Origin: Planctomycetota bacterium
GTDB taxonomy: Bacteria; Planctomycetota; UBA1135; UBA2386
NCBI GenBank assembly: GCA_016795295.1
Contig: JAEUHP010000275.1
Location: 2,195-66,194 of the forward strand
Direction of reading: 5' to 3'
Length of the DNA stretch: 64,000 bases
Below, piece after piece: positions 1-64,000 of the stretch. The notes below the pieces were generated by a model that saw only the letters and a program-made list of their open reading frames with translations, was not told the origin of the DNA and did no database searches. The position numbers and the translations under genes are program-made. The stretch's first letter is position 1; every line of letters begins with the position of its first letter.

Positions 1-438
1 CGCGTGGCCTGCGACACGATGGACGCGGACGACGCGGTGCAAGAGACGTTCGTCGACCTGCTGCGCGGCATCCACTCGTTTCGCGGCGAGTCCCGGCTCA
101 CCACGTGGCTGTTTCGCATCGCGATCCGCGCCGCGACGCGCCTGCGCAACCGCAGTGCGAAGTGGCACCGCGAAGGGCTGGACGCGGCAGACCTGCCGGG
201 AGACGACGATCCCGTGGCCCACGCTGCCGATCGCGAGAACGCCGCCCGGCTGCTGGCCGCGATCGCGGCACTGCCGGCGGCGCAACGTGCGGTGGTGGGT
301 TTGGCGGCGATCGAGGGCATCGCCCACGCCGAGATCGCCGACGTGTTGGGCATCCCGGTGGGCACGGTGGGTTCGCGGCTGCACGAAGCGCGGGACCGCC
401 TACGCGCCTTGCTGGCGGTGCGGCGGGAACCGAGTTGA
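1..438 (+). CDS. ECF-type sigma-70 family RNA polymerase sigma factor, 5' end cut by the window edge
   Basis: ORF 4..438 is open to base 1. Region 2-like DADDAVQETFVDLLRG...TTWLFRIAIRA and region 4 HTH AHAEIADVLGIPVGTVGSRLHEARDRL. Confidence 0.85.
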   Translation, partial: RVACDTMDADDAVQETFVDLLRGIHSFRGESRLTTWLFRIAIRAATRLRNRSAKWHREGLDAADLPGDDDPVAHAADRENAARLLAAIAALPAAQRAVVGLAAIEGIAHAEIADVLGIPVGTVGSRLHEARDRLRALLAVRREPS

Positions 439-487
439 GTGCCGAGTGGGGACGGTCCGATCGCGGTGAGGAGAAGCGACGTCCGGG

Positions 488-2710
488 TCACCGCCGGAGC
501 GCCAGCTTGCCGAGCCGGCGACGGGCCGCCCGTTCGGGCGTATCCTCGACTGGCGGTGTTGTTTCCCGCAGGGGTTGGCACCCGTCTTGCGCCAAGCTCT
601 CGAGTACTCTGGGTGCCGCGCCGACGTCTTCGAGGGCCTGCACCAACGAGTTGGTGTCCCACGCATCGACCACTGAGCGAATGTCCAGATCCCCGGTCTC
701 CGTGAGGCCGGCGGACCGCCAGCGCGCGGGTGGGATCGTGTGGCGTTGCGCCACGACCGCCTCCAGGTCGTCGGGCTGCAGGCGTTCGATCGCGAACAGC
801 GCCGCGGTGGTCGCAAGAGTTTGATGGCCCCTGACGCCACGGGCGAGGCCTGCGCGCAGGGTCGCTTCGAGAGTGTTGCCCAGTGCGCGGTCCCCGACCA
901 GCTCCTTGGCGCATTTGCGGAGGCCGTGCAGGGCCCACAGCCCCGTGGCCGCATCTCGGTTGCCGACCAGCGTGGCCAACAGTTCGGCAGCGGATGCACC
1001 CATCGTGGCCAGCCAAGCAGCTGCGCGGTGGCGGAGAGTGTGCTCGAGCTGCGAGTCGAGGGCCAGTTCGAGAAGTGCCTGCCTGGTCTGCGGGTCGGAA
1101 CGACCAGGAAAGCCGCGTACTTCGAAGACCGCCCAAGAAGTCGTGAGCCCGGCGCGGATGGCGTGGGGGAGTTGGTCAGGCTGCAGACGAACCCATGCGC
1201 TCCACACCGCGGCGCTGGGTTCTGGGCTCGCGTGCAGGAGGCGTTCGACGGCCGGGGTGAGACCTGCCAACGGCTGGCAGTACTGGGCCACGAACCGAGC
1301 GGCATCGTCGGCCCGGTGGCCGGCAGTGGCGTCCAGTTCCTTCAGGAGCAGACGCTGCACAGCGGGTTCGGCGCAGAAGTTGTGGTCGCGTTGCCACAGG
1401 CGTAGCCGCGTGAGGCGCTGCGCCTGGGTCTGCGGGCGCAACACTGCCAGCGCCACGGCGAACAGTTCTTCGGCGAGTGGTTGCTGTCGGTAGGTGTCGA
1501 GAACTGCCTGGGTGAGCCAGGGCAAACAGTCGCCAGAGGCGCCGAGCAGGGCGGCGAGACAGGCATCGTCTTGCCGCGCCGCCTCGGCCAGACAGGCCCG
1601 GGAGGCGCGGGCGGGTCCTGCACTCGGACCGTTGGCGGTCGCCAGCAGGCGCGCAAACGTCGCCGGAGCGATCGGGGTGGCGATCGGTGCCCGTAAAGCA
1701 CCCACCACGATGCCGAAGTCCGCTTCTGGGCAGGTGGCGAGATGGGCCTGGAGGAGTGCCGCAGCGCGGCTCCGCGCCGTTCCGGCGAGATTCCAGGCAG
1801 CGAGCGCGGCGCCGCAGCGTTGGCGCTGGTCGGCGTCTTCGCTCTGCAGGCCCTCGGCCACGGCTTCGATTGCGGCGATCACTGCCGCGCCGTCGCGATG
1901 GGCGAGCAAGGTGCCGAGAGCCACTGGGGCGAGCTCCGGGTCGTGGCGGAAGATGATGGCCACTTCGCGCAGAGCCGGCGCGCCGTGTTCGGGGGCGAGA
2001 TCCTGAAGCGCGAGAAGCGCCGCGCGCCGCAACGGCAAGGCGGTGTCCGGCGCGAGCAGGCCGCGAAGGTCGGCACGGCCTTCGGCACCGAGCCGCGACA
2101 GGACGCGGGTACCAGCCTGGAGCAGCCGCTCCCGCCGCTCCCCCTGCTCCCCTGCAGCCTTGTCGTGCAGGTGGGTCGTGAGCATCTCGCGTGCCGGCGC
2201 CCCCAAGGCGGCGCACAGTTCACAGGCCAAGGCGAACTCCGCGGGTTCGGTTGCTCGAGTTGCTGTTTCGACGGCGAGTTCGAGGTTCTCCCGACTGGTT
2301 GGCAGTCCGGCATGCAGCAACACCAACAGGGCCAGGACCTGTGGCGTGCAGGGCATCACCAGATCGCCCGGCGTTCGCGGCACGAAGTCGGCGACGGCAG
2401 GGATGCGTTCGATCGCTTGCAGCACGGCGCCGTTGTGCAGGTCCATCTGCATGGTCCGCCTGGTAGGCAAGGCCGCCCAGGTGAAGGGACCGCTCTCGTC
2501 CGCCAATTCCCACAGGCCATCGAACTCGGCCGCCGTCAGATGGCTCGCTCTCGCGCATGCCTGCGCTGCCGCAGCATTGCGGCGTCGCCAATCGACGTCA
2601 CGCAGGCCGTCGAGCAACGGCGATTGCGCAGCGACCACGCCGACCCAGAGCAGCCATAGGGAGAGAGTTACGAACCCGCGCACTCCGCCACAGTACTCCG
2701 AACTCGCCAA
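488..2710 (-). CDS. Secreted Ala/Leu-rich alpha-helical repeat (HEAT/ARM-like) protein, function unknown
   Basis: 740-aa ORF with hydrophobic N-terminus (FVTLSLWLLWVGVVAAQ). Repetitive helical A/L/R-rich composition. No catalytic motif recognised. It is the only coherent ORF in this interval. Confidence 0.5.
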   Translation of the reverse strand: MASSEYCGGVRGFVTLSLWLLWVGVVAAQSPLLDGLRDVDWRRRNAAAAQACARASHLTAAEFDGLWELADESGPFTWAALPTRRTMQMDLHNGAVLQAIERIPAVADFVPRTPGDLVMPCTPQVLALLVLLHAGLPTSRENLELAVETATRATEPAEFALACELCAALGAPAREMLTTHLHDKAAGEQGERRERLLQAGTRVLSRLGAEGRADLRGLLAPDTALPLRRAALLALQDLAPEHGAPALREVAIIFRHDPELAPVALGTLLAHRDGAAVIAAIEAVAEGLQSEDADQRQRCGAALAAWNLAGTARSRAAALLQAHLATCPEADFGIVVGALRAPIATPIAPATFARLLATANGPSAGPARASRACLAEAARQDDACLAALLGASGDCLPWLTQAVLDTYRQQPLAEELFAVALAVLRPQTQAQRLTRLRLWQRDHNFCAEPAVQRLLLKELDATAGHRADDAARFVAQYCQPLAGLTPAVERLLHASPEPSAAVWSAWVRLQPDQLPHAIRAGLTTSWAVFEVRGFPGRSDPQTRQALLELALDSQLEHTLRHRAAAWLATMGASAAELLATLVGNRDAATGLWALHGLRKCAKELVGDRALGNTLEATLRAGLARGVRGHQTLATTAALFAIERLQPDDLEAVVAQRHTIPPARWRSAGLTETGDLDIRSVVDAWDTNSLVQALEDVGAAPRVLESLAQDGCQPLRETTPPVEDTPERAARRRLGKLALRR

Positions 2711-2749
2711 CGGTTACCCGAAATCCACCCTACCACGCAAAGCAGCAGC

Positions 2750-3934
2750 TCAATCGAACCGCCACGGCTGGTTGTGCATCGGCAACGAACGCAGGTCGGC
2801 CCCGCGCAGCAGGGCGAATCGCTGCCGCAGTTCGTCCAGCGAGTCGCCACCGAGCTTCTCCAGCAACGCGTCGGCGAGTTCGAGCGCCAGCACCGCTTCG
2901 GCGATCGGCACGGCGCGCGGCACCTGGCAGATGTCGCTGCGTTCGTAGCGCGCGGCGGCGGCCTGTCCGGTGGCGAGATCGACCGAATCCTGCGGAGTCA
3001 GGGTCGACGCGATCGGCTTCAAGGCCGCGCGCAGCACCAGGGGCGCGCCATTGCTGATGCCCCCTTCGAGGCCACCGGCGCGGTTGGTGCGGTGGCGCAG
3101 GACGCCGTCGTGCACTTCGAGCGCGTCCTGAGCCGCGGTGCCGAAACGCGTGGTGACGGCGAAGCCGACGCCGAACTCGACGCCCTTGACCGCTGGAATG
3201 CTGCAGAGGGCGGCGGCGCAGCGGGTGTCGAGCCGGCGATCCCAATGCACATGGCTGCCGAGGCCCGGAGGCAGGCCCCAGGCGGCGACTTCGATCACCC
3301 CACCGAGCGTGTCGCGCGCGGCGATGGCGCCCTGCACCGCGGCGCGTAGCGGCTCGACCGCCTCGGGCACGGGACAACGCACATCGTTCTGCTCGGCGCT
3401 GGCGCAGCGGGCCGCGTAGACGGCGCCATCGGGGCTCGGCTCGCCGAGTGCCGCCGCGGCGGTGCCCAGGCTCACCACATAGCCACCGAGGTGGATGCCG
3501 AACTCTGTGAGCAGTTGTTTGGCCACGGCGCCGAGCGCCACGCGCATCGCCGTCTCGCGGGCGGAAGCGCGTTCGAGGCCGAAGCGCAGGTCGGGATAGC
3601 CGTACTTGACGGCGGCAGTCAGGTCGGCGTGGCCGGGCCGCGGCACGGTCATCGGCGGGATGTCGCGGTCGCGCCAGTGGGCGTGGTCGAGGTTCGCGAG
3701 GGTGAGGGCCATGGGTGCGCCCGTGGTGCGACCGGCGAGCACGCCTGCGGTGATCTGCACCTGGTCGCGTTCGATGCGCATGCGGCCGCCGGCACCGAAG
3801 CCGCGTTGGCGCCGCGCCAGCTCGCGGTCGATGGCCGCGGCGGAGACGGGCAGGCCGGCCGGCAGGCCTTCGAGGATCCCGGTGAGTCCGGGGCCGTGCG
3901 ATTCGCCGGCGGTCAGGAAACGCAGTCGCGCCAT
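2750..3934 (-). CDS. aroC: Chorismate synthase
   Basis: 394 aa. N-terminus MARLRFLTAGESHGPGLTGILEGLPAG and RQRGFGAGGRMRIE are classic AroC signatures. Full-length. Confidence 0.95.
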   Translation of the reverse strand: MARLRFLTAGESHGPGLTGILEGLPAGLPVSAAAIDRELARRQRGFGAGGRMRIERDQVQITAGVLAGRTTGAPMALTLANLDHAHWRDRDIPPMTVPRPGHADLTAAVKYGYPDLRFGLERASARETAMRVALGAVAKQLLTEFGIHLGGYVVSLGTAAAALGEPSPDGAVYAARCASAEQNDVRCPVPEAVEPLRAAVQGAIAARDTLGGVIEVAAWGLPPGLGSHVHWDRRLDTRCAAALCSIPAVKGVEFGVGFAVTTRFGTAAQDALEVHDGVLRHRTNRAGGLEGGISNGAPLVLRAALKPIASTLTPQDSVDLATGQAAAARYERSDICQVPRAVPIAEAVLALELADALLEKLGGDSLDELRQRFALLRGADLRSLPMHNQPWRFD

Positions 3935-4073
3935 CCGGCCGAGTCTAGCGGCGGGATGGCGCGTTCGTGCCGCTGGGGCGGGACAGCTGCCGCAGAGACG
4001 CTGCAGCGGGCTGGATGGATCGTCTCGCCCGAAGCGGTTGCCCGCGTTGCAGCGGCTCCCGTGAGCTCGAGAG

Positions 4074-4103
4074 GTGTGCCGCCCGCAACCGCGGGCGGGA
4101 CAC
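4074..4103 (-). terminator. GC-rich hairpin just downstream of the stop of the 4105..5517 gene (terminator-like, no U-tract)
   Basis: ccgcccgc-aacc-gcgggcgg is a perfect 8-bp stem (4079-4098). It extends to about 12 bp with one mismatch (4074-4103). There is no T/U run, so intrinsic-terminator status is doubtful. Confidence 0.3.
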
Positions 4104-4104
4104 C

Positions 4105-5517
4105 TCAGAACACTTCGATCATGGTCGGCGTGCTGGCTTCGATGGTGCCGGCGCTGGTGATCGTCACCCCCTGGAACACCAGGTCACAGGCGAACGGGAT
4201 CACCGGGCTGGTGTAGGTGGCGAAGCCGCCGGGGACCGTGTTCATGAAGTTCGGCGCCAGGTAGTAGTCCGGGTGGCCGAGCAGACCCCAGACGAACGGG
4301 CTGGAGGGCGCGACCACGCCGGGGCCCATCGGCGCGAAGGTCAGGAACACCCAGCCCATGAAGCCGGGCGTGTTGAAGTCGATCTGCGCCGCGGTGCCGA
4401 TCGGAATCTGGTGCACCACCGATTCGGCCGTGTAGGTGAACAAGCGGGTGCTGGCCAAGGCGTTCACGTAGCTGGGAATGCCCGTCGAGGCGCTGGGCGG
4501 CAGGAGGCCGAGCTGGTTGCCGAGGGTCGGGCCCGAGCCGCACGAAGTGCCCAATGCAGCGCAGGTCGAAGTGTGGATCTGGCCGCCGGCGGCGGTGGTC
4601 AGGATCGCGCCGCCGGTCAGCGATTCGGTGCTGAACAGCAGCGTCGGCACGAACAGTGGCACGCCGAGGCAGGTGGGCACCACGGTGCCAGCGGTGCTGG
4701 TGAAGTCGATGTCGAGCGACTCGGTGTCGATCGCAGTCGAGACGCAGACGCCGAACCGGTTGGTGACCAGTGCATTGGCCACGAACGCATCCATCTGCGC
4801 TTCGGTGTAGACGACCACGGCGCTGTTCGGCAGCACGCCGCCGATCGTACCGGCCGCACTCAAGGTGTAGGCCGCCGGCGGGATGCAGAACACGTCCCCG
4901 TCGCGCAGCAGGGTCGGGCCGCCGCACGGCGAACAGACGATGTCGGTGTCGAGCGACAGATAGAGGCCGTGGTTGGGACCGAACGCGGCGGCGTCGACGT
5001 CGATCGGAGTGGTGAGCGGCAGACCGAGCGCCTGGTTGATGGACTCCATGCGGATGAAGTACTGCACCCGGCCGTCGCCGGCGGTGTTGCGCACGATCCG
5101 ACCGATGTCACCGGGGCGCAGGCCGGCTCCGCCGCTGATCGTGGTGCCGAGCGGGACGCTGGGCGAGTACCAGATGGTGCGGGCGTTGGGAACGGTCGAA
5201 CCGGCGGCACCAAAGCTGGAGAGCAGCGCGTCGATCGAGCCCATCAGGTTGGGCTCCCAGTAGTTGTTGTCGTTGTCCTCGTCGCCGGCCATGGTCATCA
5301 GGGCCGAACGTGGCACCCACTTCTCGGCGAGGCGCGGGCACGGGAACCCGGGCAGGCCGACGATGTCGTTGGGGTGCAGATCGCGCAGCACCGTGCCGCC
5401 GCTGCCGCTCAGCGTGCGTTCGTTCTGCGAAGTGGTGAACAAGAAGTCGAAGCCCTGGGCCGGCAGATGGCTGGCGGCGAACAGGACGGCAACGGACAGC
5501 AGTTTCGAGGTATTCAT
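4105..5517 (-). CDS. Secreted protein of unknown function
   Basis: I moved the start to the internal ATG at 5517, giving MNTSKLLSVAVLFAASHLPAQG (signal-peptide-like). G/T/S/P-rich beta-type composition. The C-terminal region resembles those of the 40849 and 42214 proteins. Confidence 0.6.
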   Translation of the reverse strand: MNTSKLLSVAVLFAASHLPAQGFDFLFTTSQNERTLSGSGGTVLRDLHPNDIVGLPGFPCPRLAEKWVPRSALMTMAGDEDNDNNYWEPNLMGSIDALLSSFGAAGSTVPNARTIWYSPSVPLGTTISGGAGLRPGDIGRIVRNTAGDGRVQYFIRMESINQALGLPLTTPIDVDAAAFGPNHGLYLSLDTDIVCSPCGGPTLLRDGDVFCIPPAAYTLSAAGTIGGVLPNSAVVVYTEAQMDAFVANALVTNRFGVCVSTAIDTESLDIDFTSTAGTVVPTCLGVPLFVPTLLFSTESLTGGAILTTAAGGQIHTSTCAALGTSCGSGPTLGNQLGLLPPSASTGIPSYVNALASTRLFTYTAESVVHQIPIGTAAQIDFNTPGFMGWVFLTFAPMGPGVVAPSSPFVWGLLGHPDYYLAPNFMNTVPGGFATYTSPVIPFACDLVFQGVTITSAGTIEASTPTMIEVF

Positions 5518-5663
5518 GGGCGTTGGTTGGGTGGGTGTTCGCCCGGCAAGAGCCGTTGCGGCCCAAGCGCACGCAACGAACCCCGGATTTTCGGCGCTCC
5601 CCGCGCCGCAGCGGTCCGTACCGCGGCATTGGTCGTGCGCCGACCCCCCGATACCATCGCCGG

Positions 5664-5993
5664 ATGGCATTCCTGCGCTGGCTGGTGGTCGTGCTGGGCG
5701 GTGCCCTCCTGGGCGTGGGCTTGGCGCTGCACGGCCAGGTGGCTCTGGCGCGCCACATGCAAGGCCGGGTCGACCAGACGTTCGTGGTGTGGCGCTGGCT
5801 CGGCAAAGCGACCTTCGCCTTCCAGGGTGGCGAAACGCGCATGGCGTTGGCCATGAAGGAAGTTCCCGAAGAAGCGCTGGTGGCCTCCGACCGGGCCGCC
5901 TGGGTGCTGGTGGGCGTGGGCGGCATGGTGGCGCTCACCGGGCCGTTGCTGCGGCGCGCGGCGCGCCCGACAGGCCGGCGCACGGGCCAATAG
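5664..5993 (+). CDS. Small predicted membrane protein
   Basis: Internal ATG of ORF 5523..5993 gives MAFLRWLVVVLGGALLGVGLAL (TM helix) and a second hydrophobic stretch AAWVLVGVGGMVALTG. No homology recognised. Confidence 0.4.
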   Translation: MAFLRWLVVVLGGALLGVGLALHGQVALARHMQGRVDQTFVVWRWLGKATFAFQGGETRMALAMKEVPEEALVASDRAAWVLVGVGGMVALTGPLLRRAARPTGRRTGQ

Positions 5994-6043
5994 CGGCCGC
6001 CACGGCCTTTACTCCGGCCGAGCCGGCGGGCACGTTCGGGGGC

Positions 6044-6829
6044 GTGACCAGCTACCAGACCCTGGAAGTCGCGCGCTCGGGCGCAGTCCTGCAGATCCGG
6101 CTGAACCGCCCCGAAGTGCGCAACGCCTTCAACGGCGTGCTCGTCGAAGAGCTGCAGACCGCCTTCGGTGCGGCCGACGCCGCGGACGACGTGCGTGTGG
6201 TGTTGCTGTCGGGCAACGGCAAGTCGTTCTCGGCTGGTGCCGACCTGTCCTGGATGCAGGAGCAGGCCCAGCTCGCCGAAGCGGAGAACCAGCGCTCGGC
6301 GGAACGCATGGCGCGCATGTTCCTGGCGATCGCGCGCTGCCGGAAGCCGGTGGTGGCGAGCATCCACGGCCATGCCCTGGGCGGCGGCACCGGTCTGACC
6401 GCGGCGGTCGACCTCGCCTTCTGCACCGAGGACTGCCTGTTCGGCCTCACCGAAGTGAAGCTCGGCATCGTGCCCGCGGTGATCTCGCCGTTCGTGATGC
6501 AGAAGATCGGCGCCGGCCGCGCCCGCACCCTGTTCCTGACCGGCGAGCGCTTCGACGGACGCGAAGCCGAACGCATCGGCCTGGTGCAGCGCGCCGTGGC
6601 CGCCGAGGATCTGGACGGGGTGGTGCAGGCCGCCGTGCACGAACTGCTCGGTGCCGGGCCGTGCGCCGTGGCCAGCGCCAAGTCGCTGATCGCCGCGGTC
6701 GACGGACTGAGCCTCGAAGCCGCGATCCCGGTGACTTCGCAGTGGATCGCCAAGCTGCGCAGCACGCCGGAGGCCCGGGAAGGGTTCGCCGCGTTCCTGG
6801 GCAAGCGCAAGCCGGGGTGGCTGCTGTGA
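6044..6829 (+). CDS. Enoyl-CoA hydratase/isomerase (crotonase) family protein
   Basis: C-terminal 261 codons of ORF 5264..6829 from the GTG at 6044: LQIRLNRPEVRNAFN, LLSGNGKSFSAGADL, IHGHALGGGTGL, GLTEVKLGIVP. These are crotonase-fold signatures. Confidence 0.85.
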   Translation: MTSYQTLEVARSGAVLQIRLNRPEVRNAFNGVLVEELQTAFGAADAADDVRVVLLSGNGKSFSAGADLSWMQEQAQLAEAENQRSAERMARMFLAIARCRKPVVASIHGHALGGGTGLTAAVDLAFCTEDCLFGLTEVKLGIVPAVISPFVMQKIGAGRARTLFLTGERFDGREAERIGLVQRAVAAEDLDGVVQAAVHELLGAGPCAVASAKSLIAAVDGLSLEAAIPVTSQWIAKLRSTPEAREGFAAFLGKRKPGWLL

Positions 6830-8241
6830 CCGAGCAGCGCTGGATCTGGGCACTGGTCGGGGCCGCTTGGCTGGGCGCTGCCTGCCAGAGCGAACGAACG
6901 GCGGCAGCTGCGGCGCCGCCCCAGGCACTGGCGAGCGCGGCCGAACCGGAGCTGGCGGCGCGCTGCACGGCTCTGGCGGAACGCGCCCTGGTCGACAACC
7001 AAGCCATCGTCTTGCTGCGTGGCCTGCTCGACGCGGCCCCCAAGCGCCTGTCCGGTTCGCCCGGCTACGAAGCCGCCGTGCGTTGGGGCCTCGACACGAT
7101 GCGTGCCATCGGGCTCGCGAACGTTCGCACCGAACCGGTGCTGGTGCCGCACTGGGAGCGCGGTGTGGAGCAGGCTGCAGTGGTCGGTCCGGGCGGCATG
7201 CCGCTGCGCGTGACCGCGCTGGGTGGCAGCATCGCCACTCCCGAAGGTGGCCTCGAGGCCGAGCTCATCGAAGTGCGTTCGTTCGAAGAACTGGCCAGCC
7301 TCGGCGCACGTGCGCAGGGCAAGATCGTGTTCTTCAATCGGCCGATGCCACGCCATCTGCGGCGCACCGGCCAAGCCTATGGCGAAGCCGTGCCACAGCG
7401 CAGCAATGGCGCCATCGAAGCCGGCAAGGTCGGTGCCGTGGCCGCGCTGGTGCGCTCGATGACCACGGCGATCGATGGCTTCCCGCACACGGGCGCCATG
7501 CACTACGACCCGTCGATCCCCTCGGTGCCGGCCGCAGCGGTGGCGACCGCCGACGCCGAGGCGCTGGCGGCCCGACTGCGGCAGGGGCCGGTGCGGGTGC
7601 GCCTCGAACTCGGCTGTCGGACCCTGCCGGACGTGATGTCGGCGAACGTGCTCGGCGAGCTGCGCGGCAGTGAGCACCCGGAGCAGATCGTGGTGATCGG
7701 CGGCCACCTGGACGCCTGGGATCTGGGCCGCGGCGCCCACGACGACGGCGCTGGGATCGCCCACGTGCTCGAAGCGGCGCGGCTGCTGCGCGCCTGTGGC
7801 ATCGCGCCGAAGCGCACCATCCGGGTCGTCCTGTTCGCCAACGAGGAGAACGGCCTGCGCGGTGGCGAGGCCTATGCCAAGGACCACGCCGAGGAGCTGC
7901 GCCACCACGTGGCGGCACTGGAGACCGACGGTGGCGGCTTCACGCCGCTGGGCTTCTCGTGTTCCCTGCGCGACGAAGCCGCCGCCGCGATCCGCCGCCG
8001 TTTCGCGCCGTTGCAGGACCTCGGCGCGGGGCTGTTCGCCACCGGCTCGGGCGCTGGCGGCGCGGACATCGGGCCGCTGCACCGCGCGGGCGTGCCTTGT
8101 TTCGGTCTGTGGGTCGACGGCCAGAAGTACTTCGACTACCACCACACCGCGCAGGACGACCTCCCGGCGGTGCACGAACGCGAACTGGCCCTCGGTGCCG
8201 CGGTGGTCGCCTACGCGGCGAGCGTGCTCGCCGACCAGTGA
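6826..8241 (+). CDS. M28 family metallopeptidase (aminopeptidase-like), lipoprotein-type signal
   Basis: The GTG at 6826 overlaps the upstream stop (GTGA). WALVGAAWLGAAC looks like a lipobox. Zn-ligand motifs IGGHLDAWDLGRGAHDDGAG and FANEENGLRG. Confidence 0.85.
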   Translation: MTEQRWIWALVGAAWLGAACQSERTAAAAAPPQALASAAEPELAARCTALAERALVDNQAIVLLRGLLDAAPKRLSGSPGYEAAVRWGLDTMRAIGLANVRTEPVLVPHWERGVEQAAVVGPGGMPLRVTALGGSIATPEGGLEAELIEVRSFEELASLGARAQGKIVFFNRPMPRHLRRTGQAYGEAVPQRSNGAIEAGKVGAVAALVRSMTTAIDGFPHTGAMHYDPSIPSVPAAAVATADAEALAARLRQGPVRVRLELGCRTLPDVMSANVLGELRGSEHPEQIVVIGGHLDAWDLGRGAHDDGAGIAHVLEAARLLRACGIAPKRTIRVVLFANEENGLRGGEAYAKDHAEELRHHVAALETDGGGFTPLGFSCSLRDEAAAAIRRRFAPLQDLGAGLFATGSGAGGADIGPLHRAGVPCFGLWVDGQKYFDYHHTAQDDLPAVHERELALGAAVVAYAASVLADQ

Positions 8242-8284
8242 CCGTTCGGGCGGCAAGCGCCAGAGTCGCGCGGAGCCGCGCCGC

Positions 8285-9628
8285 TCAGTGTTTGACCCGC
8301 AAGCGTGCCAGGGCCTCGACCAGCACCGGATCCCCGGCAACGAACTGCTCGGGAGTGGTGGCGACCGGCAGGTGCGGTGCGATGCCTTCGCCTTCGAAGC
8401 AAGTGTGGTCGGCGCGCAGCGCCTGCCAGCTGGGCAACAGCACGGTGAGACCTTGGTTCAGGGCGTGGGCACGGGGGTTGCCGGAGCTGCCGAACGAACG
8501 GGCACCGACCAATACCGCATTGGGCGCCTGCTGCATCATCAGCAAGAACGCTTCCGCACTGCTCATGTTGTGCGGCCCCATCAGCACCGCCACCGGCCCG
8601 TCGAACACTTCCGGCTCGGCGTTGGCGCGCACCGTGCGCTCCTGGACGTCGCGAAAGCCGCGCTCGGCCGCCGGATCGCGCAGACGGTGGGCGGCGTAGA
8701 CCCGCTCCCCGCGCACGAAGAAGCCGGCAAGACGGGCCGCCAGGGCCTCGTCACCACCACCATTGGTGCGCAGGTCGAGCACCAGGGCTTTGCAGTCCTT
8801 GGCCTTGGTGAGGCAAGCCAACCACAGGTCGAACTCGTCGCGCAGTTCGCGGGCGAACGAGGGCACCAGCAAGTAGCCGACGCCGTCGTCGGTGCGCCCC
8901 CACAGCCCGAGCCGTCCGACCCGCCGCAGCGCCGGCATCTGCTTCTGCAGGCCGCGCATGTCGAAGTTGCCGGCGACCGCGCGCTGGTACGTGGGCAGCA
9001 GGCTGTCGCCCCAACGCACGGTGATGTGCGGGTCCTGTGCCGCCCCGAGCAGAGTGGCGACGCGCAGGGCCAGCGCCGCGGCGGACGGCGCATTGGCCAG
9101 TTCGGCGGCCTGTTCGCGCTCGAGCTCGGCCCAGTCGACGCCGAGCCGATCTCGATACGAGTAGTGGTCGCGCAGAGCCGCGAACAGGCGATTGCCAGTG
9201 GCTTCCCCGACCCCATCGGCCAATGCCGTGCCGCGCGTCGCGAAGCGCCAGGGCGTGGTCGGCAGGGCGACTCCCCGCGCGGTGCGAAAGCCCGAACTGT
9301 TCGGGCAGGCGAGGTCCATCAGGTACACACGCTCCGGCTGCAGTTCGACTTCGAGCACGAACGTCTTCGCATCGCGCCACCGGGTCGCCAGCACCTTCGG
9401 AAACGTGCTGCCACCGCCGCACACGGCGTGCACGCTGGTGTCCATGTCCTGATCGAAGGTCACCTCCAGAGCTGCGGTCTGGGTCGCATCGACGTCGACG
9501 GCGAGATGCGGTGGTTTGGTGGTCGCCGTGGGCTGCTGCGCATGCAGGCCGCCGAGACCGGCGAGCAGGGCGAACAGCCGCTGCGCCACCGGCGCTGCGC
9601 CGAGGGGCTTCGAGGACGAGGTGCTCAT
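8285..9628 (-). CDS. S41 family C-terminal processing peptidase-like protein with N-terminal Ig-like domain
   Basis: The ATG at 9628 overlaps the upstream stop (ATGA). VLDLRTNGGGD and GPHNMSSAEAFLLM are S41 motifs. N-terminus has a signal-like LFALLAGLGGLHAQ. Confidence 0.8.
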   Translation of the reverse strand: MSTSSSKPLGAAPVAQRLFALLAGLGGLHAQQPTATTKPPHLAVDVDATQTAALEVTFDQDMDTSVHAVCGGGSTFPKVLATRWRDAKTFVLEVELQPERVYLMDLACPNSSGFRTARGVALPTTPWRFATRGTALADGVGEATGNRLFAALRDHYSYRDRLGVDWAELEREQAAELANAPSAAALALRVATLLGAAQDPHITVRWGDSLLPTYQRAVAGNFDMRGLQKQMPALRRVGRLGLWGRTDDGVGYLLVPSFARELRDEFDLWLACLTKAKDCKALVLDLRTNGGGDEALAARLAGFFVRGERVYAAHRLRDPAAERGFRDVQERTVRANAEPEVFDGPVAVLMGPHNMSSAEAFLLMMQQAPNAVLVGARSFGSSGNPRAHALNQGLTVLLPSWQALRADHTCFEGEGIAPHLPVATTPEQFVAGDPVLVEALARLRVKH

Positions 9629-11601
9629 GGGGACACTCCGAGGGTTCGAGCATAACGCGCGGCCTCGTGGGCCATCGCCGCGTTGGTGAGTCGGGCCAGG
9701 CCCGGCGCGGGCACGGCACTGCGCTGGGCGCGCGCCAACAGTTCGCGCGGTGTTTCCCCGGGCAGCAGGCGCAAGCCGGCGGCGGCAGCAGCACGTTCGA
9801 GTTCGCGCACGGCACGAACCGTGGCACGACGGCCCACGCGCCGCGCCACGATGCCGCCGAGCGCGAGCACCAGCAGACCGGCGGCCGCCAGCGGATGCGT
9901 GCGCAACCACCGCAGGCTGCCCTGCGGCAGGTCGTACACGGCAGCGAGCCAGCGCCGACGCGCCGCCGCGTCGAAGCCGACCACGGCCTGCCACATGGCC
10001 TCACAGCGCTCCAACATGCCGCCGAACAGGGAGCCACCGTCGAGTGCCAGTGGGCCGTCCTGGGCGCTCGGAGTCGGGTCGATTTCGTGCCACCGGCCAT
10101 CGTCGGCGAAGACTTCCACCCAAGCGTGGGCGTGTTTGGCCCGAGCCAGCCACGCGCCCGTCGCGGCGTCGAACTCCTGGACCAGGAAGCCACCCACCAT
10201 GCGGCAGGGCACCCCCTGTACGCGCAGCACCAGGGCCAAGGCCGCGGCGAAGTACTCGCAGTGCCCGGCTCCGGTGCCGAGCAGGAAGTCCGTGAAGCTG
10301 CGCGCGAACCCGGGCTGCCCCGGCAGCTGGTAGCGCCGCTGGCTGCGCAACCATGCAGCGGCATGTTCGGCTCGGGGCAACGTGGCCACGCCCTTGGGCA
10401 GTTGGCGATCGAACTGAGCCGCGAGCGCCGCGAGCGCCCTGGGCAGATTGGGCGGCAGCTGGGTGCAGCGCGCCAGTTCGCCGCGCTCGACGGGACTCGG
10501 CTTCGGCATGGCTTGCGTGCGCACCGCGAACTGCAGTGGCGACGCAGACTCGAGCACCTCGGGCGGGGCTTGCAGCAGCCCGTGCGAACCCGCCTGCAGC
10601 AGCGCGCCGGGCGGATCGCAGCGCACCACACTGGCCGTGAGTGGCAGCAGCAGGCCACTCTGACGCGCGCCGAACTGCTGCACGGCCAGCGCGCGCTGGG
10701 TGGCCCCGGTGCTGCGCAAGAAGGTGCCGTCGCTCCGCAGTCGCCACGGCGCGTCCCCGGTGGCGGCAGGCGCTCGCGCACCATTGCGCGGCGGCAGCCA
10801 GGTGGTGCCGTCGAAACCGGTGAACACCATGGCCCGCCAGTGGCTCGGCGGCACCTCTTCGCCTGCCGCGGGGACCACCCTCAGCACCAAGGCGTCACTG
10901 CGTGCAGCACTGCGTTCGCCGCCCAGAACGATGCGATCGGCGAGCTCCACTTCGTGGCGGCTCTGCAGCAGCGTCGTGGTTTCGAGCCAACCGCGGCGCT
11001 GGAAATCCCGTGGCAGCAGCACGAACACCGCCGTGGTCACCAGGCCCACGAGCAGGGTGCGCCGGACGCTGTCGCCGATCACCATGCGGCGGAGGGCCCG
11101 CGCTGCGTCTGGCGCGACGGCCGCGATCGTGGTGTTCGCCTGCAGCGCAGCGATCAGGGCGAAGGCGTGCAGCACGAACAGCACCGACCACTGCAGGTCC
11201 GTGACGAAGAAGCTGGTGATGAACGCGATCAGCAGCGAGTTGAAGAACACCAGGTCCGGCCGCTGGCGCGCGCCGACGTTGTGCAGCAAGTGCACCTGGC
11301 AGAGGATCGCCAACAGCAGACCGTCCTCCAGCATGTGCAGCAGGCCGGTGGTGAGCGCGTGATGGCACAACAGGCCGAACACCACCAGGACGGTGCCGTT
11401 CCAGGCCACCCGGAACACGCGATGGCGCTGCAGGCCGCGTAGCCACGGGGCCACGGCGGTCAACAGCCACAGCGGCAGGAGCCCGCGCCAGGACACCACC
11501 TCCGTGGCCTGCACGAACGCGAGATCGAGCAGCCCCAGCACCAGCAGGAAGGGGAACAGCGGCTGCGTCACCCCATGCGCGACGGCCCGAGAGTCAGCCA
11601 T
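9625..11601 (-). CDS. Transglutaminase-like membrane protein (TgpA-like: multi-TM N-terminus plus transglutaminase core)
   Basis: Start at MADSRAV (11601). Several TM helices, then a Cys-His-Asp core: GAGHCEYFAAALALVLRVQGVPCRMVGGF ... HAWVEVF ... WHEIDPT. Confidence 0.85.
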   Translation of the reverse strand: MADSRAVAHGVTQPLFPFLLVLGLLDLAFVQATEVVSWRGLLPLWLLTAVAPWLRGLQRHRVFRVAWNGTVLVVFGLLCHHALTTGLLHMLEDGLLLAILCQVHLLHNVGARQRPDLVFFNSLLIAFITSFFVTDLQWSVLFVLHAFALIAALQANTTIAAVAPDAARALRRMVIGDSVRRTLLVGLVTTAVFVLLPRDFQRRGWLETTTLLQSRHEVELADRIVLGGERSAARSDALVLRVVPAAGEEVPPSHWRAMVFTGFDGTTWLPPRNGARAPAATGDAPWRLRSDGTFLRSTGATQRALAVQQFGARQSGLLLPLTASVVRCDPPGALLQAGSHGLLQAPPEVLESASPLQFAVRTQAMPKPSPVERGELARCTQLPPNLPRALAALAAQFDRQLPKGVATLPRAEHAAAWLRSQRRYQLPGQPGFARSFTDFLLGTGAGHCEYFAAALALVLRVQGVPCRMVGGFLVQEFDAATGAWLARAKHAHAWVEVFADDGRWHEIDPTPSAQDGPLALDGGSLFGGMLERCEAMWQAVVGFDAAARRRWLAAVYDLPQGSLRWLRTHPLAAAGLLVLALGGIVARRVGRRATVRAVRELERAAAAAGLRLLPGETPRELLARAQRSAVPAPGLARLTNAAMAHEAARYARTLGVSP

Positions 11602-12562
11602 GGCCGGCCTCGCCGAACTGCCGTTCGCCGGCGGCAGGACGCTGCTCGATGGGCGGGTCCGCCGCGTCGGTCCACGGTTGCGCCGCCGCCAGCCAGCGCA
11701 GCAACGCGTCACTGCTGGCCGTGCTGCCGTCGCCGACCAGAGTCACGCCCTGGCTCTGCACCGTGATCGGCCGGCGCGAGCGACGCGCTGCCAGCACCGC
11801 GGCGGCGGCGAGCGACAGCCGCGGCTCCAAAGCCTCTGCCGAGCAGTGCCGATCGACCCAGACCACCGCGGCCGGGTCGTTCGGTCGCGCATCCTCGCGA
11901 ACCACTGGCTCGCCGCGGCGCGCCGTCGCCCGCCAATGCACACGCCGCATGGAATCGCCCGGCTGGAACGGCCGCAACCCCGCCCCGTCCTCCGGCATCG
12001 CTGCGGAAGCCGCAGCCAACGGCAGCACAGCCCCGCCGGCTGATTGCCTGGCGCGCCCCACCCCGGAACCGGACTCTGGTCGCGGGTAGGTGTGGATCGG
12101 CAGCGTGCCGGGCAGCGTGCGCACGACCCGCCACAAGCCGAACGGATGGCGCGAACGCAGATGCCAACGCCAAGACCCGATCCGTCCCCGCGGCAGACCC
12201 GGCAGGGTCACCGTCAGGATCTCGCCCGCCTGCGCCATCGGCACGTGCAGCAGTTCGTGGCACGAGCCGCCGAGTTCGAGGCCGACTGCCAGGTCGAAGG
12301 CCGTCGCGTGGGCGCGCGGCAGACCCAGTTCGAGCCGCAGCGACCGCGGCCGGCCGGCTTCGGCGAGCGGTGGCTCGGCCATGCGCAGCGTCAGCCCACG
12401 CAGATTGGTGAGCGACCACACCGCGCCGAGCACGCCGAGCACCACGACGAACACCAGCAACAGGAAGAACAGATTCGAGTAGCCGGTGGCGAAGAACGCG
12501 CAGCCCAGAGCCCCGACCAGGAGGCCACCCTTCACGCCGAGTTCGGTCGGTCGCAGGCGCAC
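11594..12562 (-). CDS. DUF58 domain protein
   Basis: LRPFQPGDSMRRVHWRATARRGEPVVRE is the DUF58 hallmark. Two N-terminal TM helices. I chose the GTG at 12562, 10 nt after the moxR stop; the alternative ATG at 12634 would overlap moxR. Confidence 0.8.
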   Translation of the reverse strand: MRLRPTELGVKGGLLVGALGCAFFATGYSNLFFLLLVFVVVLGVLGAVWSLTNLRGLTLRMAEPPLAEAGRPRSLRLELGLPRAHATAFDLAVGLELGGSCHELLHVPMAQAGEILTVTLPGLPRGRIGSWRWHLRSRHPFGLWRVVRTLPGTLPIHTYPRPESGSGVGRARQSAGGAVLPLAAASAAMPEDGAGLRPFQPGDSMRRVHWRATARRGEPVVREDARPNDPAAVVWVDRHCSAEALEPRLSLAAAAVLAARRSRRPITVQSQGVTLVGDGSTASSDALLRWLAAAQPWTDAADPPIEQRPAAGERQFGEAGHG

Positions 12563-12572
12563 GGGTGGCTCG

Positions 12573-13613
12573 TCACAGGGGCACGGCGATGCCGGCCAGG
12601 ATCTGCTCCAGCACCGGAGCGGTGGCTGCGGCATCGGTGCGAAACAGCCGATGCGCCAGAGCAGGAACCGCCAACGCCTTCAAGTCGTCGGGCAGCACGT
12701 AGTCGCGCCCGCGCGTGAGCGCGCGGGCTTTCGCCAGCCGCAACCAACCGAGTCCAGCACGTGGGCTGGCGCCGAACGCGAGCTCGCCGTGCTGCCGCGT
12801 GGCCTGAATGCAGCGGTAGGCGTATTCGGCCACCGCCTCCCCCGTGTGCACTCGGGCAACTGCGGCCTGCATGGCGAGCAGGCTCTGGCCTGCCACCGCC
12901 GGCACCAGCGCGGCCAGCGACGTCTCCGCGGCATCCCGCTGGTAGAGCAGCAGCTCCTCCGCCGGCTCGGGATAGTCGAGAGTCACGCAGCACGAGAACC
13001 GGTCGAGTGCCGCCTCCGGCATCGGCTGGGTGCCGTGGCACTCGATCGGGTTGCGCGTGGCCAACACCACGAACGGGCTGCCCAGCGGCAGGGTACGGCC
13101 ATCGACCGAAACCGTGCCGTTCTCCATCGCCTCCAGCAGGCAGGACAGGGTCCGCGGACTGGTGCGGTTGATCTCGTCGGCGAGCACCAGATTGGCGAAC
13201 AGCGGCCCCTTGACGAAGACGAAGCGGCCGCGATCCGGGCGCCAAACCGCAGTGCCCACCACGTCGCTGGGCAGCAGGTCGTTGGTGAACTGGATGCGGC
13301 GAAACTCGCCGCCGATGCAGCGCGCGAGGGTACGGGCGAGCAGGGTCTTGCCGACCCCCGGCATGCCCTCCAGCAGCACGTGCCCACCGGCGAACAGGGC
13401 ACAGAGCACCGGCTCGAGCACTGGCTCGGGCACCTTGACGACGGAGGCGATGGCCTGCGTGAGCCGTTCACGCAGTTCGACCGCATCGGTGCAGAAGGCC
13501 TTGGGCGGAGCAGCAGACACGCCGAGGTTTTCGGCAGCCCGGTGGGCTGCGATGTGCGCTGGCTGGCTGGGCGCCTTGCCATCGGCACCTGTGCGGGCTG
13601 GCCGGCTGCCCAT
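12573..13613 (-). CDS. MoxR-family AAA+ ATPase
   Basis: Internal ATG at 13613. Walker A LLEGMPGVGKT, Walker B LVLADEINR, and VLATRNPIE...G...LPEAALDRF are typical of MoxR. Confidence 0.9.
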   Translation of the reverse strand: MGSRPARTGADGKAPSQPAHIAAHRAAENLGVSAAPPKAFCTDAVELRERLTQAIASVVKVPEPVLEPVLCALFAGGHVLLEGMPGVGKTLLARTLARCIGGEFRRIQFTNDLLPSDVVGTAVWRPDRGRFVFVKGPLFANLVLADEINRTSPRTLSCLLEAMENGTVSVDGRTLPLGSPFVVLATRNPIECHGTQPMPEAALDRFSCCVTLDYPEPAEELLLYQRDAAETSLAALVPAVAGQSLLAMQAAVARVHTGEAVAEYAYRCIQATRQHGELAFGASPRAGLGWLRLAKARALTRGRDYVLPDDLKALAVPALAHRLFRTDAAATAPVLEQILAGIAVPL

Positions 13614-13699
13614 TGCAGCCAGGACCCATGCCGCTTCGGCGGCCAGCACCCATGAGCCTCCCCGCGCAACGCGGCGGCTCGTCGACCGCGTGCCTGAGG

Positions 13700-14446
13700 T
13701 CAGTTGCGTCCAGGCGCTCCAGAGTGGGGCGGTCCGTCGTCGTCGCCGTCGAGGTCGTCGTCGGTGTCGTCGGCATCCGCGTCCGCATCGTCCAGTGCGT
13801 CCGCCGAGGCGTCGGCGAGGCGGATCAGGGCGCGAAACTGCGGATCCGTGCGCAGACTGTCCAAGTCGGGTTCGTCGCGGGCATGGTCGCGCAGGTGTGG
13901 GTCGAGTCCACATGCCAGCGCGATGGCGTCGATGGCCGCCGCTCGATCGTTGGCCAGGGCCAAGTAGCAAGCGAGGTTGTAATGGCCGATGTCGGACTTC
14001 GGATTGCGGGCCACCAGCGCCTTGGTGCAGCGGATCGCGCCGGGCAGATCCTGGGTGCGCCGACGGCACCAGGCTTCCGTCAGGTCGACCCAGTCCTCCA
14101 GCAGGCCGGTGGCGCGCAGTTCGGCCAGATCGGCGAGGGCAGCCTGGTAGTCGCCGAGCCGAGCCAGAGCACGCACGCGCATCGCCAAGGCGGCAGGCCG
14201 GGCTGCTGGGTCGCCGAGCAGAGCCGGCAGACGATCCAGAGCCTTGTCCGGACAGCGCAGTTCCAGCCAGCCATCGATCTCTTCGGCCAGGCGCTGCAGG
14301 GCGGCAGGAACGGGAAGCACACGCTGAGTCTGGCGATCCGGCTGGCGGGAAACAACGCCGCAGGCGGGGCCGGCGTGCCGCCGCGAACGCCCGCGATCAG
14401 CCAGCGGCAGCGGCGACCAGGGCATCCAGACGAGGCCAGATCGCAT
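13700..14446 (-). CDS. TPR-like helical protein with poly-acidic C-terminal tail
   Basis: ORF 13700..14446. TPR-like segments (ARLGDYQAALADLAEL; YNLACYLALANDRAAAIDAI) and a tail DDADADADDTDDDLDGDDDG. The true start is probably downstream of 14397 (for example the GTG near 14320), because the ATG at 14446 overlaps the upstream gene by 50 nt. Confidence 0.55.
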   Translation of the reverse strand: MRSGLVWMPWSPLPLADRGRSRRHAGPACGVVSRQPDRQTQRVLPVPAALQRLAEEIDGWLELRCPDKALDRLPALLGDPAARPAALAMRVRALARLGDYQAALADLAELRATGLLEDWVDLTEAWCRRRTQDLPGAIRCTKALVARNPKSDIGHYNLACYLALANDRAAAIDAIALACGLDPHLRDHARDEPDLDSLRTDPQFRALIRLADASADALDDADADADDTDDDLDGDDDGPPHSGAPGRN

Positions 14447-15119
14447 CGGCGATGGTGTGCAGGCGGTGGCAGCCGCCCGGAACCACCCACAACTCCCGCT
14501 GGGGCGTCACCAAGGCCGCGGCGAACGCTTCGCTGGCGCGATGGGGCACCACTTCGTCGGCGGTACCGTGCACGATCAACGTGGGAACCGCGAGCGCCGC
14601 GGGCAAGGCGCGCTCGTCGTGACGCCGGGCGTCCTGCAGGACACGCGCAGAGATCGGGACGGCCTGCCCCTGGCTGGTGTGCAAACGACCGTCGGCGTCC
14701 AGCAAGTGTTCGAGGTGCGCGAGGAAGCCGAACGCGGGAGCGATCATGGCCAAGCCGCGAACCAAGTCCGGCCGGCGCGCCGCGGCGAACGCTGCCACCA
14801 GACCGCCGAGACTGGAGCCGACCACCACCGAGGGCCCGAGGTGGGTGAGCAGGGCCACCGCATCTTCGATCAGCTCGCTCATGGTGATCTCACCCAAACG
14901 ACCGCTCGAAGCACCGTGTCCGCGTTGGTCGACGCGCACCACAGCGCGGCCGTGGGCACGCGCATGAGCCCACAGGGACTCGCTCTTGGCGCCCACGCGC
15001 TGCGACCCGAGTCCTGGCAGGAACAGATACCCGGGAGCACGACCGGACCGCCGGTCGCCGACCAGCCAAGCATCACCAGCCGTGGCGAAGCGGAACTGCT
15101 CAGTGTCCAGAGTGCTCAC
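14397..15119 (-). CDS. Alpha/beta-fold hydrolase
   Basis: 240 aa. Nucleophile elbow GSSLGG, HGTADEVVP, and C-terminal GGCHRL supplying the His. Confidence 0.8.
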   Translation of the reverse strand: MSTLDTEQFRFATAGDAWLVGDRRSGRAPGYLFLPGLGSQRVGAKSESLWAHARAHGRAVVRVDQRGHGASSGRLGEITMSELIEDAVALLTHLGPSVVVGSSLGGLVAAFAAARRPDLVRGLAMIAPAFGFLAHLEHLLDADGRLHTSQGQAVPISARVLQDARRHDERALPAALAVPTLIVHGTADEVVPHRASEAFAAALVTPQRELWVVPGGCHRLHTIADAIWPRLDALVAAAAG

Positions 15120-15152
15120 GGTCGCCGGGGCGCTCTCCTTCCGCAGAGCGCA

Positions 15153-17330
15153 TCACACGATACGTTCGATCTTGGTGATCTGCACCCGCATCGGCCCTTG
15201 CGGAGTCGGAATCTCTCCGAACTCGCCGACCCCCTTGCCCAACAGGCCCTGCGCAATCGGCGCCAGGTAGTTGATGGTTTCGTCGTCGACCACGTCCCAG
15301 GGACCGAGCACCCGATAGACATGCTGGGCACCGGCGTCTTCGGCGAGGGTGATCTTGGTGCCGGGAGCGACACGGTCGTTCGGCACGTCCTGGTCTTCGA
15401 TCAGCCTGGCGAGGCGCAGCTGCTGGTCCATGTCCTGCGCGCGGCCGGTGAGGTTGCGCTGCTCCTCCATGGCCGATTCCCACTCGCTGTTCTCGCTGAG
15501 GTCGCCCAGCGCGGCAGCGGCGCCGATCGCCTTGCTGTTGGCGGGGATCTTCTCGTCGACCAGCACCCGGTACTCTTCCTTGATGCGGCGCAAGCCGTCG
15601 CGCGTGGTGTAGACGTAGTCCTTCTCCCAGAACGGCAGCTCGGGCTTCGCCAGGATGTCTGGGAATCGATCGGCCACCACGCGGTCGATCATGTCGACGA
15701 TTTCCTGCGAGAAGTCCTCACCGGCGCGCCGGAGGATGCCGACGTACTGGGTCAGGTCTTCTCGGGAGATGCCTTCCAGCGAACGGTTCAGCAGGCCGCG
15801 CTTGCCCGTCAGCAGGCTGGTCAAGCGCCCCAGCAAGCGGTTGTGCAGCGCAACCTTCTTGCGGTCCTCGTTGAGGATGCGCCCGAGGTGCAGCATCACG
15901 CGACCGACGGCGACCGGCGACGGGCACTGCTCGAGTCCCTCGAACACACCGTCGCCGTAGAGCTTGCCCAACAGATACAGCAACACCGGGTAGCGCTTCG
16001 GATAGGGCGCCACCTTCTCCCAGAGCGGCAGGCACAGAGCCCCCTGTTCGTGGGCCACCAGGATCTCGACGACGTTCTCGACCGTCGAGTTCGGCCATTC
16101 GGTGAGCAGCACGGAACACTGTGCCGCCCAGTTCTCGCCCAGCGCAGCGGGCAACAGCCGCACGGCGTGCTCGCGCGACGCCTGGGTGGCCAGCCGATCG
16201 ATCGCCGCCGGCACCAGGGAGCCGTCGGCCTTGACCATCAGCGCGCGCACCTCTTGGGTGGCCGGAATCGACGCCCGCAGGCCCTGCTCCTCGAGAAACA
16301 GGATGCCGTCGAGGATGTGGGCGTGGGTGGCCTTCTTCTCTTCGATCGCCTGCTCGACCGTCTTGGCCGCCAGGGCCAAGATCTGGTCTCGCGATTCTTC
16401 GTCGGTGCCGCGCGCCAGATAGTCGCGCAACACCCCGATGCGCTGGCCGAGGTCGTTTTGGTGGCCGAGCACTTGCGTGGCCTCCTCGACCAGACCCACG
16501 GGTCGCTCGCGCACCACGAACGTCGGCCGACTGGCCGTGCCTTCGACGCGCAGCCACGGATCCTTCGTGGCCGCAGTGCGCGCACGCTTCCAGAAGCCGG
16601 TCCAGTCCTTCTCGGACACCACCGATGGGCACAGCTCGGTCTTCACCTGCTGGCTGGTGATGGTGCCGCGGTAGAGCGTCGCCGCGCGCCGAATCAGGGT
16701 GCTCGGCATCTTCTCCGCTTCCATGCGCAGCTTGTCCATCTGCTGCAGCTTCATCGCGCGCAGATCGTTGGGGTCGAGCGGCTTGAAGCGGGACAGCAGC
16801 GTGTCGAGCGGGAACGCTTCGCGGCGCCCATTGGCGAACGCCACCATGGCTTCCTGGCTCGCCGAAACGAAGTGCTCGACGCAGCCCTCGCCCCAGCCGG
16901 CCGAGTGGTAGACCACGTGGCCGTTGGTGAAGCGGCGCAGGCGGTCGAACTCGAGGATCGCGGCCACGGCCGTGCCCGCGGCGAGTCCCGCGCGGGTGCT
17001 GAGCACCGGGAACCACTCCTCTGCGGCGTAGCGCTTCTCGATCAGCGCAGCCAGGGTCTTGGCCAACGCTTCGTTGTGCGCATTCCGCTTCAAAGCGCGG
17101 AAGCCGAGCTCGAGGGCCGCATCGATGGCTCCCTGCTTGGCGAGAGCGTCGATCATCGAGCTGGCCATCGCCAGGGCTCGGGCGACGATCTCACGTTCGC
17201 ACAGAATGTCGACGACCGTGGCGTAGCGGGGGGCGTCCTCAGCGCGGGGGGCCTTCACGGCCTCTCCCCATGCGGACTCGAGGCTGTCGATCTGAAGGGA
17301 ACGCGCGAGATGGACGAGGTCGGACGTCAA
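15153..17330 (-). CDS. Long GreA/GreB-family transcript cleavage factor homologue (about 570-aa N-terminal extension plus GreA module)
   Basis: The C-terminal 150 aa match GreA, including the acidic tip GDLSENSEWESAMEEQ and the C-terminal globular domain (VAPGTKITL...YRVLGPWD...INYLAPIAQGLLGKGVGE). The N-terminal region has no assigned family. Confidence 0.8.
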   Translation of the reverse strand: MTSDLVHLARSLQIDSLESAWGEAVKAPRAEDAPRYATVVDILCEREIVARALAMASSMIDALAKQGAIDAALELGFRALKRNAHNEALAKTLAALIEKRYAAEEWFPVLSTRAGLAAGTAVAAILEFDRLRRFTNGHVVYHSAGWGEGCVEHFVSASQEAMVAFANGRREAFPLDTLLSRFKPLDPNDLRAMKLQQMDKLRMEAEKMPSTLIRRAATLYRGTITSQQVKTELCPSVVSEKDWTGFWKRARTAATKDPWLRVEGTASRPTFVVRERPVGLVEEATQVLGHQNDLGQRIGVLRDYLARGTDEESRDQILALAAKTVEQAIEEKKATHAHILDGILFLEEQGLRASIPATQEVRALMVKADGSLVPAAIDRLATQASREHAVRLLPAALGENWAAQCSVLLTEWPNSTVENVVEILVAHEQGALCLPLWEKVAPYPKRYPVLLYLLGKLYGDGVFEGLEQCPSPVAVGRVMLHLGRILNEDRKKVALHNRLLGRLTSLLTGKRGLLNRSLEGISREDLTQYVGILRRAGEDFSQEIVDMIDRVVADRFPDILAKPELPFWEKDYVYTTRDGLRRIKEEYRVLVDEKIPANSKAIGAAAALGDLSENSEWESAMEEQRNLTGRAQDMDQQLRLARLIEDQDVPNDRVAPGTKITLAEDAGAQHVYRVLGPWDVVDDETINYLAPIAQGLLGKGVGEFGEIPTPQGPMRVQITKIERIV

Positions 17331-17472
17331 CGGCTTGCTCGGCGGCTAAGGAAGAGCGGAAGAAGGGCGAGGCACGATAGCTTCGAAGCCACCACCCTTC
17401 CAGTCCGAACCAGAACCGCGCACGGACGCTGAGCGGCCGAACGCCAACCGCAACCGCAAGCCCGGCGGAGCG

Positions 17473-18150
17473 TTACTCGGCCAGGCGAGCAACCAGGGTG
17501 CTCACGTTGACCACCGAGCAGGACTCGTCGTAGGTGGCCAGCGGGATCTCGTCGAGGACCTCGTCGGTGGCGACGACGATGATGTAGAACTCCGCACCGT
17601 ACTGGCCGCGGAAGGCCACGATCTTGCGCAGCATCGGCGAGTTGACGTCTTCGATGGCCTCGATCACGACGGTCTTGCCTTCGCGGCCGCGGCTGCGCAG
17701 GACGACCATCGGGGCGTAGGCGGCGACCTGGCCATCCGGGAAGCGCACTTCGTAGTGGCGCGGGCTGTGGCTGTGCACCACGCCGGCGATCCCAAGTCGT
17801 TGACAGAGCTGCTGTTCGAGCTTGCCGGACAGCAGCCGGCCGCCGCACCGGCCGAAGCCGCTGCCGCCCCCGCCATGGGCCATCAACACGTCCAGCTCGT
17901 CGTTGCTGGTGAGGCCACGCGGCACGAACACCGGGCGGCCCTTGGTCATGGCGGGATGCGCCGCGCCCGGCGCCTGGGCTCCCACCCGCCCCTTGGTTGG
18001 CGCCGAACCCGCGCCAACCTTCTTGCCCGAAGTGGTTGCCGCACCAGCGGTTGAAGTGGTGGTGCCGGCAGTGGAAACAACCTTCTTGGTTTTGGCAGAA
18101 CTGCTGGGGGACTTGCCTGGAACAACCTTGCCTGGAACTTTCGATGCCAT
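17473..18150 (-). CDS. Hypothetical protein with Lys/Thr/Ala/Gly-rich basic N-terminal tail
   Basis: Internal ATG at 18150: MASKVPGKVVPGKSPSSSAKTKKVVSTAGTTTSTAGAATTSGKKVGAGSAPTKGR, followed by a globular C-terminal domain of about 150 aa. No family recognised. Confidence 0.5.
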   Translation of the reverse strand: MASKVPGKVVPGKSPSSSAKTKKVVSTAGTTTSTAGAATTSGKKVGAGSAPTKGRVGAQAPGAAHPAMTKGRPVFVPRGLTSNDELDVLMAHGGGGSGFGRCGGRLLSGKLEQQLCQRLGIAGVVHSHSPRHYEVRFPDGQVAAYAPMVVLRSRGREGKTVVIEAIEDVNSPMLRKIVAFRGQYGAEFYIIVVATDEVLDEIPLATYDESCSVVNVSTLVARLAE

Positions 18151-18482
18151 GGGGAACCTGGTGCTTCGGATCGAGCGCGCTCGGACCGAACGCCGAAGCT
18201 GCGAAATCGCCGAAGCTGCAAAAACCACGAGCGCGGCGGCACACGACCTTGCGCAGCCTTGCGCCACGTCGGACCGTTACTCGGTCCGGCCGGAACGGAT
18301 GCCGCCCGCCGCCGCATTCTACCAGCTTCTCTGTGCGCGGAAAGCCCCCCCTGCCCGGCTGGACTACGATCCGATCGGACGGCAGCCATCGGGCCACGGC
18401 CCTGGCTTGTCTGGAGCCTGCCGCGGCCGAGAATCCTGCCCAGCGCGAGGATTCTCGCGACCACGGTCCATAGTCTGCGCCG

Positions 18483-19031
18483 ATGCCTTCGCCCGCCACC
18501 ACCGAAACCGGGACAGCTGCCAAACCGAAGGGGCGGCCACGTGGCGCCGTGGTGGCCCTCCTGTGTGCCGTGGCTGCTGGGCTGGGTTCGGCTGCCTTCT
18601 CACGCGCCCACCGTGGTGGCGCGTCCGGCGCCATGGCGGACCTTGCCGATGGGGACCTGGACGGTGCGGCGCGCCGCATTGCCCTTCACCAGCTCCTGGC
18701 CACGGGCAGCTCCCCGCAGGCCACGACGGCGCAGCTGAGCCTCGGCCTGCTCGCAGCACTGGCTCTCGGGGCCGAACGCGAACACACCCAACTGGCAGCT
18801 CGGCTGGGCATCGGCTCCGGCCCACCACGCTGGCCAACCGATGGCGGGCCACCGTCCTGGTCCCTGGGCGACCCGATGCTGGCGAACGCCACCAGGGCCC
18901 TTGCGGCAGAGGCCAGGGCCGAGCGCGCCGAGGCCGTTCGTTGGTGGCGGCAGGTTGCGGCGCAGGCGAGGTTGGGCGGCGCGGGCTTCGCCGCGGGCGT
19001 GGCCGCAGCGGCCATCCAACGCCTGTCCTGA
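18483..19031 (+). CDS. Hypothetical membrane-anchored protein, first gene of the PilT-like unit
   Basis: 182-aa ORF. Basic N-terminus followed by a TM helix (AVVALLCAVAAGLGSAAF). 37 nt upstream of the next gene. Confidence 0.4.
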   Translation: MPSPATTETGTAAKPKGRPRGAVVALLCAVAAGLGSAAFSRAHRGGASGAMADLADGDLDGAARRIALHQLLATGSSPQATTAQLSLGLLAALALGAEREHTQLAARLGIGSGPPRWPTDGGPPSWSLGDPMLANATRALAAEARAERAEAVRWWRQVAAQARLGGAGFAAGVAAAAIQRLS

Positions 19032-19068
19032 AAGGTGGCTCAAGCAGGGCCGCGAGCCCGGCCGATCC

Positions 19069-20394
19069 ATGCCACGGAGGATGGAGCGGCGCATGGAGCA
19101 CGATCGTCTTGGAACACTGTTGGTCGACGGCGGCTTCGTGGACGAAGCGCAACTCGAGCGCTGCTTGCGCATCCAAGAGACCACCGGGGGAAGTCGGTCC
19201 CTCGGGCAGATCTTGGTGGAGTTCGGCGCCATCGACCGGCAAATGCTGCAGCGCGTGCTGAAGCTGCAGGCACACCGTGCCGAGCTGCGCTGCGCCGACG
19301 AGCCGGCGACCGACACGAGGAGTCAGGAGCTGCTGCGGGCCGCCGCCTCGAACCGCGCCTCCGAACTGGTCGTCAGCGAAGGGCGACCGGTGCGCATCCG
19401 AGTCGCCGGCGACTGGCGCGAACTGAACCACACTCCGGTCGCCGGCCCCGAGGCCTGGGAGTTCATCCGCGAAGTGATGGGTGCTTCGGTGCTCGAGGAG
19501 CTGGCGGAGCGGCACTGTGTCACTCGCCATTCCAGCGCCGAGGACCAACCGATCGTGGCCACGGCGTTCCGCCAACTCGACGGTGTGGCGGTGCGGGTGG
19601 CGTTCGTCGGCGCCCCGGCCAGCACGGCCGAGGAGCTGGGCATTCCGGCAGTGTTGCTGGAAACTGCGCAGCACGGCAGCGGCATGATCCTGGTGGTGAC
19701 CGACCGGCGCGAACCGCGCAGTTGGGCGCTGCGGCCCCTGCTCGCCGCGGCACTGGCGACGGCGGGCCGCCACGGAGTGGCCCTGTGCGACGAGCCGATG
19801 CAGCTGGCCGGCACCGCGGGCCTGCTGACGCCCCGGCGCTACGGGTTGCGTCCGGATCTACGTGCGGCGGCCTTGCGCAGCGCCCTGCGCACCGAACCGA
19901 GCGTGCTGGCGATCGCCGACGTGGGCACTCCCGAGACGTTCGACCTGGCTCTGGGAGCCGCGGCCAACGGCAGTCTGGTGGTCGCCTGCATCGACGCGGA
20001 GAGCGTGCTCGGTGCACTGCAGCGGGTGCTCGACTTCTACCCGGTGCACGAAGTGCAGCGGGTGCGCGCCACCCTCGCCGATGCACTGCGCGCCGTGCTG
20101 GTTCGCTGTTCACTGCCCAACGTCGAGCGCAACGGCACCGTGGTGGCCACCGAACTGCTGCGCATCGACGGGCCAGCACGCGAAACGCTGCGCAGCGGCG
20201 AACTCGGCGATCTGCGGCTCCTGATGCGCGCCACCGACGGCCGCTGTGGCTGGCCGCTGGACCACAGCCTCATGGAACTGCTCGCGGCCGGCCGCACTCG
20301 CATCGAAGACGTGTTCCCCCGCGCCGAGGAGAAGGCCTGGCTGCTGTCGCGCAGCCAGGAACTCGCGACCGCCAGCCCGAGCCCGGAGAGCTGA
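19069..20394 (+). CDS. MshEN (T2SSE_N)-domain protein fused to a degenerate PilT-like ATPase domain (predicted non-catalytic)
   Basis: Start at the ATG at 19069. RLGTLLVDGGFVDEAQLERCLRIQ matches every fixed position of the MshEN motif. The body aligns to PilT (ALRSALRTEPSVLAIADVGTPETFDLALGAAANGSLVVACIDAES). The Walker A position reads TDRREPRS and the His box is lost. Confidence 0.8.
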   Translation: MPRRMERRMEHDRLGTLLVDGGFVDEAQLERCLRIQETTGGSRSLGQILVEFGAIDRQMLQRVLKLQAHRAELRCADEPATDTRSQELLRAAASNRASELVVSEGRPVRIRVAGDWRELNHTPVAGPEAWEFIREVMGASVLEELAERHCVTRHSSAEDQPIVATAFRQLDGVAVRVAFVGAPASTAEELGIPAVLLETAQHGSGMILVVTDRREPRSWALRPLLAAALATAGRHGVALCDEPMQLAGTAGLLTPRRYGLRPDLRAAALRSALRTEPSVLAIADVGTPETFDLALGAAANGSLVVACIDAESVLGALQRVLDFYPVHEVQRVRATLADALRAVLVRCSLPNVERNGTVVATELLRIDGPARETLRSGELGDLRLLMRATDGRCGWPLDHSLMELLAAGRTRIEDVFPRAEEKAWLLSRSQELATASPSPES

Positions 20395-20395
20395 G

Positions 20396-21385
20396 ATGCA
20401 GAACCAACGACTCAATGCGCTGCTCGAGGTCCTGCGCCGTGCCGACGCCGCGGCGCTGCACCTCGCGCCAGGCCTGGCACCGTGCATGCGGCTCGCAGGA
20501 CGCATCGTGCCGATCGAGGCGCAATCCTGGTCCGCCGACGAGATCACGGAACTGGTGCGCGACCTGCTGTTCGCCGACCACCGGCAGTTCCTGCACGACC
20601 ACGGCTTCGTCGAAGTGCTCTACGTGGCGGGTGACGGACGCCGCTTCCAAGCCACCGTCGCCGACCACGCAGGTGTGCCCAGCCTGGTGCTGCAGGCACT
20701 CGGTGCGGCACCCCCGCGCCTGGCCGATCTCGGACTGCCGAACCAGGTCGCACTGCTGGCCCAGGTCCGCTCCGGGTTGATCGTGGTGGCCGGGGGCTTC
20801 GGTTCGCGACGCGACGACACCTGCCAGGCGATCGTCGACGCCTGGAATCAGGACGCCGCGCGCCACGTGGCCACGTTCGAGGCCTCGATCACCTGCGTGC
20901 ATCCGCCGGCAGCAGCGCTGCTGCACCAGCGTCAGGTCGGCATGCACACCACCTGCGTCGCCGAGGGCGTGGCACAGGCCCTGGCCCTGGGTGCCGATTC
21001 GCTCGCGGTGTGGGCGGCAAACGACGCCGACGACCTCGATGCGGTGCTGAGTGCTGCCGAAGCTGGCTGCGCCGTGCTGCTCAATTCGTCCGCCGGATCG
21101 GTGACCGGCGCACTGCAGCAGATCCTGACGCTGGCGCCCTTGGACAACCGCACCCGGGCCCGCACCCGCTTGGCACGCGTGCTGCGCGGGGTCTTGGCCC
21201 AGCAACAGGTGACGGTGCCGAACCGGACCTCGAGCGCCGTGATCGCGGAAGTGCTGATGGTGACGGGTGGGGTGCGCGCCGCGATTCGCTCCGGCAACCT
21301 GCACGAACTGCCGGGGCTCATGGAGCGCGGGCGCGGCCACGGCATGCAGACCCGTGGCATGGCGCTCGCCGACCTGGCGAAGTAG
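20396..21385 (+). CDS. Second degenerate PilT-like protein (predicted non-catalytic)
   Basis: The ATG lies 1 nt after the upstream stop. PilT-like N-terminus (LNALLEVLRRADAAALHLAPGLAPCMRLAGRIVPI). The Walker A position reads GGFGSRRD, the Walker B region ADSLAVWAANDADD, and the His box AGCAVLLNSSAGS. Confidence 0.75.
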   Translation: MQNQRLNALLEVLRRADAAALHLAPGLAPCMRLAGRIVPIEAQSWSADEITELVRDLLFADHRQFLHDHGFVEVLYVAGDGRRFQATVADHAGVPSLVLQALGAAPPRLADLGLPNQVALLAQVRSGLIVVAGGFGSRRDDTCQAIVDAWNQDAARHVATFEASITCVHPPAAALLHQRQVGMHTTCVAEGVAQALALGADSLAVWAANDADDLDAVLSAAEAGCAVLLNSSAGSVTGALQQILTLAPLDNRTRARTRLARVLRGVLAQQQVTVPNRTSSAVIAEVLMVTGGVRAAIRSGNLHELPGLMERGRGHGMQTRGMALADLAK

Positions 21386-21554
21386 ACGCCGCGGCTGCGA
21401 CCAGCGGCGCGACTGCAGCGCCCGCGCGAAGGTGCCAGCGCGCCCGGTGCGCGGTGGCCCGGCACCCTGCGGCGCGGGCGTGCCGAACGCCCTTCGACTG
21501 CCGCGATTCCGCCGCTGAACGCGCGGCGGCAACGAGAAATCTGCACCAGGGCTC

Positions 21555-21581
21555 TCAAGTCCCTTGGCATCGCGCCGATCA
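21555..21581 (+). promoter_or_regulatory. Sigma-28 (FliA)-type promoter candidate for the flagellin gene
   Basis: TCAA-N15-GCCGATCA, compared with the consensus TAAA-N15-GCCGATAA. The spacing is exact, and it lies about 70 nt upstream of the flagellin ATG. Confidence 0.5.
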
Positions 21582-21651
21582 TCGCGATGGGGCGAGGAGA
21601 TCGAAGCCTGGCCCCTGACTCGGCGAATCGAAACAGGCAAAGGATCAAGTC

Positions 21652-22482
21652 ATGGGCCTTCGTGTCAACACCAACATCGCATCGATCAATGCCCAGCGAA
21701 ACACTTCGCTGGTGACCACCCGACTGGCGCGCAACTACCAGCGCTTGTCGACGGGTCTGCGCATCTCCACGGCTGCCGACGACGCAGCCGGTCTCGCCAT
21801 CTCCGAGCGCCTGCGTTCGCAGGTGCGCTCGCTGTCCCAGGCCTCGCGCAACGCGAACGACGGCATCTCCCTGGTGCAGGTCGGGGAAGGCGCCCTCAAC
21901 GAGGTCAGCAACATCCTGGTGCGGCTGCGCGAGCTGACCATCCAGTCGGCGAACGGCTCCTCCTCCACGGCGGACAAGAACACCATCAAGGAGGAGTTCG
22001 ACAGCCTGGTCAACGAGATCAACCGCATCGCCCAGTCGACCGAGTTCAACGGCATCAAGCTGCTGGACGGCTCGTCCAGCTCGGTGACGTTCCAGGTCGG
22101 CATCAACACCACCACGGGCGTCGACCAGCTCGACGTCACCCTGACTCCCGCGCTGAGCACCAGCCTCGGCCTCAACTCGGTCGACATCGGCTCGGGCGGC
22201 AGCACCAGCTACGCCATCCAGCAGATCGACGCCGCGGTCAACACCGTGTCGCAACTGCGTGGCAAGTTCGGTTCGCTGCAGAACCGCCTGCAGTCGACGA
22301 TCGCCAACATCGGCGTGGCCGGCGAATCGCTGTCCGCCGCCGAGAGCCGCATCCGCGACGTCGACGTGGCCTTCGAGACCGCGGAGATGACCCGCAACAA
22401 CATCCTGCAACAGGCTTCGATCTCGATCTTGTCGCAGGCGAACCAGCAGCCGCAGTCGGCTCTGCAGCTGCTCCGCAGCTGA
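21652..22482 (+). CDS. fliC: Flagellin
   Basis: 276 aa. The N-terminus MGLRVNTNIASINAQRN...RLSTGLRISTAADDAAGLAISERL and the C-terminus LQNRLQSTIANI...AESRIRDVDVAFETAEMTRNNILQQA...LSQANQQPQSALQLL are canonical D0/D1 flagellin sequences. AAGGA lies before the ATG. Confidence 0.95.
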   Translation: MGLRVNTNIASINAQRNTSLVTTRLARNYQRLSTGLRISTAADDAAGLAISERLRSQVRSLSQASRNANDGISLVQVGEGALNEVSNILVRLRELTIQSANGSSSTADKNTIKEEFDSLVNEINRIAQSTEFNGIKLLDGSSSSVTFQVGINTTTGVDQLDVTLTPALSTSLGLNSVDIGSGGSTSYAIQQIDAAVNTVSQLRGKFGSLQNRLQSTIANIGVAGESLSAAESRIRDVDVAFETAEMTRNNILQQASISILSQANQQPQSALQLLRS

Positions 22483-22547
22483 GCGAGGGCACGCTCGGGG
22501 GCGGAACGCTGGCGCCTTCGGCGCCGCGCACGACGCATCCTTTGCCA

Positions 22548-22603
22548 CCGCGGGGGTGATGCCCCGCGGAACTCCGGCCGGGCAGTCCCGGCCGGAGTCT
22601 TGT
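22548..22603 (+). terminator. Two consecutive GC-rich hairpins downstream of fliC, in the convergent gap with lptB
   Basis: ccgcgggg-gtgatg-ccccgcgg is an 8-bp stem. ctccggccggg-cagt-cccggccggag is an 11-bp stem followed by tcttgt. Confidence 0.5.
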
Positions 22604-22741
22604 ACCCATCGCTGCCGTGGCCGCGGCCGAACCACGCTTGCAAGCACTGGCCACGGCCGCTCGTTGCGGAGCGCCTTGCGCTCACGAGAAGCCCTGCGCA
22701 GCGCGAGGCTGCTCGTGACCACCGCCCCGGTCGTGCCGGGC

Positions 22742-23539
22742 TCACTCCAGGTCGAGACCGCGCTCTTCCTCGTCGGAGATGCCTTCGCCGAACGAGTTGC
22801 CGAGGTAGACGCGCCGCACCTGTTCGTTGGCGACGATCGCCTGGGGATCGCCCTCGGCGATCACCTTGCCGGCATTGATGATGTAGGCGCGATGGGTGAT
22901 GCGCAGGGTGGCGATCACGTTGTGCTCGGTGATCAGGATCGCGATGCCCGAACGCGCCAACGCCGCCAGGATCTGCTGGATCTCTTCCACCGTGATCGGA
23001 TCGACCCCGGCGAACGGCTCGTCGAGCAACAACAGGCGCGGCTCGGTGGCCAGCGCGCGGGCGATCTCCAGGCGCCGCTTTTCGCCGCCGGACATGGTCT
23101 CGGCGATCGACTCGGCGACGTGCATCAGTTGCAGATCCTGCAGCAGTTCGCGGGCGCGTTGTTCGCGGTCCTTGCGCCGCATGCCACGCGCTTCCAGCAC
23201 GGCACGCACGTTGTCGATCGCCGACATCTTCTTGAACACCGACTCCTGCTGCGCCAGGTAGCCGAGGCCGATGCGGGCGCGCTGGTGCATCGCCAGCCGC
23301 GTCACGTCGCGGCCGTCCAGCCACACGGTGCCGGCATCCGGCACCACCATGCCGACCACCATGCGGAACGTGGTGGTCTTGCCCGCACCGTTCGGGCCGA
23401 GCAGGCCGATGATCTCCCCTTCGCGCACGGCGATCGACGCGTGGTCGACCACGCGCCGGCCGCGGTAGGCCTTGACCAGGCCGTCGGTGCGCAGGATCAC
23501 CGGCGCCGGCACAGGCGCACTGGTTGCACTGTCGGTCAT
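22742..23539 (-). CDS. lptB: LPS export ABC transporter ATP-binding protein LptB
   Basis: Start at MTDSATS (23539), in an ATGA overlap with the lepB stop. Walker A GPNGAGKTT, signature MSGGEKRR, Walker B LLLDEPFAG, and an LptB-type C-terminus VRRVYLG. Confidence 0.9.
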   Translation of the reverse strand: MTDSATSAPVPAPVILRTDGLVKAYRGRRVVDHASIAVREGEIIGLLGPNGAGKTTTFRMVVGMVVPDAGTVWLDGRDVTRLAMHQRARIGLGYLAQQESVFKKMSAIDNVRAVLEARGMRRKDREQRARELLQDLQLMHVAESIAETMSGGEKRRLEIARALATEPRLLLLDEPFAGVDPITVEEIQQILAALARSGIAILITEHNVIATLRITHRAYIINAGKVIAEGDPQAIVANEQVRRVYLGNSFGEGISDEEERGLDLE

Positions 23540-25257
23540 CGCACCGTGCCGAAGCGGCCGGGCCAGGTGCTCCCGGTCAGCCAGGAGAACGGCCGGCACG
23601 GATAGAACACCAAGAGACCGCGACCCTGGATGTCGCTGCGCGGCACGAACGACACGCCCACCGTGTTGCCCGGCGTGGTCTCGACGGCGCGGAATTCGTC
23701 GCGGCCGTCCTGGCCGGCGGTGCCGGGTTTGCGGAACACCACGCCCTGGGCCGCCCAGCCAGCACCGGGATCGCCTTCGAGACGCAGGATCTCGCCGTAC
23801 TCGTCGATCATCACCACCGCATGGCGGCTCGGGATCGCGATCGGCGTCTCGTCGCGGTCCGGCGGCTGGTCGAGCGGCACCGGCCGCTTGTTGCCGCGCA
23901 CCGGCCGCGCGCCTTCGGTGCCTTCGGGCACGATCTGGTTGCCCTTGACCCACACCGTGACCGCGGTGAAACCACGCGAGTCTATCGAGCCGAGGGTGTT
24001 GTCACCCATCATGTAGTAGTGGCCTTCGGGCACTTCGATCAGCTCGGGTGCGGTCGAACGCGTGTAGTGCAGGTCGCGCCACAAACGCACGTCGTCGAGG
24101 CGCAACGTGCCCTTGCCCTTGGCCGTGAACTGCGGGGTGACGGCCTGGTCGGCGGTGGCGACGCACGGCTTGCCCGGTTCGTACGGCAACACGCAGCCGT
24201 CCCGGCAGGTCCACGCATTGGTGTCGAAGCGCTGCACTTCACGTCCCGCACGCCAGGCGATCAGCTGGTCGTCGACGTGGGCGAACGCCAGCTCGGTGGC
24301 GCTGCGCGCGGGCAGTTCGACGGCGAACTCGGGCGACTCGGCGAGTGGCTGGCCGTCCTTGCCGCGCACCTGCAGGCGGCCCTTGCCACCCTTGATCGCG
24401 AAGGTGTAGGTGAGCCGATCGTGGCCCGGGCGTCGCACCTCGATCTCGAAGGCGAGTTCGTCGAGGCCGTCTTCCGGAGTCACCAGCGCCGCGAGTTTGG
24501 CGTCCGGCACGATCTCCTGCGGCATCGGCCCCATGCCGGCCCGGATCGCCGCCGCGGCCTTGGTCGGGTAGCCGTCCCAGTACAGGTCGACGAAGCCGCC
24601 GTGGTCGGCGTCGCGGAAGTAGAGCTTGCGGGTGCTGCCGCCCTCGAGCTTGAGCGCGAAGCCGCGCTCGTCTTCGCTGCCGGCGCTGCTCGGAGTCACG
24701 GCCCAGGCCTTGTCGAGCCCCTTGCTCTCGCCGCCCACCAGGCGCCGCGCCGGATACACGTCGCGCCACATCAGCTCCTGCAGGTCGTCGGGCTTGCGGA
24801 TCGCGGCGTAGCTGCGCTTGCCGCCGGCGTCGGTGACCTGGTACAGGTTGCCGCCGCCGATCGTGAGCCGGTCGCCGGGCATGCCGACCAGGCGCTTCAC
24901 GTAGTTCTGGTTCTTCTGCAGCGGGTACTTGAACACCGTGATGTCCCAGCGCTGCGGTTCGCGCACGGTGGCTGCGGCCTTGTCGACCAGGATGCGGTCG
25001 AACACCCCGGCGTTGTTGTCGCCCATCAGGGTCGGCTGCATCGACGAAGTCGGGATCACGTAGGCTTCGATGCAGAACCACTTCAGCAGCACGGCGGCCA
25101 GGATCGCGACGCCGAACGCTTCGAGGTTGGTGCGCACCGGGCCCATGGTCGGGGGCTTCTTGCCCTTCTTGGCCGGCTCGGCGGCAGCGGCAGCCCGCAA
25201 CGCGGCCTCGGCGGCGCTGGTGACGGCGGAACTCGGCGGAATGGCTGGGCTGGTCAT
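23536..25257 (-). CDS. lepB: Signal peptidase I, unusually long form
   Basis: Start at the ATG at 25257. Box B IPTSSMQPTL, box D YVKRLVGMPGD, box E YYMMGDNTLGSIDSRGF. Large insertions lie between the boxes and after box E. Confidence 0.85.
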   Translation of the reverse strand: MTSPAIPPSSAVTSAAEAALRAAAAAEPAKKGKKPPTMGPVRTNLEAFGVAILAAVLLKWFCIEAYVIPTSSMQPTLMGDNNAGVFDRILVDKAAATVREPQRWDITVFKYPLQKNQNYVKRLVGMPGDRLTIGGGNLYQVTDAGGKRSYAAIRKPDDLQELMWRDVYPARRLVGGESKGLDKAWAVTPSSAGSEDERGFALKLEGGSTRKLYFRDADHGGFVDLYWDGYPTKAAAAIRAGMGPMPQEIVPDAKLAALVTPEDGLDELAFEIEVRRPGHDRLTYTFAIKGGKGRLQVRGKDGQPLAESPEFAVELPARSATELAFAHVDDQLIAWRAGREVQRFDTNAWTCRDGCVLPYEPGKPCVATADQAVTPQFTAKGKGTLRLDDVRLWRDLHYTRSTAPELIEVPEGHYYMMGDNTLGSIDSRGFTAVTVWVKGNQIVPEGTEGARPVRGNKRPVPLDQPPDRDETPIAIPSRHAVVMIDEYGEILRLEGDPGAGWAAQGVVFRKPGTAGQDGRDEFRAVETTPGNTVGVSFVPRSDIQGRGLLVFYPCRPFSWLTGSTWPGRFGTVR

Positions 25258-25376
25258 GGGCGTCGCAGGCCGGGCAGTGTCGTCGTTGGCCGGCGACGGC
25301 GCCAGGGGGAAGCGGCGGAGCCGGCGGAGCGGGCGCATTGGCACCGGGGCCCCCGCTGCCGATGCCACCGGCTCTT

Positions 25377-25405
25377 TTGCACCCCTGCGAGGAAATCGCT
25401 ACAAC
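25377..25405 (+). promoter_or_regulatory. Sigma-70-like promoter candidate for the lipoprotein cluster
   Basis: TTGCAC-17 nt-TACAAC, about 85 nt upstream of the ATG at 25491. The judgement uses the E. coli consensus only. Confidence 0.3.
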
Positions 25406-25490
25406 GGTTGCCGCGCATTTGCGCTGAAACCCGATTCACCCCGTTCGCCGGGCTCGGCCCGGCGATGGCGACGCACCGCAACCTCCCACG

Positions 25491-26087
25491 ATGGCGAAAC
25501 ACCTGCTGTTCTGTGGCCTGATCGGCCTTCTCCTTTCCGCCTGCGCCGGCACCCGTGACTCCCGGGTGGCCACGGACTCTGCCGACACCGTGACCGGTAC
25601 GGGCCTGCAGAGCATGGACATCAAGGACATGGCGGTGAAGATGGCCGCCGACATCAAGGCCAATGGTGCTCTGGCGCAGGGAACGGACGGGGAGCGCAAG
25701 TCGTTCTACATCTACCCCCTCGACAACCAGAGCTCGGATCGCATCGACAAGGAGCTCATCCTGGAGAAGATCCGGACCGAACTGTCCAAGTCGATGGGGC
25801 GCACGATCAAGATCATCGATCGGAGCATGGATGCCGACCGGCTCACCAATGAAGAACGTATGCAGAAGGACGCCGGCATGGTCAGCGGCACCAACGGACG
25901 CAAGGTCGCGGGCAGCGACTTCGTGCTGACCGGCACGATCCGGAGCCGCGATCGCCAGGCGGGACGCCTGAAGTCTTCGTACATCGTGGTGACGTTCAAG
26001 CTCACCAGCCTGGTCGACCAGGAACTGGTCTGGACCAACGATTACGAGATCAAGAGCGAGTCCGAGAAGTCGGTGATCAACCGCTGA
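25491..26087 (+). CDS. LpoB/YcfM-like (COG3417-type) lipoprotein
   Basis: Lipobox LLLSAC. FYIYPLDNQSSDRIDKELILEKIRTEL and DFVLTGTIRS...YIVVTFKLTSLVDQELVW resemble the LpoB C-terminal domain pattern. Confidence 0.6.
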   Translation: MAKHLLFCGLIGLLLSACAGTRDSRVATDSADTVTGTGLQSMDIKDMAVKMAADIKANGALAQGTDGERKSFYIYPLDNQSSDRIDKELILEKIRTELSKSMGRTIKIIDRSMDADRLTNEERMQKDAGMVSGTNGRKVAGSDFVLTGTIRSRDRQAGRLKSSYIVVTFKLTSLVDQELVWTNDYEIKSESEKSVINR

Positions 26088-26102
26088 GCGCGGCCGAAGT
26101 CC

Positions 26103-27386
26103 ATGACGCGCGCCCGCTTCTGCCACCTGCTGCTCGCATCCCTGGCCGCGGCCTGCTCGGTGGGGCAGCCGAAGGTGCCGATCGATCGCTACCGCGCGGG
26201 AGAGTTCGCCCAGGTCGCCACCTTCGCCGAGCAAGAGCTCGCCGAGGGGGACCCGGAGAACGAAGCGATCGTGCAGAACGTAGCCGGCCAGGCGCAGTTG
26301 TTCCTGGGCCGGATCGACGCGGCGCGGCGCAGCTTCGCCACGGCCTATCAGATCATGGGCACGTGGGCTACGGCTGGTTCCGAGGTCTACAAGGCCGTCT
26401 TCGGCAGCGAGAGCAGCAAGACCTGGCGCGGGGATCCCTACGAACGCGGCATGAACGCCGTGTATTTGGCCTTGTGCGACTTCTGGCACGGCGAGCCGGA
26501 CAACGCGCGCGCCTGCTTGATCAACGGCATCATGGCCGACGCGGAGTCGGGGGCCGAAGACGCCGAGGGCGCAGCGGCCAGGGTGAAGGAAGACAACGCC
26601 TTGCTGTTCTGGATGGCGGGGCGCATGGGGCGGCTGGCGGGTTCTTCGGACGTCGAACAGAACTTCGCCGACGCTGTGCAGGCCCACGAGTTCGCGCTGG
26701 CCAATGGCGCCCGCGGTGACGCGGCGAATCCGATCCTCAGTTCGCCCAAGGCCGGCAATCTGGTGGTCCTGGTCGAGTGCGGCATGGGGCCGGAGAAATA
26801 CGCCAAGGGCATGGGCGATCCGATCGCTCGGTTCCGCGAGCGCGCCGACGTGGCCGCGCGCGCCGAAGTCGCCGTCGACGGCCGACCCGTGGGACCCGCC
26901 CATGTGCTCGCGGACGTCTTCTACCAGGCCACCACCCGCGGGGGCACGGCCATGGAAGGCATCCGCAAGGGCAAAGCAGTGGTGAAGATCGCCGCGGCCG
27001 TCACCGGCGTCGAGGCTCTCAAGTTCGCCGCGCGGCAACAGGACTCGCAGCGCGCGGCGGCGGCGGCGGCAGTCGCCGGCGTCTCGTTCCTGGTGGCTTG
27101 GTTGGTGTCGTCGGACGCGGACGTGCGCCATTGGCCGACACTGCCGTCCACCGTGGGGGTCGCAGTCACGACGCTGCCACCGGGCGATCACCAGCTGGAC
27201 GTCGAATTCTTCGACAGTCGCGGCAATGCGCTCACCTCGCTGCGCCAGCAATCCATCGTTCGCGTGCCGACTCGTGGAGAAGCCTGGTGCCTGGTGCGTC
27301 CCGCTCGGGGTCCAGCGGTCGCCGGAGCGCCGGTTTCGACGAATCCGGCGCCAGCGGTGCAACCCGGGGCCACGGCTCTGCGCTGA
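26103..27386 (+). CDS. Large lipoprotein of unknown function
   Basis: Lipobox SLAAAC. 427 aa with a helical N-terminal half (WRGDPYERGMNAVYLALCDFW), a hydrophobic segment VAGVSFLVAWLV, and a beta-rich C-terminus. No confident family. Confidence 0.6.
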   Translation: MTRARFCHLLLASLAAACSVGQPKVPIDRYRAGEFAQVATFAEQELAEGDPENEAIVQNVAGQAQLFLGRIDAARRSFATAYQIMGTWATAGSEVYKAVFGSESSKTWRGDPYERGMNAVYLALCDFWHGEPDNARACLINGIMADAESGAEDAEGAAARVKEDNALLFWMAGRMGRLAGSSDVEQNFADAVQAHEFALANGARGDAANPILSSPKAGNLVVLVECGMGPEKYAKGMGDPIARFRERADVAARAEVAVDGRPVGPAHVLADVFYQATTRGGTAMEGIRKGKAVVKIAAAVTGVEALKFAARQQDSQRAAAAAAVAGVSFLVAWLVSSDADVRHWPTLPSTVGVAVTTLPPGDHQLDVEFFDSRGNALTSLRQQSIVRVPTRGEAWCLVRPARGPAVAGAPVSTNPAPAVQPGATALR

Positions 27387-27413
27387 GGCACGGTTCCCTC
27401 CTTGGAATCCATC

Positions 27414-28715
27414 ATGAGCACGTCGCATCTCGTCCGCTTCCCCTTGGCCCCGTGCGCTGCGGTGCTGGTGGCTGCCACGCTCCTGGCGCCCCTGGTCCAA
27501 GCTCAAGACCGACCGGCCGCGGCCGAACTGCCACCGCTGGAGAAGGTCGCCAACGGCACTTGGAGCGAAGCGCGGGGCAGTGGCCCCACTCGGCAGGATG
27601 CGTTGGCCCAGGCGATCGAAGGGGCGGTGATGCGGGTGAACGGCTTGCGGGTGGCGACCGGCCCGGCGCTGCGGGCGCGCCTTGGGTTGGTGAAGAACCA
27701 GGACGGCAGTGTGAGTACGACCGAGGGCACCCTCGAAGTGGCCCGAGTCGTGCAGCAGCTCGAGGGCTTCGTCGACCAGGCAGAGGTGAAGCAGGAGCAG
27801 AAAGGCGCCGACGGCCTGTGGAGCGTGCAGGTGCGCTGCCTGGTCGCCAGCTTCGATCCAAACCGGGCCGAATTCGTGGTGCAGTTGGCCGGGGCGCCCA
27901 AGGGTGGGCGGGACGTGGCCTACCAGGATCTCGGCACCTGCTTGGTCTTGAACGTCGACGAGGAGACCGGCACCCAGAGTCGTTCGGGACCCTACAACAT
28001 CGCCGGAACGCGCATCGGTGACTGCCTGGTCGGCACCAACCGGGTCAAGATCGGCTACCGCGGCCCCGGTGTGCAGATGGACGGTGACAGCGATCCACGG
28101 CAGGCGGCCAAGGCCGGCAAGGGCTTGGTGGCCACACATCGCATCGACGTCGAGTGGGATCCGGTGGTGGTGCGAGTCATCACGCGCAAAGCACTCAAGA
28201 GCCGGCCGGGTCTGCCCCGGCGGAGCGACCTGGACACCGCCTACGTCACCGCGCGCATCGCCGTGCGCAATCTGGTCGAGAAAACCGAAGTGGCGTCGTT
28301 CGAACTGCCGATCGTCTGCCCCGCCGATTGGTTCCGCCGCGGCGAGGCGCCGCTGGCCCTCGACCAGGAGAACCTGCTGGCCATGGCCCAGCGCGTCGCT
28401 GCATTCGCCGAGGTGGAAGTCGCCAAGCGCGTCTACTTCGCGCTGCGGCCGCCGCTGGTGCTGAACAAGAAGCAGGGCGAAGGCGACCGCGCGCCGTGGC
28501 TGGTCGAAGTCGACCTGCCGCGGCATCTCGCCGCCGAGTTCGACACCTTCGAATTCGGCCGTGACGGTTCGCTGGGCGGCTCCGGCTGGCGGCCCGTCGG
28601 CCGCGGCAAGCTGGTCGGCGGCGAACAGACCAGCATTTTCGAACTCGACGCCGACAGCAAGCCGGCGGAGATCCAGGTTGGTGCGACCCGACTCGAACCG
28701 ACCAAGTCCAAGTGA
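27414..28715 (+). CDS. Secreted protein, N-terminal LPP20/FlgP-like segment plus unknown C-terminal region
   Basis: The ATG at 27414 gives MSTSHLVRF...LLAPLVQAQD, a signal peptidase I-type signal. GSGPTRQDALAQAIEGAVMRVNGLRV resembles LPP20-type lipoprotein domains. I do not recognise the rest. Confidence 0.55.
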   Translation: MSTSHLVRFPLAPCAAVLVAATLLAPLVQAQDRPAAAELPPLEKVANGTWSEARGSGPTRQDALAQAIEGAVMRVNGLRVATGPALRARLGLVKNQDGSVSTTEGTLEVARVVQQLEGFVDQAEVKQEQKGADGLWSVQVRCLVASFDPNRAEFVVQLAGAPKGGRDVAYQDLGTCLVLNVDEETGTQSRSGPYNIAGTRIGDCLVGTNRVKIGYRGPGVQMDGDSDPRQAAKAGKGLVATHRIDVEWDPVVVRVITRKALKSRPGLPRRSDLDTAYVTARIAVRNLVEKTEVASFELPIVCPADWFRRGEAPLALDQENLLAMAQRVAAFAEVEVAKRVYFALRPPLVLNKKQGEGDRAPWLVEVDLPRHLAAEFDTFEFGRDGSLGGSGWRPVGRGKLVGGEQTSIFELDADSKPAEIQVGATRLEPTKSK

Positions 28716-28725
28716 GCAGAACCCC

Positions 28726-29181
28726 ATGAAACGCATCCCGGATTCCGACCGCCACACCAAGGGCACCCCACGACTCGTGGCCTGGAACCAGCGGTTGGCG
28801 ATGGCCGCTCTGCTGCTGGCCGCCGGCTGCGCCAGCGCTCCGTACGCCGCACGCGCCATCGAAGACGACGCCGAGCAGGCTTCGTCGGTGGTCGTCGAAG
28901 ACGGCTCCCTGCACAAGCTGCTGCGCGCCGGCAGGCCGCTGCTGGAGCGCATTCCCGTCACCAACCAACTGCGCGTCACCGTGCCGGTGCGCAACGTCGG
29001 CGACGATCTGCTGCAGATCCGCGCGCAGATGACCTTCCTGGACGGCAAGCACGACCCGATCGGCGACGAGACGCCGCGCATGCTGCAGTTCATCGAACCC
29101 GGCCACACCATCTACGTGACGGCCACTTCGCAGCGCGCGGGTGCCGAGGACTTCGTGCTGCGGCTGGCCTGGAACAAGTGA
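28726..29181 (+). CDS. YcfL-like (DUF1425) lipoprotein
   Basis: Lipobox LLAAGC. LRVTVPVRNVGDDLLQIRAQMTFLDGKHDPI...IEPGHTIYVTATS...FVLRLAW fits the YcfL beta-sandwich pattern. Confidence 0.6.
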   Translation: MKRIPDSDRHTKGTPRLVAWNQRLAMAALLLAAGCASAPYAARAIEDDAEQASSVVVEDGSLHKLLRAGRPLLERIPVTNQLRVTVPVRNVGDDLLQIRAQMTFLDGKHDPIGDETPRMLQFIEPGHTIYVTATSQRAGAEDFVLRLAWNK

Positions 29182-29250
29182 AGCGCACCTGGGCTCGATG
29201 CCATCGGCCGCGTGCCGGCACGCGCCCAGGACGCTGCCGATGAGGATTCC

Positions 29251-29793
29251 ATGAACGCGCTCCGTCGATGGCTCGGCTTGGCCGGTGCCAGCCTGTTCGC
29301 CGCCTGCGCAGCTCCGGCCTTCGTGCCGCACGTGCCAGCGCCACCGCCGATGGCGGCACCGGTGCCACCGGCGGGGCAAGGGTCACTGGCAACGCAGGAG
29401 CCGCAGCAAGCATGGCCCGCAACGCCACCCGCCCCGGCGCAATCCGGCACCACGCGCTGGGACCAGCCGATCGTGCTGCGCACATCCTTGTCCGCAGCCC
29501 GGCCCGCCGCACCCGAAGCCTTCGACCGGGAATCGGACGAAGCTGCGGCCCACCGCGCGCCGGCAGCCCGTGACGAAGCAGCCGCTGGCACCCTGGCCGT
29601 AGCGCCAGCGCCCGGAGCCGCCGTCGTGGACCGGCGCGGCGGCTGGCGCGGCCCGGTGGTGGTGCCGCTCTGGTGGGGAGTGCCCGATCCCCTCGGCTAC
29701 GGGCTGGCCCGCGCCGCGCGCCGCGCATCGCCCCGGTTGGTCCGCGACGTGCTGCTGGGTCCGTGGTCCTGGCTGCACCGCGCCTGGCGGTGA
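29251..29793 (+). CDS. Proline-rich lipoprotein, unknown function
   Basis: The ATG at 29251 gives MNALRRWLGLAGASLFAAC (lipobox), followed by a Pro/Ala-rich low-complexity region. Confidence 0.45.
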   Translation: MNALRRWLGLAGASLFAACAAPAFVPHVPAPPPMAAPVPPAGQGSLATQEPQQAWPATPPAPAQSGTTRWDQPIVLRTSLSAARPAAPEAFDRESDEAAAHRAPAARDEAAAGTLAVAPAPGAAVVDRRGGWRGPVVVPLWWGVPDPLGYGLARAARRASPRLVRDVLLGPWSWLHRAWR

Positions 29794-29865
29794 GCAACCG
29801 CTGGCGCGCGCAGGCAAAGCCGCGCCGGGCTTGCATCCGCGGCACTGCGGGGTAACCAAGGAGCG

Positions 29866-30657
29866 ATGCCGCCGCCGCGCAAGGAGATCTCCTCGGCCAA
29901 GAACCCCTCGATCCAGCGTTTCAAGGACGCTGCGGTCGGTGCTCTGGACGGCGCCATGCTCGCCGAAGGCGTGCGCCTGGTCGCCGAAGCGCTCGCCGCC
30001 GGCGTGCCGGTGTTGGAAGCCGCCGTGTCGCCGCGCTGCACCGACAAAGCCCTGCGCGAACGGCTGCAGCAGGCGGCGCAGTCCTACCTCGAAGTCACCG
30101 ACGACGTGCTGGGGCGCATGAGCGCTTTGGACACGCCGCAGGGCGTGGCCGCGATCCTGCAGCGGCCGGCCGTCGACGAAGCCGCGCTGCTCACCGGCGA
30201 CCTGGCGCCGCTGGTGGTGGTGGCGGCGGGCGTGCGCGATCCGGGCAACCTGGGCGCCCTGGTGCGCACCGCGGAGGCAGCGGGGGCCACGGGTCTCCTG
30301 ACCATGCGCGGCGGCGCCGATCCGTTCCGCGACAAGGCGGTGCGTGGCTCGATGGGTTCGGTGTTTCGCTTGCCGGTGCGGCACGGCCTCGACGCCCAAG
30401 AAGTGATCGCGTTCGCCCAGCGGCACCGCCTGCAACTGGTGGTCGCGGACGGCGGTGGGGGCGTTCTGCACAGCGCCGCAGACCTGCGCAAGCCACTGCT
30501 GCTGGTGGTGGGAGCCGAGGCGGCGGGCGTGCCCGCCGAACTGATCCAGGCCGCCGCAGCGCGGGTGCGCATTCCCCTCCGCGCGCCGGTGGAGAGCCTG
30601 AACGTCGCCGTCGCGGCAGGTGTGCTGCTCTACGAAGCGCAGCGGCAGCGGAGCTGA
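29866..30657 (+). CDS. TrmH/SpoU-family RNA 2'-O-methyltransferase
   Basis: AAGGAG precedes the ATG. SpoU motifs GNLGALVRTAEAAG, LLVVGAEAAGV and ESLNVAVAAGVLLYE. Confidence 0.85.
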   Translation: MPPPRKEISSAKNPSIQRFKDAAVGALDGAMLAEGVRLVAEALAAGVPVLEAAVSPRCTDKALRERLQQAAQSYLEVTDDVLGRMSALDTPQGVAAILQRPAVDEAALLTGDLAPLVVVAAGVRDPGNLGALVRTAEAAGATGLLTMRGGADPFRDKAVRGSMGSVFRLPVRHGLDAQEVIAFAQRHRLQLVVADGGGGVLHSAADLRKPLLLVVGAEAAGVPAELIQAAAARVRIPLRAPVESLNVAVAAGVLLYEAQRQRS

Positions 30658-30658
30658 G

Positions 30659-31990
30659 ATGAGCCTGTTCGGCGACCTTCCCGAAGCAGCGCCGGCGCGC
30701 AAGGGACCGCCGCCGCCACTGGCCGAACGCATGCGGCCACGCACGCTGGAGGAGTATCTCGGCCAGGACCAAGTGGTCGGCGCGGGCCGCGCGCTGCGCG
30801 CCGCGATCGAAAGCGGCAAGGCCGGCTCGCTGATCCTGTGGGGCCCGCCCGGGGTCGGCAAGACCACCTTGGCGCACCTGATCGCGCAGCGCGCCGATCT
30901 GCACTTCCAGCCGTTCTCGGCGGTGCTCGCCGGCGTGGCCCAGGTGCGCGAAGCGGTGGCCGAGGCCAAGGCGCGCCGCGACCGCGACGGACGCGGCACG
31001 TTGGTGTTCATCGACGAGATCCATCGCTTCAACAAGGCGCAGCAGGATGCGTTCTTGCCGCACGTCGAGAAGGGCGACCTGGTGCTGGTCGGTGCCACGA
31101 CCGAGAACCCGTCGTTCGCGGTGAACGGCGCCCTGCTGTCGCGCGCCCGCGTGGTACCGCTGCAACCCCTGCCGGCGGCGGCCGTCGAACGCCTGGTGCG
31201 CGAGGCGCTCGCGGACCGCGAGCGCGGCCTCGGCGTGCGCAGCCTCGCCATCGCGCCAGAGGCGTTGGCCCGCCTCGTGGCGCTGGCCGGTGGGGACGCG
31301 CGGCGCGCCCTGGGCGGTGTGGAAGCCTGTGCGGCGACCTGTGTCGATGGCGAGACGATCACCGCACCGATGGTGGTCGAGGCGTTCCAGCATCGCGCGC
31401 TGGCCCACGACAAGGACGGCGACCTGCACTACGACTTGCTGTCGGCCCTGCACAAGAGCCTGCGCAATTCCGACGTGCAGGCGGCGGTCTATTGGCTGGC
31501 GCGGGCCCTCGAAGCCGGTGCCGATCCAGTGCACGCGGCGCGGCGCATGGTGGCGATGGCCGCCGAAGACATCGGGTTGGCCGATCCCATGGCGCTGCAG
31601 GTGGCGGTGGCAGCGCTACATGCACTGCAGTTCCTGGGTGTGCCGGAAGGTCGCTTGCCGCTGACGCAGGCCGCCGTCTATCTGGCCGCAGCGCCGAAGA
31701 GCAACGCAGTGATCCTGGCCATCGACGCAGCGGCTCGAGCCGCGCGCGAAGGGGCGCAGCACCCGGTGCCGCTGCATCTGCGCAATGCCGCGACCGGTCT
31801 CGCGAGCGAACTGGGCCATGGCCAAGGATACGCCTACGCGCACGACCAGCCCGGAGGCGTGGCGCGCATGGAATGCCTGCCCGCAGAACTGCGCGGCCTG
31901 GTGTTCTTCGCCCCTGGCGAGCGCGGCTTCGAGAAGAAGGTTCAGGAACGCATGGCGGAGAACGACCGTCTGCGGTCGGGCCGGACCTAG
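30659..31990 (+). CDS. rarA: Replication-associated recombination protein A (AAA+ ATPase)
   Basis: MSLFGD...LAERMRPRTLEEYLGQ, Walker A GPPGVGKTT, FIDEIHRFNKAQQDAFLPHVE, and C-terminal MgsA motifs HYDLLSALHKSLR and HLRNA. Confidence 0.9.
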   Translation: MSLFGDLPEAAPARKGPPPPLAERMRPRTLEEYLGQDQVVGAGRALRAAIESGKAGSLILWGPPGVGKTTLAHLIAQRADLHFQPFSAVLAGVAQVREAVAEAKARRDRDGRGTLVFIDEIHRFNKAQQDAFLPHVEKGDLVLVGATTENPSFAVNGALLSRARVVPLQPLPAAAVERLVREALADRERGLGVRSLAIAPEALARLVALAGGDARRALGGVEACAATCVDGETITAPMVVEAFQHRALAHDKDGDLHYDLLSALHKSLRNSDVQAAVYWLARALEAGADPVHAARRMVAMAAEDIGLADPMALQVAVAALHALQFLGVPEGRLPLTQAAVYLAAAPKSNAVILAIDAAARAAREGAQHPVPLHLRNAATGLASELGHGQGYAYAHDQPGGVARMECLPAELRGLVFFAPGERGFEKKVQERMAENDRLRSGRT

Positions 31991-31993
31991 CCC

Positions 31994-32830
31994 ATGGGCC
32001 GGCCCGAAGTGCGGTTCGGCGTGGCCGGCTGGTCCTATCCGGACTGGCGCGGAGTGGTCTATCCCAAGGGCTGCAAGGACACGCTGCGCGCGGTGGCCCA
32101 ACGCGTCGGCCTGCTGGAGATCAACAGCACCTTCTACGCCGTGCCGTCGGCGAAGAATTGCGCCTCCTGGGCCGTGCGCACCCAGGACCTCGGCACCCTG
32201 TTCACCGCCAAGCTGCCGCGCGAGTTCACCCACGAACGCCGCGTGGCCAGTGCCACCGTGGCGGAGACCGCAGCGGGCTTCGCCCCGCTCGCGGCGTCAG
32301 GGCGCCTGCTCGGCCTGCTGGCGCAGTTCGCCCACGACTTCGCGTTCGGGCCGTCGGCCGTTGCGCACGTGGCGCGGCTGCGCGAAGCGTTCACTGCCAC
32401 GGCGCCGCTGTTCGTCGAAGTCCGCCATCGCTCGTGGAACGCGGCGGCGGCCCTCGCCGCGCTGCGCGACGTCGGCGTCGGGGTGCTCGACCTCGACTAT
32501 CCCGGCATGGTCGGCGGCTTTTCGCGCGACACCGCCGAGGTGCCAGCCCCCGACGGCACCTGCTACTTCCGGCTGCACGGGCGCAACCGCGCATGGTTCC
32601 GGCCGGGTGCTGGTCGCGACGAAGTCTACGACTGGGAATACTCGCGCGACGAGGTCGCACAGTTGCAGGCACGCCTGCTGCGCATCGCCGGTGGCGCCAC
32701 GCGCACTCTGGTGGTGGCCAACAACCACTTCCACGGCAAGGCGCTGGCCGTGGTCGAACAGCTGCTGGCCTGGTACTCGGCGCTGGCCGGCAGCGCCACG
32801 TCGGCCACGAGCGCCGAACCCGGGCCGTGA
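31994..32830 (+). CDS. DUF72 (YecE-like) family protein
   Basis: VRFGVAGWSYPDWRGVVYP...EINSTFYA...VEVRHRSW...FRLHGRN...YSRDEV matches the DUF72 pattern. Confidence 0.85.
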   Translation: MGRPEVRFGVAGWSYPDWRGVVYPKGCKDTLRAVAQRVGLLEINSTFYAVPSAKNCASWAVRTQDLGTLFTAKLPREFTHERRVASATVAETAAGFAPLAASGRLLGLLAQFAHDFAFGPSAVAHVARLREAFTATAPLFVEVRHRSWNAAAALAALRDVGVGVLDLDYPGMVGGFSRDTAEVPAPDGTCYFRLHGRNRAWFRPGAGRDEVYDWEYSRDEVAQLQARLLRIAGGATRTLVVANNHFHGKALAVVEQLLAWYSALAGSATSATSAEPGP

Positions 32831-32846
32831 GCGCAGCCGCGCGCGG

Positions 32847-34589
32847 TCACCGCCGCACTTGGCGCAGTACTTCGTCGACCAGACCCTGCAGCATGCGCGG
32901 CGACAGGTCGAACGACACCCCCGCCGCGGCGAACAGTTCGGGCAGCGGGCGCGTGCCGCCGAGCTCCAGGGCTTTGCGGTAGGCGGCGACCGCGGCCTTG
33001 CGGTCGCGGCGGTAGTTGCGCCACACCTGCAGCGCAGCGAGCTGCGCGATGCCGTACTCGATGTAATAGAAGGCGTGGGTGAACAAGTGGGCCTGGCCGA
33101 TCCACTGCATGGCCAGGGCGTCGTCGAGGCCGCTCCAATCGACGTCGCCGCCGAACCGGCGGCGGATGTCGAGCCACGCCGTGCGCCGTTCGTCGCGGGT
33201 GTGGTTCGGCCGTCCGTAGACCCAGTGCTGGATGGCATCGATCGAGGCGATCCAGGTCAGGGTGCGCAGGACGCCTTCGAGATGCCGGCGGTAGGCCCGC
33301 TGCGCTTCTTCGGCGCTGTAGACCGCCCCCAAGTGCTCGAGGCCGAGCAGTTCCATCGACATGCTGGCGGTCTCCGCCATCTCGATCGGATAGTCGCGGA
33401 ACGCCAGCAGATCGTGGTCGCGGCAGGCGAGGGAGTGGAAGGCGTGGCCACCCTCGTGCAGCAACGTCTGCACGTCGCCGTGCAGGCCGACCGCATTGGC
33501 GAACACGAACGGCACCCGTTCGTCCTCGAGCTGGTACTGGTACCCGCCCGGCGCCTTGCCGGCGCGGCTCATCAAATCGAGCAGCTGGCGGTCGACCAGC
33601 ACGTCGAAGTCGGCGAGGAAACCCGGGTCGACAGCGGCGAACAACCGACGCACCAAGCTCAGCAGCTGCTCCTCGGTGGCGAACGGCCGCAGCGGCGGCC
33701 GACCTTCGGGATCGACCTCGAGGTCCCACGGCCGCAGGCGCGGCAAACCGAGTCGCGCCGCACGCTCGCGGTCGAACTGGCGCACCACCGGCACCACACA
33801 CTCGGCGATCGCATCGTGGAACTGCCGGCACTTCGCTTCGTCGTAGTCGTAGCGGCCGAGATCCAGAAAGCGGTACGGGGTGTAGGTCGTGTGACCCGCG
33901 TTGCGCGCCATGCCAGTGCGCAAGGCGACCAGCCGGTCGTAGATGTCCTCCAGCTCGTTCCAGCGTTGGGCACGTGCGGCGAGACCGGCGCGGAAGGCGC
34001 GTTCGCGCAGCGCCCGATCCTGCTGTTCGTAGTAGGGCGCGAGCTGCTGCAACGTCAGAGTCTTGCCGTCGAACGGCACCGTGATCGCACCCATCAAGGC
34101 CTGTTGCCGCGTCTGCAATTCGGCTTCCTGCTGCTGCAGAGCCGTGTTCTCGGTGCGGAACAGCTCGGCCTGAGTGCGGCGACGGCGCACCAACACCGCG
34201 TAACGAGCCGGGTCGAGCGACGCCACGAACGGGCAGGCGAGGAACTTGCGGTCGAGCTGGTCGCCGAGCACCTTGACCCGCGGCATCACCTCCTGCTCCA
34301 TCGCCAGATAGGCAGCCTTGGCCGCCGCATCGTCGGTGTGGCGAGTCATGCGCACGTAGCGTCGGGCCAGTTCGGCGCCGATGCGTGCCAGCAGTTCGCT
34401 CTCGTCGCGCAGCCAGTGCTCGAGTCCGCCCCGATCGACCAGCGGGCGGTCCGCGAGTTCGGCGAAGCGCGCTTCGAGCTGCGCCAGATCGCCGGCGTCG
34501 AACGGGGCCGGCACGTAGCGCCACGCGGGGGTGGCCAGGTTGCGTGGGGCGACGGGGGGGGCAACGGGCGATGGCATCGGACGAAGCAT
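32847..34589 (-). CDS. M3-family oligoendopeptidase (PepF-like)
   Basis: The real gene is the 3' 580 codons of the 978-aa ORF, from the ATG at 34589 (alternative ATG at 34577). Zinc motif TLLHEGGHAFH plus a downstream ExxA-type segment (IEMAETASMSMELL). Confidence 0.85.
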   Translation of the reverse strand: MLRPMPSPVAPPVAPRNLATPAWRYVPAPFDAGDLAQLEARFAELADRPLVDRGGLEHWLRDESELLARIGAELARRYVRMTRHTDDAAAKAAYLAMEQEVMPRVKVLGDQLDRKFLACPFVASLDPARYAVLVRRRRTQAELFRTENTALQQQEAELQTRQQALMGAITVPFDGKTLTLQQLAPYYEQQDRALRERAFRAGLAARAQRWNELEDIYDRLVALRTGMARNAGHTTYTPYRFLDLGRYDYDEAKCRQFHDAIAECVVPVVRQFDRERAARLGLPRLRPWDLEVDPEGRPPLRPFATEEQLLSLVRRLFAAVDPGFLADFDVLVDRQLLDLMSRAGKAPGGYQYQLEDERVPFVFANAVGLHGDVQTLLHEGGHAFHSLACRDHDLLAFRDYPIEMAETASMSMELLGLEHLGAVYSAEEAQRAYRRHLEGVLRTLTWIASIDAIQHWVYGRPNHTRDERRTAWLDIRRRFGGDVDWSGLDDALAMQWIGQAHLFTHAFYYIEYGIAQLAALQVWRNYRRDRKAAVAAYRKALELGGTRPLPELFAAAGVSFDLSPRMLQGLVDEVLRQVRR

Positions 34590-34721
34590 AGGATGCACCG
34601 ACCCGGAACCGAGTGGGCGATTGGCGAATGCCCACAGCGGCAGCCGCCGGCGCGGCCCCCGATCAAGTCGAGCGCGGCCTTCGGCCGATGCCGTGCCAGT
34701 ACCCCTGAGCAAAGGCCAACC

Positions 34722-35636
34722 TTGGACACCATTCTGCTCGTCAACGACTCCGCCACGCTGACCAAGGTGCTCAGCGGCCATTTCCAGAAAGCCGGTTACC
34801 GGGTCATCGCGGTCTCCGGCGTGATGGACGCCTATGAAGCGTTCATTCGCAACGACGTCGATCTGATCCTGACCGATTTCATTCTGCGCGACAAGGACGG
34901 GGTCGACGTGATTCGGACCTTCCGCAGCAAGAAGGCCCAGCGGGCCCTGCCGATCGTGGTGTTCACGGCGATGGACGACCCTGGCACGGTCCAGGCGTGC
35001 AAGGACGCCGGAGCGAACCGCGTGCTCGCCAAGTCGAACGGCACGGCCCATCTGGTCGAGCAGATCGAGCAACTGATCGAAGAGTACAAAGCCACGCGGC
35101 CGAGCCACTCGCTGGACCAGGACATGGGCAGCTGCATCGTGAAGGCCACCGGCGACGTGTTCCGCACGATGATGAGTCTGAAGGTGGTGCCGGGCGAAGT
35201 GTCGATCGAGAAGGCCAAGATCCGCAAAGCCGAAGTGATCGGCAGCATCGGCGTCGCCGGCTTCTTGTCGGGCTCGATCTCCTTGTTCATGCCGAAGAAG
35301 CTCGCCCAGCAGGCCGTTGCGGCGATGCTGATGATGGAGCCAGGCACCGAGCTGGCCGACGGGGAGCTGGTCGACGCGATCGGCGAACTGACCAACATGG
35401 TCGGCGGCAGCATCAAGACCGAGCTGTTCCAGAAGACGCCGCTGTTCGACATCTCGGTGCCGAGTGTCTACATCGGCGAAGACCTGCAGCGTCGTTCGGT
35501 GTCCGACGATCTCTGCTTCCTGGTGCCGTTCACCGTCGGCGACCTCGCGTTCTCGGTCGAGTTCCTGATGGTCACCAAGAAGGAAGGCGGCACCGGCGTG
35601 CAGCAGGCGATCGTCAGCGGCACGGTCGGCGCGTGA
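34722..35636 (+). CDS. Response-regulator receiver domain fused to a CheX-like phosphatase domain
   Basis: TTG at 34722 preceded by AAAGG. REC: ILLVNDS, LILTDF (acceptor Asp), VVFTA, VLAKS. CheX: DAIGELTN equals D-x3-E-x2-N. Only the last 304 codons of the 1283-aa track ORF are coding. Confidence 0.8.
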   Translation: MDTILLVNDSATLTKVLSGHFQKAGYRVIAVSGVMDAYEAFIRNDVDLILTDFILRDKDGVDVIRTFRSKKAQRALPIVVFTAMDDPGTVQACKDAGANRVLAKSNGTAHLVEQIEQLIEEYKATRPSHSLDQDMGSCIVKATGDVFRTMMSLKVVPGEVSIEKAKIRKAEVIGSIGVAGFLSGSISLFMPKKLAQQAVAAMLMMEPGTELADGELVDAIGELTNMVGGSIKTELFQKTPLFDISVPSVYIGEDLQRRSVSDDLCFLVPFTVGDLAFSVEFLMVTKKEGGTGVQQAIVSGTVGA

Positions 35637-35667
35637 CCCAGGACGGCCCGTCGGGCACACTGCTGTC

Positions 35668-37014
35668 GTGAGCCGCGACGCGATCCACGACCCGAAGCTG
35701 CACCGCGCCCGCCGCACGCGCCTGCTCGAAGCACTCGGCGACGGCCTGCTGCTGCTGCCGACCGCGCCCGAGACCCTGCGCAACGGCGACGTGCACCACG
35801 AGTATCGGCCGGGCAGCGACTTCCATTACCTGACCGGCTACCCCGAGCCAGAGGCGGTGCTGGCGGCGTGGCGCACCGGCCGCGGACGGCACCGCGCCGT
35901 GCTGTTCGTGCGCCCGCGCGATCCGGCGCGCGAGGTCTGGGACGGCAAGCGCTACGGGCCGGCTCTTGCCCAGCGGTTGTTCGGTGTCGACGCTGCCCAT
36001 CCCATCGCCGATCTGTGGCGGGTGTTGGCCGAAGTGCTGCCGACGCAGCCGCGGCTGTTCCATCGCCTCGGAGCCGATCCGGCCTGGGACCAGCGCCTGC
36101 TGCAGTTCTTCGCCGCCCAGGCGAAGAAGCACCGCCGCCGCGAACCGCCGGCCCATCCGGTGATCCAGGATCCGCTGCCGGTGCTGGCGGCGCAGCGCCT
36201 GCAGAAGGACCAGGGCGAAATCGACGCGCTGCGGGTGGCCGCGGCGATCACCGCGTCCGGCCACGAAGTGGCGATGCGCGCTGCGCGCCCAGGGCGCCAC
36301 GAGTACGAAGTGCAGGCGGCTCTGGAAGCGGAATTCCGGCGCCTCGGCAGCCCCCGCAACGGCTACGCCTCGATCGTCGCCAGCGGCGCCAACGCCTGCA
36401 TCCTGCACTACCACGAGAACGACCGGCGCCTGCGCGACGGCGAGCTGCTGCTCATCGACGCGGGCGCCGAGTTCGCCGGGCACACCGGCGACGTGACCCG
36501 CACGTTCCCGGTCGGCCGCGCCTTCACCGAAGCGCAGGCCGCGGTCTACCGCGTGGTGCTGCGCGCGCAGCTCGCCGGCATCCGCGCTTGCCGCCTGGGC
36601 GCCCGTTCCGACGCACCCCACCGCGCGTGTGTGCGGGTGCTGACCCAGGGTCTGGTCGAACTTGGGGTGCTGCGCGGCACCGTTGCCAAGCTGGTGGCGA
36701 AGGAACGCCACAAGCCTTGGTACATGCACGGCACCAGCCACTGGCTCGGCCGGGACGTGCACGACGTCGGCGCGTACCGCGACGCCGACGATCGGCCGGA
36801 GCCGTTGCCGCGGCACGCCGTGCTGACCGTCGAACCAGGGCTCTACTTCGCCCCAGACGACCGCAAGGTGCCGCGCGAACTGCGCGGCATCGGCATCCGC
36901 ATCGAAGACGACGTGCTGGTCACGGCACGCGGACCAGAAGTGCTCACGGCAGCCGCGCCGAAGTCGATCGCCGCGATCGAACGCATCTGTGCCGGGCGCG
37001 CCGGCATCGACTGA
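35668..37014 (+). CDS. Xaa-Pro aminopeptidase (M24B)
   Basis: FHYLTGY, IDAGAEFAGHTGDVTRTFPV, HGTSHWLGRDVHD, LTVEPGLY and GIRIEDDVLV are the M24B metal-ligand motifs. Confidence 0.85.
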   Translation: MSRDAIHDPKLHRARRTRLLEALGDGLLLLPTAPETLRNGDVHHEYRPGSDFHYLTGYPEPEAVLAAWRTGRGRHRAVLFVRPRDPAREVWDGKRYGPALAQRLFGVDAAHPIADLWRVLAEVLPTQPRLFHRLGADPAWDQRLLQFFAAQAKKHRRREPPAHPVIQDPLPVLAAQRLQKDQGEIDALRVAAAITASGHEVAMRAARPGRHEYEVQAALEAEFRRLGSPRNGYASIVASGANACILHYHENDRRLRDGELLLIDAGAEFAGHTGDVTRTFPVGRAFTEAQAAVYRVVLRAQLAGIRACRLGARSDAPHRACVRVLTQGLVELGVLRGTVAKLVAKERHKPWYMHGTSHWLGRDVHDVGAYRDADDRPEPLPRHAVLTVEPGLYFAPDDRKVPRELRGIGIRIEDDVLVTARGPEVLTAAAPKSIAAIERICAGRAGID

Positions 37015-37069
37015 GCACCTGGCCGAGAATGCACCTGCGCGTTGGCCAGCGCGTGGCTACAACCGCCGC

Positions 37070-37822
37070 GTGCCCAGCGCTGCCGACCGTCCCGCCACCG
37101 TGCCTGCCGCGGCGCGCCGCCTCGCCCTCGTCGTGCCGATGAAGGACGAAGCCGCCGGGCTGCCGGCCCTCGGCGTGGCGCTCGCCGCACTGCGCCAGGA
37201 GCTGGCCGACTTGGTCGCTCTGGAATTCGTGTTCGTCGACGACGGCAGCACCGACGACACCTGGTCGCTGCTGCACGACCAGTTCGGCACCTGGCCCGAC
37301 GTGCAGTTCGTGCGGCATCGAACCAACCAGGGCATCGCCGCCAGCATCGCCACCGGCCTGCAGGCCACCGATGCGGAGTGGGCGGCCTCGATCGACGCCG
37401 ACCTCTCGTACGACCCGCGCGAACTGCGCACCATGCTGGCGCAGCGCGAGGGTGCCGACCTGGTCACCGCGTCGCCATACCACCCTTCCGGAGGCGTCGC
37501 CGGCGTGCCGCGCTGGCGGCTCGCTCTGTCGCGCACGCTGTCGCTCGCCTACCGCTGCCTGCTGCGGGCACCGATCCACACGTGGACGAGCTGCTTCCGC
37601 CTGTACCGGCGCGCGGCGGTCGTCGACCTGCCGCTCGCCACCCCGGGCTTCTTGGGCACCGCAGAGTTGCTGGTGCGGGTGCTGCGCCGCGGCGGTCGGG
37701 TGCGCGAGCATCCCTGCGTGCTCGGTGTGCGGCGCTTCGGACAATCGAAGATGAAGATCGTGCGCACCATCCTCGGCCATCTGCGCCTGCTGGCGGCCGT
37801 GGCACTGCGGCGCGTCAAGTGA
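37070..37822 (+). CDS. Family 2 glycosyltransferase (polyprenol-phosphate sugar transferase-like)
   Basis: LALVVPMKDE, FVFVDDGSTDDT, IDADLSYDP (DxD) and a C-terminal TM helix. The start is uncertain: I chose the GTG at 37070, and the track start at 36989 overlaps pepP. Confidence 0.8.
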   Translation: MPSAADRPATVPAAARRLALVVPMKDEAAGLPALGVALAALRQELADLVALEFVFVDDGSTDDTWSLLHDQFGTWPDVQFVRHRTNQGIAASIATGLQATDAEWAASIDADLSYDPRELRTMLAQREGADLVTASPYHPSGGVAGVPRWRLALSRTLSLAYRCLLRAPIHTWTSCFRLYRRAAVVDLPLATPGFLGTAELLVRVLRRGGRVREHPCVLGVRRFGQSKMKIVRTILGHLRLLAAVALRRVK

Positions 37823-38639
37823 CCGGCGGCTCGCGGGGGGGGCCTTGCCGCTGCGGTTCGTGCGGGTCACGCGGCGAAGCGAGGGCTGCGGCAGCCGCGG
37901 CTTCGGCGGCCAACAGGGCTTCGCGCAGGGTGGCGGCGATCGCTTCCAGTTCCTGATCGCTGGCGTCCACCGGCACCGCCAGCGGTTCGCCGTGGCAGAC
38001 GGCCACCCGCGCGAACGGCTTCGGAATGGTGAAGCGGTCCCAACTGCGCAGCTGCCAGGCGCGGTCGACCGCGATGCCGACCGGCAGGATCGACACGCCG
38101 GCGGCGCGCGCGAGCCAGGCCGGGCCTACGTTCATGCTGTGCATCGGCCCGCGCGGTCCGTCGGGCGTCAGCACGACCTTCTGTCCAGCGGCCAACGCCG
38201 TGCCGAGATCGCGCAGCGCGCGGGCGCCGCGCCGGCTCGTCGAGCCCCGCACCACGCGGTAGCCGAAGTGCGAGAGGGCGCCGAGCACCAGGTCGCCGTC
38301 GCCGCTGGGCGACACCAGCACGGTCATGCCGCGGCCGCGATGGTGGGGCAGGGGCATGGCAGCGAGCATGCGGCCGTGCCACACCGCGAGGACGGCGGGG
38401 GCGGTGGCGTGCAACAGCGGCAGTCCCGCACCGCACCAAGACACCCGCCAAGTGCCTGCCAGGGCCCGCACCAGCCATGGGACCAACCACGCGGCGAGGC
38501 GCGACAAGAGCCGCCTTCGCCAGTCGCGGAAGCGCCGCAGGTGGGGGGCTTCGCGGCCACCCGCGACCCGTTCCGCCGCCTGGGCCGCACGCTGGGCGGC
38601 CCGTTCGGCGGTGGCGCGGCGGTTGGACATGGCGGGCAT
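37815..38639 (-). CDS. DUF374-type lysophospholipid acyltransferase-like protein
   Basis: LAVWHGRML, VLVSPSGDGDL and VLTPDGPRGP are DUF374 motifs. The 3' end overlaps the convergent GT2 gene by 8 nt. Confidence 0.7.
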   Translation of the reverse strand: MPAMSNRRATAERAAQRAAQAAERVAGGREAPHLRRFRDWRRRLLSRLAAWLVPWLVRALAGTWRVSWCGAGLPLLHATAPAVLAVWHGRMLAAMPLPHHRGRGMTVLVSPSGDGDLVLGALSHFGYRVVRGSTSRRGARALRDLGTALAAGQKVVLTPDGPRGPMHSMNVGPAWLARAAGVSILPVGIAVDRAWQLRSWDRFTIPKPFARVAVCHGEPLAVPVDASDQELEAIAATLREALLAAEAAAAAALASPRDPHEPQRQGPPREPPVT

Positions 38640-38797
38640 GATGCGAGCTGTGCGCTCGCCGTGCAGCGACCGATGCGAAATCCGATGGGGTCGGATCTCG
38701 CGTGGCGGATTCTCCGGCGGCAGGGATTCCCCTACGTTTCCACGCGAAACGCTGCCGATGCCCGCCTTGGCAGCGGGCCGCCAAGACCAGCCCAGAC

Positions 38798-40744
38798 ATG
38801 ACTCCGCAGACTCGCCGCACCACCTGCAACCGCGACTGTCCCGATGCCTGCGGCATCGTCGCCACGGTCGAGAACGAACGCATCACGGCGCTCGCCGGCG
38901 ACCCCGAACACCCGGTCACGCGCGGCTTCCTGTGCTTCCGCACCAGCCGCTTTCTCGAGCTGCAGGACGGCCCGCAACGCGTGCGCGAGCCCCTGGTGCG
39001 CCGCGGCGGCGCACTGGTCCCGGCGAGTTGGGACGAGGTGCTCGATCTGCTCACCGAGCGGCTGCGCACGATCCGCGCCGAATCGGGCCCGGCGGCGATC
39101 TTCCACTACCGATCCGGCGGCTCGCTGGGGATCCTGAAGCACCTCACCGACCTGTTCTTCGACCAGTTCGGTCCGTGCACGGAGAAGGTCGGCGACATCT
39201 GCTCGGGGGCCGGCGAAGCCGCGCAACTGCTCGACTTCGGCGTCAGCGACAGCAACGACCTGTTCGATCTGCTGCACAGCCGGCACATCGTGCTGTGGGG
39301 CAAGAATCCGACCGTCAGCAATGTGCACTTGGTGCCGGTGTTGAAGGACGCCAAGGCGCGCGGCACCGAGCTGGTGTCCATCGACCCGGTGCACCACAAA
39401 GCCGCCAACCTGTGCGACAGCGTGCTGCAACCGGCCCCGGGACGCGACTACGAACTGGCCATGGGCGTGGCGCGCGTGCTGTTCGACACCGGGCGCGTCG
39501 ATCCGCGCGCCGCGGAATTCTGCGACCATCTGCCGGAGTTCCGCGCGCTGGCCGAAGCGCGGCCAGCGGCTGCATGGGCTGCGGCCGCTGGGGTCGAACT
39601 CGCGGCCCTGCGCGGGCTCGCCGATCGATATGCCGATGGGCCGACCGCGACCCTGATCGGCTGGGGCATGCAGCGCCGCCAGCGCGGGGGCGCGATCGTG
39701 CGTGCCCTCGACGCACTGTGCGCGATCTCCGGCAACCTGTTCCGTTCGGGCGGGGGCGCGTCCTTCTATTTCCGCCGGCGCAAAGCCTTCCAAGCCTTCG
39801 GACCGAAGGTGCAGGCGCCTCGCGCCATCCGCGAGCCACTGCTGGGCCAGGATCTGCTGGCCGCGCAGGCTCCGCCGGTGCGGTTGATGTGGGTCACCGC
39901 GGGCAATCCCCTGGCGATGCTGCCGGATTCGGCGACAGTGGCCAAGGCGCTGGACGCCGTCGAGTTCCTGGTGGTCGCCGACTGCCTGCTCACCGACACG
40001 GCCAAGCGCGCCCACGTGGTGCTGCCGGTGCCGACCCTGCTCGAAGACAGCGACCTGCTCGGCTCCTATGGCCACCATTGGCTCGCCGAGTCGCGCCCGG
40101 TGGTGGCGATGCCACCCGGTGTGCGCCACGAGGTGCAGATCTTCCAGGCGCTCGCCGAACGCCTGGGTCTCGCCGACTATCCGCAGGATTCGCTCGACCA
40201 ACTGAAGCGGCAGGCACTGTCGTTGGTCGCCGGCCAGGGCGCCGGTCTCGACTACCTGCGCAAGTTCGGCGCGGTGCGCAGTCCGGTCGCCGACCCACTG
40301 CTGTTCGGCAGCGGTCGGGTGCCGACACCGAACGGCAAGGTGCAGTTGCTCGACGCGCCCCCCGAAGAGGTGGCCGTCGCGGTGCCTCCCGAACGGCAGG
40401 GCAGCAGTGCCCCGCTGTGGCTGTTCTCCAACTCCACCGAGAAGAGCCAAGCGTCGCAGTGGTCGGGGCAGGGTCTCGGCGAACGGGTTTGGATCGCCGT
40501 GCATCCGGACGCGGTCCCGGGGTTGGCCGCGGGCGACGTGGTGCTGGTGGAGAGTGCGGTGGGCACGCTCGAAGCGGCGCTGCGGCTCGATGCCACGCAA
40601 CGCGTCGACGTTGCGATCATGCCGAAAGGCGGGCACTTCGACCGCGGTCATGCGGCGAATGCGCTCATTGCAGCGCGTGCCACCGATCTTGGGCTCGGGG
40701 CGGCGTATTTGGACACGCTGGTGCGTATCCGCGCCCGCCAGTGA
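38798..40744 (+). CDS. Molybdopterin-dependent oxidoreductase (MopB superfamily)
   Basis: The ATG at 38798 gives MTPQTRRTTCNRDCPDACGIVATV, an N-terminal Cys cluster. WDEVLDLL, HIVLWGKNP, LVSIDP and a C-terminal beta-barrel-like VWIAVHPDA...GDVVLVES. Confidence 0.85.
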   Translation: MTPQTRRTTCNRDCPDACGIVATVENERITALAGDPEHPVTRGFLCFRTSRFLELQDGPQRVREPLVRRGGALVPASWDEVLDLLTERLRTIRAESGPAAIFHYRSGGSLGILKHLTDLFFDQFGPCTEKVGDICSGAGEAAQLLDFGVSDSNDLFDLLHSRHIVLWGKNPTVSNVHLVPVLKDAKARGTELVSIDPVHHKAANLCDSVLQPAPGRDYELAMGVARVLFDTGRVDPRAAEFCDHLPEFRALAEARPAAAWAAAAGVELAALRGLADRYADGPTATLIGWGMQRRQRGGAIVRALDALCAISGNLFRSGGGASFYFRRRKAFQAFGPKVQAPRAIREPLLGQDLLAAQAPPVRLMWVTAGNPLAMLPDSATVAKALDAVEFLVVADCLLTDTAKRAHVVLPVPTLLEDSDLLGSYGHHWLAESRPVVAMPPGVRHEVQIFQALAERLGLADYPQDSLDQLKRQALSLVAGQGAGLDYLRKFGAVRSPVADPLLFGSGRVPTPNGKVQLLDAPPEEVAVAVPPERQGSSAPLWLFSNSTEKSQASQWSGQGLGERVWIAVHPDAVPGLAAGDVVLVESAVGTLEAALRLDATQRVDVAIMPKGGHFDRGHAANALIAARATDLGLGAAYLDTLVRIRARQ

Positions 40745-40848
40745 GCTCGCCCAGCGCCGGCTCGCTCGACTTACAGCAGGCGTGGCCGTCGAAGTCGGCC
40801 CTGGCCAGCACCGGGCACGCCGGGCCGGGTTCCGCTAGACTGTGTGGC

Positions 40849-42066
40849 ATGTCCCAACCAAGCCACGGTATCGCGTCCGCTTGTTTGCTCTGGGGAGCCA
40901 TGGCTCTGCCCCACAACTCGGCGGTGGCGCAAACCGTCAGAACCGTTTCGGCAGTCAACGGCATCCAGGCGGCGATCGCAGCCTCCAGTCCCGGTGACAT
41001 CCTGGTGCTGGGCGGCGGCACCTACGATCCGTTCGTGCTCGATCGCGGCCTCGTGATCCGCGGCAATGGTGCGACGATCGGTGGCGGACCGGGCGCCAGT
41101 TTGTCGGCCGTGACCGTGGCCGTTCCACCGGGTCAGATCGCACATCTCGACAACTTGCGCTTCACGTATGGCTACAGCCCGTTTGGCCCCCTTGGCTGCC
41201 CGGTGACCGTGAGTGGTGCGGTGCGCATCGACCGCTGCACGATGGTGACGCGCAACGGCTCGCCCGCACTCGCAGCGAACAGCGCCCAACTGACCATCGT
41301 GGCGAGTTCGCTCACCTGCGGCGGCACCACCGGATCCGGCATCGCCCTGCAAGCCACCGACAGCCACATCGAATTGCGTGACTCCACCGTGACTGGATCC
41401 CCTGCAGGTTGCCATCCGGTGGGCTGCATGGTGTGGAGCTTTCCCGCGACGCCCGCAGCCCAGCTCGACCAAAGCTCCCTGCACGCAGAGCGGAGCCGAT
41501 TCGACGGCGGCAGCCAGCCGAGCACCACTTTCAGGAGCGATGGTGCGAGTGGCATCGAGGCGACGAACAGCGCGCTCTGGCTGGCCGATTGTGTGGTCAC
41601 CGGTGGCTCCAGCGCCGCTGGAAACGGTGCCACGGCGCTGCAGAACACGGGTTCGATCACGGCGGAACTCCGCCAGACCCAACTGGTCGCCGGTTCGCCC
41701 GGCGGGCAGCCCAGCTCCGGGCCGCTCGACCCCTCGGCGCCACTGCTCCTACTCGAGCTGCAGCCGGTGTGGACGCGTGGCCAGAACAGCACCCTGACCA
41801 TGCGCGGCACACCCGGGAACCTGTTCGGCCTGTTCCTGACGCCGTCGATCGACAGCGTGTCGACCGCCGGCATCGTCGAGCCGGTGCTCGCGACTGGCGC
41901 GGTTGCGCTGGCGGTCGGCACCCTCGACGGTTCCGGCAACGCCACGGTGGTGCTGCCGGTGCCCGCCGTGACCAGCCTGCTGCACACGCCCGTATGGTGC
42001 CAAGCGGCCAGCGGCATCGGTTTGCCGCTGCGGGCGTCGACGATGGCTGGCGGTTTGGTGCGCTGA
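40849..42066 (+). CDS. Secreted right-handed beta-helix-like repeat protein
   Basis: The ATG at 40849 gives a signal-like LLWGAMALPHNSAVAQ. GDILVLGGGTY...GLVIRGNGATI and repeated short G/S/T-rich turns suggest a pectate-lyase-type fold. Only the 3' third of the 1246-aa track ORF is coding. Confidence 0.6.
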   Translation: MSQPSHGIASACLLWGAMALPHNSAVAQTVRTVSAVNGIQAAIAASSPGDILVLGGGTYDPFVLDRGLVIRGNGATIGGGPGASLSAVTVAVPPGQIAHLDNLRFTYGYSPFGPLGCPVTVSGAVRIDRCTMVTRNGSPALAANSAQLTIVASSLTCGGTTGSGIALQATDSHIELRDSTVTGSPAGCHPVGCMVWSFPATPAAQLDQSSLHAERSRFDGGSQPSTTFRSDGASGIEATNSALWLADCVVTGGSSAAGNGATALQNTGSITAELRQTQLVAGSPGGQPSSGPLDPSAPLLLLELQPVWTRGQNSTLTMRGTPGNLFGLFLTPSIDSVSTAGIVEPVLATGAVALAVGTLDGSGNATVVLPVPAVTSLLHTPVWCQAASGIGLPLRASTMAGGLVR

Positions 42067-42213
42067 GCGGGCCGCGCGCCGCCGAGGTCGGCAGAGCGAG
42101 CTGGGTGAGCAAAGGCTAATTTGGGACAGCCCCGGTACGTCGGTGGCACGGCAGGTTTCGCGGCAAGTGGCAAGCTGGGGCGCTCCCTTGCCATACCCCT
42201 CGAAACAACACCC

Positions 42214-44316
42214 ATGAAGCACTCGCTACGTTCCGCCGCGCGGTTCGCCGCCGGCTGCGGCATCCTCGCCGCGCTCGTCTGTCCCGCCACCTCACAGAAC
42301 ACGGTGGTGATCCCCAACGGCCTCGCCAACACCGAGGGCAACACCTCGAACCTGTTCCCCTGGGGCCGCGGCAACAACTTCATCCACATCGAGTTCCTCT
42401 ACAGCAACAGCCACTTCCTGAACGCCGGCGTGAACACGCCGATCGCGATCACCCGCCTGCGCTGGCGCGCCGATGGGGGGCCGAACTCGTGGACCGGCGG
42501 CACCTACGCCAACGTGCGCGTGGACTTGTCGACCGCTGCGGTGGCGCACAACTCGCCATCGACCAACTTCGCCGCCAACCACGGACCGAACGTCACCATG
42601 GTGCACAACGGCCCGGTGACGATGAGCCCAGGCACCACGACGGGAATCGGGACGGGCCCGTACTTCGTCGACCTGCCGCTGACGACGCCGTTCGTCTACG
42701 ACCCGAATGCGGGCAGGCCTCTGTGTGTCGAAGTGCAGTTCGACAGCACCCAGTGGGGCGGCGGTTCGTTCGCTTTCCTCGACGTCCAGTCGACCGGATC
42801 GCTCGCCACGCGCATCTTCAACAGCACGGTTTGGCCTTCGACCACCGGCACGATCGGACAGAACCACGGTGCTGTGATGGAAGTGTCGTATGCGCCTGCC
42901 ACCGGTCTGTCGGCGGGCTTCACCGCTCAGGCCACTTCGGGTGCAGCACCACTGACGGTGCAGTTCACCGATTGTTCCTACTCGTCGGCGCCCGGTGGCA
43001 TCGTCGCCTGGCTCTGGGATCTCGACGGCGATGGTTTGCCCGACAGCACCCAGCGCAATCCCACGTTCACCTACACTGGCTGCGGCAGCTACAACGTCAG
43101 CCTACAGGTGTTCGATTCCCAGCACGCGCCGAGCACCTTCACGCGCGCCAATTTCGTCACCACGGACGAAGTGAAGCCCGCGTTCACCTGGGCGCGCACT
43201 GGCCCCAACACCATCCAGTTCACCGACACCAGCAGCCCTCCCGCCAGCGCCTGGGCCTGGGATCTCGATGGCGACGGCAACACCGACAGCACGCTGCAGA
43301 ATCCCACCTTCACCTACCCGCGTGGCTGCACCGTGGTGCCGAACGTACGTTTGCAGGTGACGCGCGCCTGCCAAGGGCCGTTCACGACCACCCGTAGCGT
43401 CTACGTCGGGGAATCGCTCGACACCACCTATGCCGGCGGTTCCGACACCATCACCACCTGGGGCAATCTGTTCGACCTGCAGGTGCTGCAACCGCAAGGC
43501 ATCAGTGTCTGCGCCCTCAGCACCATCGCCAACGGCAGCCTCGGCACCCCGTTCACCATCGACGTCTACGTGACGCCCAACACCTACGTGGGCAACATCA
43601 CGACCCCGACTGCCTGGCGCCTGGTCGGCACGGCCAGCGGCACGGTCGCTGGCATCAACGTGCCGTCGATGGCGCGGTTCCCGAGCTCCGTCTACCTGCC
43701 GCCGGGCAATTACGGTGTCGCTCTGTATTCGTTCGGCACCGGCTGCAAGAACAGCAACGGCACGCAGACGTTCGCGAACGCCGACCTGTCGATGACACTC
43801 GGCGTCCAACGCACCGATCTGTTCGGCAGTCTCGGCCAGTTCGGCTTCACCAATGCCAACCGCATCTGGAACGGCACCTTCCACTACACCACCGAGGCGA
43901 GCAGCGGCGAGGCCGGCTATGGCTTCCTGGGTGCAGGATGTGCCGGCTCGCTCGGGGTGCCGCGCAACACCGTGGTGTCGCCGCCGCGACTCGGCCAGTC
44001 GATGGCGAGCAACTACACCAACCTGGCGCAGGACGTGGTGTTCGCGCTGGTGGGCTTCAGCCGCACCATGTCCGGGGTCGGTGCGCTGCCGTTCGATCTG
44101 ACTGCCGTCGGTGCACCGGGCTGCTGGGCGCGCGTCAGTCCCGATGCGGTCTTGGTGCTGGTCGGCAACGCTGGCGTGGTGAACTTCGCCATGGCGATTC
44201 CGAACAGCGCCGCCTACCTCGGCGCCCAGTTGTTCACCCAGGGCCTGTCGCTGGACACGGTGAATGCCTTGGGCGCCGTGGCCTCCGACGCGAACGGCGC
44301 GATCCTCGGCCTCTGA
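42214..44316 (+). CDS. Secreted protein with two PKD domains
   Basis: Signal: FAAGCGILAALVCPATSQ. Two PKD repeats: APLTVQFTDCS...WLWDLDGDG...NPTFTYTGCGSYNVSLQV and IQFTDTS...WAWDLDGDGNTDS...NPTFTY. Confidence 0.75.
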   Translation: MKHSLRSAARFAAGCGILAALVCPATSQNTVVIPNGLANTEGNTSNLFPWGRGNNFIHIEFLYSNSHFLNAGVNTPIAITRLRWRADGGPNSWTGGTYANVRVDLSTAAVAHNSPSTNFAANHGPNVTMVHNGPVTMSPGTTTGIGTGPYFVDLPLTTPFVYDPNAGRPLCVEVQFDSTQWGGGSFAFLDVQSTGSLATRIFNSTVWPSTTGTIGQNHGAVMEVSYAPATGLSAGFTAQATSGAAPLTVQFTDCSYSSAPGGIVAWLWDLDGDGLPDSTQRNPTFTYTGCGSYNVSLQVFDSQHAPSTFTRANFVTTDEVKPAFTWARTGPNTIQFTDTSSPPASAWAWDLDGDGNTDSTLQNPTFTYPRGCTVVPNVRLQVTRACQGPFTTTRSVYVGESLDTTYAGGSDTITTWGNLFDLQVLQPQGISVCALSTIANGSLGTPFTIDVYVTPNTYVGNITTPTAWRLVGTASGTVAGINVPSMARFPSSVYLPPGNYGVALYSFGTGCKNSNGTQTFANADLSMTLGVQRTDLFGSLGQFGFTNANRIWNGTFHYTTEASSGEAGYGFLGAGCAGSLGVPRNTVVSPPRLGQSMASNYTNLAQDVVFALVGFSRTMSGVGALPFDLTAVGAPGCWARVSPDAVLVLVGNAGVVNFAMAIPNSAAYLGAQLFTQGLSLDTVNALGAVASDANGAILGL

Positions 44317-44380
44317 GGCCGCGCGCCGCCGGCGCGGATTGCCGCGTTGCCGCCGCGGCCGCGGCCGCTACCCTGCGGCC

Positions 44381-45787
44381 ATGCGGCCCATCACCGGCAC
44401 CCACGTCTACTCCTACGTGAAGTGCCCGCGGCTCGCCGCGCTGGACCTGCATCTGCCGCGCAGCGAACGGCGGCCGCCGACGGAGTGGGAGGAGTTCGCG
44501 GCCCAACGCGGCCGCGACTTCGAGGCCAGCTACGTGGCCGGCCTCGGTGCCGTGGCACCGCGCCACCCCGAGCGCGACTTCGCCGCGGGCGCCGCCGCGA
44601 CTCGCGACCTGCTGCTGGCCGGCACGCCGCTGGTGCACCAGGGCGTGCTGCAGACCGAGGACTGCCTCGGCTTGCCCGACCTGTTGCGGCGCGTGCCCGG
44701 CGCTTCGGCGCTGGGCGACCACCACTACGAAGTGCTCGACGTCAAGACCTCGGGCCGACCACGCGGCGAACAGATCCTGCAGGTGGTGTTCTACAGCCAC
44801 CTGCTCACGGCGCTGCAGCAACGCGCACCGAGCCATGGTGCCTTGGTGCTCAAGGACGGCCGTGAAGAACGCTTCGTGCTCGCCGACTACGAGGCAGCGC
44901 ACGATCGCGTGCTGGCAGCGCTGCGTGCCCTGCGCGCGGAGCCGACCGGCGCACGGCCGTTCCTGCAGGCCGGCTGCAGCGGCTGTTACCACGACCAACG
45001 CTGTCTGGGCGAACTCACGGCGGCTCAGGACCTGTCACTGGTGCAGGGCATGAGCCATGGCGCTCGTGCCATCCTCGAAGCCCTGGGCTGCCGCACCATT
45101 GCCGACTTGGCGTCCTTCCATCCGCAGCACGCGCGGGAACGCGGGCAGCTCGACGCGGCGCTGGTGCGCCGGCTCCGGCGCGCCGCGCAGGCGCATCTGC
45201 TGGGTGCACCCCTGGTGGAGACGCGGCCGCGCACCGAGCGGTGCCGCGACGGAGCGATCGTGCATCTGCTGGGCGACCCGTTCGCCGACCGGGTGCTGGC
45301 GTTCGGCACGCTGTATCCGGCGGTCGAGGGGGGGCGGTTCACCTGGACGCGGGCGGCGGACGCCGACGACGAATGGCGGGCGTTCGACGAGTTGGTGGCG
45401 GCGCTGCCCGAACGGGTGCCGCTGTGGCACTTCGGCGAGGCGCTGCCACGCTGGTACGAAGGGCAGGTTTTCGCGCGCGAAGCCGACCCGGCCCTGGAAC
45501 TGCGGTTCCAGGCCCTGGACAAGCGCCTGCGCGGCGCGGCGACCTACCCGCGGCCGGTGTTCGGTCTCTCGGACTTCGTGCAGTTCGGGTTGCAGCGAGA
45601 TGCGCTGCGGGCGGGCCATCCGGGTGCGGCTGCTCTCTGGGCCCGTGGTGGCGATGGCGACGAACGGCTGCGGCAGAAGCTGGAGACGGACTTGCGCGAT
45701 CTGGCGGAGCTGATCGCGGCCATCCTCGAGGCGCCGCCGACGGTGCAGGCGGATTCAGCGGAAGGCGTGGCCACTCTGGGTCTCTAG
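44381..45787 (+). CDS. RecB-family (Cas4-like PD-(D/E)xK) putative nuclease, TM0106-type architecture
   Basis: YSYVKCPRLAAL, GLPDLL, YEVLDVKTS (D/ExK) and the Cys cluster CSGCYHDQRC, followed by a C-terminal domain of about 250 aa. Start at the ATG at 44381. Confidence 0.65.
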   Translation: MRPITGTHVYSYVKCPRLAALDLHLPRSERRPPTEWEEFAAQRGRDFEASYVAGLGAVAPRHPERDFAAGAAATRDLLLAGTPLVHQGVLQTEDCLGLPDLLRRVPGASALGDHHYEVLDVKTSGRPRGEQILQVVFYSHLLTALQQRAPSHGALVLKDGREERFVLADYEAAHDRVLAALRALRAEPTGARPFLQAGCSGCYHDQRCLGELTAAQDLSLVQGMSHGARAILEALGCRTIADLASFHPQHARERGQLDAALVRRLRRAAQAHLLGAPLVETRPRTERCRDGAIVHLLGDPFADRVLAFGTLYPAVEGGRFTWTRAADADDEWRAFDELVAALPERVPLWHFGEALPRWYEGQVFAREADPALELRFQALDKRLRGAATYPRPVFGLSDFVQFGLQRDALRAGHPGAAALWARGGDGDERLRQKLETDLRDLAELIAAILEAPPTVQADSAEGVATLGL

Positions 45788-46039
45788 CTCATGGCCTTGG
45801 TGGCTGGTGGGCACGCCAGGATCTTGACTACAAGAACAGGATGGAGCTGGGCGAAACCAGACCCAAACCTGTTCGCTGACAGTGAGGGGCAACATCCCCA
45901 GGTCCAGAACCAGGCTGCACGGCAGGTCGATCACCGCAGCTGGTGCCAGCAACAGCCATTCGGCGTCGAAGGACGCCTGTCGATCCAACAGACCGGAGAT
46001 CCAAGCCATGTCCTTGCGGACTCCGCCCAACACTTGACA

Positions 46040-46056
46040 CCTAGCAGCCCGTTGAA
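46040..46056. repeat. Terminal inverted repeat of the IS (left on the + strand)
   Basis: CCTAGCAGCCCGTTGAA is the exact reverse complement of 47491-47507. Confidence 0.85.
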
Positions 46057-47444
46057 GAAGCCGCCTCCGGCGCTGCGCTGGAGTGCTCCCGAGCCCAAGG
46101 CAACTGATCCTGAAGGCGGTCCGCGATTTCGTCGATCCGACGCCAGGTCGCGACCAGCACGACCAGGATCGTCGACCACAGAGCTTTACAGGTCGTGAGA
46201 AGGGATCGCACCGACGCCCACTCCCTCGGCTTCCCGACCCCGATCAGCTTGCGCAGGATCACGCCCAGATTGTGGGCCATGACCGTGACGAGGTAACGCT
46301 TGCCAACCTCGGCAAGGCCGCGAATCCACGATCGGCGTGCGCCACCGGTCGTGCACACATGCGCAAAGCTGCGCTCGACCACCTCCGCTCGTCGTCGCTG
46401 CAGTTGCTTGCCCTTCTCGCGATCGGTCCGGCGCTGGTTCTCGTAGACCGCCTCGCGCCAGCCATCAGGCTTGTCGTCCCAGCGGCGCTTCCGCGAGTCA
46501 CGGCGCGGCGCCACATACGTGCGGATGCCGCGTTCGCCAAGCCAGGCCAGAGTCTCGGTCTTGTGGTAGCCCTTGTCGGCGACGACCTCGGCGATGCGGC
46601 ACTCTTGCTTCGTGGCGTCGTTCAGGTTGCCCTGCGCATCGACCACGGTGTCCTTCACCGTCTCGCCATCCGCAGCGTCGGCCGGCTTCACGTCGGCAGC
46701 GACCACGATCTCGGTCTCGAGATCGACGGCGTTCTCGGCCTTGTAGCCAAGCCCCGTCGTGCCGTCCTTCATCTTGGTGATGCGCGCATCGGGATCGCTC
46801 GGAGACTGCCAGTCGTCGTTGCTGGTCTTCTTGCCCTTCCGCGTGCGATCGAACTGCCGCAGTTGGTCGTCGGTTGGATCCTCGATGCCGGCCTCCTTGG
46901 CCAACTTCGTCAGGTACTGCTTCCACGTCGCACCGCCGTCACGCCGCACGATCGACTTCATCGCGGCGTTGGCTTCGAGCGTCGTCGCGTCGACGCCGAT
47001 CGCCTTGCCCTTCAGCAGCTTCTTCTCGAAGGCGATCTTCAGCACGAAGGCGAACACCTGCTCGATCAACTCCTTCGGCATCCGCTTGCGGATCACGGTC
47101 AGACTCGAGTGCTCGGGCGACAACTCCGTCGGCTTCAGGCCGAGGAAGGTCCGGAGCGACAGGCTGTCGCTGCAGCGCCAGGCGATCCCGCGCTGCGAGT
47201 CGATGCCCTCGAAGTAGCCGATGAAGAGCATGCGGAAGAACACACCGGGCGGGATCGAGGGGCGGCCGCCGTCGCGGTAGAGCGGCTCGCATAGGCCCTC
47301 GACGTAGGCATCGAACTTGGCCTCGGAGAGCACCTTGTTCAGCGCCGCGTAGAAGGGGTGGCCGGGCGAGCGCGGCAGCGCGCTCGTTGGCACCATCAAC
47401 TCCTGCTGGAACTGATCACGACGTCGACCGAGGGCCATGCACAA
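46041..47444 (-). CDS. IS1182/IS5-family DDE transposase
   Basis: 467 aa. GHPFYAALNKVL...GRPSIPPGVFFRMLFIGYFEGI, IGVDATTLEANA, VVADKGYH and ERSFAHV are DDE transposase motifs. Confidence 0.9.
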   Translation of the reverse strand: MCMALGRRRDQFQQELMVPTSALPRSPGHPFYAALNKVLSEAKFDAYVEGLCEPLYRDGGRPSIPPGVFFRMLFIGYFEGIDSQRGIAWRCSDSLSLRTFLGLKPTELSPEHSSLTVIRKRMPKELIEQVFAFVLKIAFEKKLLKGKAIGVDATTLEANAAMKSIVRRDGGATWKQYLTKLAKEAGIEDPTDDQLRQFDRTRKGKKTSNDDWQSPSDPDARITKMKDGTTGLGYKAENAVDLETEIVVAADVKPADAADGETVKDTVVDAQGNLNDATKQECRIAEVVADKGYHKTETLAWLGERGIRTYVAPRRDSRKRRWDDKPDGWREAVYENQRRTDREKGKQLQRRRAEVVERSFAHVCTTGGARRSWIRGLAEVGKRYLVTVMAHNLGVILRKLIGVGKPREWASVRSLLTTCKALWSTILVVLVATWRRIDEIADRLQDQLPWAREHSSAAPEAASSTGC

Positions 47445-47490
47445 CTTCTACGTACGAGGTCCGGGCAGAGGCTCGTCGGAGTCGCAGTTT

Positions 47491-47507
47491 TTCAACGGGC
47501 TGCTAGG
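47491..47507. repeat. Terminal inverted repeat of the IS (right on the + strand)
   Basis: TTCAACGGGCTGCTAGG is the exact reverse complement of 46040-46056. Confidence 0.85.
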
Positions 47508-47718
47508 CTCACTGGTGCTGCCAGCGGGCGAATCCCAGTAGTCGATCTGGTGGTCGATCGTGCCGCAGGCGCTCCCACTCATGACCGCGAGGCCGATGGC
47601 AACACGAGCCATCGGTTGCCACCACGGCCATCCAGCCTGGGGGGGTTGTGAAATCGACTCATTGACTGCATGTGGCAGACCGATCATCGCCCGGTCATGA
47701 TCGTTGCCCGTGCAGGCA

Positions 47719-49065
47719 ATGCAACATCCGCGTCGGACTTGGTGGGTCGGGTCGCTCCTGTGCCTTGGACTGCAAAGCTGTGCCTACTGGTCGGAGCGGG
47801 CGCGAGATCTGCGCGATGTGTTCGTCTTCGACGTGGGCGTCGGCTTCGGTCTGGGGATCGATCTGCAGGCCACCGACGCGGTGCACACGGGGCTCGGCGG
47901 AGGTGTCTACCATGTCTGGCAGCTAGGTCACCCGAGCCTGCAGGCGGCCGACTCAGCCCTGTCGGGCCTGAATGGGCACGCCGCATGGTTGCTACATCGC
48001 AGTTCCGGGCCAATGGTCGCAGCGAACCACAGCGGCTGGCTCTGGAACTTCGCGCATTGGCCAGGTTTGTTCGCGGACCCACCCCATGCCACAAACGGCG
48101 CCGGCTGTCCCGCTGCGATTCCCTTGAGCCAGTCGGCGGCGGCGCCATGGTGGAACGCGGCCGATTTCGACTTGGGGTTGCAGTTGTTGCCAGTGGCAAT
48201 GCGTGTCGGCATTCGCCCCGGTGAGATCTTGGACTTCCTGGTGGGGTGGTTCGGTTTCGACCTGATGGGGGACGACCATGGTCCGCCACCGCGGAGCTGG
48301 GGCGTCGGACCAGAACCGGCCAGCAATCCTTCATTGCCGTTGTCCATGGCTGATGCCATGGCGGATCTGGCACGCATGCGCGCGAACCCGATGGCTCTGC
48401 AGCGACCGGTGTTCGTGCTCGGGGGGCTGCTCGACGCGGGATTCGTGGCATTGTGGGCCAGCGACCTGCGCAGATTGGTACCCGAAGCCCAAGCAGCATG
48501 GGTCGTGCCAGTAACCTTCGCCACGGCCATGTCGCTCGAAGGGGCAGTGGCCACCATGACGACGACGGTTGCCTTGGCCTGTGAAACACTCGATTGGCAC
48601 GGTCCTGTGGACATCGTGGCGCATTCCATGGGTGGGCTGGTGGCTCGTCATGCCAGTGGCGTCGCCGACCGCGGGGGCGCCAACGCTGCGCAAGGTCGGG
48701 TATCGGTGGCACGACTGTTCACGTTGGGCACGCCGCATCGGGGTGCCCGTCTCGCTGAGTTGCCAGTCGTGCATCCCTTGGCCCGCCGAATGCGCGCCGA
48801 TAGCCCCTGGATCCGAGATCTGCCGACGGCCGACTATCCGATCCTGCCTTACGTGCTGGTGCCTGACCAGCTGATCGGCCCCGAGAACGCGGCGCCGCCC
48901 GGCGAGGTCGCGTGGTGGCTGCCGAGTCCACCCGGCAGCGCAGCGCACCTGGGAGCCCTCGCCGATCCGAGGTTCTTGGTGGACATCGCGCAGCGCCTCA
49001 GGGGCGAGGCTGGCGTATCGTCGGAACCGCGTGCCCCTCTGCCCACAGAGCATACTGAGAGGTGA
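47719..49065 (+). CDS. Lipoprotein with unknown N-terminal domain fused to a lipase/PGAP1-like alpha/beta hydrolase domain
   Basis: The ATG at 47719 gives MQHPRRTWWVGSLLCLGLQSC (lipobox). The C-terminal half has VDIVAHSMGGLVARH (GxSxG) and LFTLGTPHRGA. Confidence 0.65.
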   Translation: MQHPRRTWWVGSLLCLGLQSCAYWSERARDLRDVFVFDVGVGFGLGIDLQATDAVHTGLGGGVYHVWQLGHPSLQAADSALSGLNGHAAWLLHRSSGPMVAANHSGWLWNFAHWPGLFADPPHATNGAGCPAAIPLSQSAAAPWWNAADFDLGLQLLPVAMRVGIRPGEILDFLVGWFGFDLMGDDHGPPPRSWGVGPEPASNPSLPLSMADAMADLARMRANPMALQRPVFVLGGLLDAGFVALWASDLRRLVPEAQAAWVVPVTFATAMSLEGAVATMTTTVALACETLDWHGPVDIVAHSMGGLVARHASGVADRGGANAAQGRVSVARLFTLGTPHRGARLAELPVVHPLARRMRADSPWIRDLPTADYPILPYVLVPDQLIGPENAAPPGEVAWWLPSPPGSAAHLGALADPRFLVDIAQRLRGEAGVSSEPRAPLPTEHTER

Positions 49066-49194
49066 TACCTGCTAGGGGTGCGACCAGAGGGGATGCCGGC
49101 GCCAGCACGCCAGCACCCAGACCAAGGACATCCTGGTGCAGAGAAGAGACGATCCAAGGCCAAACCACTGCCTCGGTCAGACAAACGGCAACCC

Positions 49195-50805
49195 TCACCG
49201 CACGGCTTCGAGTACGTACGGCGAATCCACCGGGAAGCCCACCAGCGGCCGCAGCGCGAGACCGTCGTCGAGCAATGGCCCACTGCGCCGGCGATACAAG
49301 TCGTCCGGCGTGCCGATCCGCCCGTCCGGGCCCGAGAGCCCGAACGCGAACAGCCCCTCGAACTGCGGGCCGATCTGCTGGTCGAGCACGATCGCCCCGA
49401 ACCGACGCGCCAGCAGCCCCTGCAGCACCCCGTCGCGGAAACTGCGCAGTGCCGGACCGGTCTTGCCCGGCAGTTGCGCGAGGCGCTGGTCGGAGGCGAG
49501 CGCCGGCAGATCGAGCACCCCCTCCGGTGTCTTCGGCAGAGCCTGCAGCAGATCGAAGATCGCCTGGCCGTGCGCACCCGTGGCCTTGCCCGCCTGGATG
49601 GTGATACCGCCGTGCCCTGGGATCAGCACTTCGCCCGCGACCCCGCGCACGTACGCCAGCAGCGTGTCGTGGGCCTGGCAATGCGCTGCGCTCGGCAGCG
49701 CCGTTCGCCCAGGTGCGCGCGCCACGCCGTAGCCGAACAGCACCGCGAACTGCGCGAGCAGCAGCACCGGCACGGCGAGCCGTGCCACGCGCCCCGCAGT
49801 CACCACGGCCAACGGCCCGAGCAGGCACGCCGCGGCGAAGCCGTACATGAGCACATTGTCGAACCCGCCGACGTGCAAGCGCGACAGCCACGACGTCACC
49901 AGCCCGCCGCTGCCGACCGCCGCCAGGAACAGGGCCGCAGGACGTTCGCCGCGCCGCCATCGCTCGACGAAACCAAGCAATCCCAGCAGCAGCAGCGGCA
50001 CCAGTGGCAGCAGATCCTGCGTCCAGAAGCCGAGCTTGGCCTTGCCCTCGACCGCGTGCTGACGCGGCATCTCGAACAGATAGAACGTCGACCAACCTTC
50101 CGTGCCGAGGTGCAGCCCACCGAGTCCCACTGCCAGGAGCACGACCGTCGCCGCGGCGAAGCGCAGCGCCGTGCGCCAGTCGTGCAGCAGCGCACCCACA
50201 CCAATCGCAGGCAGCCACATCAGCGCCGACTGCTTGGCCAGCACGGCGGCGAGCGCCAACACCGCTGCCGGTAACCACCGCCACGGCCCGCCGCGGCGCA
50301 GCAGACAGGCACAGCCCAGGGTCGGCAGCAGAAACAGCGCGTCGTTGCGCGCCAGATCGAACCACCAGTGCAGCCAGCCGTAGCCGGCGAGGAACAAGCC
50401 ACTCGCCACCAGCCCCGGCACCACGCGGCCACTCTCCCGCCGCACCCAATGGCCGAGCAGCAGGGCAGTGCCGAGCGACGCCAGGGCCGCCACCAGACGC
50501 AGCGCCAGCAGGCCGGACAGGCCCAACTTCATGCCGAGCGCGCCGAGCCAGAACAGCAGGGGCGCGTAGAGGAACGGCACGTGTTCGGGGGTTGGCGCGC
50601 AATAGAGCGGCAGACCCTGGGCCACCCTGTGCGCGTGGTCGACCAGAGCCCCTTCCATCCATTCGAGTTCGTGCGGATACGGCAGGCGCTGGCTCGCGAA
50701 CCACGCGAACTGCCCGAGCGCGCACAGCGCGGCGAGCAGCAACGCCCCCCAGGCAACCGGGTCGAACACGTTCGGTCGGGCAGGGCTGCCAGCGGGTTCG
50801 GCCAT
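49195..50805 (-). CDS. Polytopic membrane protein, GT-C (ArnT/PMT-like) glycosyltransferase candidate with periplasmic C-terminal domain
   Basis: 536 aa with about 10 or more hydrophobic helices. The first loop reads YPHELEWMEGALVDHAHRV. There is a soluble C-terminal region of about 150 aa. The family call is tentative. Confidence 0.55.
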   Translation of the reverse strand: MAEPAGSPARPNVFDPVAWGALLLAALCALGQFAWFASQRLPYPHELEWMEGALVDHAHRVAQGLPLYCAPTPEHVPFLYAPLLFWLGALGMKLGLSGLLALRLVAALASLGTALLLGHWVRRESGRVVPGLVASGLFLAGYGWLHWWFDLARNDALFLLPTLGCACLLRRGGPWRWLPAAVLALAAVLAKQSALMWLPAIGVGALLHDWRTALRFAAATVVLLAVGLGGLHLGTEGWSTFYLFEMPRQHAVEGKAKLGFWTQDLLPLVPLLLLGLLGFVERWRRGERPAALFLAAVGSGGLVTSWLSRLHVGGFDNVLMYGFAAACLLGPLAVVTAGRVARLAVPVLLLAQFAVLFGYGVARAPGRTALPSAAHCQAHDTLLAYVRGVAGEVLIPGHGGITIQAGKATGAHGQAIFDLLQALPKTPEGVLDLPALASDQRLAQLPGKTGPALRSFRDGVLQGLLARRFGAIVLDQQIGPQFEGLFAFGLSGPDGRIGTPDDLYRRRSGPLLDDGLALRPLVGFPVDSPYVLEAVR

Positions 50806-50890
50806 CGGCGACGGTCTTACCCGCTCCGCCGCGGCGCCGCGAGGGTGGGCCCTCCCGCACCGACGGGGCTACCATTGTACGCACGCGCCC

Positions 50891-51397
50891 ATGCCCATCC
50901 TGGTTCGTCCCGACGATCTCACCGATCCCGCCGTGCAGGAACTGGTCGCCGAGCACCTGCAGGGCATGCAACAGTTCTCGCCACCCGGCCACGTGCACGC
51001 GCTGGCCGTGGCGAACCTGCGCGCTCCCGGCATCACGTTCCTGACCGCGTGGCTCGACGGGCAGCTGTGCGGCTGCGGCGCCCTCAAGGCCCTCGGGCCG
51101 GACGCCGGCGAGATCAAGTCGATGCGCACCAAGGCGGCGTTCCTGCGTCGCGGCGTGGGCCAAGCGGTGCTGGACACCATCGAACGCACCGCCCGCACCA
51201 GGGGCTACCGACACCTGTACCTGGAGACCGGGACCGGACCGGCGTTCGACGCGGCCCACAAGCTCTACCTGCGCTCGGGTTTCGCCTTTTGCGGACCGTT
51301 CGGTGACTACCGCGCCACCGAGTTCAACGTCTTCATGAGCAAAGTCCTCGCCGATCCGTCCACGACGGCGCGCATCCCGGCGCCCGATTTGCTATAG
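50891..51397 (+). CDS. GNAT-family N-acetyltransferase
   Basis: 168 aa. The acetyl-CoA site is [10 protein letters not shown]. Also YLETG...A..LYLRSGF. Confidence 0.8.
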
Positions 51398-51408
51398 CAG
51401 TCGCCCCC

Positions 51409-52455
51409 ATGGCCACGACCGGTCTGCCGATCCTCGAGTTCGTCACGCGCAACTACAAGAACTTCAACTCGCGCGCCCTGCGCGACGCGCTGTTCGCCTA
51501 CTGGGACCATGTGAAGGGCGGTGGTCGGATGTACTGGGCGGTCGCCGGCGCGATGTCGTCGGCACAACTCGGCATCACCCTGGCGCCGGCGATCCGGAGT
51601 GGTCTGGTGCACGGCCTGTCGGTGACCGGGGCCAACCTGGAGGAGTCGCTGTTCCGCCTGGTCGCGCACGACAGCTACAAGGACTTCCCCGAGTATCGCT
51701 ACTTCACCAAGGACGACGACACGCAGATCCTCGCGCAGCGCATGCGGCGGGTCACCGACACCAGCATTCCGGAGGACGAGGCGTTCCGCGCCGTCGAGAA
51801 GATCCTGGTGCCGATGTGGAAGCGGGCCTCGCAGAACGGCGAACGGCGCTTCTGGCACGAGTACTTCTACGAGTTGGTGCTGCAGTTGACCTCGAAGCAC
51901 TTCGAGGGCAACCCCGACGAGTGCTGGCTGCTCGCCGCGGCGAAGGCCAATCTGCCGATCGTGGTGCCCGGCCACGAGGACTCGACGTTCGGCAACATCT
52001 TCGCTTCGCACGTGAAGCTCGGCGACTGCAGCGCCTCGATCGTCAAATCGGGCATCGAGTACATGACCCAGCTCTACGACGACTACCGCGTGCTGTCGAA
52101 GGGCAAGGGCATCGGCTTCTTCCAGATCGGCGGCGGCATCGCCGGCGACTTCCCGATCTGCGTGGTGCCGTCGATCAAGTACGACCTCGAAGAGCCGGTG
52201 AAGCCGTGGGCGTACTTCTGCCAGATCTCGGATTCGACGACGTCCTACGGTTCGTACTCGGGCGCCACGCCGAACGAGAAGATCACGTGGGACAAGCTGA
52301 CGGCCGAGACGCCGATGTTCGTGGTCGAATCGGACGCGACGATCGTGGTGCCGCTGATGCTCTCGGCCCTGCTCGAGTGCCAGGGCGACCCGAAGGCCGC
52401 CGACGCCGCGATCAAGGCCTGCCGCAAGCAGGTCGCGAAGTCGCTGGCGCGCTGA
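51409..52455 (+). CDS. Deoxyhypusine synthase-like (DHS/homospermidine synthase family) protein
   Basis: 348 aa. [10 protein letters not shown], the NAD-binding-type [12 protein letters not shown], and [10 protein letters not shown] with the conserved Lys position. Confidence 0.75.
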
Positions 52456-52484
52456 TTCGGACTTCCCAGACCGATGGCACATCG

Positions 52485-52859
52485 ATGAAGACCACCGCCA
52501 AGACCCTGGCGAACTGGCAACGCATCTATGCCATGAGCTTCGCCAGCGTCTACCCCATGTACGTCGCCAAGGCAGCGAAGAAGGGCCGCACGCAGGCAGA
52601 GGTCGACCAGATCATCCGCTGGCTCACCGGCTACCCACAGAAGTCCCTGGCGAGCCACCTCGCCAAAGGCACCACGTTCGAAGCGTTCTTCGGCAAGGCC
52701 CCCAAACCCAATCCCGCGCGCAAGCAGATCACGGGCACGGTCTGCGGAGTTCGGGTCGAAGCGATCGAGGTGCCGCTGATGCAGGAGATCCGCTACCTCG
52801 ACAAACTCGTCGACGAACTCGCCAAGGGCAAGCCGATGGAGAAGATCCTGCGCGGGTGA
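52485..52859 (+). CDS. DUF2200 family protein
   Basis: [38 protein letters not shown]...[37 protein letters not shown] matches my memory of the DUF2200 consensus. Confidence 0.7.
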
Positions 52860-52884
52860 ACGCGCAGGAAGCCACCGCAGACCG

Positions 52885-54054
52885 TCACGGCCGGCGGAAC
52901 TGCCCGATGCCGACCCGCAGCACCGCCGCGAGATCGGCTCGGCCCGCCGCGGCCACGGCCGCCGCGAGATCCTCGAACCATGCCGCAGCGCCCGCCGGCA
53001 AGGCACCAGGGGCCACCTTGTGGTGCACCTCACCCGCGGCCCAGCGCACCCGCAGGTTGTCGCAGACGACGGCGCCGAGCCCACCCGACCAGTCGAGGGC
53101 CGCGCGCGCCGCGCTGAGCCGCTGCCACACCGCCGCGTCGAGCGCCACCCGCACGGCTCCATCGAGCCCGAAGTGCAGCTCACCGGCCTCGGTCCAGCAC
53201 ACGAACTGGTCGCCGTTGCGGCACGACAGGATCTCGAAGCCACCGGCGAACGGCACCGCGGGATCGCGGCGCGGCACCGGCCGCTGCAGCGTCTGGCCAC
53301 TCTTGCGCCGCGCGGCCTCCAGCATCGCCTGCACCCCACTGCCGCGGTCGGTGAAGGCCTCGCCGCTCGCCAATGGATGGTCGGCGCCGAGCCACGCCTT
53401 CAGCGCGTCGAACGCTTCGCGCGCGAGCCGCGGACCGAACGGATCGGCCAGCACGGTGCGTTCGTCGTCGAGCGCGTCGAGCAACGGCTGCAGCGGCGGC
53501 ACCCGACCCGCCTGCAGCAGCAACACCGCGAGCTTCACCACCGCCCGCGCGTCGGTCTCGGCTGGCTGGTCCGCAGCCGGGGTGCCGAGCAGCTCGAGCC
53601 CCAACCGCGCGTGCACGCGGCACAGCCAGGCCGGATCGGCGACGTGGTCGGCGAACAGCGCGCGCAGTGCGTCGGCCGATTCGGGCAGCTTCGGGGCGCG
53701 ACGGGCCAGACCCCGCAGAGCCGTCGCCCGCCAGTAGAAGTCGCGGTCGGTCGCCCATTCGCGCAACAGAGCCACCACTTCGGGATCGCACGGGGTCGCG
53801 TCGGCGATCGCTTCGAGCAAGGTCGCCGGCAATTGGTTGCGGCCCACGGCCCGTTCGTGGGCGCGCAGCGCCGGCACCGCGGCCGCACCGGCGGCGGCGA
53901 TCTTCTTGCCGGCAGCCAGGCGCATGCCGTAGCGCTGGGCCGTGCAGGCGCGTTCGACTTCCACCGCCCAGTTGGTGGGCGGATCCTGTTGCGGCAGCAG
54001 CGCCAGCAGCGGCGAAGTCACTGCGAGCAGACACAAGACGTGGAGCGGCTTCAC
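52885..54054 (-). CDS. Secreted helical-repeat protein, function unknown
   Basis: The GTG at 54054 gives VKPLHVLCLLAVTSPLLALLPQQ (signal). The protein is A/L/R-rich and helical. The upstream part of the 594-aa track ORF overlaps the DUF3299 gene and is rejected. Confidence 0.45.
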   Translation of the reverse strand: MKPLHVLCLLAVTSPLLALLPQQDPPTNWAVEVERACTAQRYGMRLAAGKKIAAAGAAAVPALRAHERAVGRNQLPATLLEAIADATPCDPEVVALLREWATDRDFYWRATALRGLARRAPKLPESADALRALFADHVADPAWLCRVHARLGLELLGTPAADQPAETDARAVVKLAVLLLQAGRVPPLQPLLDALDDERTVLADPFGPRLAREAFDALKAWLGADHPLASGEAFTDRGSGVQAMLEAARRKSGQTLQRPVPRRDPAVPFAGGFEILSCRNGDQFVCWTEAGELHFGLDGAVRVALDAAVWQRLSAARAALDWSGGLGAVVCDNLRVRWAAGEVHHKVAPGALPAGAAAWFEDLAAAVAAAGRADLAAVLRVGIGQFRRP

Positions 54055-54068
54055 GCGGCGACCTCGGT

Positions 54069-54473
54069 TCACTGCACCACGTCCGCGTCGATCTGGTAGA
54101 GCATCACGACCACACCCTCTTCCTTGACCTCGCCAACGTAGAACTTGCCCGTGACCGAGACGATGCCGGGCTTGATCTCCATGGTCTGCCCCTCGGGCAG
54201 GGTGCAGAACACCACTTCGTTGAGCTTCGGCGTGCCATTGCAGCCGCAGGCTTCGTTGATGATCAAGAACTGGTTGACCGGGTTGCTGCCCGGGGTCTCG
54301 CGCATCATGAAGCCGGAGATGCTCACGACCTGCTCGTCGAGGTTGGTGATCTCCTTGGGCAGAGCTTTGCCTTCCTCGTAGGTGTAGCCGGCGAGCACGC
54401 TGAAGCTGGTCTTGATCGGATCGCCGAGCGGGAGCGCGGCGAGCGCGAGCAGGAGGGCGGAGCGCAGGATCAT
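54069..54473 (-). CDS. DUF3299 family protein
   Basis: The ATG at 54473 gives MILRSALLLALAALPLG (signal). ISGFMMRE...NQFLIINEACGCNGTPKLNEVVFCTL...VSVTGKFYVG fits the DUF3299 pattern. Confidence 0.6.
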   Translation of the reverse strand: MILRSALLLALAALPLGDPIKTSFSVLAGYTYEEGKALPKEITNLDEQVVSISGFMMRETPGSNPVNQFLIINEACGCNGTPKLNEVVFCTLPEGQTMEIKPGIVSVTGKFYVGEVKEEGVVVMLYQIDADVVQ

Positions 54474-54657
54474 GGTGGGGGCTGGCAGGATAGCAGATCG
54501 ACCGACCGAGACCTCGGGACCGGGAAATCCCCGAACCAGCTCCCCGCCGCATTCCGAACTGCCGGCACAGGGATGGGCGACCGGACGCTGTGCCGCTATG
54601 GTAGCCGTGGTGAGTGTGCCCACAGCTTCGCTGCAGCTGCCGAACGAGTTCGCATCC

Positions 54658-57600
54658 ATGATGATGCAATGCCTTTATCGGAAGGCATTTGCATCAATCC
54701 ATCAGAACCAGGGCGAACTGCTCGCGCGCGGCTCGCTGGAGGCGCTGCTGCAGCTCCACACCTTGTGCCTGCGGCTGGGCTTCGACGTACGACGGCGCTG
54801 GTTGGGCCGGCGCATCCGGGCCGGGTGGCCCCAGCGGCTCGCGGCGCAGAGCTGCCGGGTTCGCGACCTGCTGCGCCGAGGCGATCTGCTCGCCGCTTGG
54901 GAGGCCACCCGTGGCCAGGTGCCCCCGGCCGTCGACGCCGCGGAGCGCGTCGATTGGCTGCTCGCCGCGACCCGCGTGCACTCGCAGCTGCGCGACTTCG
55001 CGACCGCCGACACCCTGCTGGACGAAGCCGAGCACCTGCTGCCTGGCCACCTCGACACACTGCGTGAGCGGGCCTGGAGCCAGCTCGATCGCGACGACGT
55101 CCAAGGAGCGTTGCAGCGCATCGAGGCAGCCATCGCCGCCCATCCCGAGCTGGTCGAGCTGCGGTTGCAACACACCTGGCTCCTGCACGACGCGAACGCG
55201 CCGGGCCTCGGGGCGCAACTCGCCGAACTGCGCCAGCGCTGTGAGTCGCCGCTGCTCGACGGCCTGCACGCCAACCACTGCCTGGAGCACGGCGAGCCGG
55301 CCCAAGCCCGCCAGATCTGGGAGCAACTGCTCGAGGAGCCGCACCACGAACCGCGCATGCGGCGCATGTGGCGGTTTGCCCTGATCCGCACCTGCCGTGA
55401 CCTCGGCGACGACGCAGCGGCGCTGGCCCATGCCGAGCGCGCCGGCCGCTGCGCCGCCGAGGAGGCCGCGCAACTGCGCGCCCACCTGGCGCAGCCGGCT
55501 CCGCGCGGGACCACTCGGGTGGTGCTGCCGGTGCCGTTCGTGCGGCAAGACCACTCGACCTGCTCGCCGGCGACCATGGCCTCGCTGCTGGCGACGTTCG
55601 GGATGCACGTGGACCAGCGCGAGATCGCCCGCCAGATCACCAGCGACGGCACCGCCAGCCACGACGAGCTGCTGTGGGCCGAGCAGCGGGGTCTGGTGAT
55701 GCGCTGGTTCCAGTTCGACGTGGCCGCGGCGCACGCCCTGCTCGACTTGGGCCTGCCGTTCGCGATCACCACCCGCTTCGAAACCTCCAGCCACCGGCAA
55801 GCGGTGGTCGGCTACGACCGCGTCCTGAACACGTTCCTGCTGCGCGACCCAACCGGCAATTTCCGCCGCGAGGTGCCCACGGCGTGGCTGGTGAAGATCA
55901 CCGGACGCGGTGGCGACTGTGCCCTGCTGCTGCCCGCGGAGGTGGCGGCGCGCCACGAACTGCCAGCGCTGCCGATGGCGAACGAAACCAGGGAATGGCT
56001 GCTCGCCAGGGTCGCCTTCCGCGAACACCGCCGGCACGACGCCGAGGCACGGCTGCAGGCACTCGGCGAACTGCCGCCAGGCCCCCTGCGCACCGAGATC
56101 GAACTGCGCCTGGCCCGCGAACGCGGCGATCGGCGGCGGCAGTTGGAGCTGTGGCGCGAACTCTGGCAGAACGCTCCGGACGACGACTACTGGCGCCATC
56201 ACTACGCCGGCGAGCTGCTCGACCAGAACCGCTGGCACGAAGCGCGTGAACGGCTCGAAGCGTGGGCGCCCACCACCGAGTCGCCGTTCGTGTTGCAGAT
56301 GCTCGCCGATCTGTGGCGCGCCGATGCCCGCCGCCGCGGCGACGCCGAACAGACCATGCGCCGGGTGGTGCGCCAGACCGGCCGCGACGGCCGCTCCTGG
56401 CACCGTCTCGCACGCATCGTCGGCGCCGACCCTGCGCGCAAAGAGCTTGCAGTCGAACTCACCCGCATCGCCGCAGGCTTGGCGCCGTTCGACGAGTGGC
56501 TCGCCAGTGAGTACCACCAGCGGCTCTGCAGCCTCGGGCGGATCGACGCAGGACTGCGCTTCCTCGCCGAACGCAAGGTGGTCCGCGGCGGCCGTTCCGC
56601 GGCCATGGCGATGACCTACGCAACCGCCCTGGAAGAGCAGCACCAGCCGGAAGCCGCCATCGAAGTTCTGCGCGCCGCCCTGGCCGGAGACGAGGATGCG
56701 GGCCAGGCCCGGCTGCACTTGTTCGGCATCTTGCAGCGCATGCACCGCTTGGACGAAGCCGAGCAGGTGATGCAGAGTCCGAGCCTGCGACCGATCGACC
56801 GCGCCTGGTGCCAGTACCGTCTGGCGACGGCACGCGGCGACCACCAGGCCGCGCAGCTGGCCCTCAGCGCCTGCATCGAAGCGGATCCGTGGCACGAGAG
56901 CGCCTGGCCGCTGCGGCTCGAACACCTGCTCGAACACTCAGGCGCACCGGCAGCACGCGCGGCAGCCGACCAGCTGGCGGCCAGCGCCGATGCACCCCCT
57001 TCGCTCCGCCTGCGGGTGGTGGAGTTCCTCGAACGGCTCGAAGCCTACGACGCAGCCGATCAGCTCCTGCAGCAGATCTGCGCCGCACACCCGCACGAGC
57101 CGTGGCTGCGCGGTGCGCTGGCGCGGCGCCTCTTGCGGCGCAACCGCACGGCGGCGGCGCGCCCGCTGCTCGACGAACTGCGCATCACGTCGCCCGACTC
57201 GAGCCCGGTGTGGTTCGATCTGGGCGTCCTGGCCCGGCAGGAAGGCGACGTCGATGCGGCCCGTGCGGCGATGCGACGGTCGTTCGAGCTCGATCCGAGC
57301 AACGTCGGCGCGGTCCGCCAACTCTTCGACTGGGCCCCCTCGGCCGAGGTCGCGGCCGAGGACCTGCGGTTCGCCCTGGCGACCCTGATCCAGCGCCCGG
57401 TGCCGCCCGACTTCGACACCCTGGCAGGCCTGCTCGAGCTCCTGCCGACCTTGCCGGCCAGCGAAGGGGCGGCGTTCTTCGCCAAGCTGCAGGAGATCCA
57501 CCCCAACGAAGTGGACCATCGCAGCGCGCACGTCGAGTTCGTGGGGCGCACCGATCCGGCCCGAGCCGCGCAGCTGGCCGAACAGCTGGCTGCCGAGCGT

Positions 57601-59610
57601 CCCTGGCTGTCCGGGCACGCCCTGCGCCACGCCAAGTTCCTGCGCGAGATGGGCCAGCACGAAGCCGAGCGCAGCGTGCTCACGGCGCTGCTGGCTCGCG
57701 ATCCCGGCTGCGCCCAGGCCTACGTCGACCTCGGTGAGTCGTTCGACATCGGCGGCCAGCCCCAGCAGGCCCTGCGCGTGTTCGAGCAGGGGCTCCGGCA
57801 GGTTCCTGGATACGCCGTCCTGCACGGCATGCGCGCCGACGCGGCTTGGCGCGTTGGCCAACGGGAGCAGGCCCTGCAGGCAGTGGCCCGCGCTGCCGAA
57901 CTCGATCCGGACTATCGCTGGGCATGGTCCGCTCGCTGCGAGTGGCTGATCGAACTGGATCGCCACGGCGAAGCACTGGCTCTGGTCGAGCGCCTGGTGG
58001 CGAACCGGCCGCGCGCCGACTTCACGCACGAGCTGCACGCCAATGTGCTCGGGAAACTCGGCCGCCACGACGAACGCATCGCCGCCCTGGAGCGCGCCGT
58101 GGCGCTGCGCCCGCGGCTGGGTTCGACCCGCCTGCGCCTGATCGATGCCCTGCTCGAGATGAAGCGCTTCGACGCGGCCAAAGCGGCGATCGCTTCGGCG
58201 CAGCAGGTGCTGGGCGAACAGCCAGACCTCGCCTACCGGCTGGCGAATCTGGAACGCACCGCCGGCAACCACGCTGCCGCGCGCACCATGCTGCGCGAAG
58301 CCCTGGACCAGCATCCGGACTTCCGCGATGGCTGGGTGCGCTGGATGACCTGGTGCGAGGAGGAAGGCCTCCATCGCGACATCCTGGGCGTGGTGGCCAA
58401 TCCGCCGGCGGTACTGGCCGACTCCGGGGTGCTGCACGGCTACGCAGCCGACGCGCACCTGAAGCTCGGCGACCGCACGGCTGCAGAAGCTGCGTTCCGC
58501 CAGGCCCTGGCAAGGGCGCCCGGCTACGGCTGGGCACGCCTGAATTTGTGCAGCCTGCTGCTCGAACGCGACGCCCCAGCCGAAGTCCTGGAACTGCTCG
58601 GCGACCATGACAACCCCGACGCGCAGCCGTTCGAGAATGCCGCTCTACTGGCGCGGGCGGCCGGGCAGCTCGGCAAGAACGCGCTCGCGAGCCGGGCTTT
58701 TTCCCGACTGTTGCAGCAGCCGGATCCGGACACGAAGGCGCTCGGCGCCGTGGACAAACTGCTGCGCAAGCACATGCCGCGCGACCACGCGGCCCATCTC
58801 GAGAGCCTGCATGCCGCCGCCGAACCCAAATCCGTGTTGCTGCGCAACCTGGCCCGTATCGAGGCCCTGAGCGGCGACGAGAAGCGCTTCTATGCCACGC
58901 TCGGTCGCATCTACGAGTCTCTGGGGCCCGAAGCCGGGATCGTGGTCGCTGCGGAGCTGTTCTCCTCTCTGATCGACGTACTCGCTTCGAAGGGGGTGGC
59001 GAAGTGGGTGGCGCGAAATCGCCCGCAGCAGATTTCTGATCCGGAAACGATGGGCATGCTGATGCGCGTGCTCTACAGCCCGAGTGGGGATGCGCTGAGC
59101 GTGAGCATGTTCCTGGCCCACTGGCGCCGCCCGGATCTGCGCGGCTACATGCTGGCGAACTTCGCGGGCTCCTTGCGGCGGCTGCGTCGTTGGGACGCCA
59201 TGATCGAGGTGGCCGAGTTCGCCCTGCGCGACTTGCCGCACGACCACTCCATCTGGTGGCATCGGGGCTTCTTGGCAGAAGCTGCCTTGCGGCGCCGCGA
59301 CTACGCTTTGGCGCGCAAGCTGTCGGTGATGCCAGTGAGCGACTTCCCAGGCCAGCGCCTGACGGTCTACCAGATCGATCTGCTCGCGGAGCTGAGCGCC
59401 GCCCCTTGGTTGCAGCGCTACAAGATCCTGCGGCGCAGGATCCAAGAACTGCTGGAGCGCTACGACGCAGCGCTGGCCGCCGACCCGAACGGCACCAGCC
59501 CTGCGGATCTGCGGCGTCGCGAGATCCTGTGGCTGGTGCCAGGACCACGCGCCCTGTGTCTTTGCGCTGGCAAGATCGGTCTGAACATCCTGCATCTGCT
59601 CCAGACGTGA
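54658..59610 (+). CDS. Giant TPR-repeat protein with embedded C39-like (papain-fold) cysteine peptidase domain
   Basis: About 1650 aa. There are dozens of TPR-like repeats. At about 55515-55900: VPFVRQDHSTCSPATMASLLATFG ... SSHRQAVVGYD ... LLRDPTG, giving Gln/Cys/His/Asp in C39-like order. The start is uncertain: the ATG at 54658 or the ATG at 54598. Confidence 0.75.
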   Translation: MMMQCLYRKAFASIHQNQGELLARGSLEALLQLHTLCLRLGFDVRRRWLGRRIRAGWPQRLAAQSCRVRDLLRRGDLLAAWEATRGQVPPAVDAAERVDWLLAATRVHSQLRDFATADTLLDEAEHLLPGHLDTLRERAWSQLDRDDVQGALQRIEAAIAAHPELVELRLQHTWLLHDANAPGLGAQLAELRQRCESPLLDGLHANHCLEHGEPAQARQIWEQLLEEPHHEPRMRRMWRFALIRTCRDLGDDAAALAHAERAGRCAAEEAAQLRAHLAQPAPRGTTRVVLPVPFVRQDHSTCSPATMASLLATFGMHVDQREIARQITSDGTASHDELLWAEQRGLVMRWFQFDVAAAHALLDLGLPFAITTRFETSSHRQAVVGYDRVLNTFLLRDPTGNFRREVPTAWLVKITGRGGDCALLLPAEVAARHELPALPMANETREWLLARVAFREHRRHDAEARLQALGELPPGPLRTEIELRLARERGDRRRQLELWRELWQNAPDDDYWRHHYAGELLDQNRWHEARERLEAWAPTTESPFVLQMLADLWRADARRRGDAEQTMRRVVRQTGRDGRSWHRLARIVGADPARKELAVELTRIAAGLAPFDEWLASEYHQRLCSLGRIDAGLRFLAERKVVRGGRSAAMAMTYATALEEQHQPEAAIEVLRAALAGDEDAGQARLHLFGILQRMHRLDEAEQVMQSPSLRPIDRAWCQYRLATARGDHQAAQLALSACIEADPWHESAWPLRLEHLLEHSGAPAARAAADQLAASADAPPSLRLRVVEFLERLEAYDAADQLLQQICAAHPHEPWLRGALARRLLRRNRTAAARPLLDELRITSPDSSPVWFDLGVLARQEGDVDAARAAMRRSFELDPSNVGAVRQLFDWAPSAEVAAEDLRFALATLIQRPVPPDFDTLAGLLELLPTLPASEGAAFFAKLQEIHPNEVDHRSAHVEFVGRTDPARAAQLAEQLAAERPWLSGHALRHAKFLREMGQHEAERSVLTALLARDPGCAQAYVDLGESFDIGGQPQQALRVFEQGLRQVPGYAVLHGMRADAAWRVGQREQALQAVARAAELDPDYRWAWSARCEWLIELDRHGEALALVERLVANRPRADFTHELHANVLGKLGRHDERIAALERAVALRPRLGSTRLRLIDALLEMKRFDAAKAAIASAQQVLGEQPDLAYRLANLERTAGNHAAARTMLREALDQHPDFRDGWVRWMTWCEEEGLHRDILGVVANPPAVLADSGVLHGYAADAHLKLGDRTAAEAAFRQALARAPGYGWARLNLCSLLLERDAPAEVLELLGDHDNPDAQPFENAALLARAAGQLGKNALASRAFSRLLQQPDPDTKALGAVDKLLRKHMPRDHAAHLESLHAAAEPKSVLLRNLARIEALSGDEKRFYATLGRIYESLGPEAGIVVAAELFSSLIDVLASKGVAKWVARNRPQQISDPETMGMLMRVLYSPSGDALSVSMFLAHWRRPDLRGYMLANFAGSLRRLRRWDAMIEVAEFALRDLPHDHSIWWHRGFLAEAALRRRDYALARKLSVMPVSDFPGQRLTVYQIDLLAELSAAPWLQRYKILRRRIQELLERYDAALAADPNGTSPADLRRREILWLVPGPRALCLCAGKIGLNILHLLQT

Positions 59611-59616
59611 ACCCCT

Positions 59617-61404
59617 TCAGCCGAGCCGACGCATCGAAACCCGCAGCCACAGACCCGCAGCCAGCGCCCCGCCACCGCACAGCGCCGCCCGCCCGTAGGC
59701 TCCGAACAGCAACGCTCCCACTGCCGGCAATGTCAGCCACACCACCGCGGTGCCGAGCAACGCACACCCCACACTGCGTCCGAGGCCGCGGTCGGGCACC
59801 ACTTCGGGAGCGTGCAATGCCACCGGCCCCCAGCCAGGCCCGCCGGGGCGGACCCGCCGGTAGAACGCCACCAAGTGCGCCATCGGCTCGGGCGGCGTCA
59901 CGAACGTCACCGCAACCCACACCAGCAGCGACCCGGTAGCCACCAGCAGGCTGGTGTACTGCTCCGCGATCGGCAGCGGGAACCACAGCAACAGCCCGAA
60001 GCCCAGCAGCGACGCGAGCATCGCCGCCAGTTCGCTCCACGCCGACACCCGCCACCAGAACCAGCGCACCAAGAACACCGAGCCGAGCCCGCCGCCGAGC
60101 GCGGCCAGGTACGCCCACGACTTCTCGGGCGGGATCCGGAAGTGCAGCATCAGGAACGCAGTGACCCCACCGAGCACCGTGACCACCAGCGAGGCCCACC
60201 GCGAGGCCCGCACCAGTTGCCGCTCGCTGGCGCCGGGAGCCAGGAACCGCCGATGCAGGTCGTTGACCAGATACGACGCGCCCCAGTTGGTCTGGGTGCT
60301 GATCGTCGACATGTACGCCGCCGCGAACGTCACCAGGAGCAGCCCGCGCAGCCCCGACGGCGCCAGTTCGCGGATCAGCAGCGGAAACCCGATCCCCGGA
60401 TCCGGCTTCTGCTGCGCCGGATCGGCGAGGGCGTACTCGCGCAGTTCGGGATGCAGCGCCAGCGCCGCGAACGCCACCAGGAGCCACGGCCACGGGCGAA
60501 TGCAGTAGTGCGCCACCTGGAACAGCAGCGTGGCGCGCAATGCATCGGTCTCGCTGCGGCACGCGGCCATGCGCTGCACGATGTAGCCGCCGCCACCCGG
60601 CTCCGCACCCGGATACCAGGTCGCCCACCATTGCCCGAGCACCAGCGCCAGGAACACGCCGATCGGCAGCCACGAGGCGTCGCCGAATTCGGGCACGAAG
60701 TCGAACAGCTGCGTGCCGCCGAAGTTCGCCGCCGCGCGCTCCTGCAGCGCGCCCATGCCGCCGACCGCGTCGACGGCGAGCCACGCCAGCGCCACGCAAC
60801 CGACCATCGCCAGCACGAACTGCACCGCGTCGGTCACCGCAACCCCCCACATGCCCGACAGCATGCTGTAGGCCGCCGTCACCGCGAGCAACACCGCCAC
60901 CAGCAGCAGATCCGTGTGCGCGTCCTGCGGCATGCCGTGCAGCACCGTCTGCCGCAGCACGGTGACCATCGCGTAGGTCACCCAGCCGATCACGAACGAA
61001 TTGACCACCGTCGCCACGTAGACGGCGCGGAACGCCCGCACGAACGCGGCGATCTTGCCGCTGTAGCGCAGTTCGACCAGTTCGACGTCGGTGAGCACTT
61101 CGGCCCGCCGCCACAGCCGCGCGTAGACGAACACGGTGAGCATTCCGCCGAGGGCGAACGCCCACCAGAACCAGTTGCCGGCGAGGCCGTTCTTGGCCAC
61201 CAATCCCGTGACGGCGAGCGGGGTGTCCGCGGCGAACGTCGTGGCCACCATGGAGATGCCGGCGAGCCACCACGGCAGGTTGCGGCCGGAGACGAAGAAC
61301 TCGACGAAGCTCTGGCCCGCGCGCCGCCGGTACCACAGGCCGATGCCGAGCGAGACGGCGAAGTAGGCGGCGATGATCGCCCAGTCGAGTGCGGACAGTG
61401 GCAT
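59617..61404 (-). CDS. Sodium:solute symporter family (SSF) transporter
   Basis: The ATG at 61404 gives MPLSALDWAIIAAYFAVSLGIGLWYRRRA...FFVSGRNLPWWLAGISMVATTFAADTPLAVTG. About 13-14 TM helices. Confidence 0.85.
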   Translation of the reverse strand: MPLSALDWAIIAAYFAVSLGIGLWYRRRAGQSFVEFFVSGRNLPWWLAGISMVATTFAADTPLAVTGLVAKNGLAGNWFWWAFALGGMLTVFVYARLWRRAEVLTDVELVELRYSGKIAAFVRAFRAVYVATVVNSFVIGWVTYAMVTVLRQTVLHGMPQDAHTDLLLVAVLLAVTAAYSMLSGMWGVAVTDAVQFVLAMVGCVALAWLAVDAVGGMGALQERAAANFGGTQLFDFVPEFGDASWLPIGVFLALVLGQWWATWYPGAEPGGGGYIVQRMAACRSETDALRATLLFQVAHYCIRPWPWLLVAFAALALHPELREYALADPAQQKPDPGIGFPLLIRELAPSGLRGLLLVTFAAAYMSTISTQTNWGASYLVNDLHRRFLAPGASERQLVRASRWASLVVTVLGGVTAFLMLHFRIPPEKSWAYLAALGGGLGSVFLVRWFWWRVSAWSELAAMLASLLGFGLLLWFPLPIAEQYTSLLVATGSLLVWVAVTFVTPPEPMAHLVAFYRRVRPGGPGWGPVALHAPEVVPDRGLGRSVGCALLGTAVVWLTLPAVGALLFGAYGRAALCGGGALAAGLWLRVSMRRLG

Positions 61405-61495
61405 GGCCGCGGAGCGTAGGTGCCGGCGCCGGCGACCGCGACAGGACGCCTGCTTGCAGGCTTGCGCCACGCCCGGTTGCCGCTATCACGGCAGC

Positions 61496-61795
61496 ATGGA
61501 CCTCGTCGAGGTGCAGTTCGCCGCCGCCGGCAAGACCGTGTTCGTCGCCCCGGGCACCACGCTGCTCGCGGCGGCCGGCATGGCCGGCGTCGACATCGCC
61601 ACCGGCTGCACCCGCGGCCGCTGCGGTACCGACGCGCACCACGTGGTCTGCACCCCCGCGACCGCCTTGGCACCGGCCGCCGGGGACGAAGCGGGCACCC
61701 TGGCGCGCATGGGCGTCGGTGCGGATTGCCGCCTGCTCTGTTCGGCGCGTGTTCGGGAAGGTCGGGTGCAAGTGCTGGGCGATGCCATCGGCTGA
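61496..61795 (+). CDS. Small 2Fe-2S ferredoxin-like protein with atypical ligand pattern
   Basis: 99 aa. Beta-grasp-like N-terminus (VQFAAAGKTVFVAPGTTLLAAA), then GCTRGRCGTD (C-x4-C-x2-D) and downstream Cys residues (VVC, DCRLLCSA). Confidence 0.5.
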   Translation: MDLVEVQFAAAGKTVFVAPGTTLLAAAGMAGVDIATGCTRGRCGTDAHHVVCTPATALAPAAGDEAGTLARMGVGADCRLLCSARVREGRVQVLGDAIG

Positions 61796-61873
61796 GCCAA
61801 GGTCGGCCAACCAAGGCCCGGCACCACGGACCTGAAACCTTGATCGCATGTTCGAGCTTGCCATGATGTCCGG

Positions 61874-62509
61874 GTGGACGCATCAACGCGCGCCGGCGCA
61901 CCCCCGAGCAAGGCCCGACGCCTGCGCGATGGCCTCGGCTTCTTCGGCTCGTTCCTGAAGAACCCGGGCTCGATCGGCGCAGTCCTGCCGAGTTCGGTCT
62001 ACCTGTCGCGTGCGCTGATCGGCCGCCTCGACCTGCAGCCCGGCGAACTGGTGGTCGAGTTCGGCCCCGGCACCGGCCCGGTGACCGCCGTGGCGCGCGA
62101 CCTGCTGCCCAAAGGGGCGCGTTATCTCGGCATCGAGCTCGAGCCGCGTTTCCACCAATTGCTGACCAAGCGCTTCCCAGAGATGGACTTCCACCTCGGC
62201 TCGGCGGCCAAGGTCACGGACATCCTGGCCGAGCGCAAACTGCCGCGGCCGACCCGCATCCTCTCCGGCCTGCCGTTCGCGACCCTGCCGCCCGGCGTGC
62301 AGGACGAAGTGATCGACGGCATCGTCGCGTGCCTGCGCGGCACCCACGGTGACTTCCGCACCTTCCAGTACGTTCACGCCTTCGGCATGAAGGCGGCGCG
62401 GCGCTTCCGGGCGATGATGGCCGAGCGCTTCGACAGCTTCGAACGCATCGGGCCAGTCGTGCGCAACGTGCCGCCAGCGTTCGTGCTGCGTTACTGGGGC
62501 GCCAAGTAG
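61874..62509 (+). CDS. Class I SAM-dependent methyltransferase (phospholipid N-methyltransferase/COG3963-like)
   Basis: FLKNPGSIGAVLPSS is the N-terminal motif. The SAM motif I is VVEFGPGTGPVT. Also ILSGLPF. GTG start. Confidence 0.75.
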   Translation: MDASTRAGAPPSKARRLRDGLGFFGSFLKNPGSIGAVLPSSVYLSRALIGRLDLQPGELVVEFGPGTGPVTAVARDLLPKGARYLGIELEPRFHQLLTKRFPEMDFHLGSAAKVTDILAERKLPRPTRILSGLPFATLPPGVQDEVIDGIVACLRGTHGDFRTFQYVHAFGMKAARRFRAMMAERFDSFERIGPVVRNVPPAFVLRYWGAK

Positions 62510-62557
62510 TTGCTGGGTAGTTGCTGGCGCGCCAAGTAGCCGCCCGCCCCAGCAGGG

Positions 62558-62848
62558 TCACAGCGGCGGCAAACCCCGCCGCTGCCGCCGCTCCAGCTCC
62601 AGAGCCTCGAGGCGTTCTTCGAGTTCGCGCAGCCGCCCCTCCAGACTGCGCAGCCGCGCTGCAGCCGCGCCATCGCCCTGCCAGGCGAACAGCGCCACCC
62701 ACACCAAGCCGATCGCGAACGGCACCAGGCCAATGCGCGGCGACGACCAGTGCGGCAGGTGCGTGGTGGCGAGTTGTTCGACCAGAAGGCCGAACACCAA
62801 CAGGGCCGCCATGCGCAGGTGGAACGGCAGGTCGTTCTGGGAACGCAT
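62558..62848 (-). CDS. Small membrane protein with C-terminal coiled-coil segment
   Basis: The last 96 codons of the 353-aa track ORF, from the ATG at 62848. Two hydrophobic helices (MAALLVFGLLVEQL; IGLVPFAIGLVWVALFAW), then LRSLEGRLRELEERLEALELERR. The upstream part is antisense to nagZ and rejected. Confidence 0.4.
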   Translation of the reverse strand: MRSQNDLPFHLRMAALLVFGLLVEQLATTHLPHWSSPRIGLVPFAIGLVWVALFAWQGDGAAAARLRSLEGRLRELEERLEALELERRQRRGLPPL

Positions 62849-62869
62849 GCGCCCAGTATCCTCGCCGGC

Positions 62870-64000
62870 ATGCCGCGCGTCGCCGTTCTCCCTCTGCTCG
62901 CCCTCGCCTGCTGCACCGTGCCGCCGCCGCCGGATCCCGCAGCCCAGTTGCTGCGCACGCTGTCCCTCGAGCAGAAAGCCGGCCAGTTGTTCATGGCCTG
63001 GACGCTCTCGCGCAGCGACGGCGAAGGCCCGGCCCACAACCACACCAAACTGCGCGCCGCGGTCCGCGACGCGGGTCTCGGCGGGGTGATCGTCAGCCTC
63101 GGCACGACCGCCGACGCCGCAGCGCTGATTCCGACCCTGCAGGACGCCGCCTCCATCCCGCTGCTGATCGCCAGCGACTTCGAAGGCGGCGTCTGGTGGC
63201 GGCTGCGCGGCGCCACCGAACTGGGCAACCAGATGCTGGTGGGGGCCACCGGCAGCGCCGAGCTCGCCGAAGCGATGGGCCGCGTCACCGCGCGCGAAGC
63301 CAAGGCGCTGGGCGTGCACTGGGTGTTCGCGCCGGTGCTCGACGTGAACAACAACCCGGCCAATCCGATCATCAACGTGCGCAGTTTCGGCGCGGACCCC
63401 GACCTGGTGGCGCGCCTGGGCAGCGCGTTCGTGCGCGGGGTGCAGAGCGAGGGTCTGCTGGCCTGCGGCAAGCACTTCCCCGGGCACGGCAACGTCGATT
63501 CCGACAGCCATCTGGCAGTGGCCACGGTGCCCGGCGACCGAGCCGCGCTGGAGCGCACGGAGCTGCGGCCGTTCGCGGCGGCGATCGAAGCCGGTCTCGC
63601 GTCGGTGATGACGGGGCATCTGGCGGTGCCGGGTCTCGGCGAAGCCGCGGATGTTCCGGCGACGCTGAGTCCGCGCATCCTCACTGGGATCCTGCGCGAC
63701 GAACTGGGCTTCCAGGGGCTGATCGTGACGGACGCGCTGGAGATGGGCGGGGTGAAGAACGCGTTCCCGCCCGGCGAAGTGGCGGTGCGGGCGCTGCTCG
63801 CCGGCGCCGACGTGCTGCTGATGCCGCCGGATCCGTTCGCGGCGCGGGACGCGGTGGTGGCGGCGGTGCAGAGCGGGCGGGTGCCGGTGGCTCGTCTCGA
63901 CGCGGCGGTGCTGCGCATCCTGCAGGCGAAGGCGCGGGTGGGGCTGTTGGCGGGTGGGGGGCGGGTGGCGGGGGACTGGGAGAGCCGGCTGCGCACGCGG
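62870..64000 (+). CDS. GH3 beta-N-acetylhexosaminidase (NagZ-like) lipoprotein, 3' end cut by the window edge
   Basis: Absent from the ORF track because no stop lies in the window. My own translation from the ATG at 62870: MPRVAVLPLLALACC..., SLEQKAGQLFM, LIASDFEGG, FAPVLDVNNNPANPIINVRSFG, GKHFPGHG, VMTGH, LIVTDALEM. These are GH3 motifs including KH(F/I)PGHG and the Asp nucleophile context. Confidence 0.85.
   Translation, partial: MPRVAVLPLLALACCTVPPPPDPAAQLLRTLSLEQKAGQLFMAWTLSRSDGEGPAHNHTKLRAAVRDAGLGGVIVSLGTTADAAALIPTLQDAASIPLLIASDFEGGVWWRLRGATELGNQMLVGATGSAELAEAMGRVTAREAKALGVHWVFAPVLDVNNNPANPIINVRSFGADPDLVARLGSAFVRGVQSEGLLACGKHFPGHGNVDSDSHLAVATVPGDRAALERTELRPFAAAIEAGLASVMTGHLAVPGLGEAADVPATLSPRILTGILRDELGFQGLIVTDALEMGGVKNAFPPGEVAVRALLAGADVLLMPPDPFAARDAVVAAVQSGRVPVARLDAAVLRILQAKARVGLLAGGGRVAGDWESRLRTR

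Follow-up and report, generated by a model that had tools for sequence, protein, structure and literature searches.

Organization of the locus

The window, by which we mean the whole 64,000-nucleotide stretch of Planctomycetota DNA that was analysed, carries three open reading frames at 18483-21385, all on the plus strand, followed by a flagellin gene, fliC (Table 1). Besides genes 2 and 3 and fliC, no flagellar or pilus genes were found within its 64 kb. A prior sequence-only reading had described the three genes as co-directional, with gaps of 37 nt and 1 nt; the orientation and the 1-nt gap between genes 2 and 3 hold, but the gap between genes 1 and 2 becomes 61 nt when gene 2 is started at 19093. 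We take this ATG, and not that at 19069, as the most likely start because an equivalent M-[ED]-D-x-R-L-G start is found in 22 of 22 relatives (alignment A1), gene callers give 433 aa for gene 2 of the closest relatives, ATG 19069 abuts the -10 element of a conserved promoter motif, and a GGAGGA Shine-Dalgarno sequence lies 11 nt 5′ of ATG 19093. The CGGAGG block to which this sequence belongs is present 10-15 nt ahead of the gene 2 ATG in most loci. Gene 3 starts 1 nt past the gene 2 stop codon (TGAgATG), and its translation is predicted to be coupled to that of gene 2.

Table 1. Features of the locus, with positions counted from the first letter of the window, and the catalytically intact pairs found in metagenomes.
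Feature	Position or locus	Strand	Remarks
gene 1	18483..19031	+	182 aa
sigma-28-like promoter motif of the gene 2-gene 3 unit	19039..19066	+	CTCAAG-N17-CCGAT
Shine-Dalgarno sequence of gene 2	19076..19081	+	GGAGGA; part of conserved CGGAGG block
gene 2	19093..20394 (corrected start)	+	433-aa MshEN-pseudo-PilT: putative c-di-GMP sensor module, PilT N-domain, dead ATPase core
MshEN_N-type putative c-di-GMP-binding module	19105..19269	+	motif I, 7-residue spacer, motif II
MshEN motif I	19105-19176	+	RLGTLLVDGGFVDEAQLERCLRIQ; exact fit to published 24-residue motif
MshEN motif II	19198-19269	+	all positions fit except the first
degenerate Walker A of gene 2	19699..19725	+	TDRREPRSW (PilT: GPTGSGKST), by alignment to PilT/PilU
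degenerate Walker B and His box of gene 2	19900..20001	+	SVLAIADVGT; GSLVVACIDAE
gene 3	20396..21385	+	329-aa PilT-like partner
degenerate Walker A of gene 3	20792..20818	+	GGFGSRRDD (orthologues GFFGSGKST)
degenerate Walker B and His box of gene 3	20996..21097	+	DSLAVWAAND; GCAVLLNSSAG
sigma-28-type promoter motif of fliC	21554..21581	+	CTCAAG-N15-CCGATCAT (= TCAA-N15-GCCGATCA)
fliC	21652..22482	+	276-aa flagellin; matches Flagellin_N and Flagellin_C
intact MshEN-PilT + PilT-like pairs (metagenomes)	P0143/L054, P0146/L057, P0159/L060		by gene order, sizes, N-terminal module and motifs

The gene 1 protein combines a single transmembrane helix at its N-terminus with a conserved domain of helices that reads LADGDLDG...WAG.LAA.AL...LGDP.L.N...AE..GD...W..V..Q, and has no match in Pfam, NCBIfam or PADLOC. 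Its AlphaFold2 model is all-helical, with a pLDDT of only 63.5; 36 orthologues could be aligned, and dN/dS for the gene is 0.22. The idea that gene 1 serves the pair as a membrane anchor is weak: the gene lies upstream of, and outside, the conserved gene 2 promoter, its conservation is 35-45%, and four loci (L035, L036, L037 and L039) have no room for it. Gene 1 is dispensable and only loosely associated with the pair, and it probably lies outside the gene 2-gene 3 transcription unit.

Genes 2 and 3 are PilT homologues with degenerate catalytic motifs

Both proteins can be aligned over their whole length with PilT/PilU proteins of solved structure, and both match the NCBIfam PilT/PilU profile TIGR01420 (gene 2, E 1.7e-36 and 126 bits; gene 3, E 4.1e-51 and 174 bits; family cutoff, 319 bits); gene 3 has no match to Pfam T2SSE. 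The AlphaFold2 model of gene 2 (pLDDT 87) matches PilT2, PilT4 and PilU at E ~1e-27. The full-length relationship to PilT read earlier from the letters is thus borne out by profile, structure alignments and the gene 2 model, and the alignments likewise confirm that neither gene has the Walker A Lys or the Walker B Glu, and that neither has kept either histidine of the His box. Specifically, the GE of the PilT Walker B is replaced by AD in gene 2 (Glu to Asp) and by WA in gene 3 (Glu to Ala), the H...H of the His box by S...D and C...S, and the Asp box reads CDEPM and FEASI, respectively. At the position of the PilT AIRNLIRE motif, gene 2 has PARETLRS and gene 3 GVRAAIRS; an AxRxx[IVL]R consensus runs through both protein families, with about half of the eight AIRNLIRE positions kept, and the AxRxx[IV]R in both proteins is recognizable as a remnant of that motif.

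Examination of relatives shows that the two genes differ in how general these losses are. Gene 2 homologues form ~107 protein clusters at >40% identity, the taxon-named ones being Planctomycetota MAGs, and gene 2 is catalytically dead in all ~48 lineages: the family consensus of its Walker A is GERGIGR[AS]E, the Lys is never present (0 orthologues with GxxGxGK[ST]), and in the window clade the P-loop glycines are gone as well. Gene 3, by comparison, has an intact P-loop (GFFGSGKST) in 43 of 48 lineages, so that in most relatives the partner of the dead sensor is a P-loop-intact protein. The Walker A Lys of gene 3 has been lost at least four times independently (in the window clade, L002, L045 and P0261), and in the window sublineage ~28 C-terminal residues are also missing. 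The state in which both proteins are dead is therefore late and lineage-specific; the description of a pseudo-ATPase pair stands for the window but not for the family. Sequencing error was ruled out as the source of the gene 3 degeneracy, because the same 329-aa form is carried by an independent 98%-identical assembly (L053) and by L051 and P0260, at 75% and 67% identity.

This pattern bears on whether the family still includes a motor. One possibility is that the general family state is a natural counterpart of a dead PilT plus PilU, in which a dead, c-di-GMP-gated gene 2 recruits or gates gene 3 and slow ATP hydrolysis by gene 3 retracts a pilus, the window lineage being exceptional and drifting towards loss or a new role. 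The prevalence of the Walker A Lys in gene 3 fits this, as do a Walker B Glu kept in ~34 of the 48 lineages, an Asp-box Glu retained by most orthologues and a second His retained in the deeper-branching L076; in addition, PilU works only with PilT present, and it can still drive retraction when that PilT is ATPase-dead (PMC6762196, PMC6821130). That both genes degenerated together in the window clade (the P-loop glycines of gene 2; the Lys, Glu and C-terminus of gene 3) would fit the drift. However, the His-box histidines are absent from nearly all core-clade gene 3 orthologues, and ~14 lineages have Asp, Lys, Ala or Ser in place of the Walker B Glu while the GxxGxG frame is kept. In addition, dN/dS in the window clade is no higher than that of other pairs, and the 329-aa gene 3 is stable over 67-100% identity, which argues for a settled function and not decay. 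We consider a gated weak motor unlikely; ATP hydrolysis by gene 3 looks dispensable across these sequences.

Gene 2 carries an MshEN-type module

The N-terminus of gene 2 was compared with the published motif RLGxx(L/V/I)(L/V/I)xxG(L/V/I/F)(L/V/I)xxxxLxxxLxxQ, which occurs in two tandem copies (PMC5013675). As the sequence-only reading had claimed, the first copy fits exactly and a second follows after 7 residues; the region also scores 43.1 bits against NCBIfam NF053729, a c-di-GMP motif domain with a cutoff of 38, and aligns with Vibrio cholerae MshE 5HTL (E 6e-6) and with PilF GSPII-C. In the window, motif II opens with Ser, a residue that even the relaxed published set [RKPN] does not include; in the family consensus, it opens with Pro. 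The spacer (ETTGGSR) gives a 55-residue module, compared with 5 residues and 53 in the published arrangement; the family spacer is also 7 residues, the last being Arg or Lys, and in the alignment PilF GSPII-C and Geobacter PilB share this longer spacer. C-di-GMP is bound by PilF GSPII-C (PMC11731258). In the AlphaFold2 model, four helices precede the PilT N-domain, with block pLDDT of 68-88 there. These observations make it credible that gene 2 carries a c-di-GMP module, and we infer that the module binds the nucleotide.

Gene 2 and fliC have related promoter motifs

Sigma-28 promoters have a TAAA-like -35 element and a GCCGATAA-like -10 element ~15 nt apart. The only two motif matches in the 64 kb window are the gene 2 and fliC sites, with 0.11 expected by chance. 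The gene 2 motif lies ~54 nt upstream of the gene in 46 of 47 loci, and the pattern T[CA]AAG-N17-[CT]CGAT, found upstream of gene 2 in those 46, has 47 matches in the 1.74 Mb scanned. The fliC motif, ~97 nt upstream of its gene, recurs in 32 of 33 loci, and L012, L064 and L073 have variants that read TAAAG; in other taxa, the canonical TAAAG-N15-CCGATAA stands upstream of flagellins. The fliC product consists of D0/D1 domains only and is 84-91% identical across the clade, and the gene is predicted to be transcribed from its own promoter. The gene 2 spacer (N17) exceeds both that of fliC (N15) and the usual sigma-28 spacing by 2 nt, and the motif may therefore be recognized by another sigma factor or regulator; sigma-28 dependence of the gene 2-gene 3 unit is suggested by the resemblance of the motifs. 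The sequence examined contains no fliA gene. The shared architecture gives independent support to a link with flagellar regulation; the earlier reading had suggested a motility switch or brake from the position directly upstream of the flagellin gene and away from pilus genes.

The pair is conserved beyond its linkage to fliC

The gene 2-gene 3 pair is conserved and adjacent in ~48 species-level Planctomycetota lineages, with a short intergenic gap in 45 of 45 reference loci, and is under purifying selection (dN/dS 0.26 and 0.24, values that P-loop-intact relatives also span); conservation in relatives, on which the earlier proposal depended, is thus found. Linkage to fliC is partial: fliC comes immediately after the pair in 33 of the 45 reference loci and in 11 of 12 metagenomic contigs with the clade's fliC and enough upstream sequence, one metagenomic contig has gene 1 and fliC without genes 2 and 3, and in 12 of the 45 reference genomes fliC is not at the site. 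There the pair is kept under equal or stronger constraint (for the fliC-less pair L035 versus L038, dN/dS 0.19 and 0.14). The surrounding block (a hydrolase, a GreA fusion, p264, LptB and a signal peptidase) is syntenic throughout the clade, and position alone is therefore little informative; because the block includes housekeeping genes (the GreA fusion, LptB and signal peptidase), adjacency to fliC could be inherited gene order.

A direct action on the flagellum has to be weighed against these data. Here the module would be fully re-purposed from pili, and a c-di-GMP-loaded pseudo-PilT ring with its partner, made with flagellin from a late promoter, would bind the motor, stator or export apparatus independently of ATP as a brake, clutch or assembly checkpoint, an analogue of YcgR/MotI in function with another fold. 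The promoter architecture common to gene 2 and fliC and the frequent position directly 5′ of fliC speak for it, as do the fact that in E. coli ycgR, the gene of a c-di-GMP brake, belongs to the FliA regulon (PMC8669469) and the retention of selection after all motor chemistry was lost in the window lineage. However, fliC is the only flagellar structural gene linked to the pair, 12 genomes keep the pair under equal or stronger constraint with no adjacent fliC, and intact homologous pairs elsewhere lack flagellar context. Moreover, no member of the PilT family is known to us to make contact with the flagellum. We regard this action as improbable; if true, flagellar regulators would gain a new class, and a flagellum would for the first time be known to be controlled by a protein of the PilT family.

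Intact two-gene modules in distant relatives

A second PilT-like gene directly follows the distant MshEN-PilT-like gene in five of five cases examined, and two of these five pairs are fully catalytic. In the intact pairs GPTGSGKT and the Walker B Glu are present, together with the His box and motifs resembling AIRNLIRE, and these pairs likely represent the ancestral form of the module. No fliC or pilus genes were found near them, and the sequence upstream showed no clear CTCAAG-N17-CCGAT motif. In L060 the distant partner protein carries PilZ, a second c-di-GMP receptor domain, which has no Pfam or NCBIfam match in gene 2 or gene 3 of the window. Natural fusions of two PilT modules also exist. 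Gemmatimonadota have PilT-like proteins with a Lys to Arg replacement that adjoin Wzz/BY-kinase and sugar-transferase genes.

Pilus genes are absent from the window and from every examined locus, except in L059, where a Tad-type secretin gene lies at a distance of 9 kb. The sequence-only reading had taken their absence from the window as an argument against a pilus role, which fails, since the ancestral-type intact pairs also stand alone. PilT-pilU loci, too, commonly stand apart from pilus genes.

Another target (secretion, an exopolysaccharide machine or pure signalling), or a functionless relic carried along in the synteny block, seems to us very unlikely. Clade-wide synteny would allow a relic, but the pair is under purifying selection, its genes are tightly coupled in translation and it has a conserved promoter motif of its own, all of which argue against one. 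An exopolysaccharide target would have precedent in Myxococcus PilB, which reportedly signals to exopolysaccharide production (PMC5544727), and would fit the Gemmatimonadota neighbourhoods; however, secretion or exopolysaccharide genes are not consistently linked to the pair.

A proposed binding-based mechanism

The explanation we favour, tentatively, is that genes 2 and 3 descend from a PilT/PilU pair and form a non-motor, c-di-GMP-gated device that is made with late flagellar genes and docks, as PilT does, on the pilus platform. They would constitute one translationally coupled transcription unit derived from a c-di-GMP-sensing PilT/PilU-type ATPase pair. Within the clade, gene 2 has lost every catalytic residue and would have kept its c-di-GMP-binding four-helix bundle; gene 3 has kept an ATP-binding P-loop in most species, the window lineage having also lost the Lys, the Glu and the C-terminal helices. 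Because both proteins are dead in the window lineage, they could not power retraction there, and because both are nonetheless under purifying selection, they would work by binding and not by ATP-driven pulling. Both proteins may assemble as PilT-like rings or stacks that dock where PilT docks, at the cytoplasmic face of the type IV pilus platform, and c-di-GMP on the MshEN module would set ring occupancy or conformation. The unit would be driven by its conserved sigma-28-like promoter; since this is of the same kind as that of the neighbouring flagellin gene, the unit would be made in the flagellated swimmer cell, coupling the c-di-GMP level to the decision between swimming and attachment. Whatever the target, genes 2 and 3 are probably a signal-gated motility regulator and not a motor.

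Comparison with known systems

We found no published description of this architecture in the literature, in agreement with the sequence-only reading, which knew of no characterised system of this kind. The PilT-PilU pairs of Vibrio cholerae, Pseudomonas aeruginosa and Acinetobacter baylyi are likewise adjacent, co-directional PilT-family paralogues away from other pilus genes, with the same two-domain fold, and there, too, the first protein may be ATPase-dead yet needed for the second (PMC6762196, PMC6821130); PilT and PilU form separate homo-hexamers (PMC6821130), unlike the hetero-hexamer that the sequence-only reading had considered possible for genes 2 and 3. Here, in contrast, no species has a catalytically competent first protein, which is dead by nature and has an N-terminal putative c-di-GMP module, gene 3 lacks the His box in nearly all of the core clade (and, in the window, the Walker A Lys and Walker B Glu as well), and both genes score far below the TIGR01420 cutoff.

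With MshE, PilB and Thermus PilF, gene 2 shares tandem 24-residue motifs and a predicted N-terminal four-helix bundle on a secretion-family ATPase (PMC5013675), and the module layout of its family matches PilF GSPII-C (PMC11731258). It differs in the longer spacer, in the Ser that opens motif II in the window, in having the MshEN_N bundle only, and in that the core to which the module is joined is of the PilT (retraction) type and not a PilB/GspE-type one; because the attached ATPase is dead, c-di-GMP cannot regulate catalysis in gene 2.

Two c-di-GMP effectors, YcgR and NfrB, the latter an MshEN protein, are encoded among the FliA class 3 genes of E. coli (PMC8669469), so a c-di-GMP receptor gene under a late-flagellar-type promoter, with flagellin, has a parallel there, the promoter here being a sequence motif. 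The outputs are unrelated: YcgR is a PilZ flagellar brake and NfrB a glycosyltransferase, whereas the output here is a PilT-like protein, and because genes 2 and 3 are without PilZ, any resemblance to YcgR/MotI is functional only.

The intact metagenomic pairs match genes 2 and 3 in gene order, in the sizes of the proteins and in the N-terminal module, but have kept their catalytic motifs and do not stand beside fliC. These distant two-gene modules, the conservation of the pair, the P-loop pattern of gene 3 and the paired promoter motifs are new here.

Organization of the locus

In the window, whose G+C content is about 70%, four co-directional plus-strand genes lie between one divergently and one convergently transcribed block. 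Protein and locus matches place the window in an uncultured clade of Planctomycetota represented by metagenome-assembled genomes alone. A Pfam scan of the 64 kb found no flagellar gene other than fliC and, as the earlier sequence-only reading had stated, no pilus genes; the remaining content is housekeeping or unrelated. Around the genes there are no canonical sigma-70 promoter-like sites, and the only terminator-like site lies upstream of gene 1 on the minus strand, with 1.8 expected by chance. No Rfam family reaches its gathering score in the window, and PADLOC gives no match that would point to an anti-phage defence system. In other loci the variable gap between fliC and LptB is filled by unrelated genes (AcrB, TetR, FG-GAP, a phosphonate-binding protein).

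Coordinates of features in the window
Feature	Position	Strand	Basis or content
Upstream block		-	alpha/beta hydrolase, 725-aa GreA fusion, 264-aa unknown
GreA fusion	15153-17330	-	725 aa
264-aa protein, divergent	17473-18267	-
Gene 1	18483-19031	+	ORF
Gene 2	19093-20394	+	MshEN and PilT-like
Gene 3	20396-21385	+	ORF
fliC 5' leader	21582-21651
fliC	21652-22482	+	ORF, 276-aa flagellin
Downstream block		-	LptB, signal peptidase I
Region of near-identity to L051	21700-25300		fliC-LptB-signal peptidase
Transposase, IS type	46041-47447	-	DDE; DUF772 and DDE_Tnp_1
1,740-aa protein	54388-59610	+	Peptidase_C39-like domain, many TPR repeats

Several neighbours have features of their own. The GreA fusion carries a long N-terminal extension, is 49-78% identical across the clade, has a precomputed Pfam match to HTH_GRAD in a 98%-identical relative, and is like the long versions of GreA in Chlamydia and Leptospira. 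The 264-aa protein, found in all clade loci that reach far enough upstream, has a low-complexity N-terminus rich in Lys, Ala and Thr and a conserved C-terminal half, and its resemblance to ribosomal protein L4 is weak. The transposase occupies the lowest-GC stretch of the window (0.65). Compared with L051, a locus of the same sublineage, fliC, LptB and signal peptidase show 92-100% nucleotide identity with one 300-nt bin at 83%, against 71-81% for genes 2 and 3, 52-59% for gene 1 and 73-93% for genes further downstream; dS is 0.08 for fliC and 0.65-0.73 for genes 2 and 3. This near-identical block could be due to recent recombination or to very strong codon constraint.

Gene 1 is a real gene, poorly conserved (35-45% identity across loci), whose product combines a single transmembrane helix with a conserved helical domain of no known family; its AlphaFold2 model (pLDDT 63.5) is too poor for a fold search. 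Because four loci have no room for it and it lies upstream of the promoter motif described below, we do not count it in the module. In one locus (L016, 8862-9860) the helical domain has been duplicated within the gene 1 orthologue and is present twice.

Genes 2 and 3 are PilT homologues that have lost catalytic residues

The PilT/PilU model TIGR01420 aligns with both proteins in full (gene 2, E 1.7e-36; gene 3, E 4.1e-51), with scores far under the family cutoff, and the alignments of both to solved structures of PilT and PilU also run from one end to the other. The AlphaFold2 model of gene 2 (pLDDT 87.2, pTM 0.77) has PilT2, PilT4 and PilU as its best structural matches (E ~1e-27). The sequence statements of the sequence-only reading all held on checking; in particular, structural and orthologue alignments agree with it that Walker A, the Walker B Glu and both His-box histidines are replaced in both genes. 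Current database labels such as 'twitching motility protein PilT' and 'TadA ATPase' imply an activity that these proteins are predicted to lack.

Catalytic motifs of PilT and the two window proteins
Motif	PilT	Gene 2	Gene 3
Walker A	GPTGSGKST	TDRREPRSW	GGFGSRRDD
Walker B	GE	AD	WA
His box	H...H	S...D	C...S

The start of gene 2, earlier placed at 19069, is most likely the ATG at 19093: the equivalent position starts all 22 relatives in our alignment, gene callers give 433 aa in the closest relatives, a Shine-Dalgarno sequence (GGAGGA) precedes it, and the ATG at 19069 abuts a conserved promoter element. One nucleotide separates the gene 2 stop from the gene 3 start.

The N-terminus of gene 2 is an MshEN-type module

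It is known that c-di-GMP acts on the pilus extension ATPases MshE, PilB and PilF; in the literature searched we found no description of a c-di-GMP receptor module on the retraction (PilT) side. The gene 2 N-terminus scores 43.1 bits against NCBIfam NF053729 (cutoff 38) and aligns with the N-domain of V. cholerae MshE. Motif I fits the published 24-residue definition exactly (PMC5013675), and motif II follows 7 residues later rather than 5 and begins with Ser, in keeping with the earlier description of a perfect motif followed by a slightly degenerate copy. The family consensus is RLGxILLEGGxVDEAGLERCLAIQ - xLTGxxR - PIGQILVEQGLxDxxTLxRLLxLQ, and the third GSPII domain of Thermus PilF has the same layout, with a longer spacer and a Pro-first motif II. 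From this likeness, c-di-GMP binding by the gene 2 family can reasonably be expected; for the window's own copy, with its Ser-first motif II, the prediction is less secure.

The pair is conserved and under purifying selection

A protein search gave about 107 clusters with over 40% identity to gene 2, each of about 430 aa, and a scan of species-representative genomes gave 45 Planctomycetota loci. Gene 3 lies directly 3' of gene 2 in all 45, within the same synteny block, so the pair proposed from sequence alone is conserved in relatives. No gene 2 orthologue has the Walker A Lys (Arg in ~42/47; consensus GERGIGR[AS]E); Asp replaces the Walker B Glu, Arg and Asp occupy the His-box positions, and the MshEN motifs are kept. 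Most gene 3 orthologues (43/48) have GFFGSGKST with an intact Asp box and QRE, and the Walker B Glu is still present in ~34 of the 48. Throughout the core clade the His box is gone, and one deeper-branching member retains the second His. Loss of the Lys is confined to the window's sublineage (the window, L053 at 98% identity, L051 at 75% and P0260 at 67%) and to L002, L045 and P0261. This sublineage also lacks the gene 2 P-loop glycines and ~28 gene 3 C-terminal residues.

The idea of a pseudo-ATPase pair therefore applies to the window's sublineage, in which both proteins are dead, but not to the 43 orthologues with an intact gene 3 P-loop; judged from this distribution, 'both dead' is a late state of the pair. 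A dead adaptor working with a weak motor would apply to most of the family and not to the window's lineage, and as an account of the present genes we regard it as unlikely.

The gene 3 residues recur unchanged in a separate assembly of 98% identity and in the 75% and 67% relatives, all with a gene 3 of 329 aa; this rules out a sequencing or assembly error concealing an intact P-loop, which the sequence-only reading had named as a possible refutation. Compared with L051, the window has a dN/dS of 0.26 in gene 2 and of 0.24 in gene 3, inside the range of ten clade pairs that include relatives with intact P-loops (0.16-0.43 and 0.11-0.33, respectively), and this rules out pseudogene decay. The stable length and shared residue losses across the sublineage likewise argue against both error and fresh decay. 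Because catalytic residues were lost repeatedly under continued selection, the comparison suggests that ATP hydrolysis is not the trait that selection preserves in gene 3. That the pair has no function, or acts on some other target, we consider improbable.

Genes 2 and 3 have a flagellin-type promoter motif

Alignment of the sequences upstream of fliC reveals CTCAAG-N15-CCGAnnAT about 97 nt before the ATG in 32/33 loci; in the window the motif is TCAA-N15-GCCGATCA, and the sigma-28 consensus is TAAA-N15-GCCGATAA. Some relatives have TAAAG at this site, and metagenomic flagellin genes of unrelated taxa have the canonical TAAAG-N15-CCGATAA, identically spaced. The two half-sites recur with a fixed 17-nt spacer some 54 nt 5' of gene 2 in 46/47 loci, including loci without gene 1 and loci without an adjacent fliC. 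A search of the 64-kb window for CTCAAG-N14-18-CCGAT returned two matches only, those of gene 2 and fliC (0.11 expected), and 46 of the 47 matches to the gene 2-type motif in 1.74 Mb of scanned locus sequence lie upstream of gene 2. These conserved motifs argue that genes 2 and 3 form their own predicted transcription unit, with gene 1 outside it, and that this unit is very likely co-regulated with flagellin by a putative sigma-28-like factor. The gene 2 spacer is 2 nt longer, a real caveat; either a promoter made weaker by design or one read by a related sigma factor would fit.

The fliC 5' leader, compared across L001-L045, the reference Planctomycetota loci, contains conserved blocks GATCGAAGCC and CGGCGAATC, with AGGCAAAGG immediately preceding the ATG; a variable hairpin separates conserved blocks, and the leader matches no Rfam family. 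The pattern suggests that flagellin may be under post-transcriptional control, for example by a CsrA/FliW-type mechanism.

Linkage to fliC is frequent and not universal

The pair sits beside the clade's fliC in 11/12 metagenomic contigs with enough upstream sequence; however, 12/45 reference genomes have no fliC at this position, a distribution that takes at least five independent events to explain, and constraint on genes 2 and 3 in fliC-less genomes is equal or stronger. On one metagenomic contig (L064, 1752-3247) gene 1 is directly followed by fliC and its promoter, whose -35 element is a canonical TAAAG, and genes 2 and 3 are missing; gene 1, the pair and fliC thus appear to be separable modules. 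The linkage noted from sequence alone is common, then, but not obligatory. The flagellin-type promoter motif of the pair speaks for a true flagellar brake, such as that reading envisaged; the fliC linkage is not universal, and we think a brake unlikely. Freshwater Planctomycetes differ in having flagella and pili (PMC6461901).

The window's genes belong to an older PilT pair

A full-library profile search found that an MshEN-like N-terminus on a PilT core (430-460 aa) reaches well beyond the clade, with every grade between fully intact proteins such as P0143 and degenerate ones forming a continuum. In all five of the more distant cases looked up, a second PilT-like gene (341-482 aa) lies immediately 3', with neither fliC nor pilus genes beside the pair. 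Two of these loci (L054 and L057) have intact catalytic motifs in both genes, and only the N-terminal module sets them apart in appearance from an ordinary PilT/PilU pair. In L060 (11312-12760) the second protein contributes a further c-di-GMP receptor, a PilZ domain at its C-terminus; this pair would carry receptor domains on both partners. Five proteins of 720-740 aa (P0127, P0129, P0131, P0132 and P0137) are single chains that carry two complete PilT-like modules and intact Walker A motifs; as fusions found in nature, they suggest that paired PilT paralogues are coupled physically. Together, the distant intact pairs and the fusions indicate that the window's genes are the degenerate extreme of a c-di-GMP-linked PilT pair that is old, widespread and uncharacterised.

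Gemmatimonadota loci L046-L050 were considered as orthologues of the pair and ruled out: they have single PilT-like genes (for example, L047, 9800-11071) with Walker A GVPGSGRTS, in which Arg replaces Lys, no His box, and exopolysaccharide neighbours (Wzz/BY-kinase, sugar-transferase). L047 has CheY, a CheZ-like gene, flagellin and FliW 2-6 kb downstream, which we judged insufficient to build on.

Proposed mechanism and relation to known systems

The module joins the PilT/PilU family to an MshEN receptor, and is conserved, uncharacterised and experimentally approachable; the earlier interpretation of it is upheld in part and sharpened. We tentatively prefer a reading in which genes 2 and 3 descend from a PilT/PilU pair and have become a ligand-gated device that is no longer a motor, would dock on a pilus platform and would be made with the late flagellar genes. 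As a putative oligomer, the two proteins would still dock at a PilT site of the platform; they would be produced together with late flagellar proteins, in the swimmer cell; and the c-di-GMP level would alter pilus dynamics through occupancy rather than work. Homology, loss of residues, conservation, selection, the promoter motifs and the ancestry of the pair are shown by the sequence comparisons, and ligand binding, oligomeric state, the sigma factor involved and the target are inferences. ATPase-dead PilT still enables PilU-driven retraction (PMC6762196, PMC6821130); a dead PilT ring can therefore have a function, and PilT and PilU interact as separate rings, both of which support the preferred reading.

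In the literature searched we found nothing specific on a described MshEN-PilT or pseudo-PilT system, in line with the earlier statement that no characterised system of this architecture was known to that reader, and nothing specific on c-di-GMP, flagellum and pilus control in Planctomycetes. MshEN-PilT proteins nevertheless exist, both as intact enzymes and in a conserved dead form, and second-messenger control of the retraction side thus becomes directly testable. The family series from intact to sensor-dead to both-dead, with purifying selection throughout, is a natural experiment on the roles of a PilT ring besides ATP hydrolysis, and it echoes the dead PilT that still enables PilU. The common sigma-28-like promoter yields a concrete prediction of how swimming and attachment may be wired in a large uncultured Planctomycetota clade. 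There is precedent for such wiring: YcgR and PdeH, which are c-di-GMP effectors, and NfrB, which has an MshEN domain, belong to the FliA class 3 regulon of E. coli (PMC8669469), placing c-di-GMP effectors under a flagellar sigma factor as we propose for genes 2 and 3.
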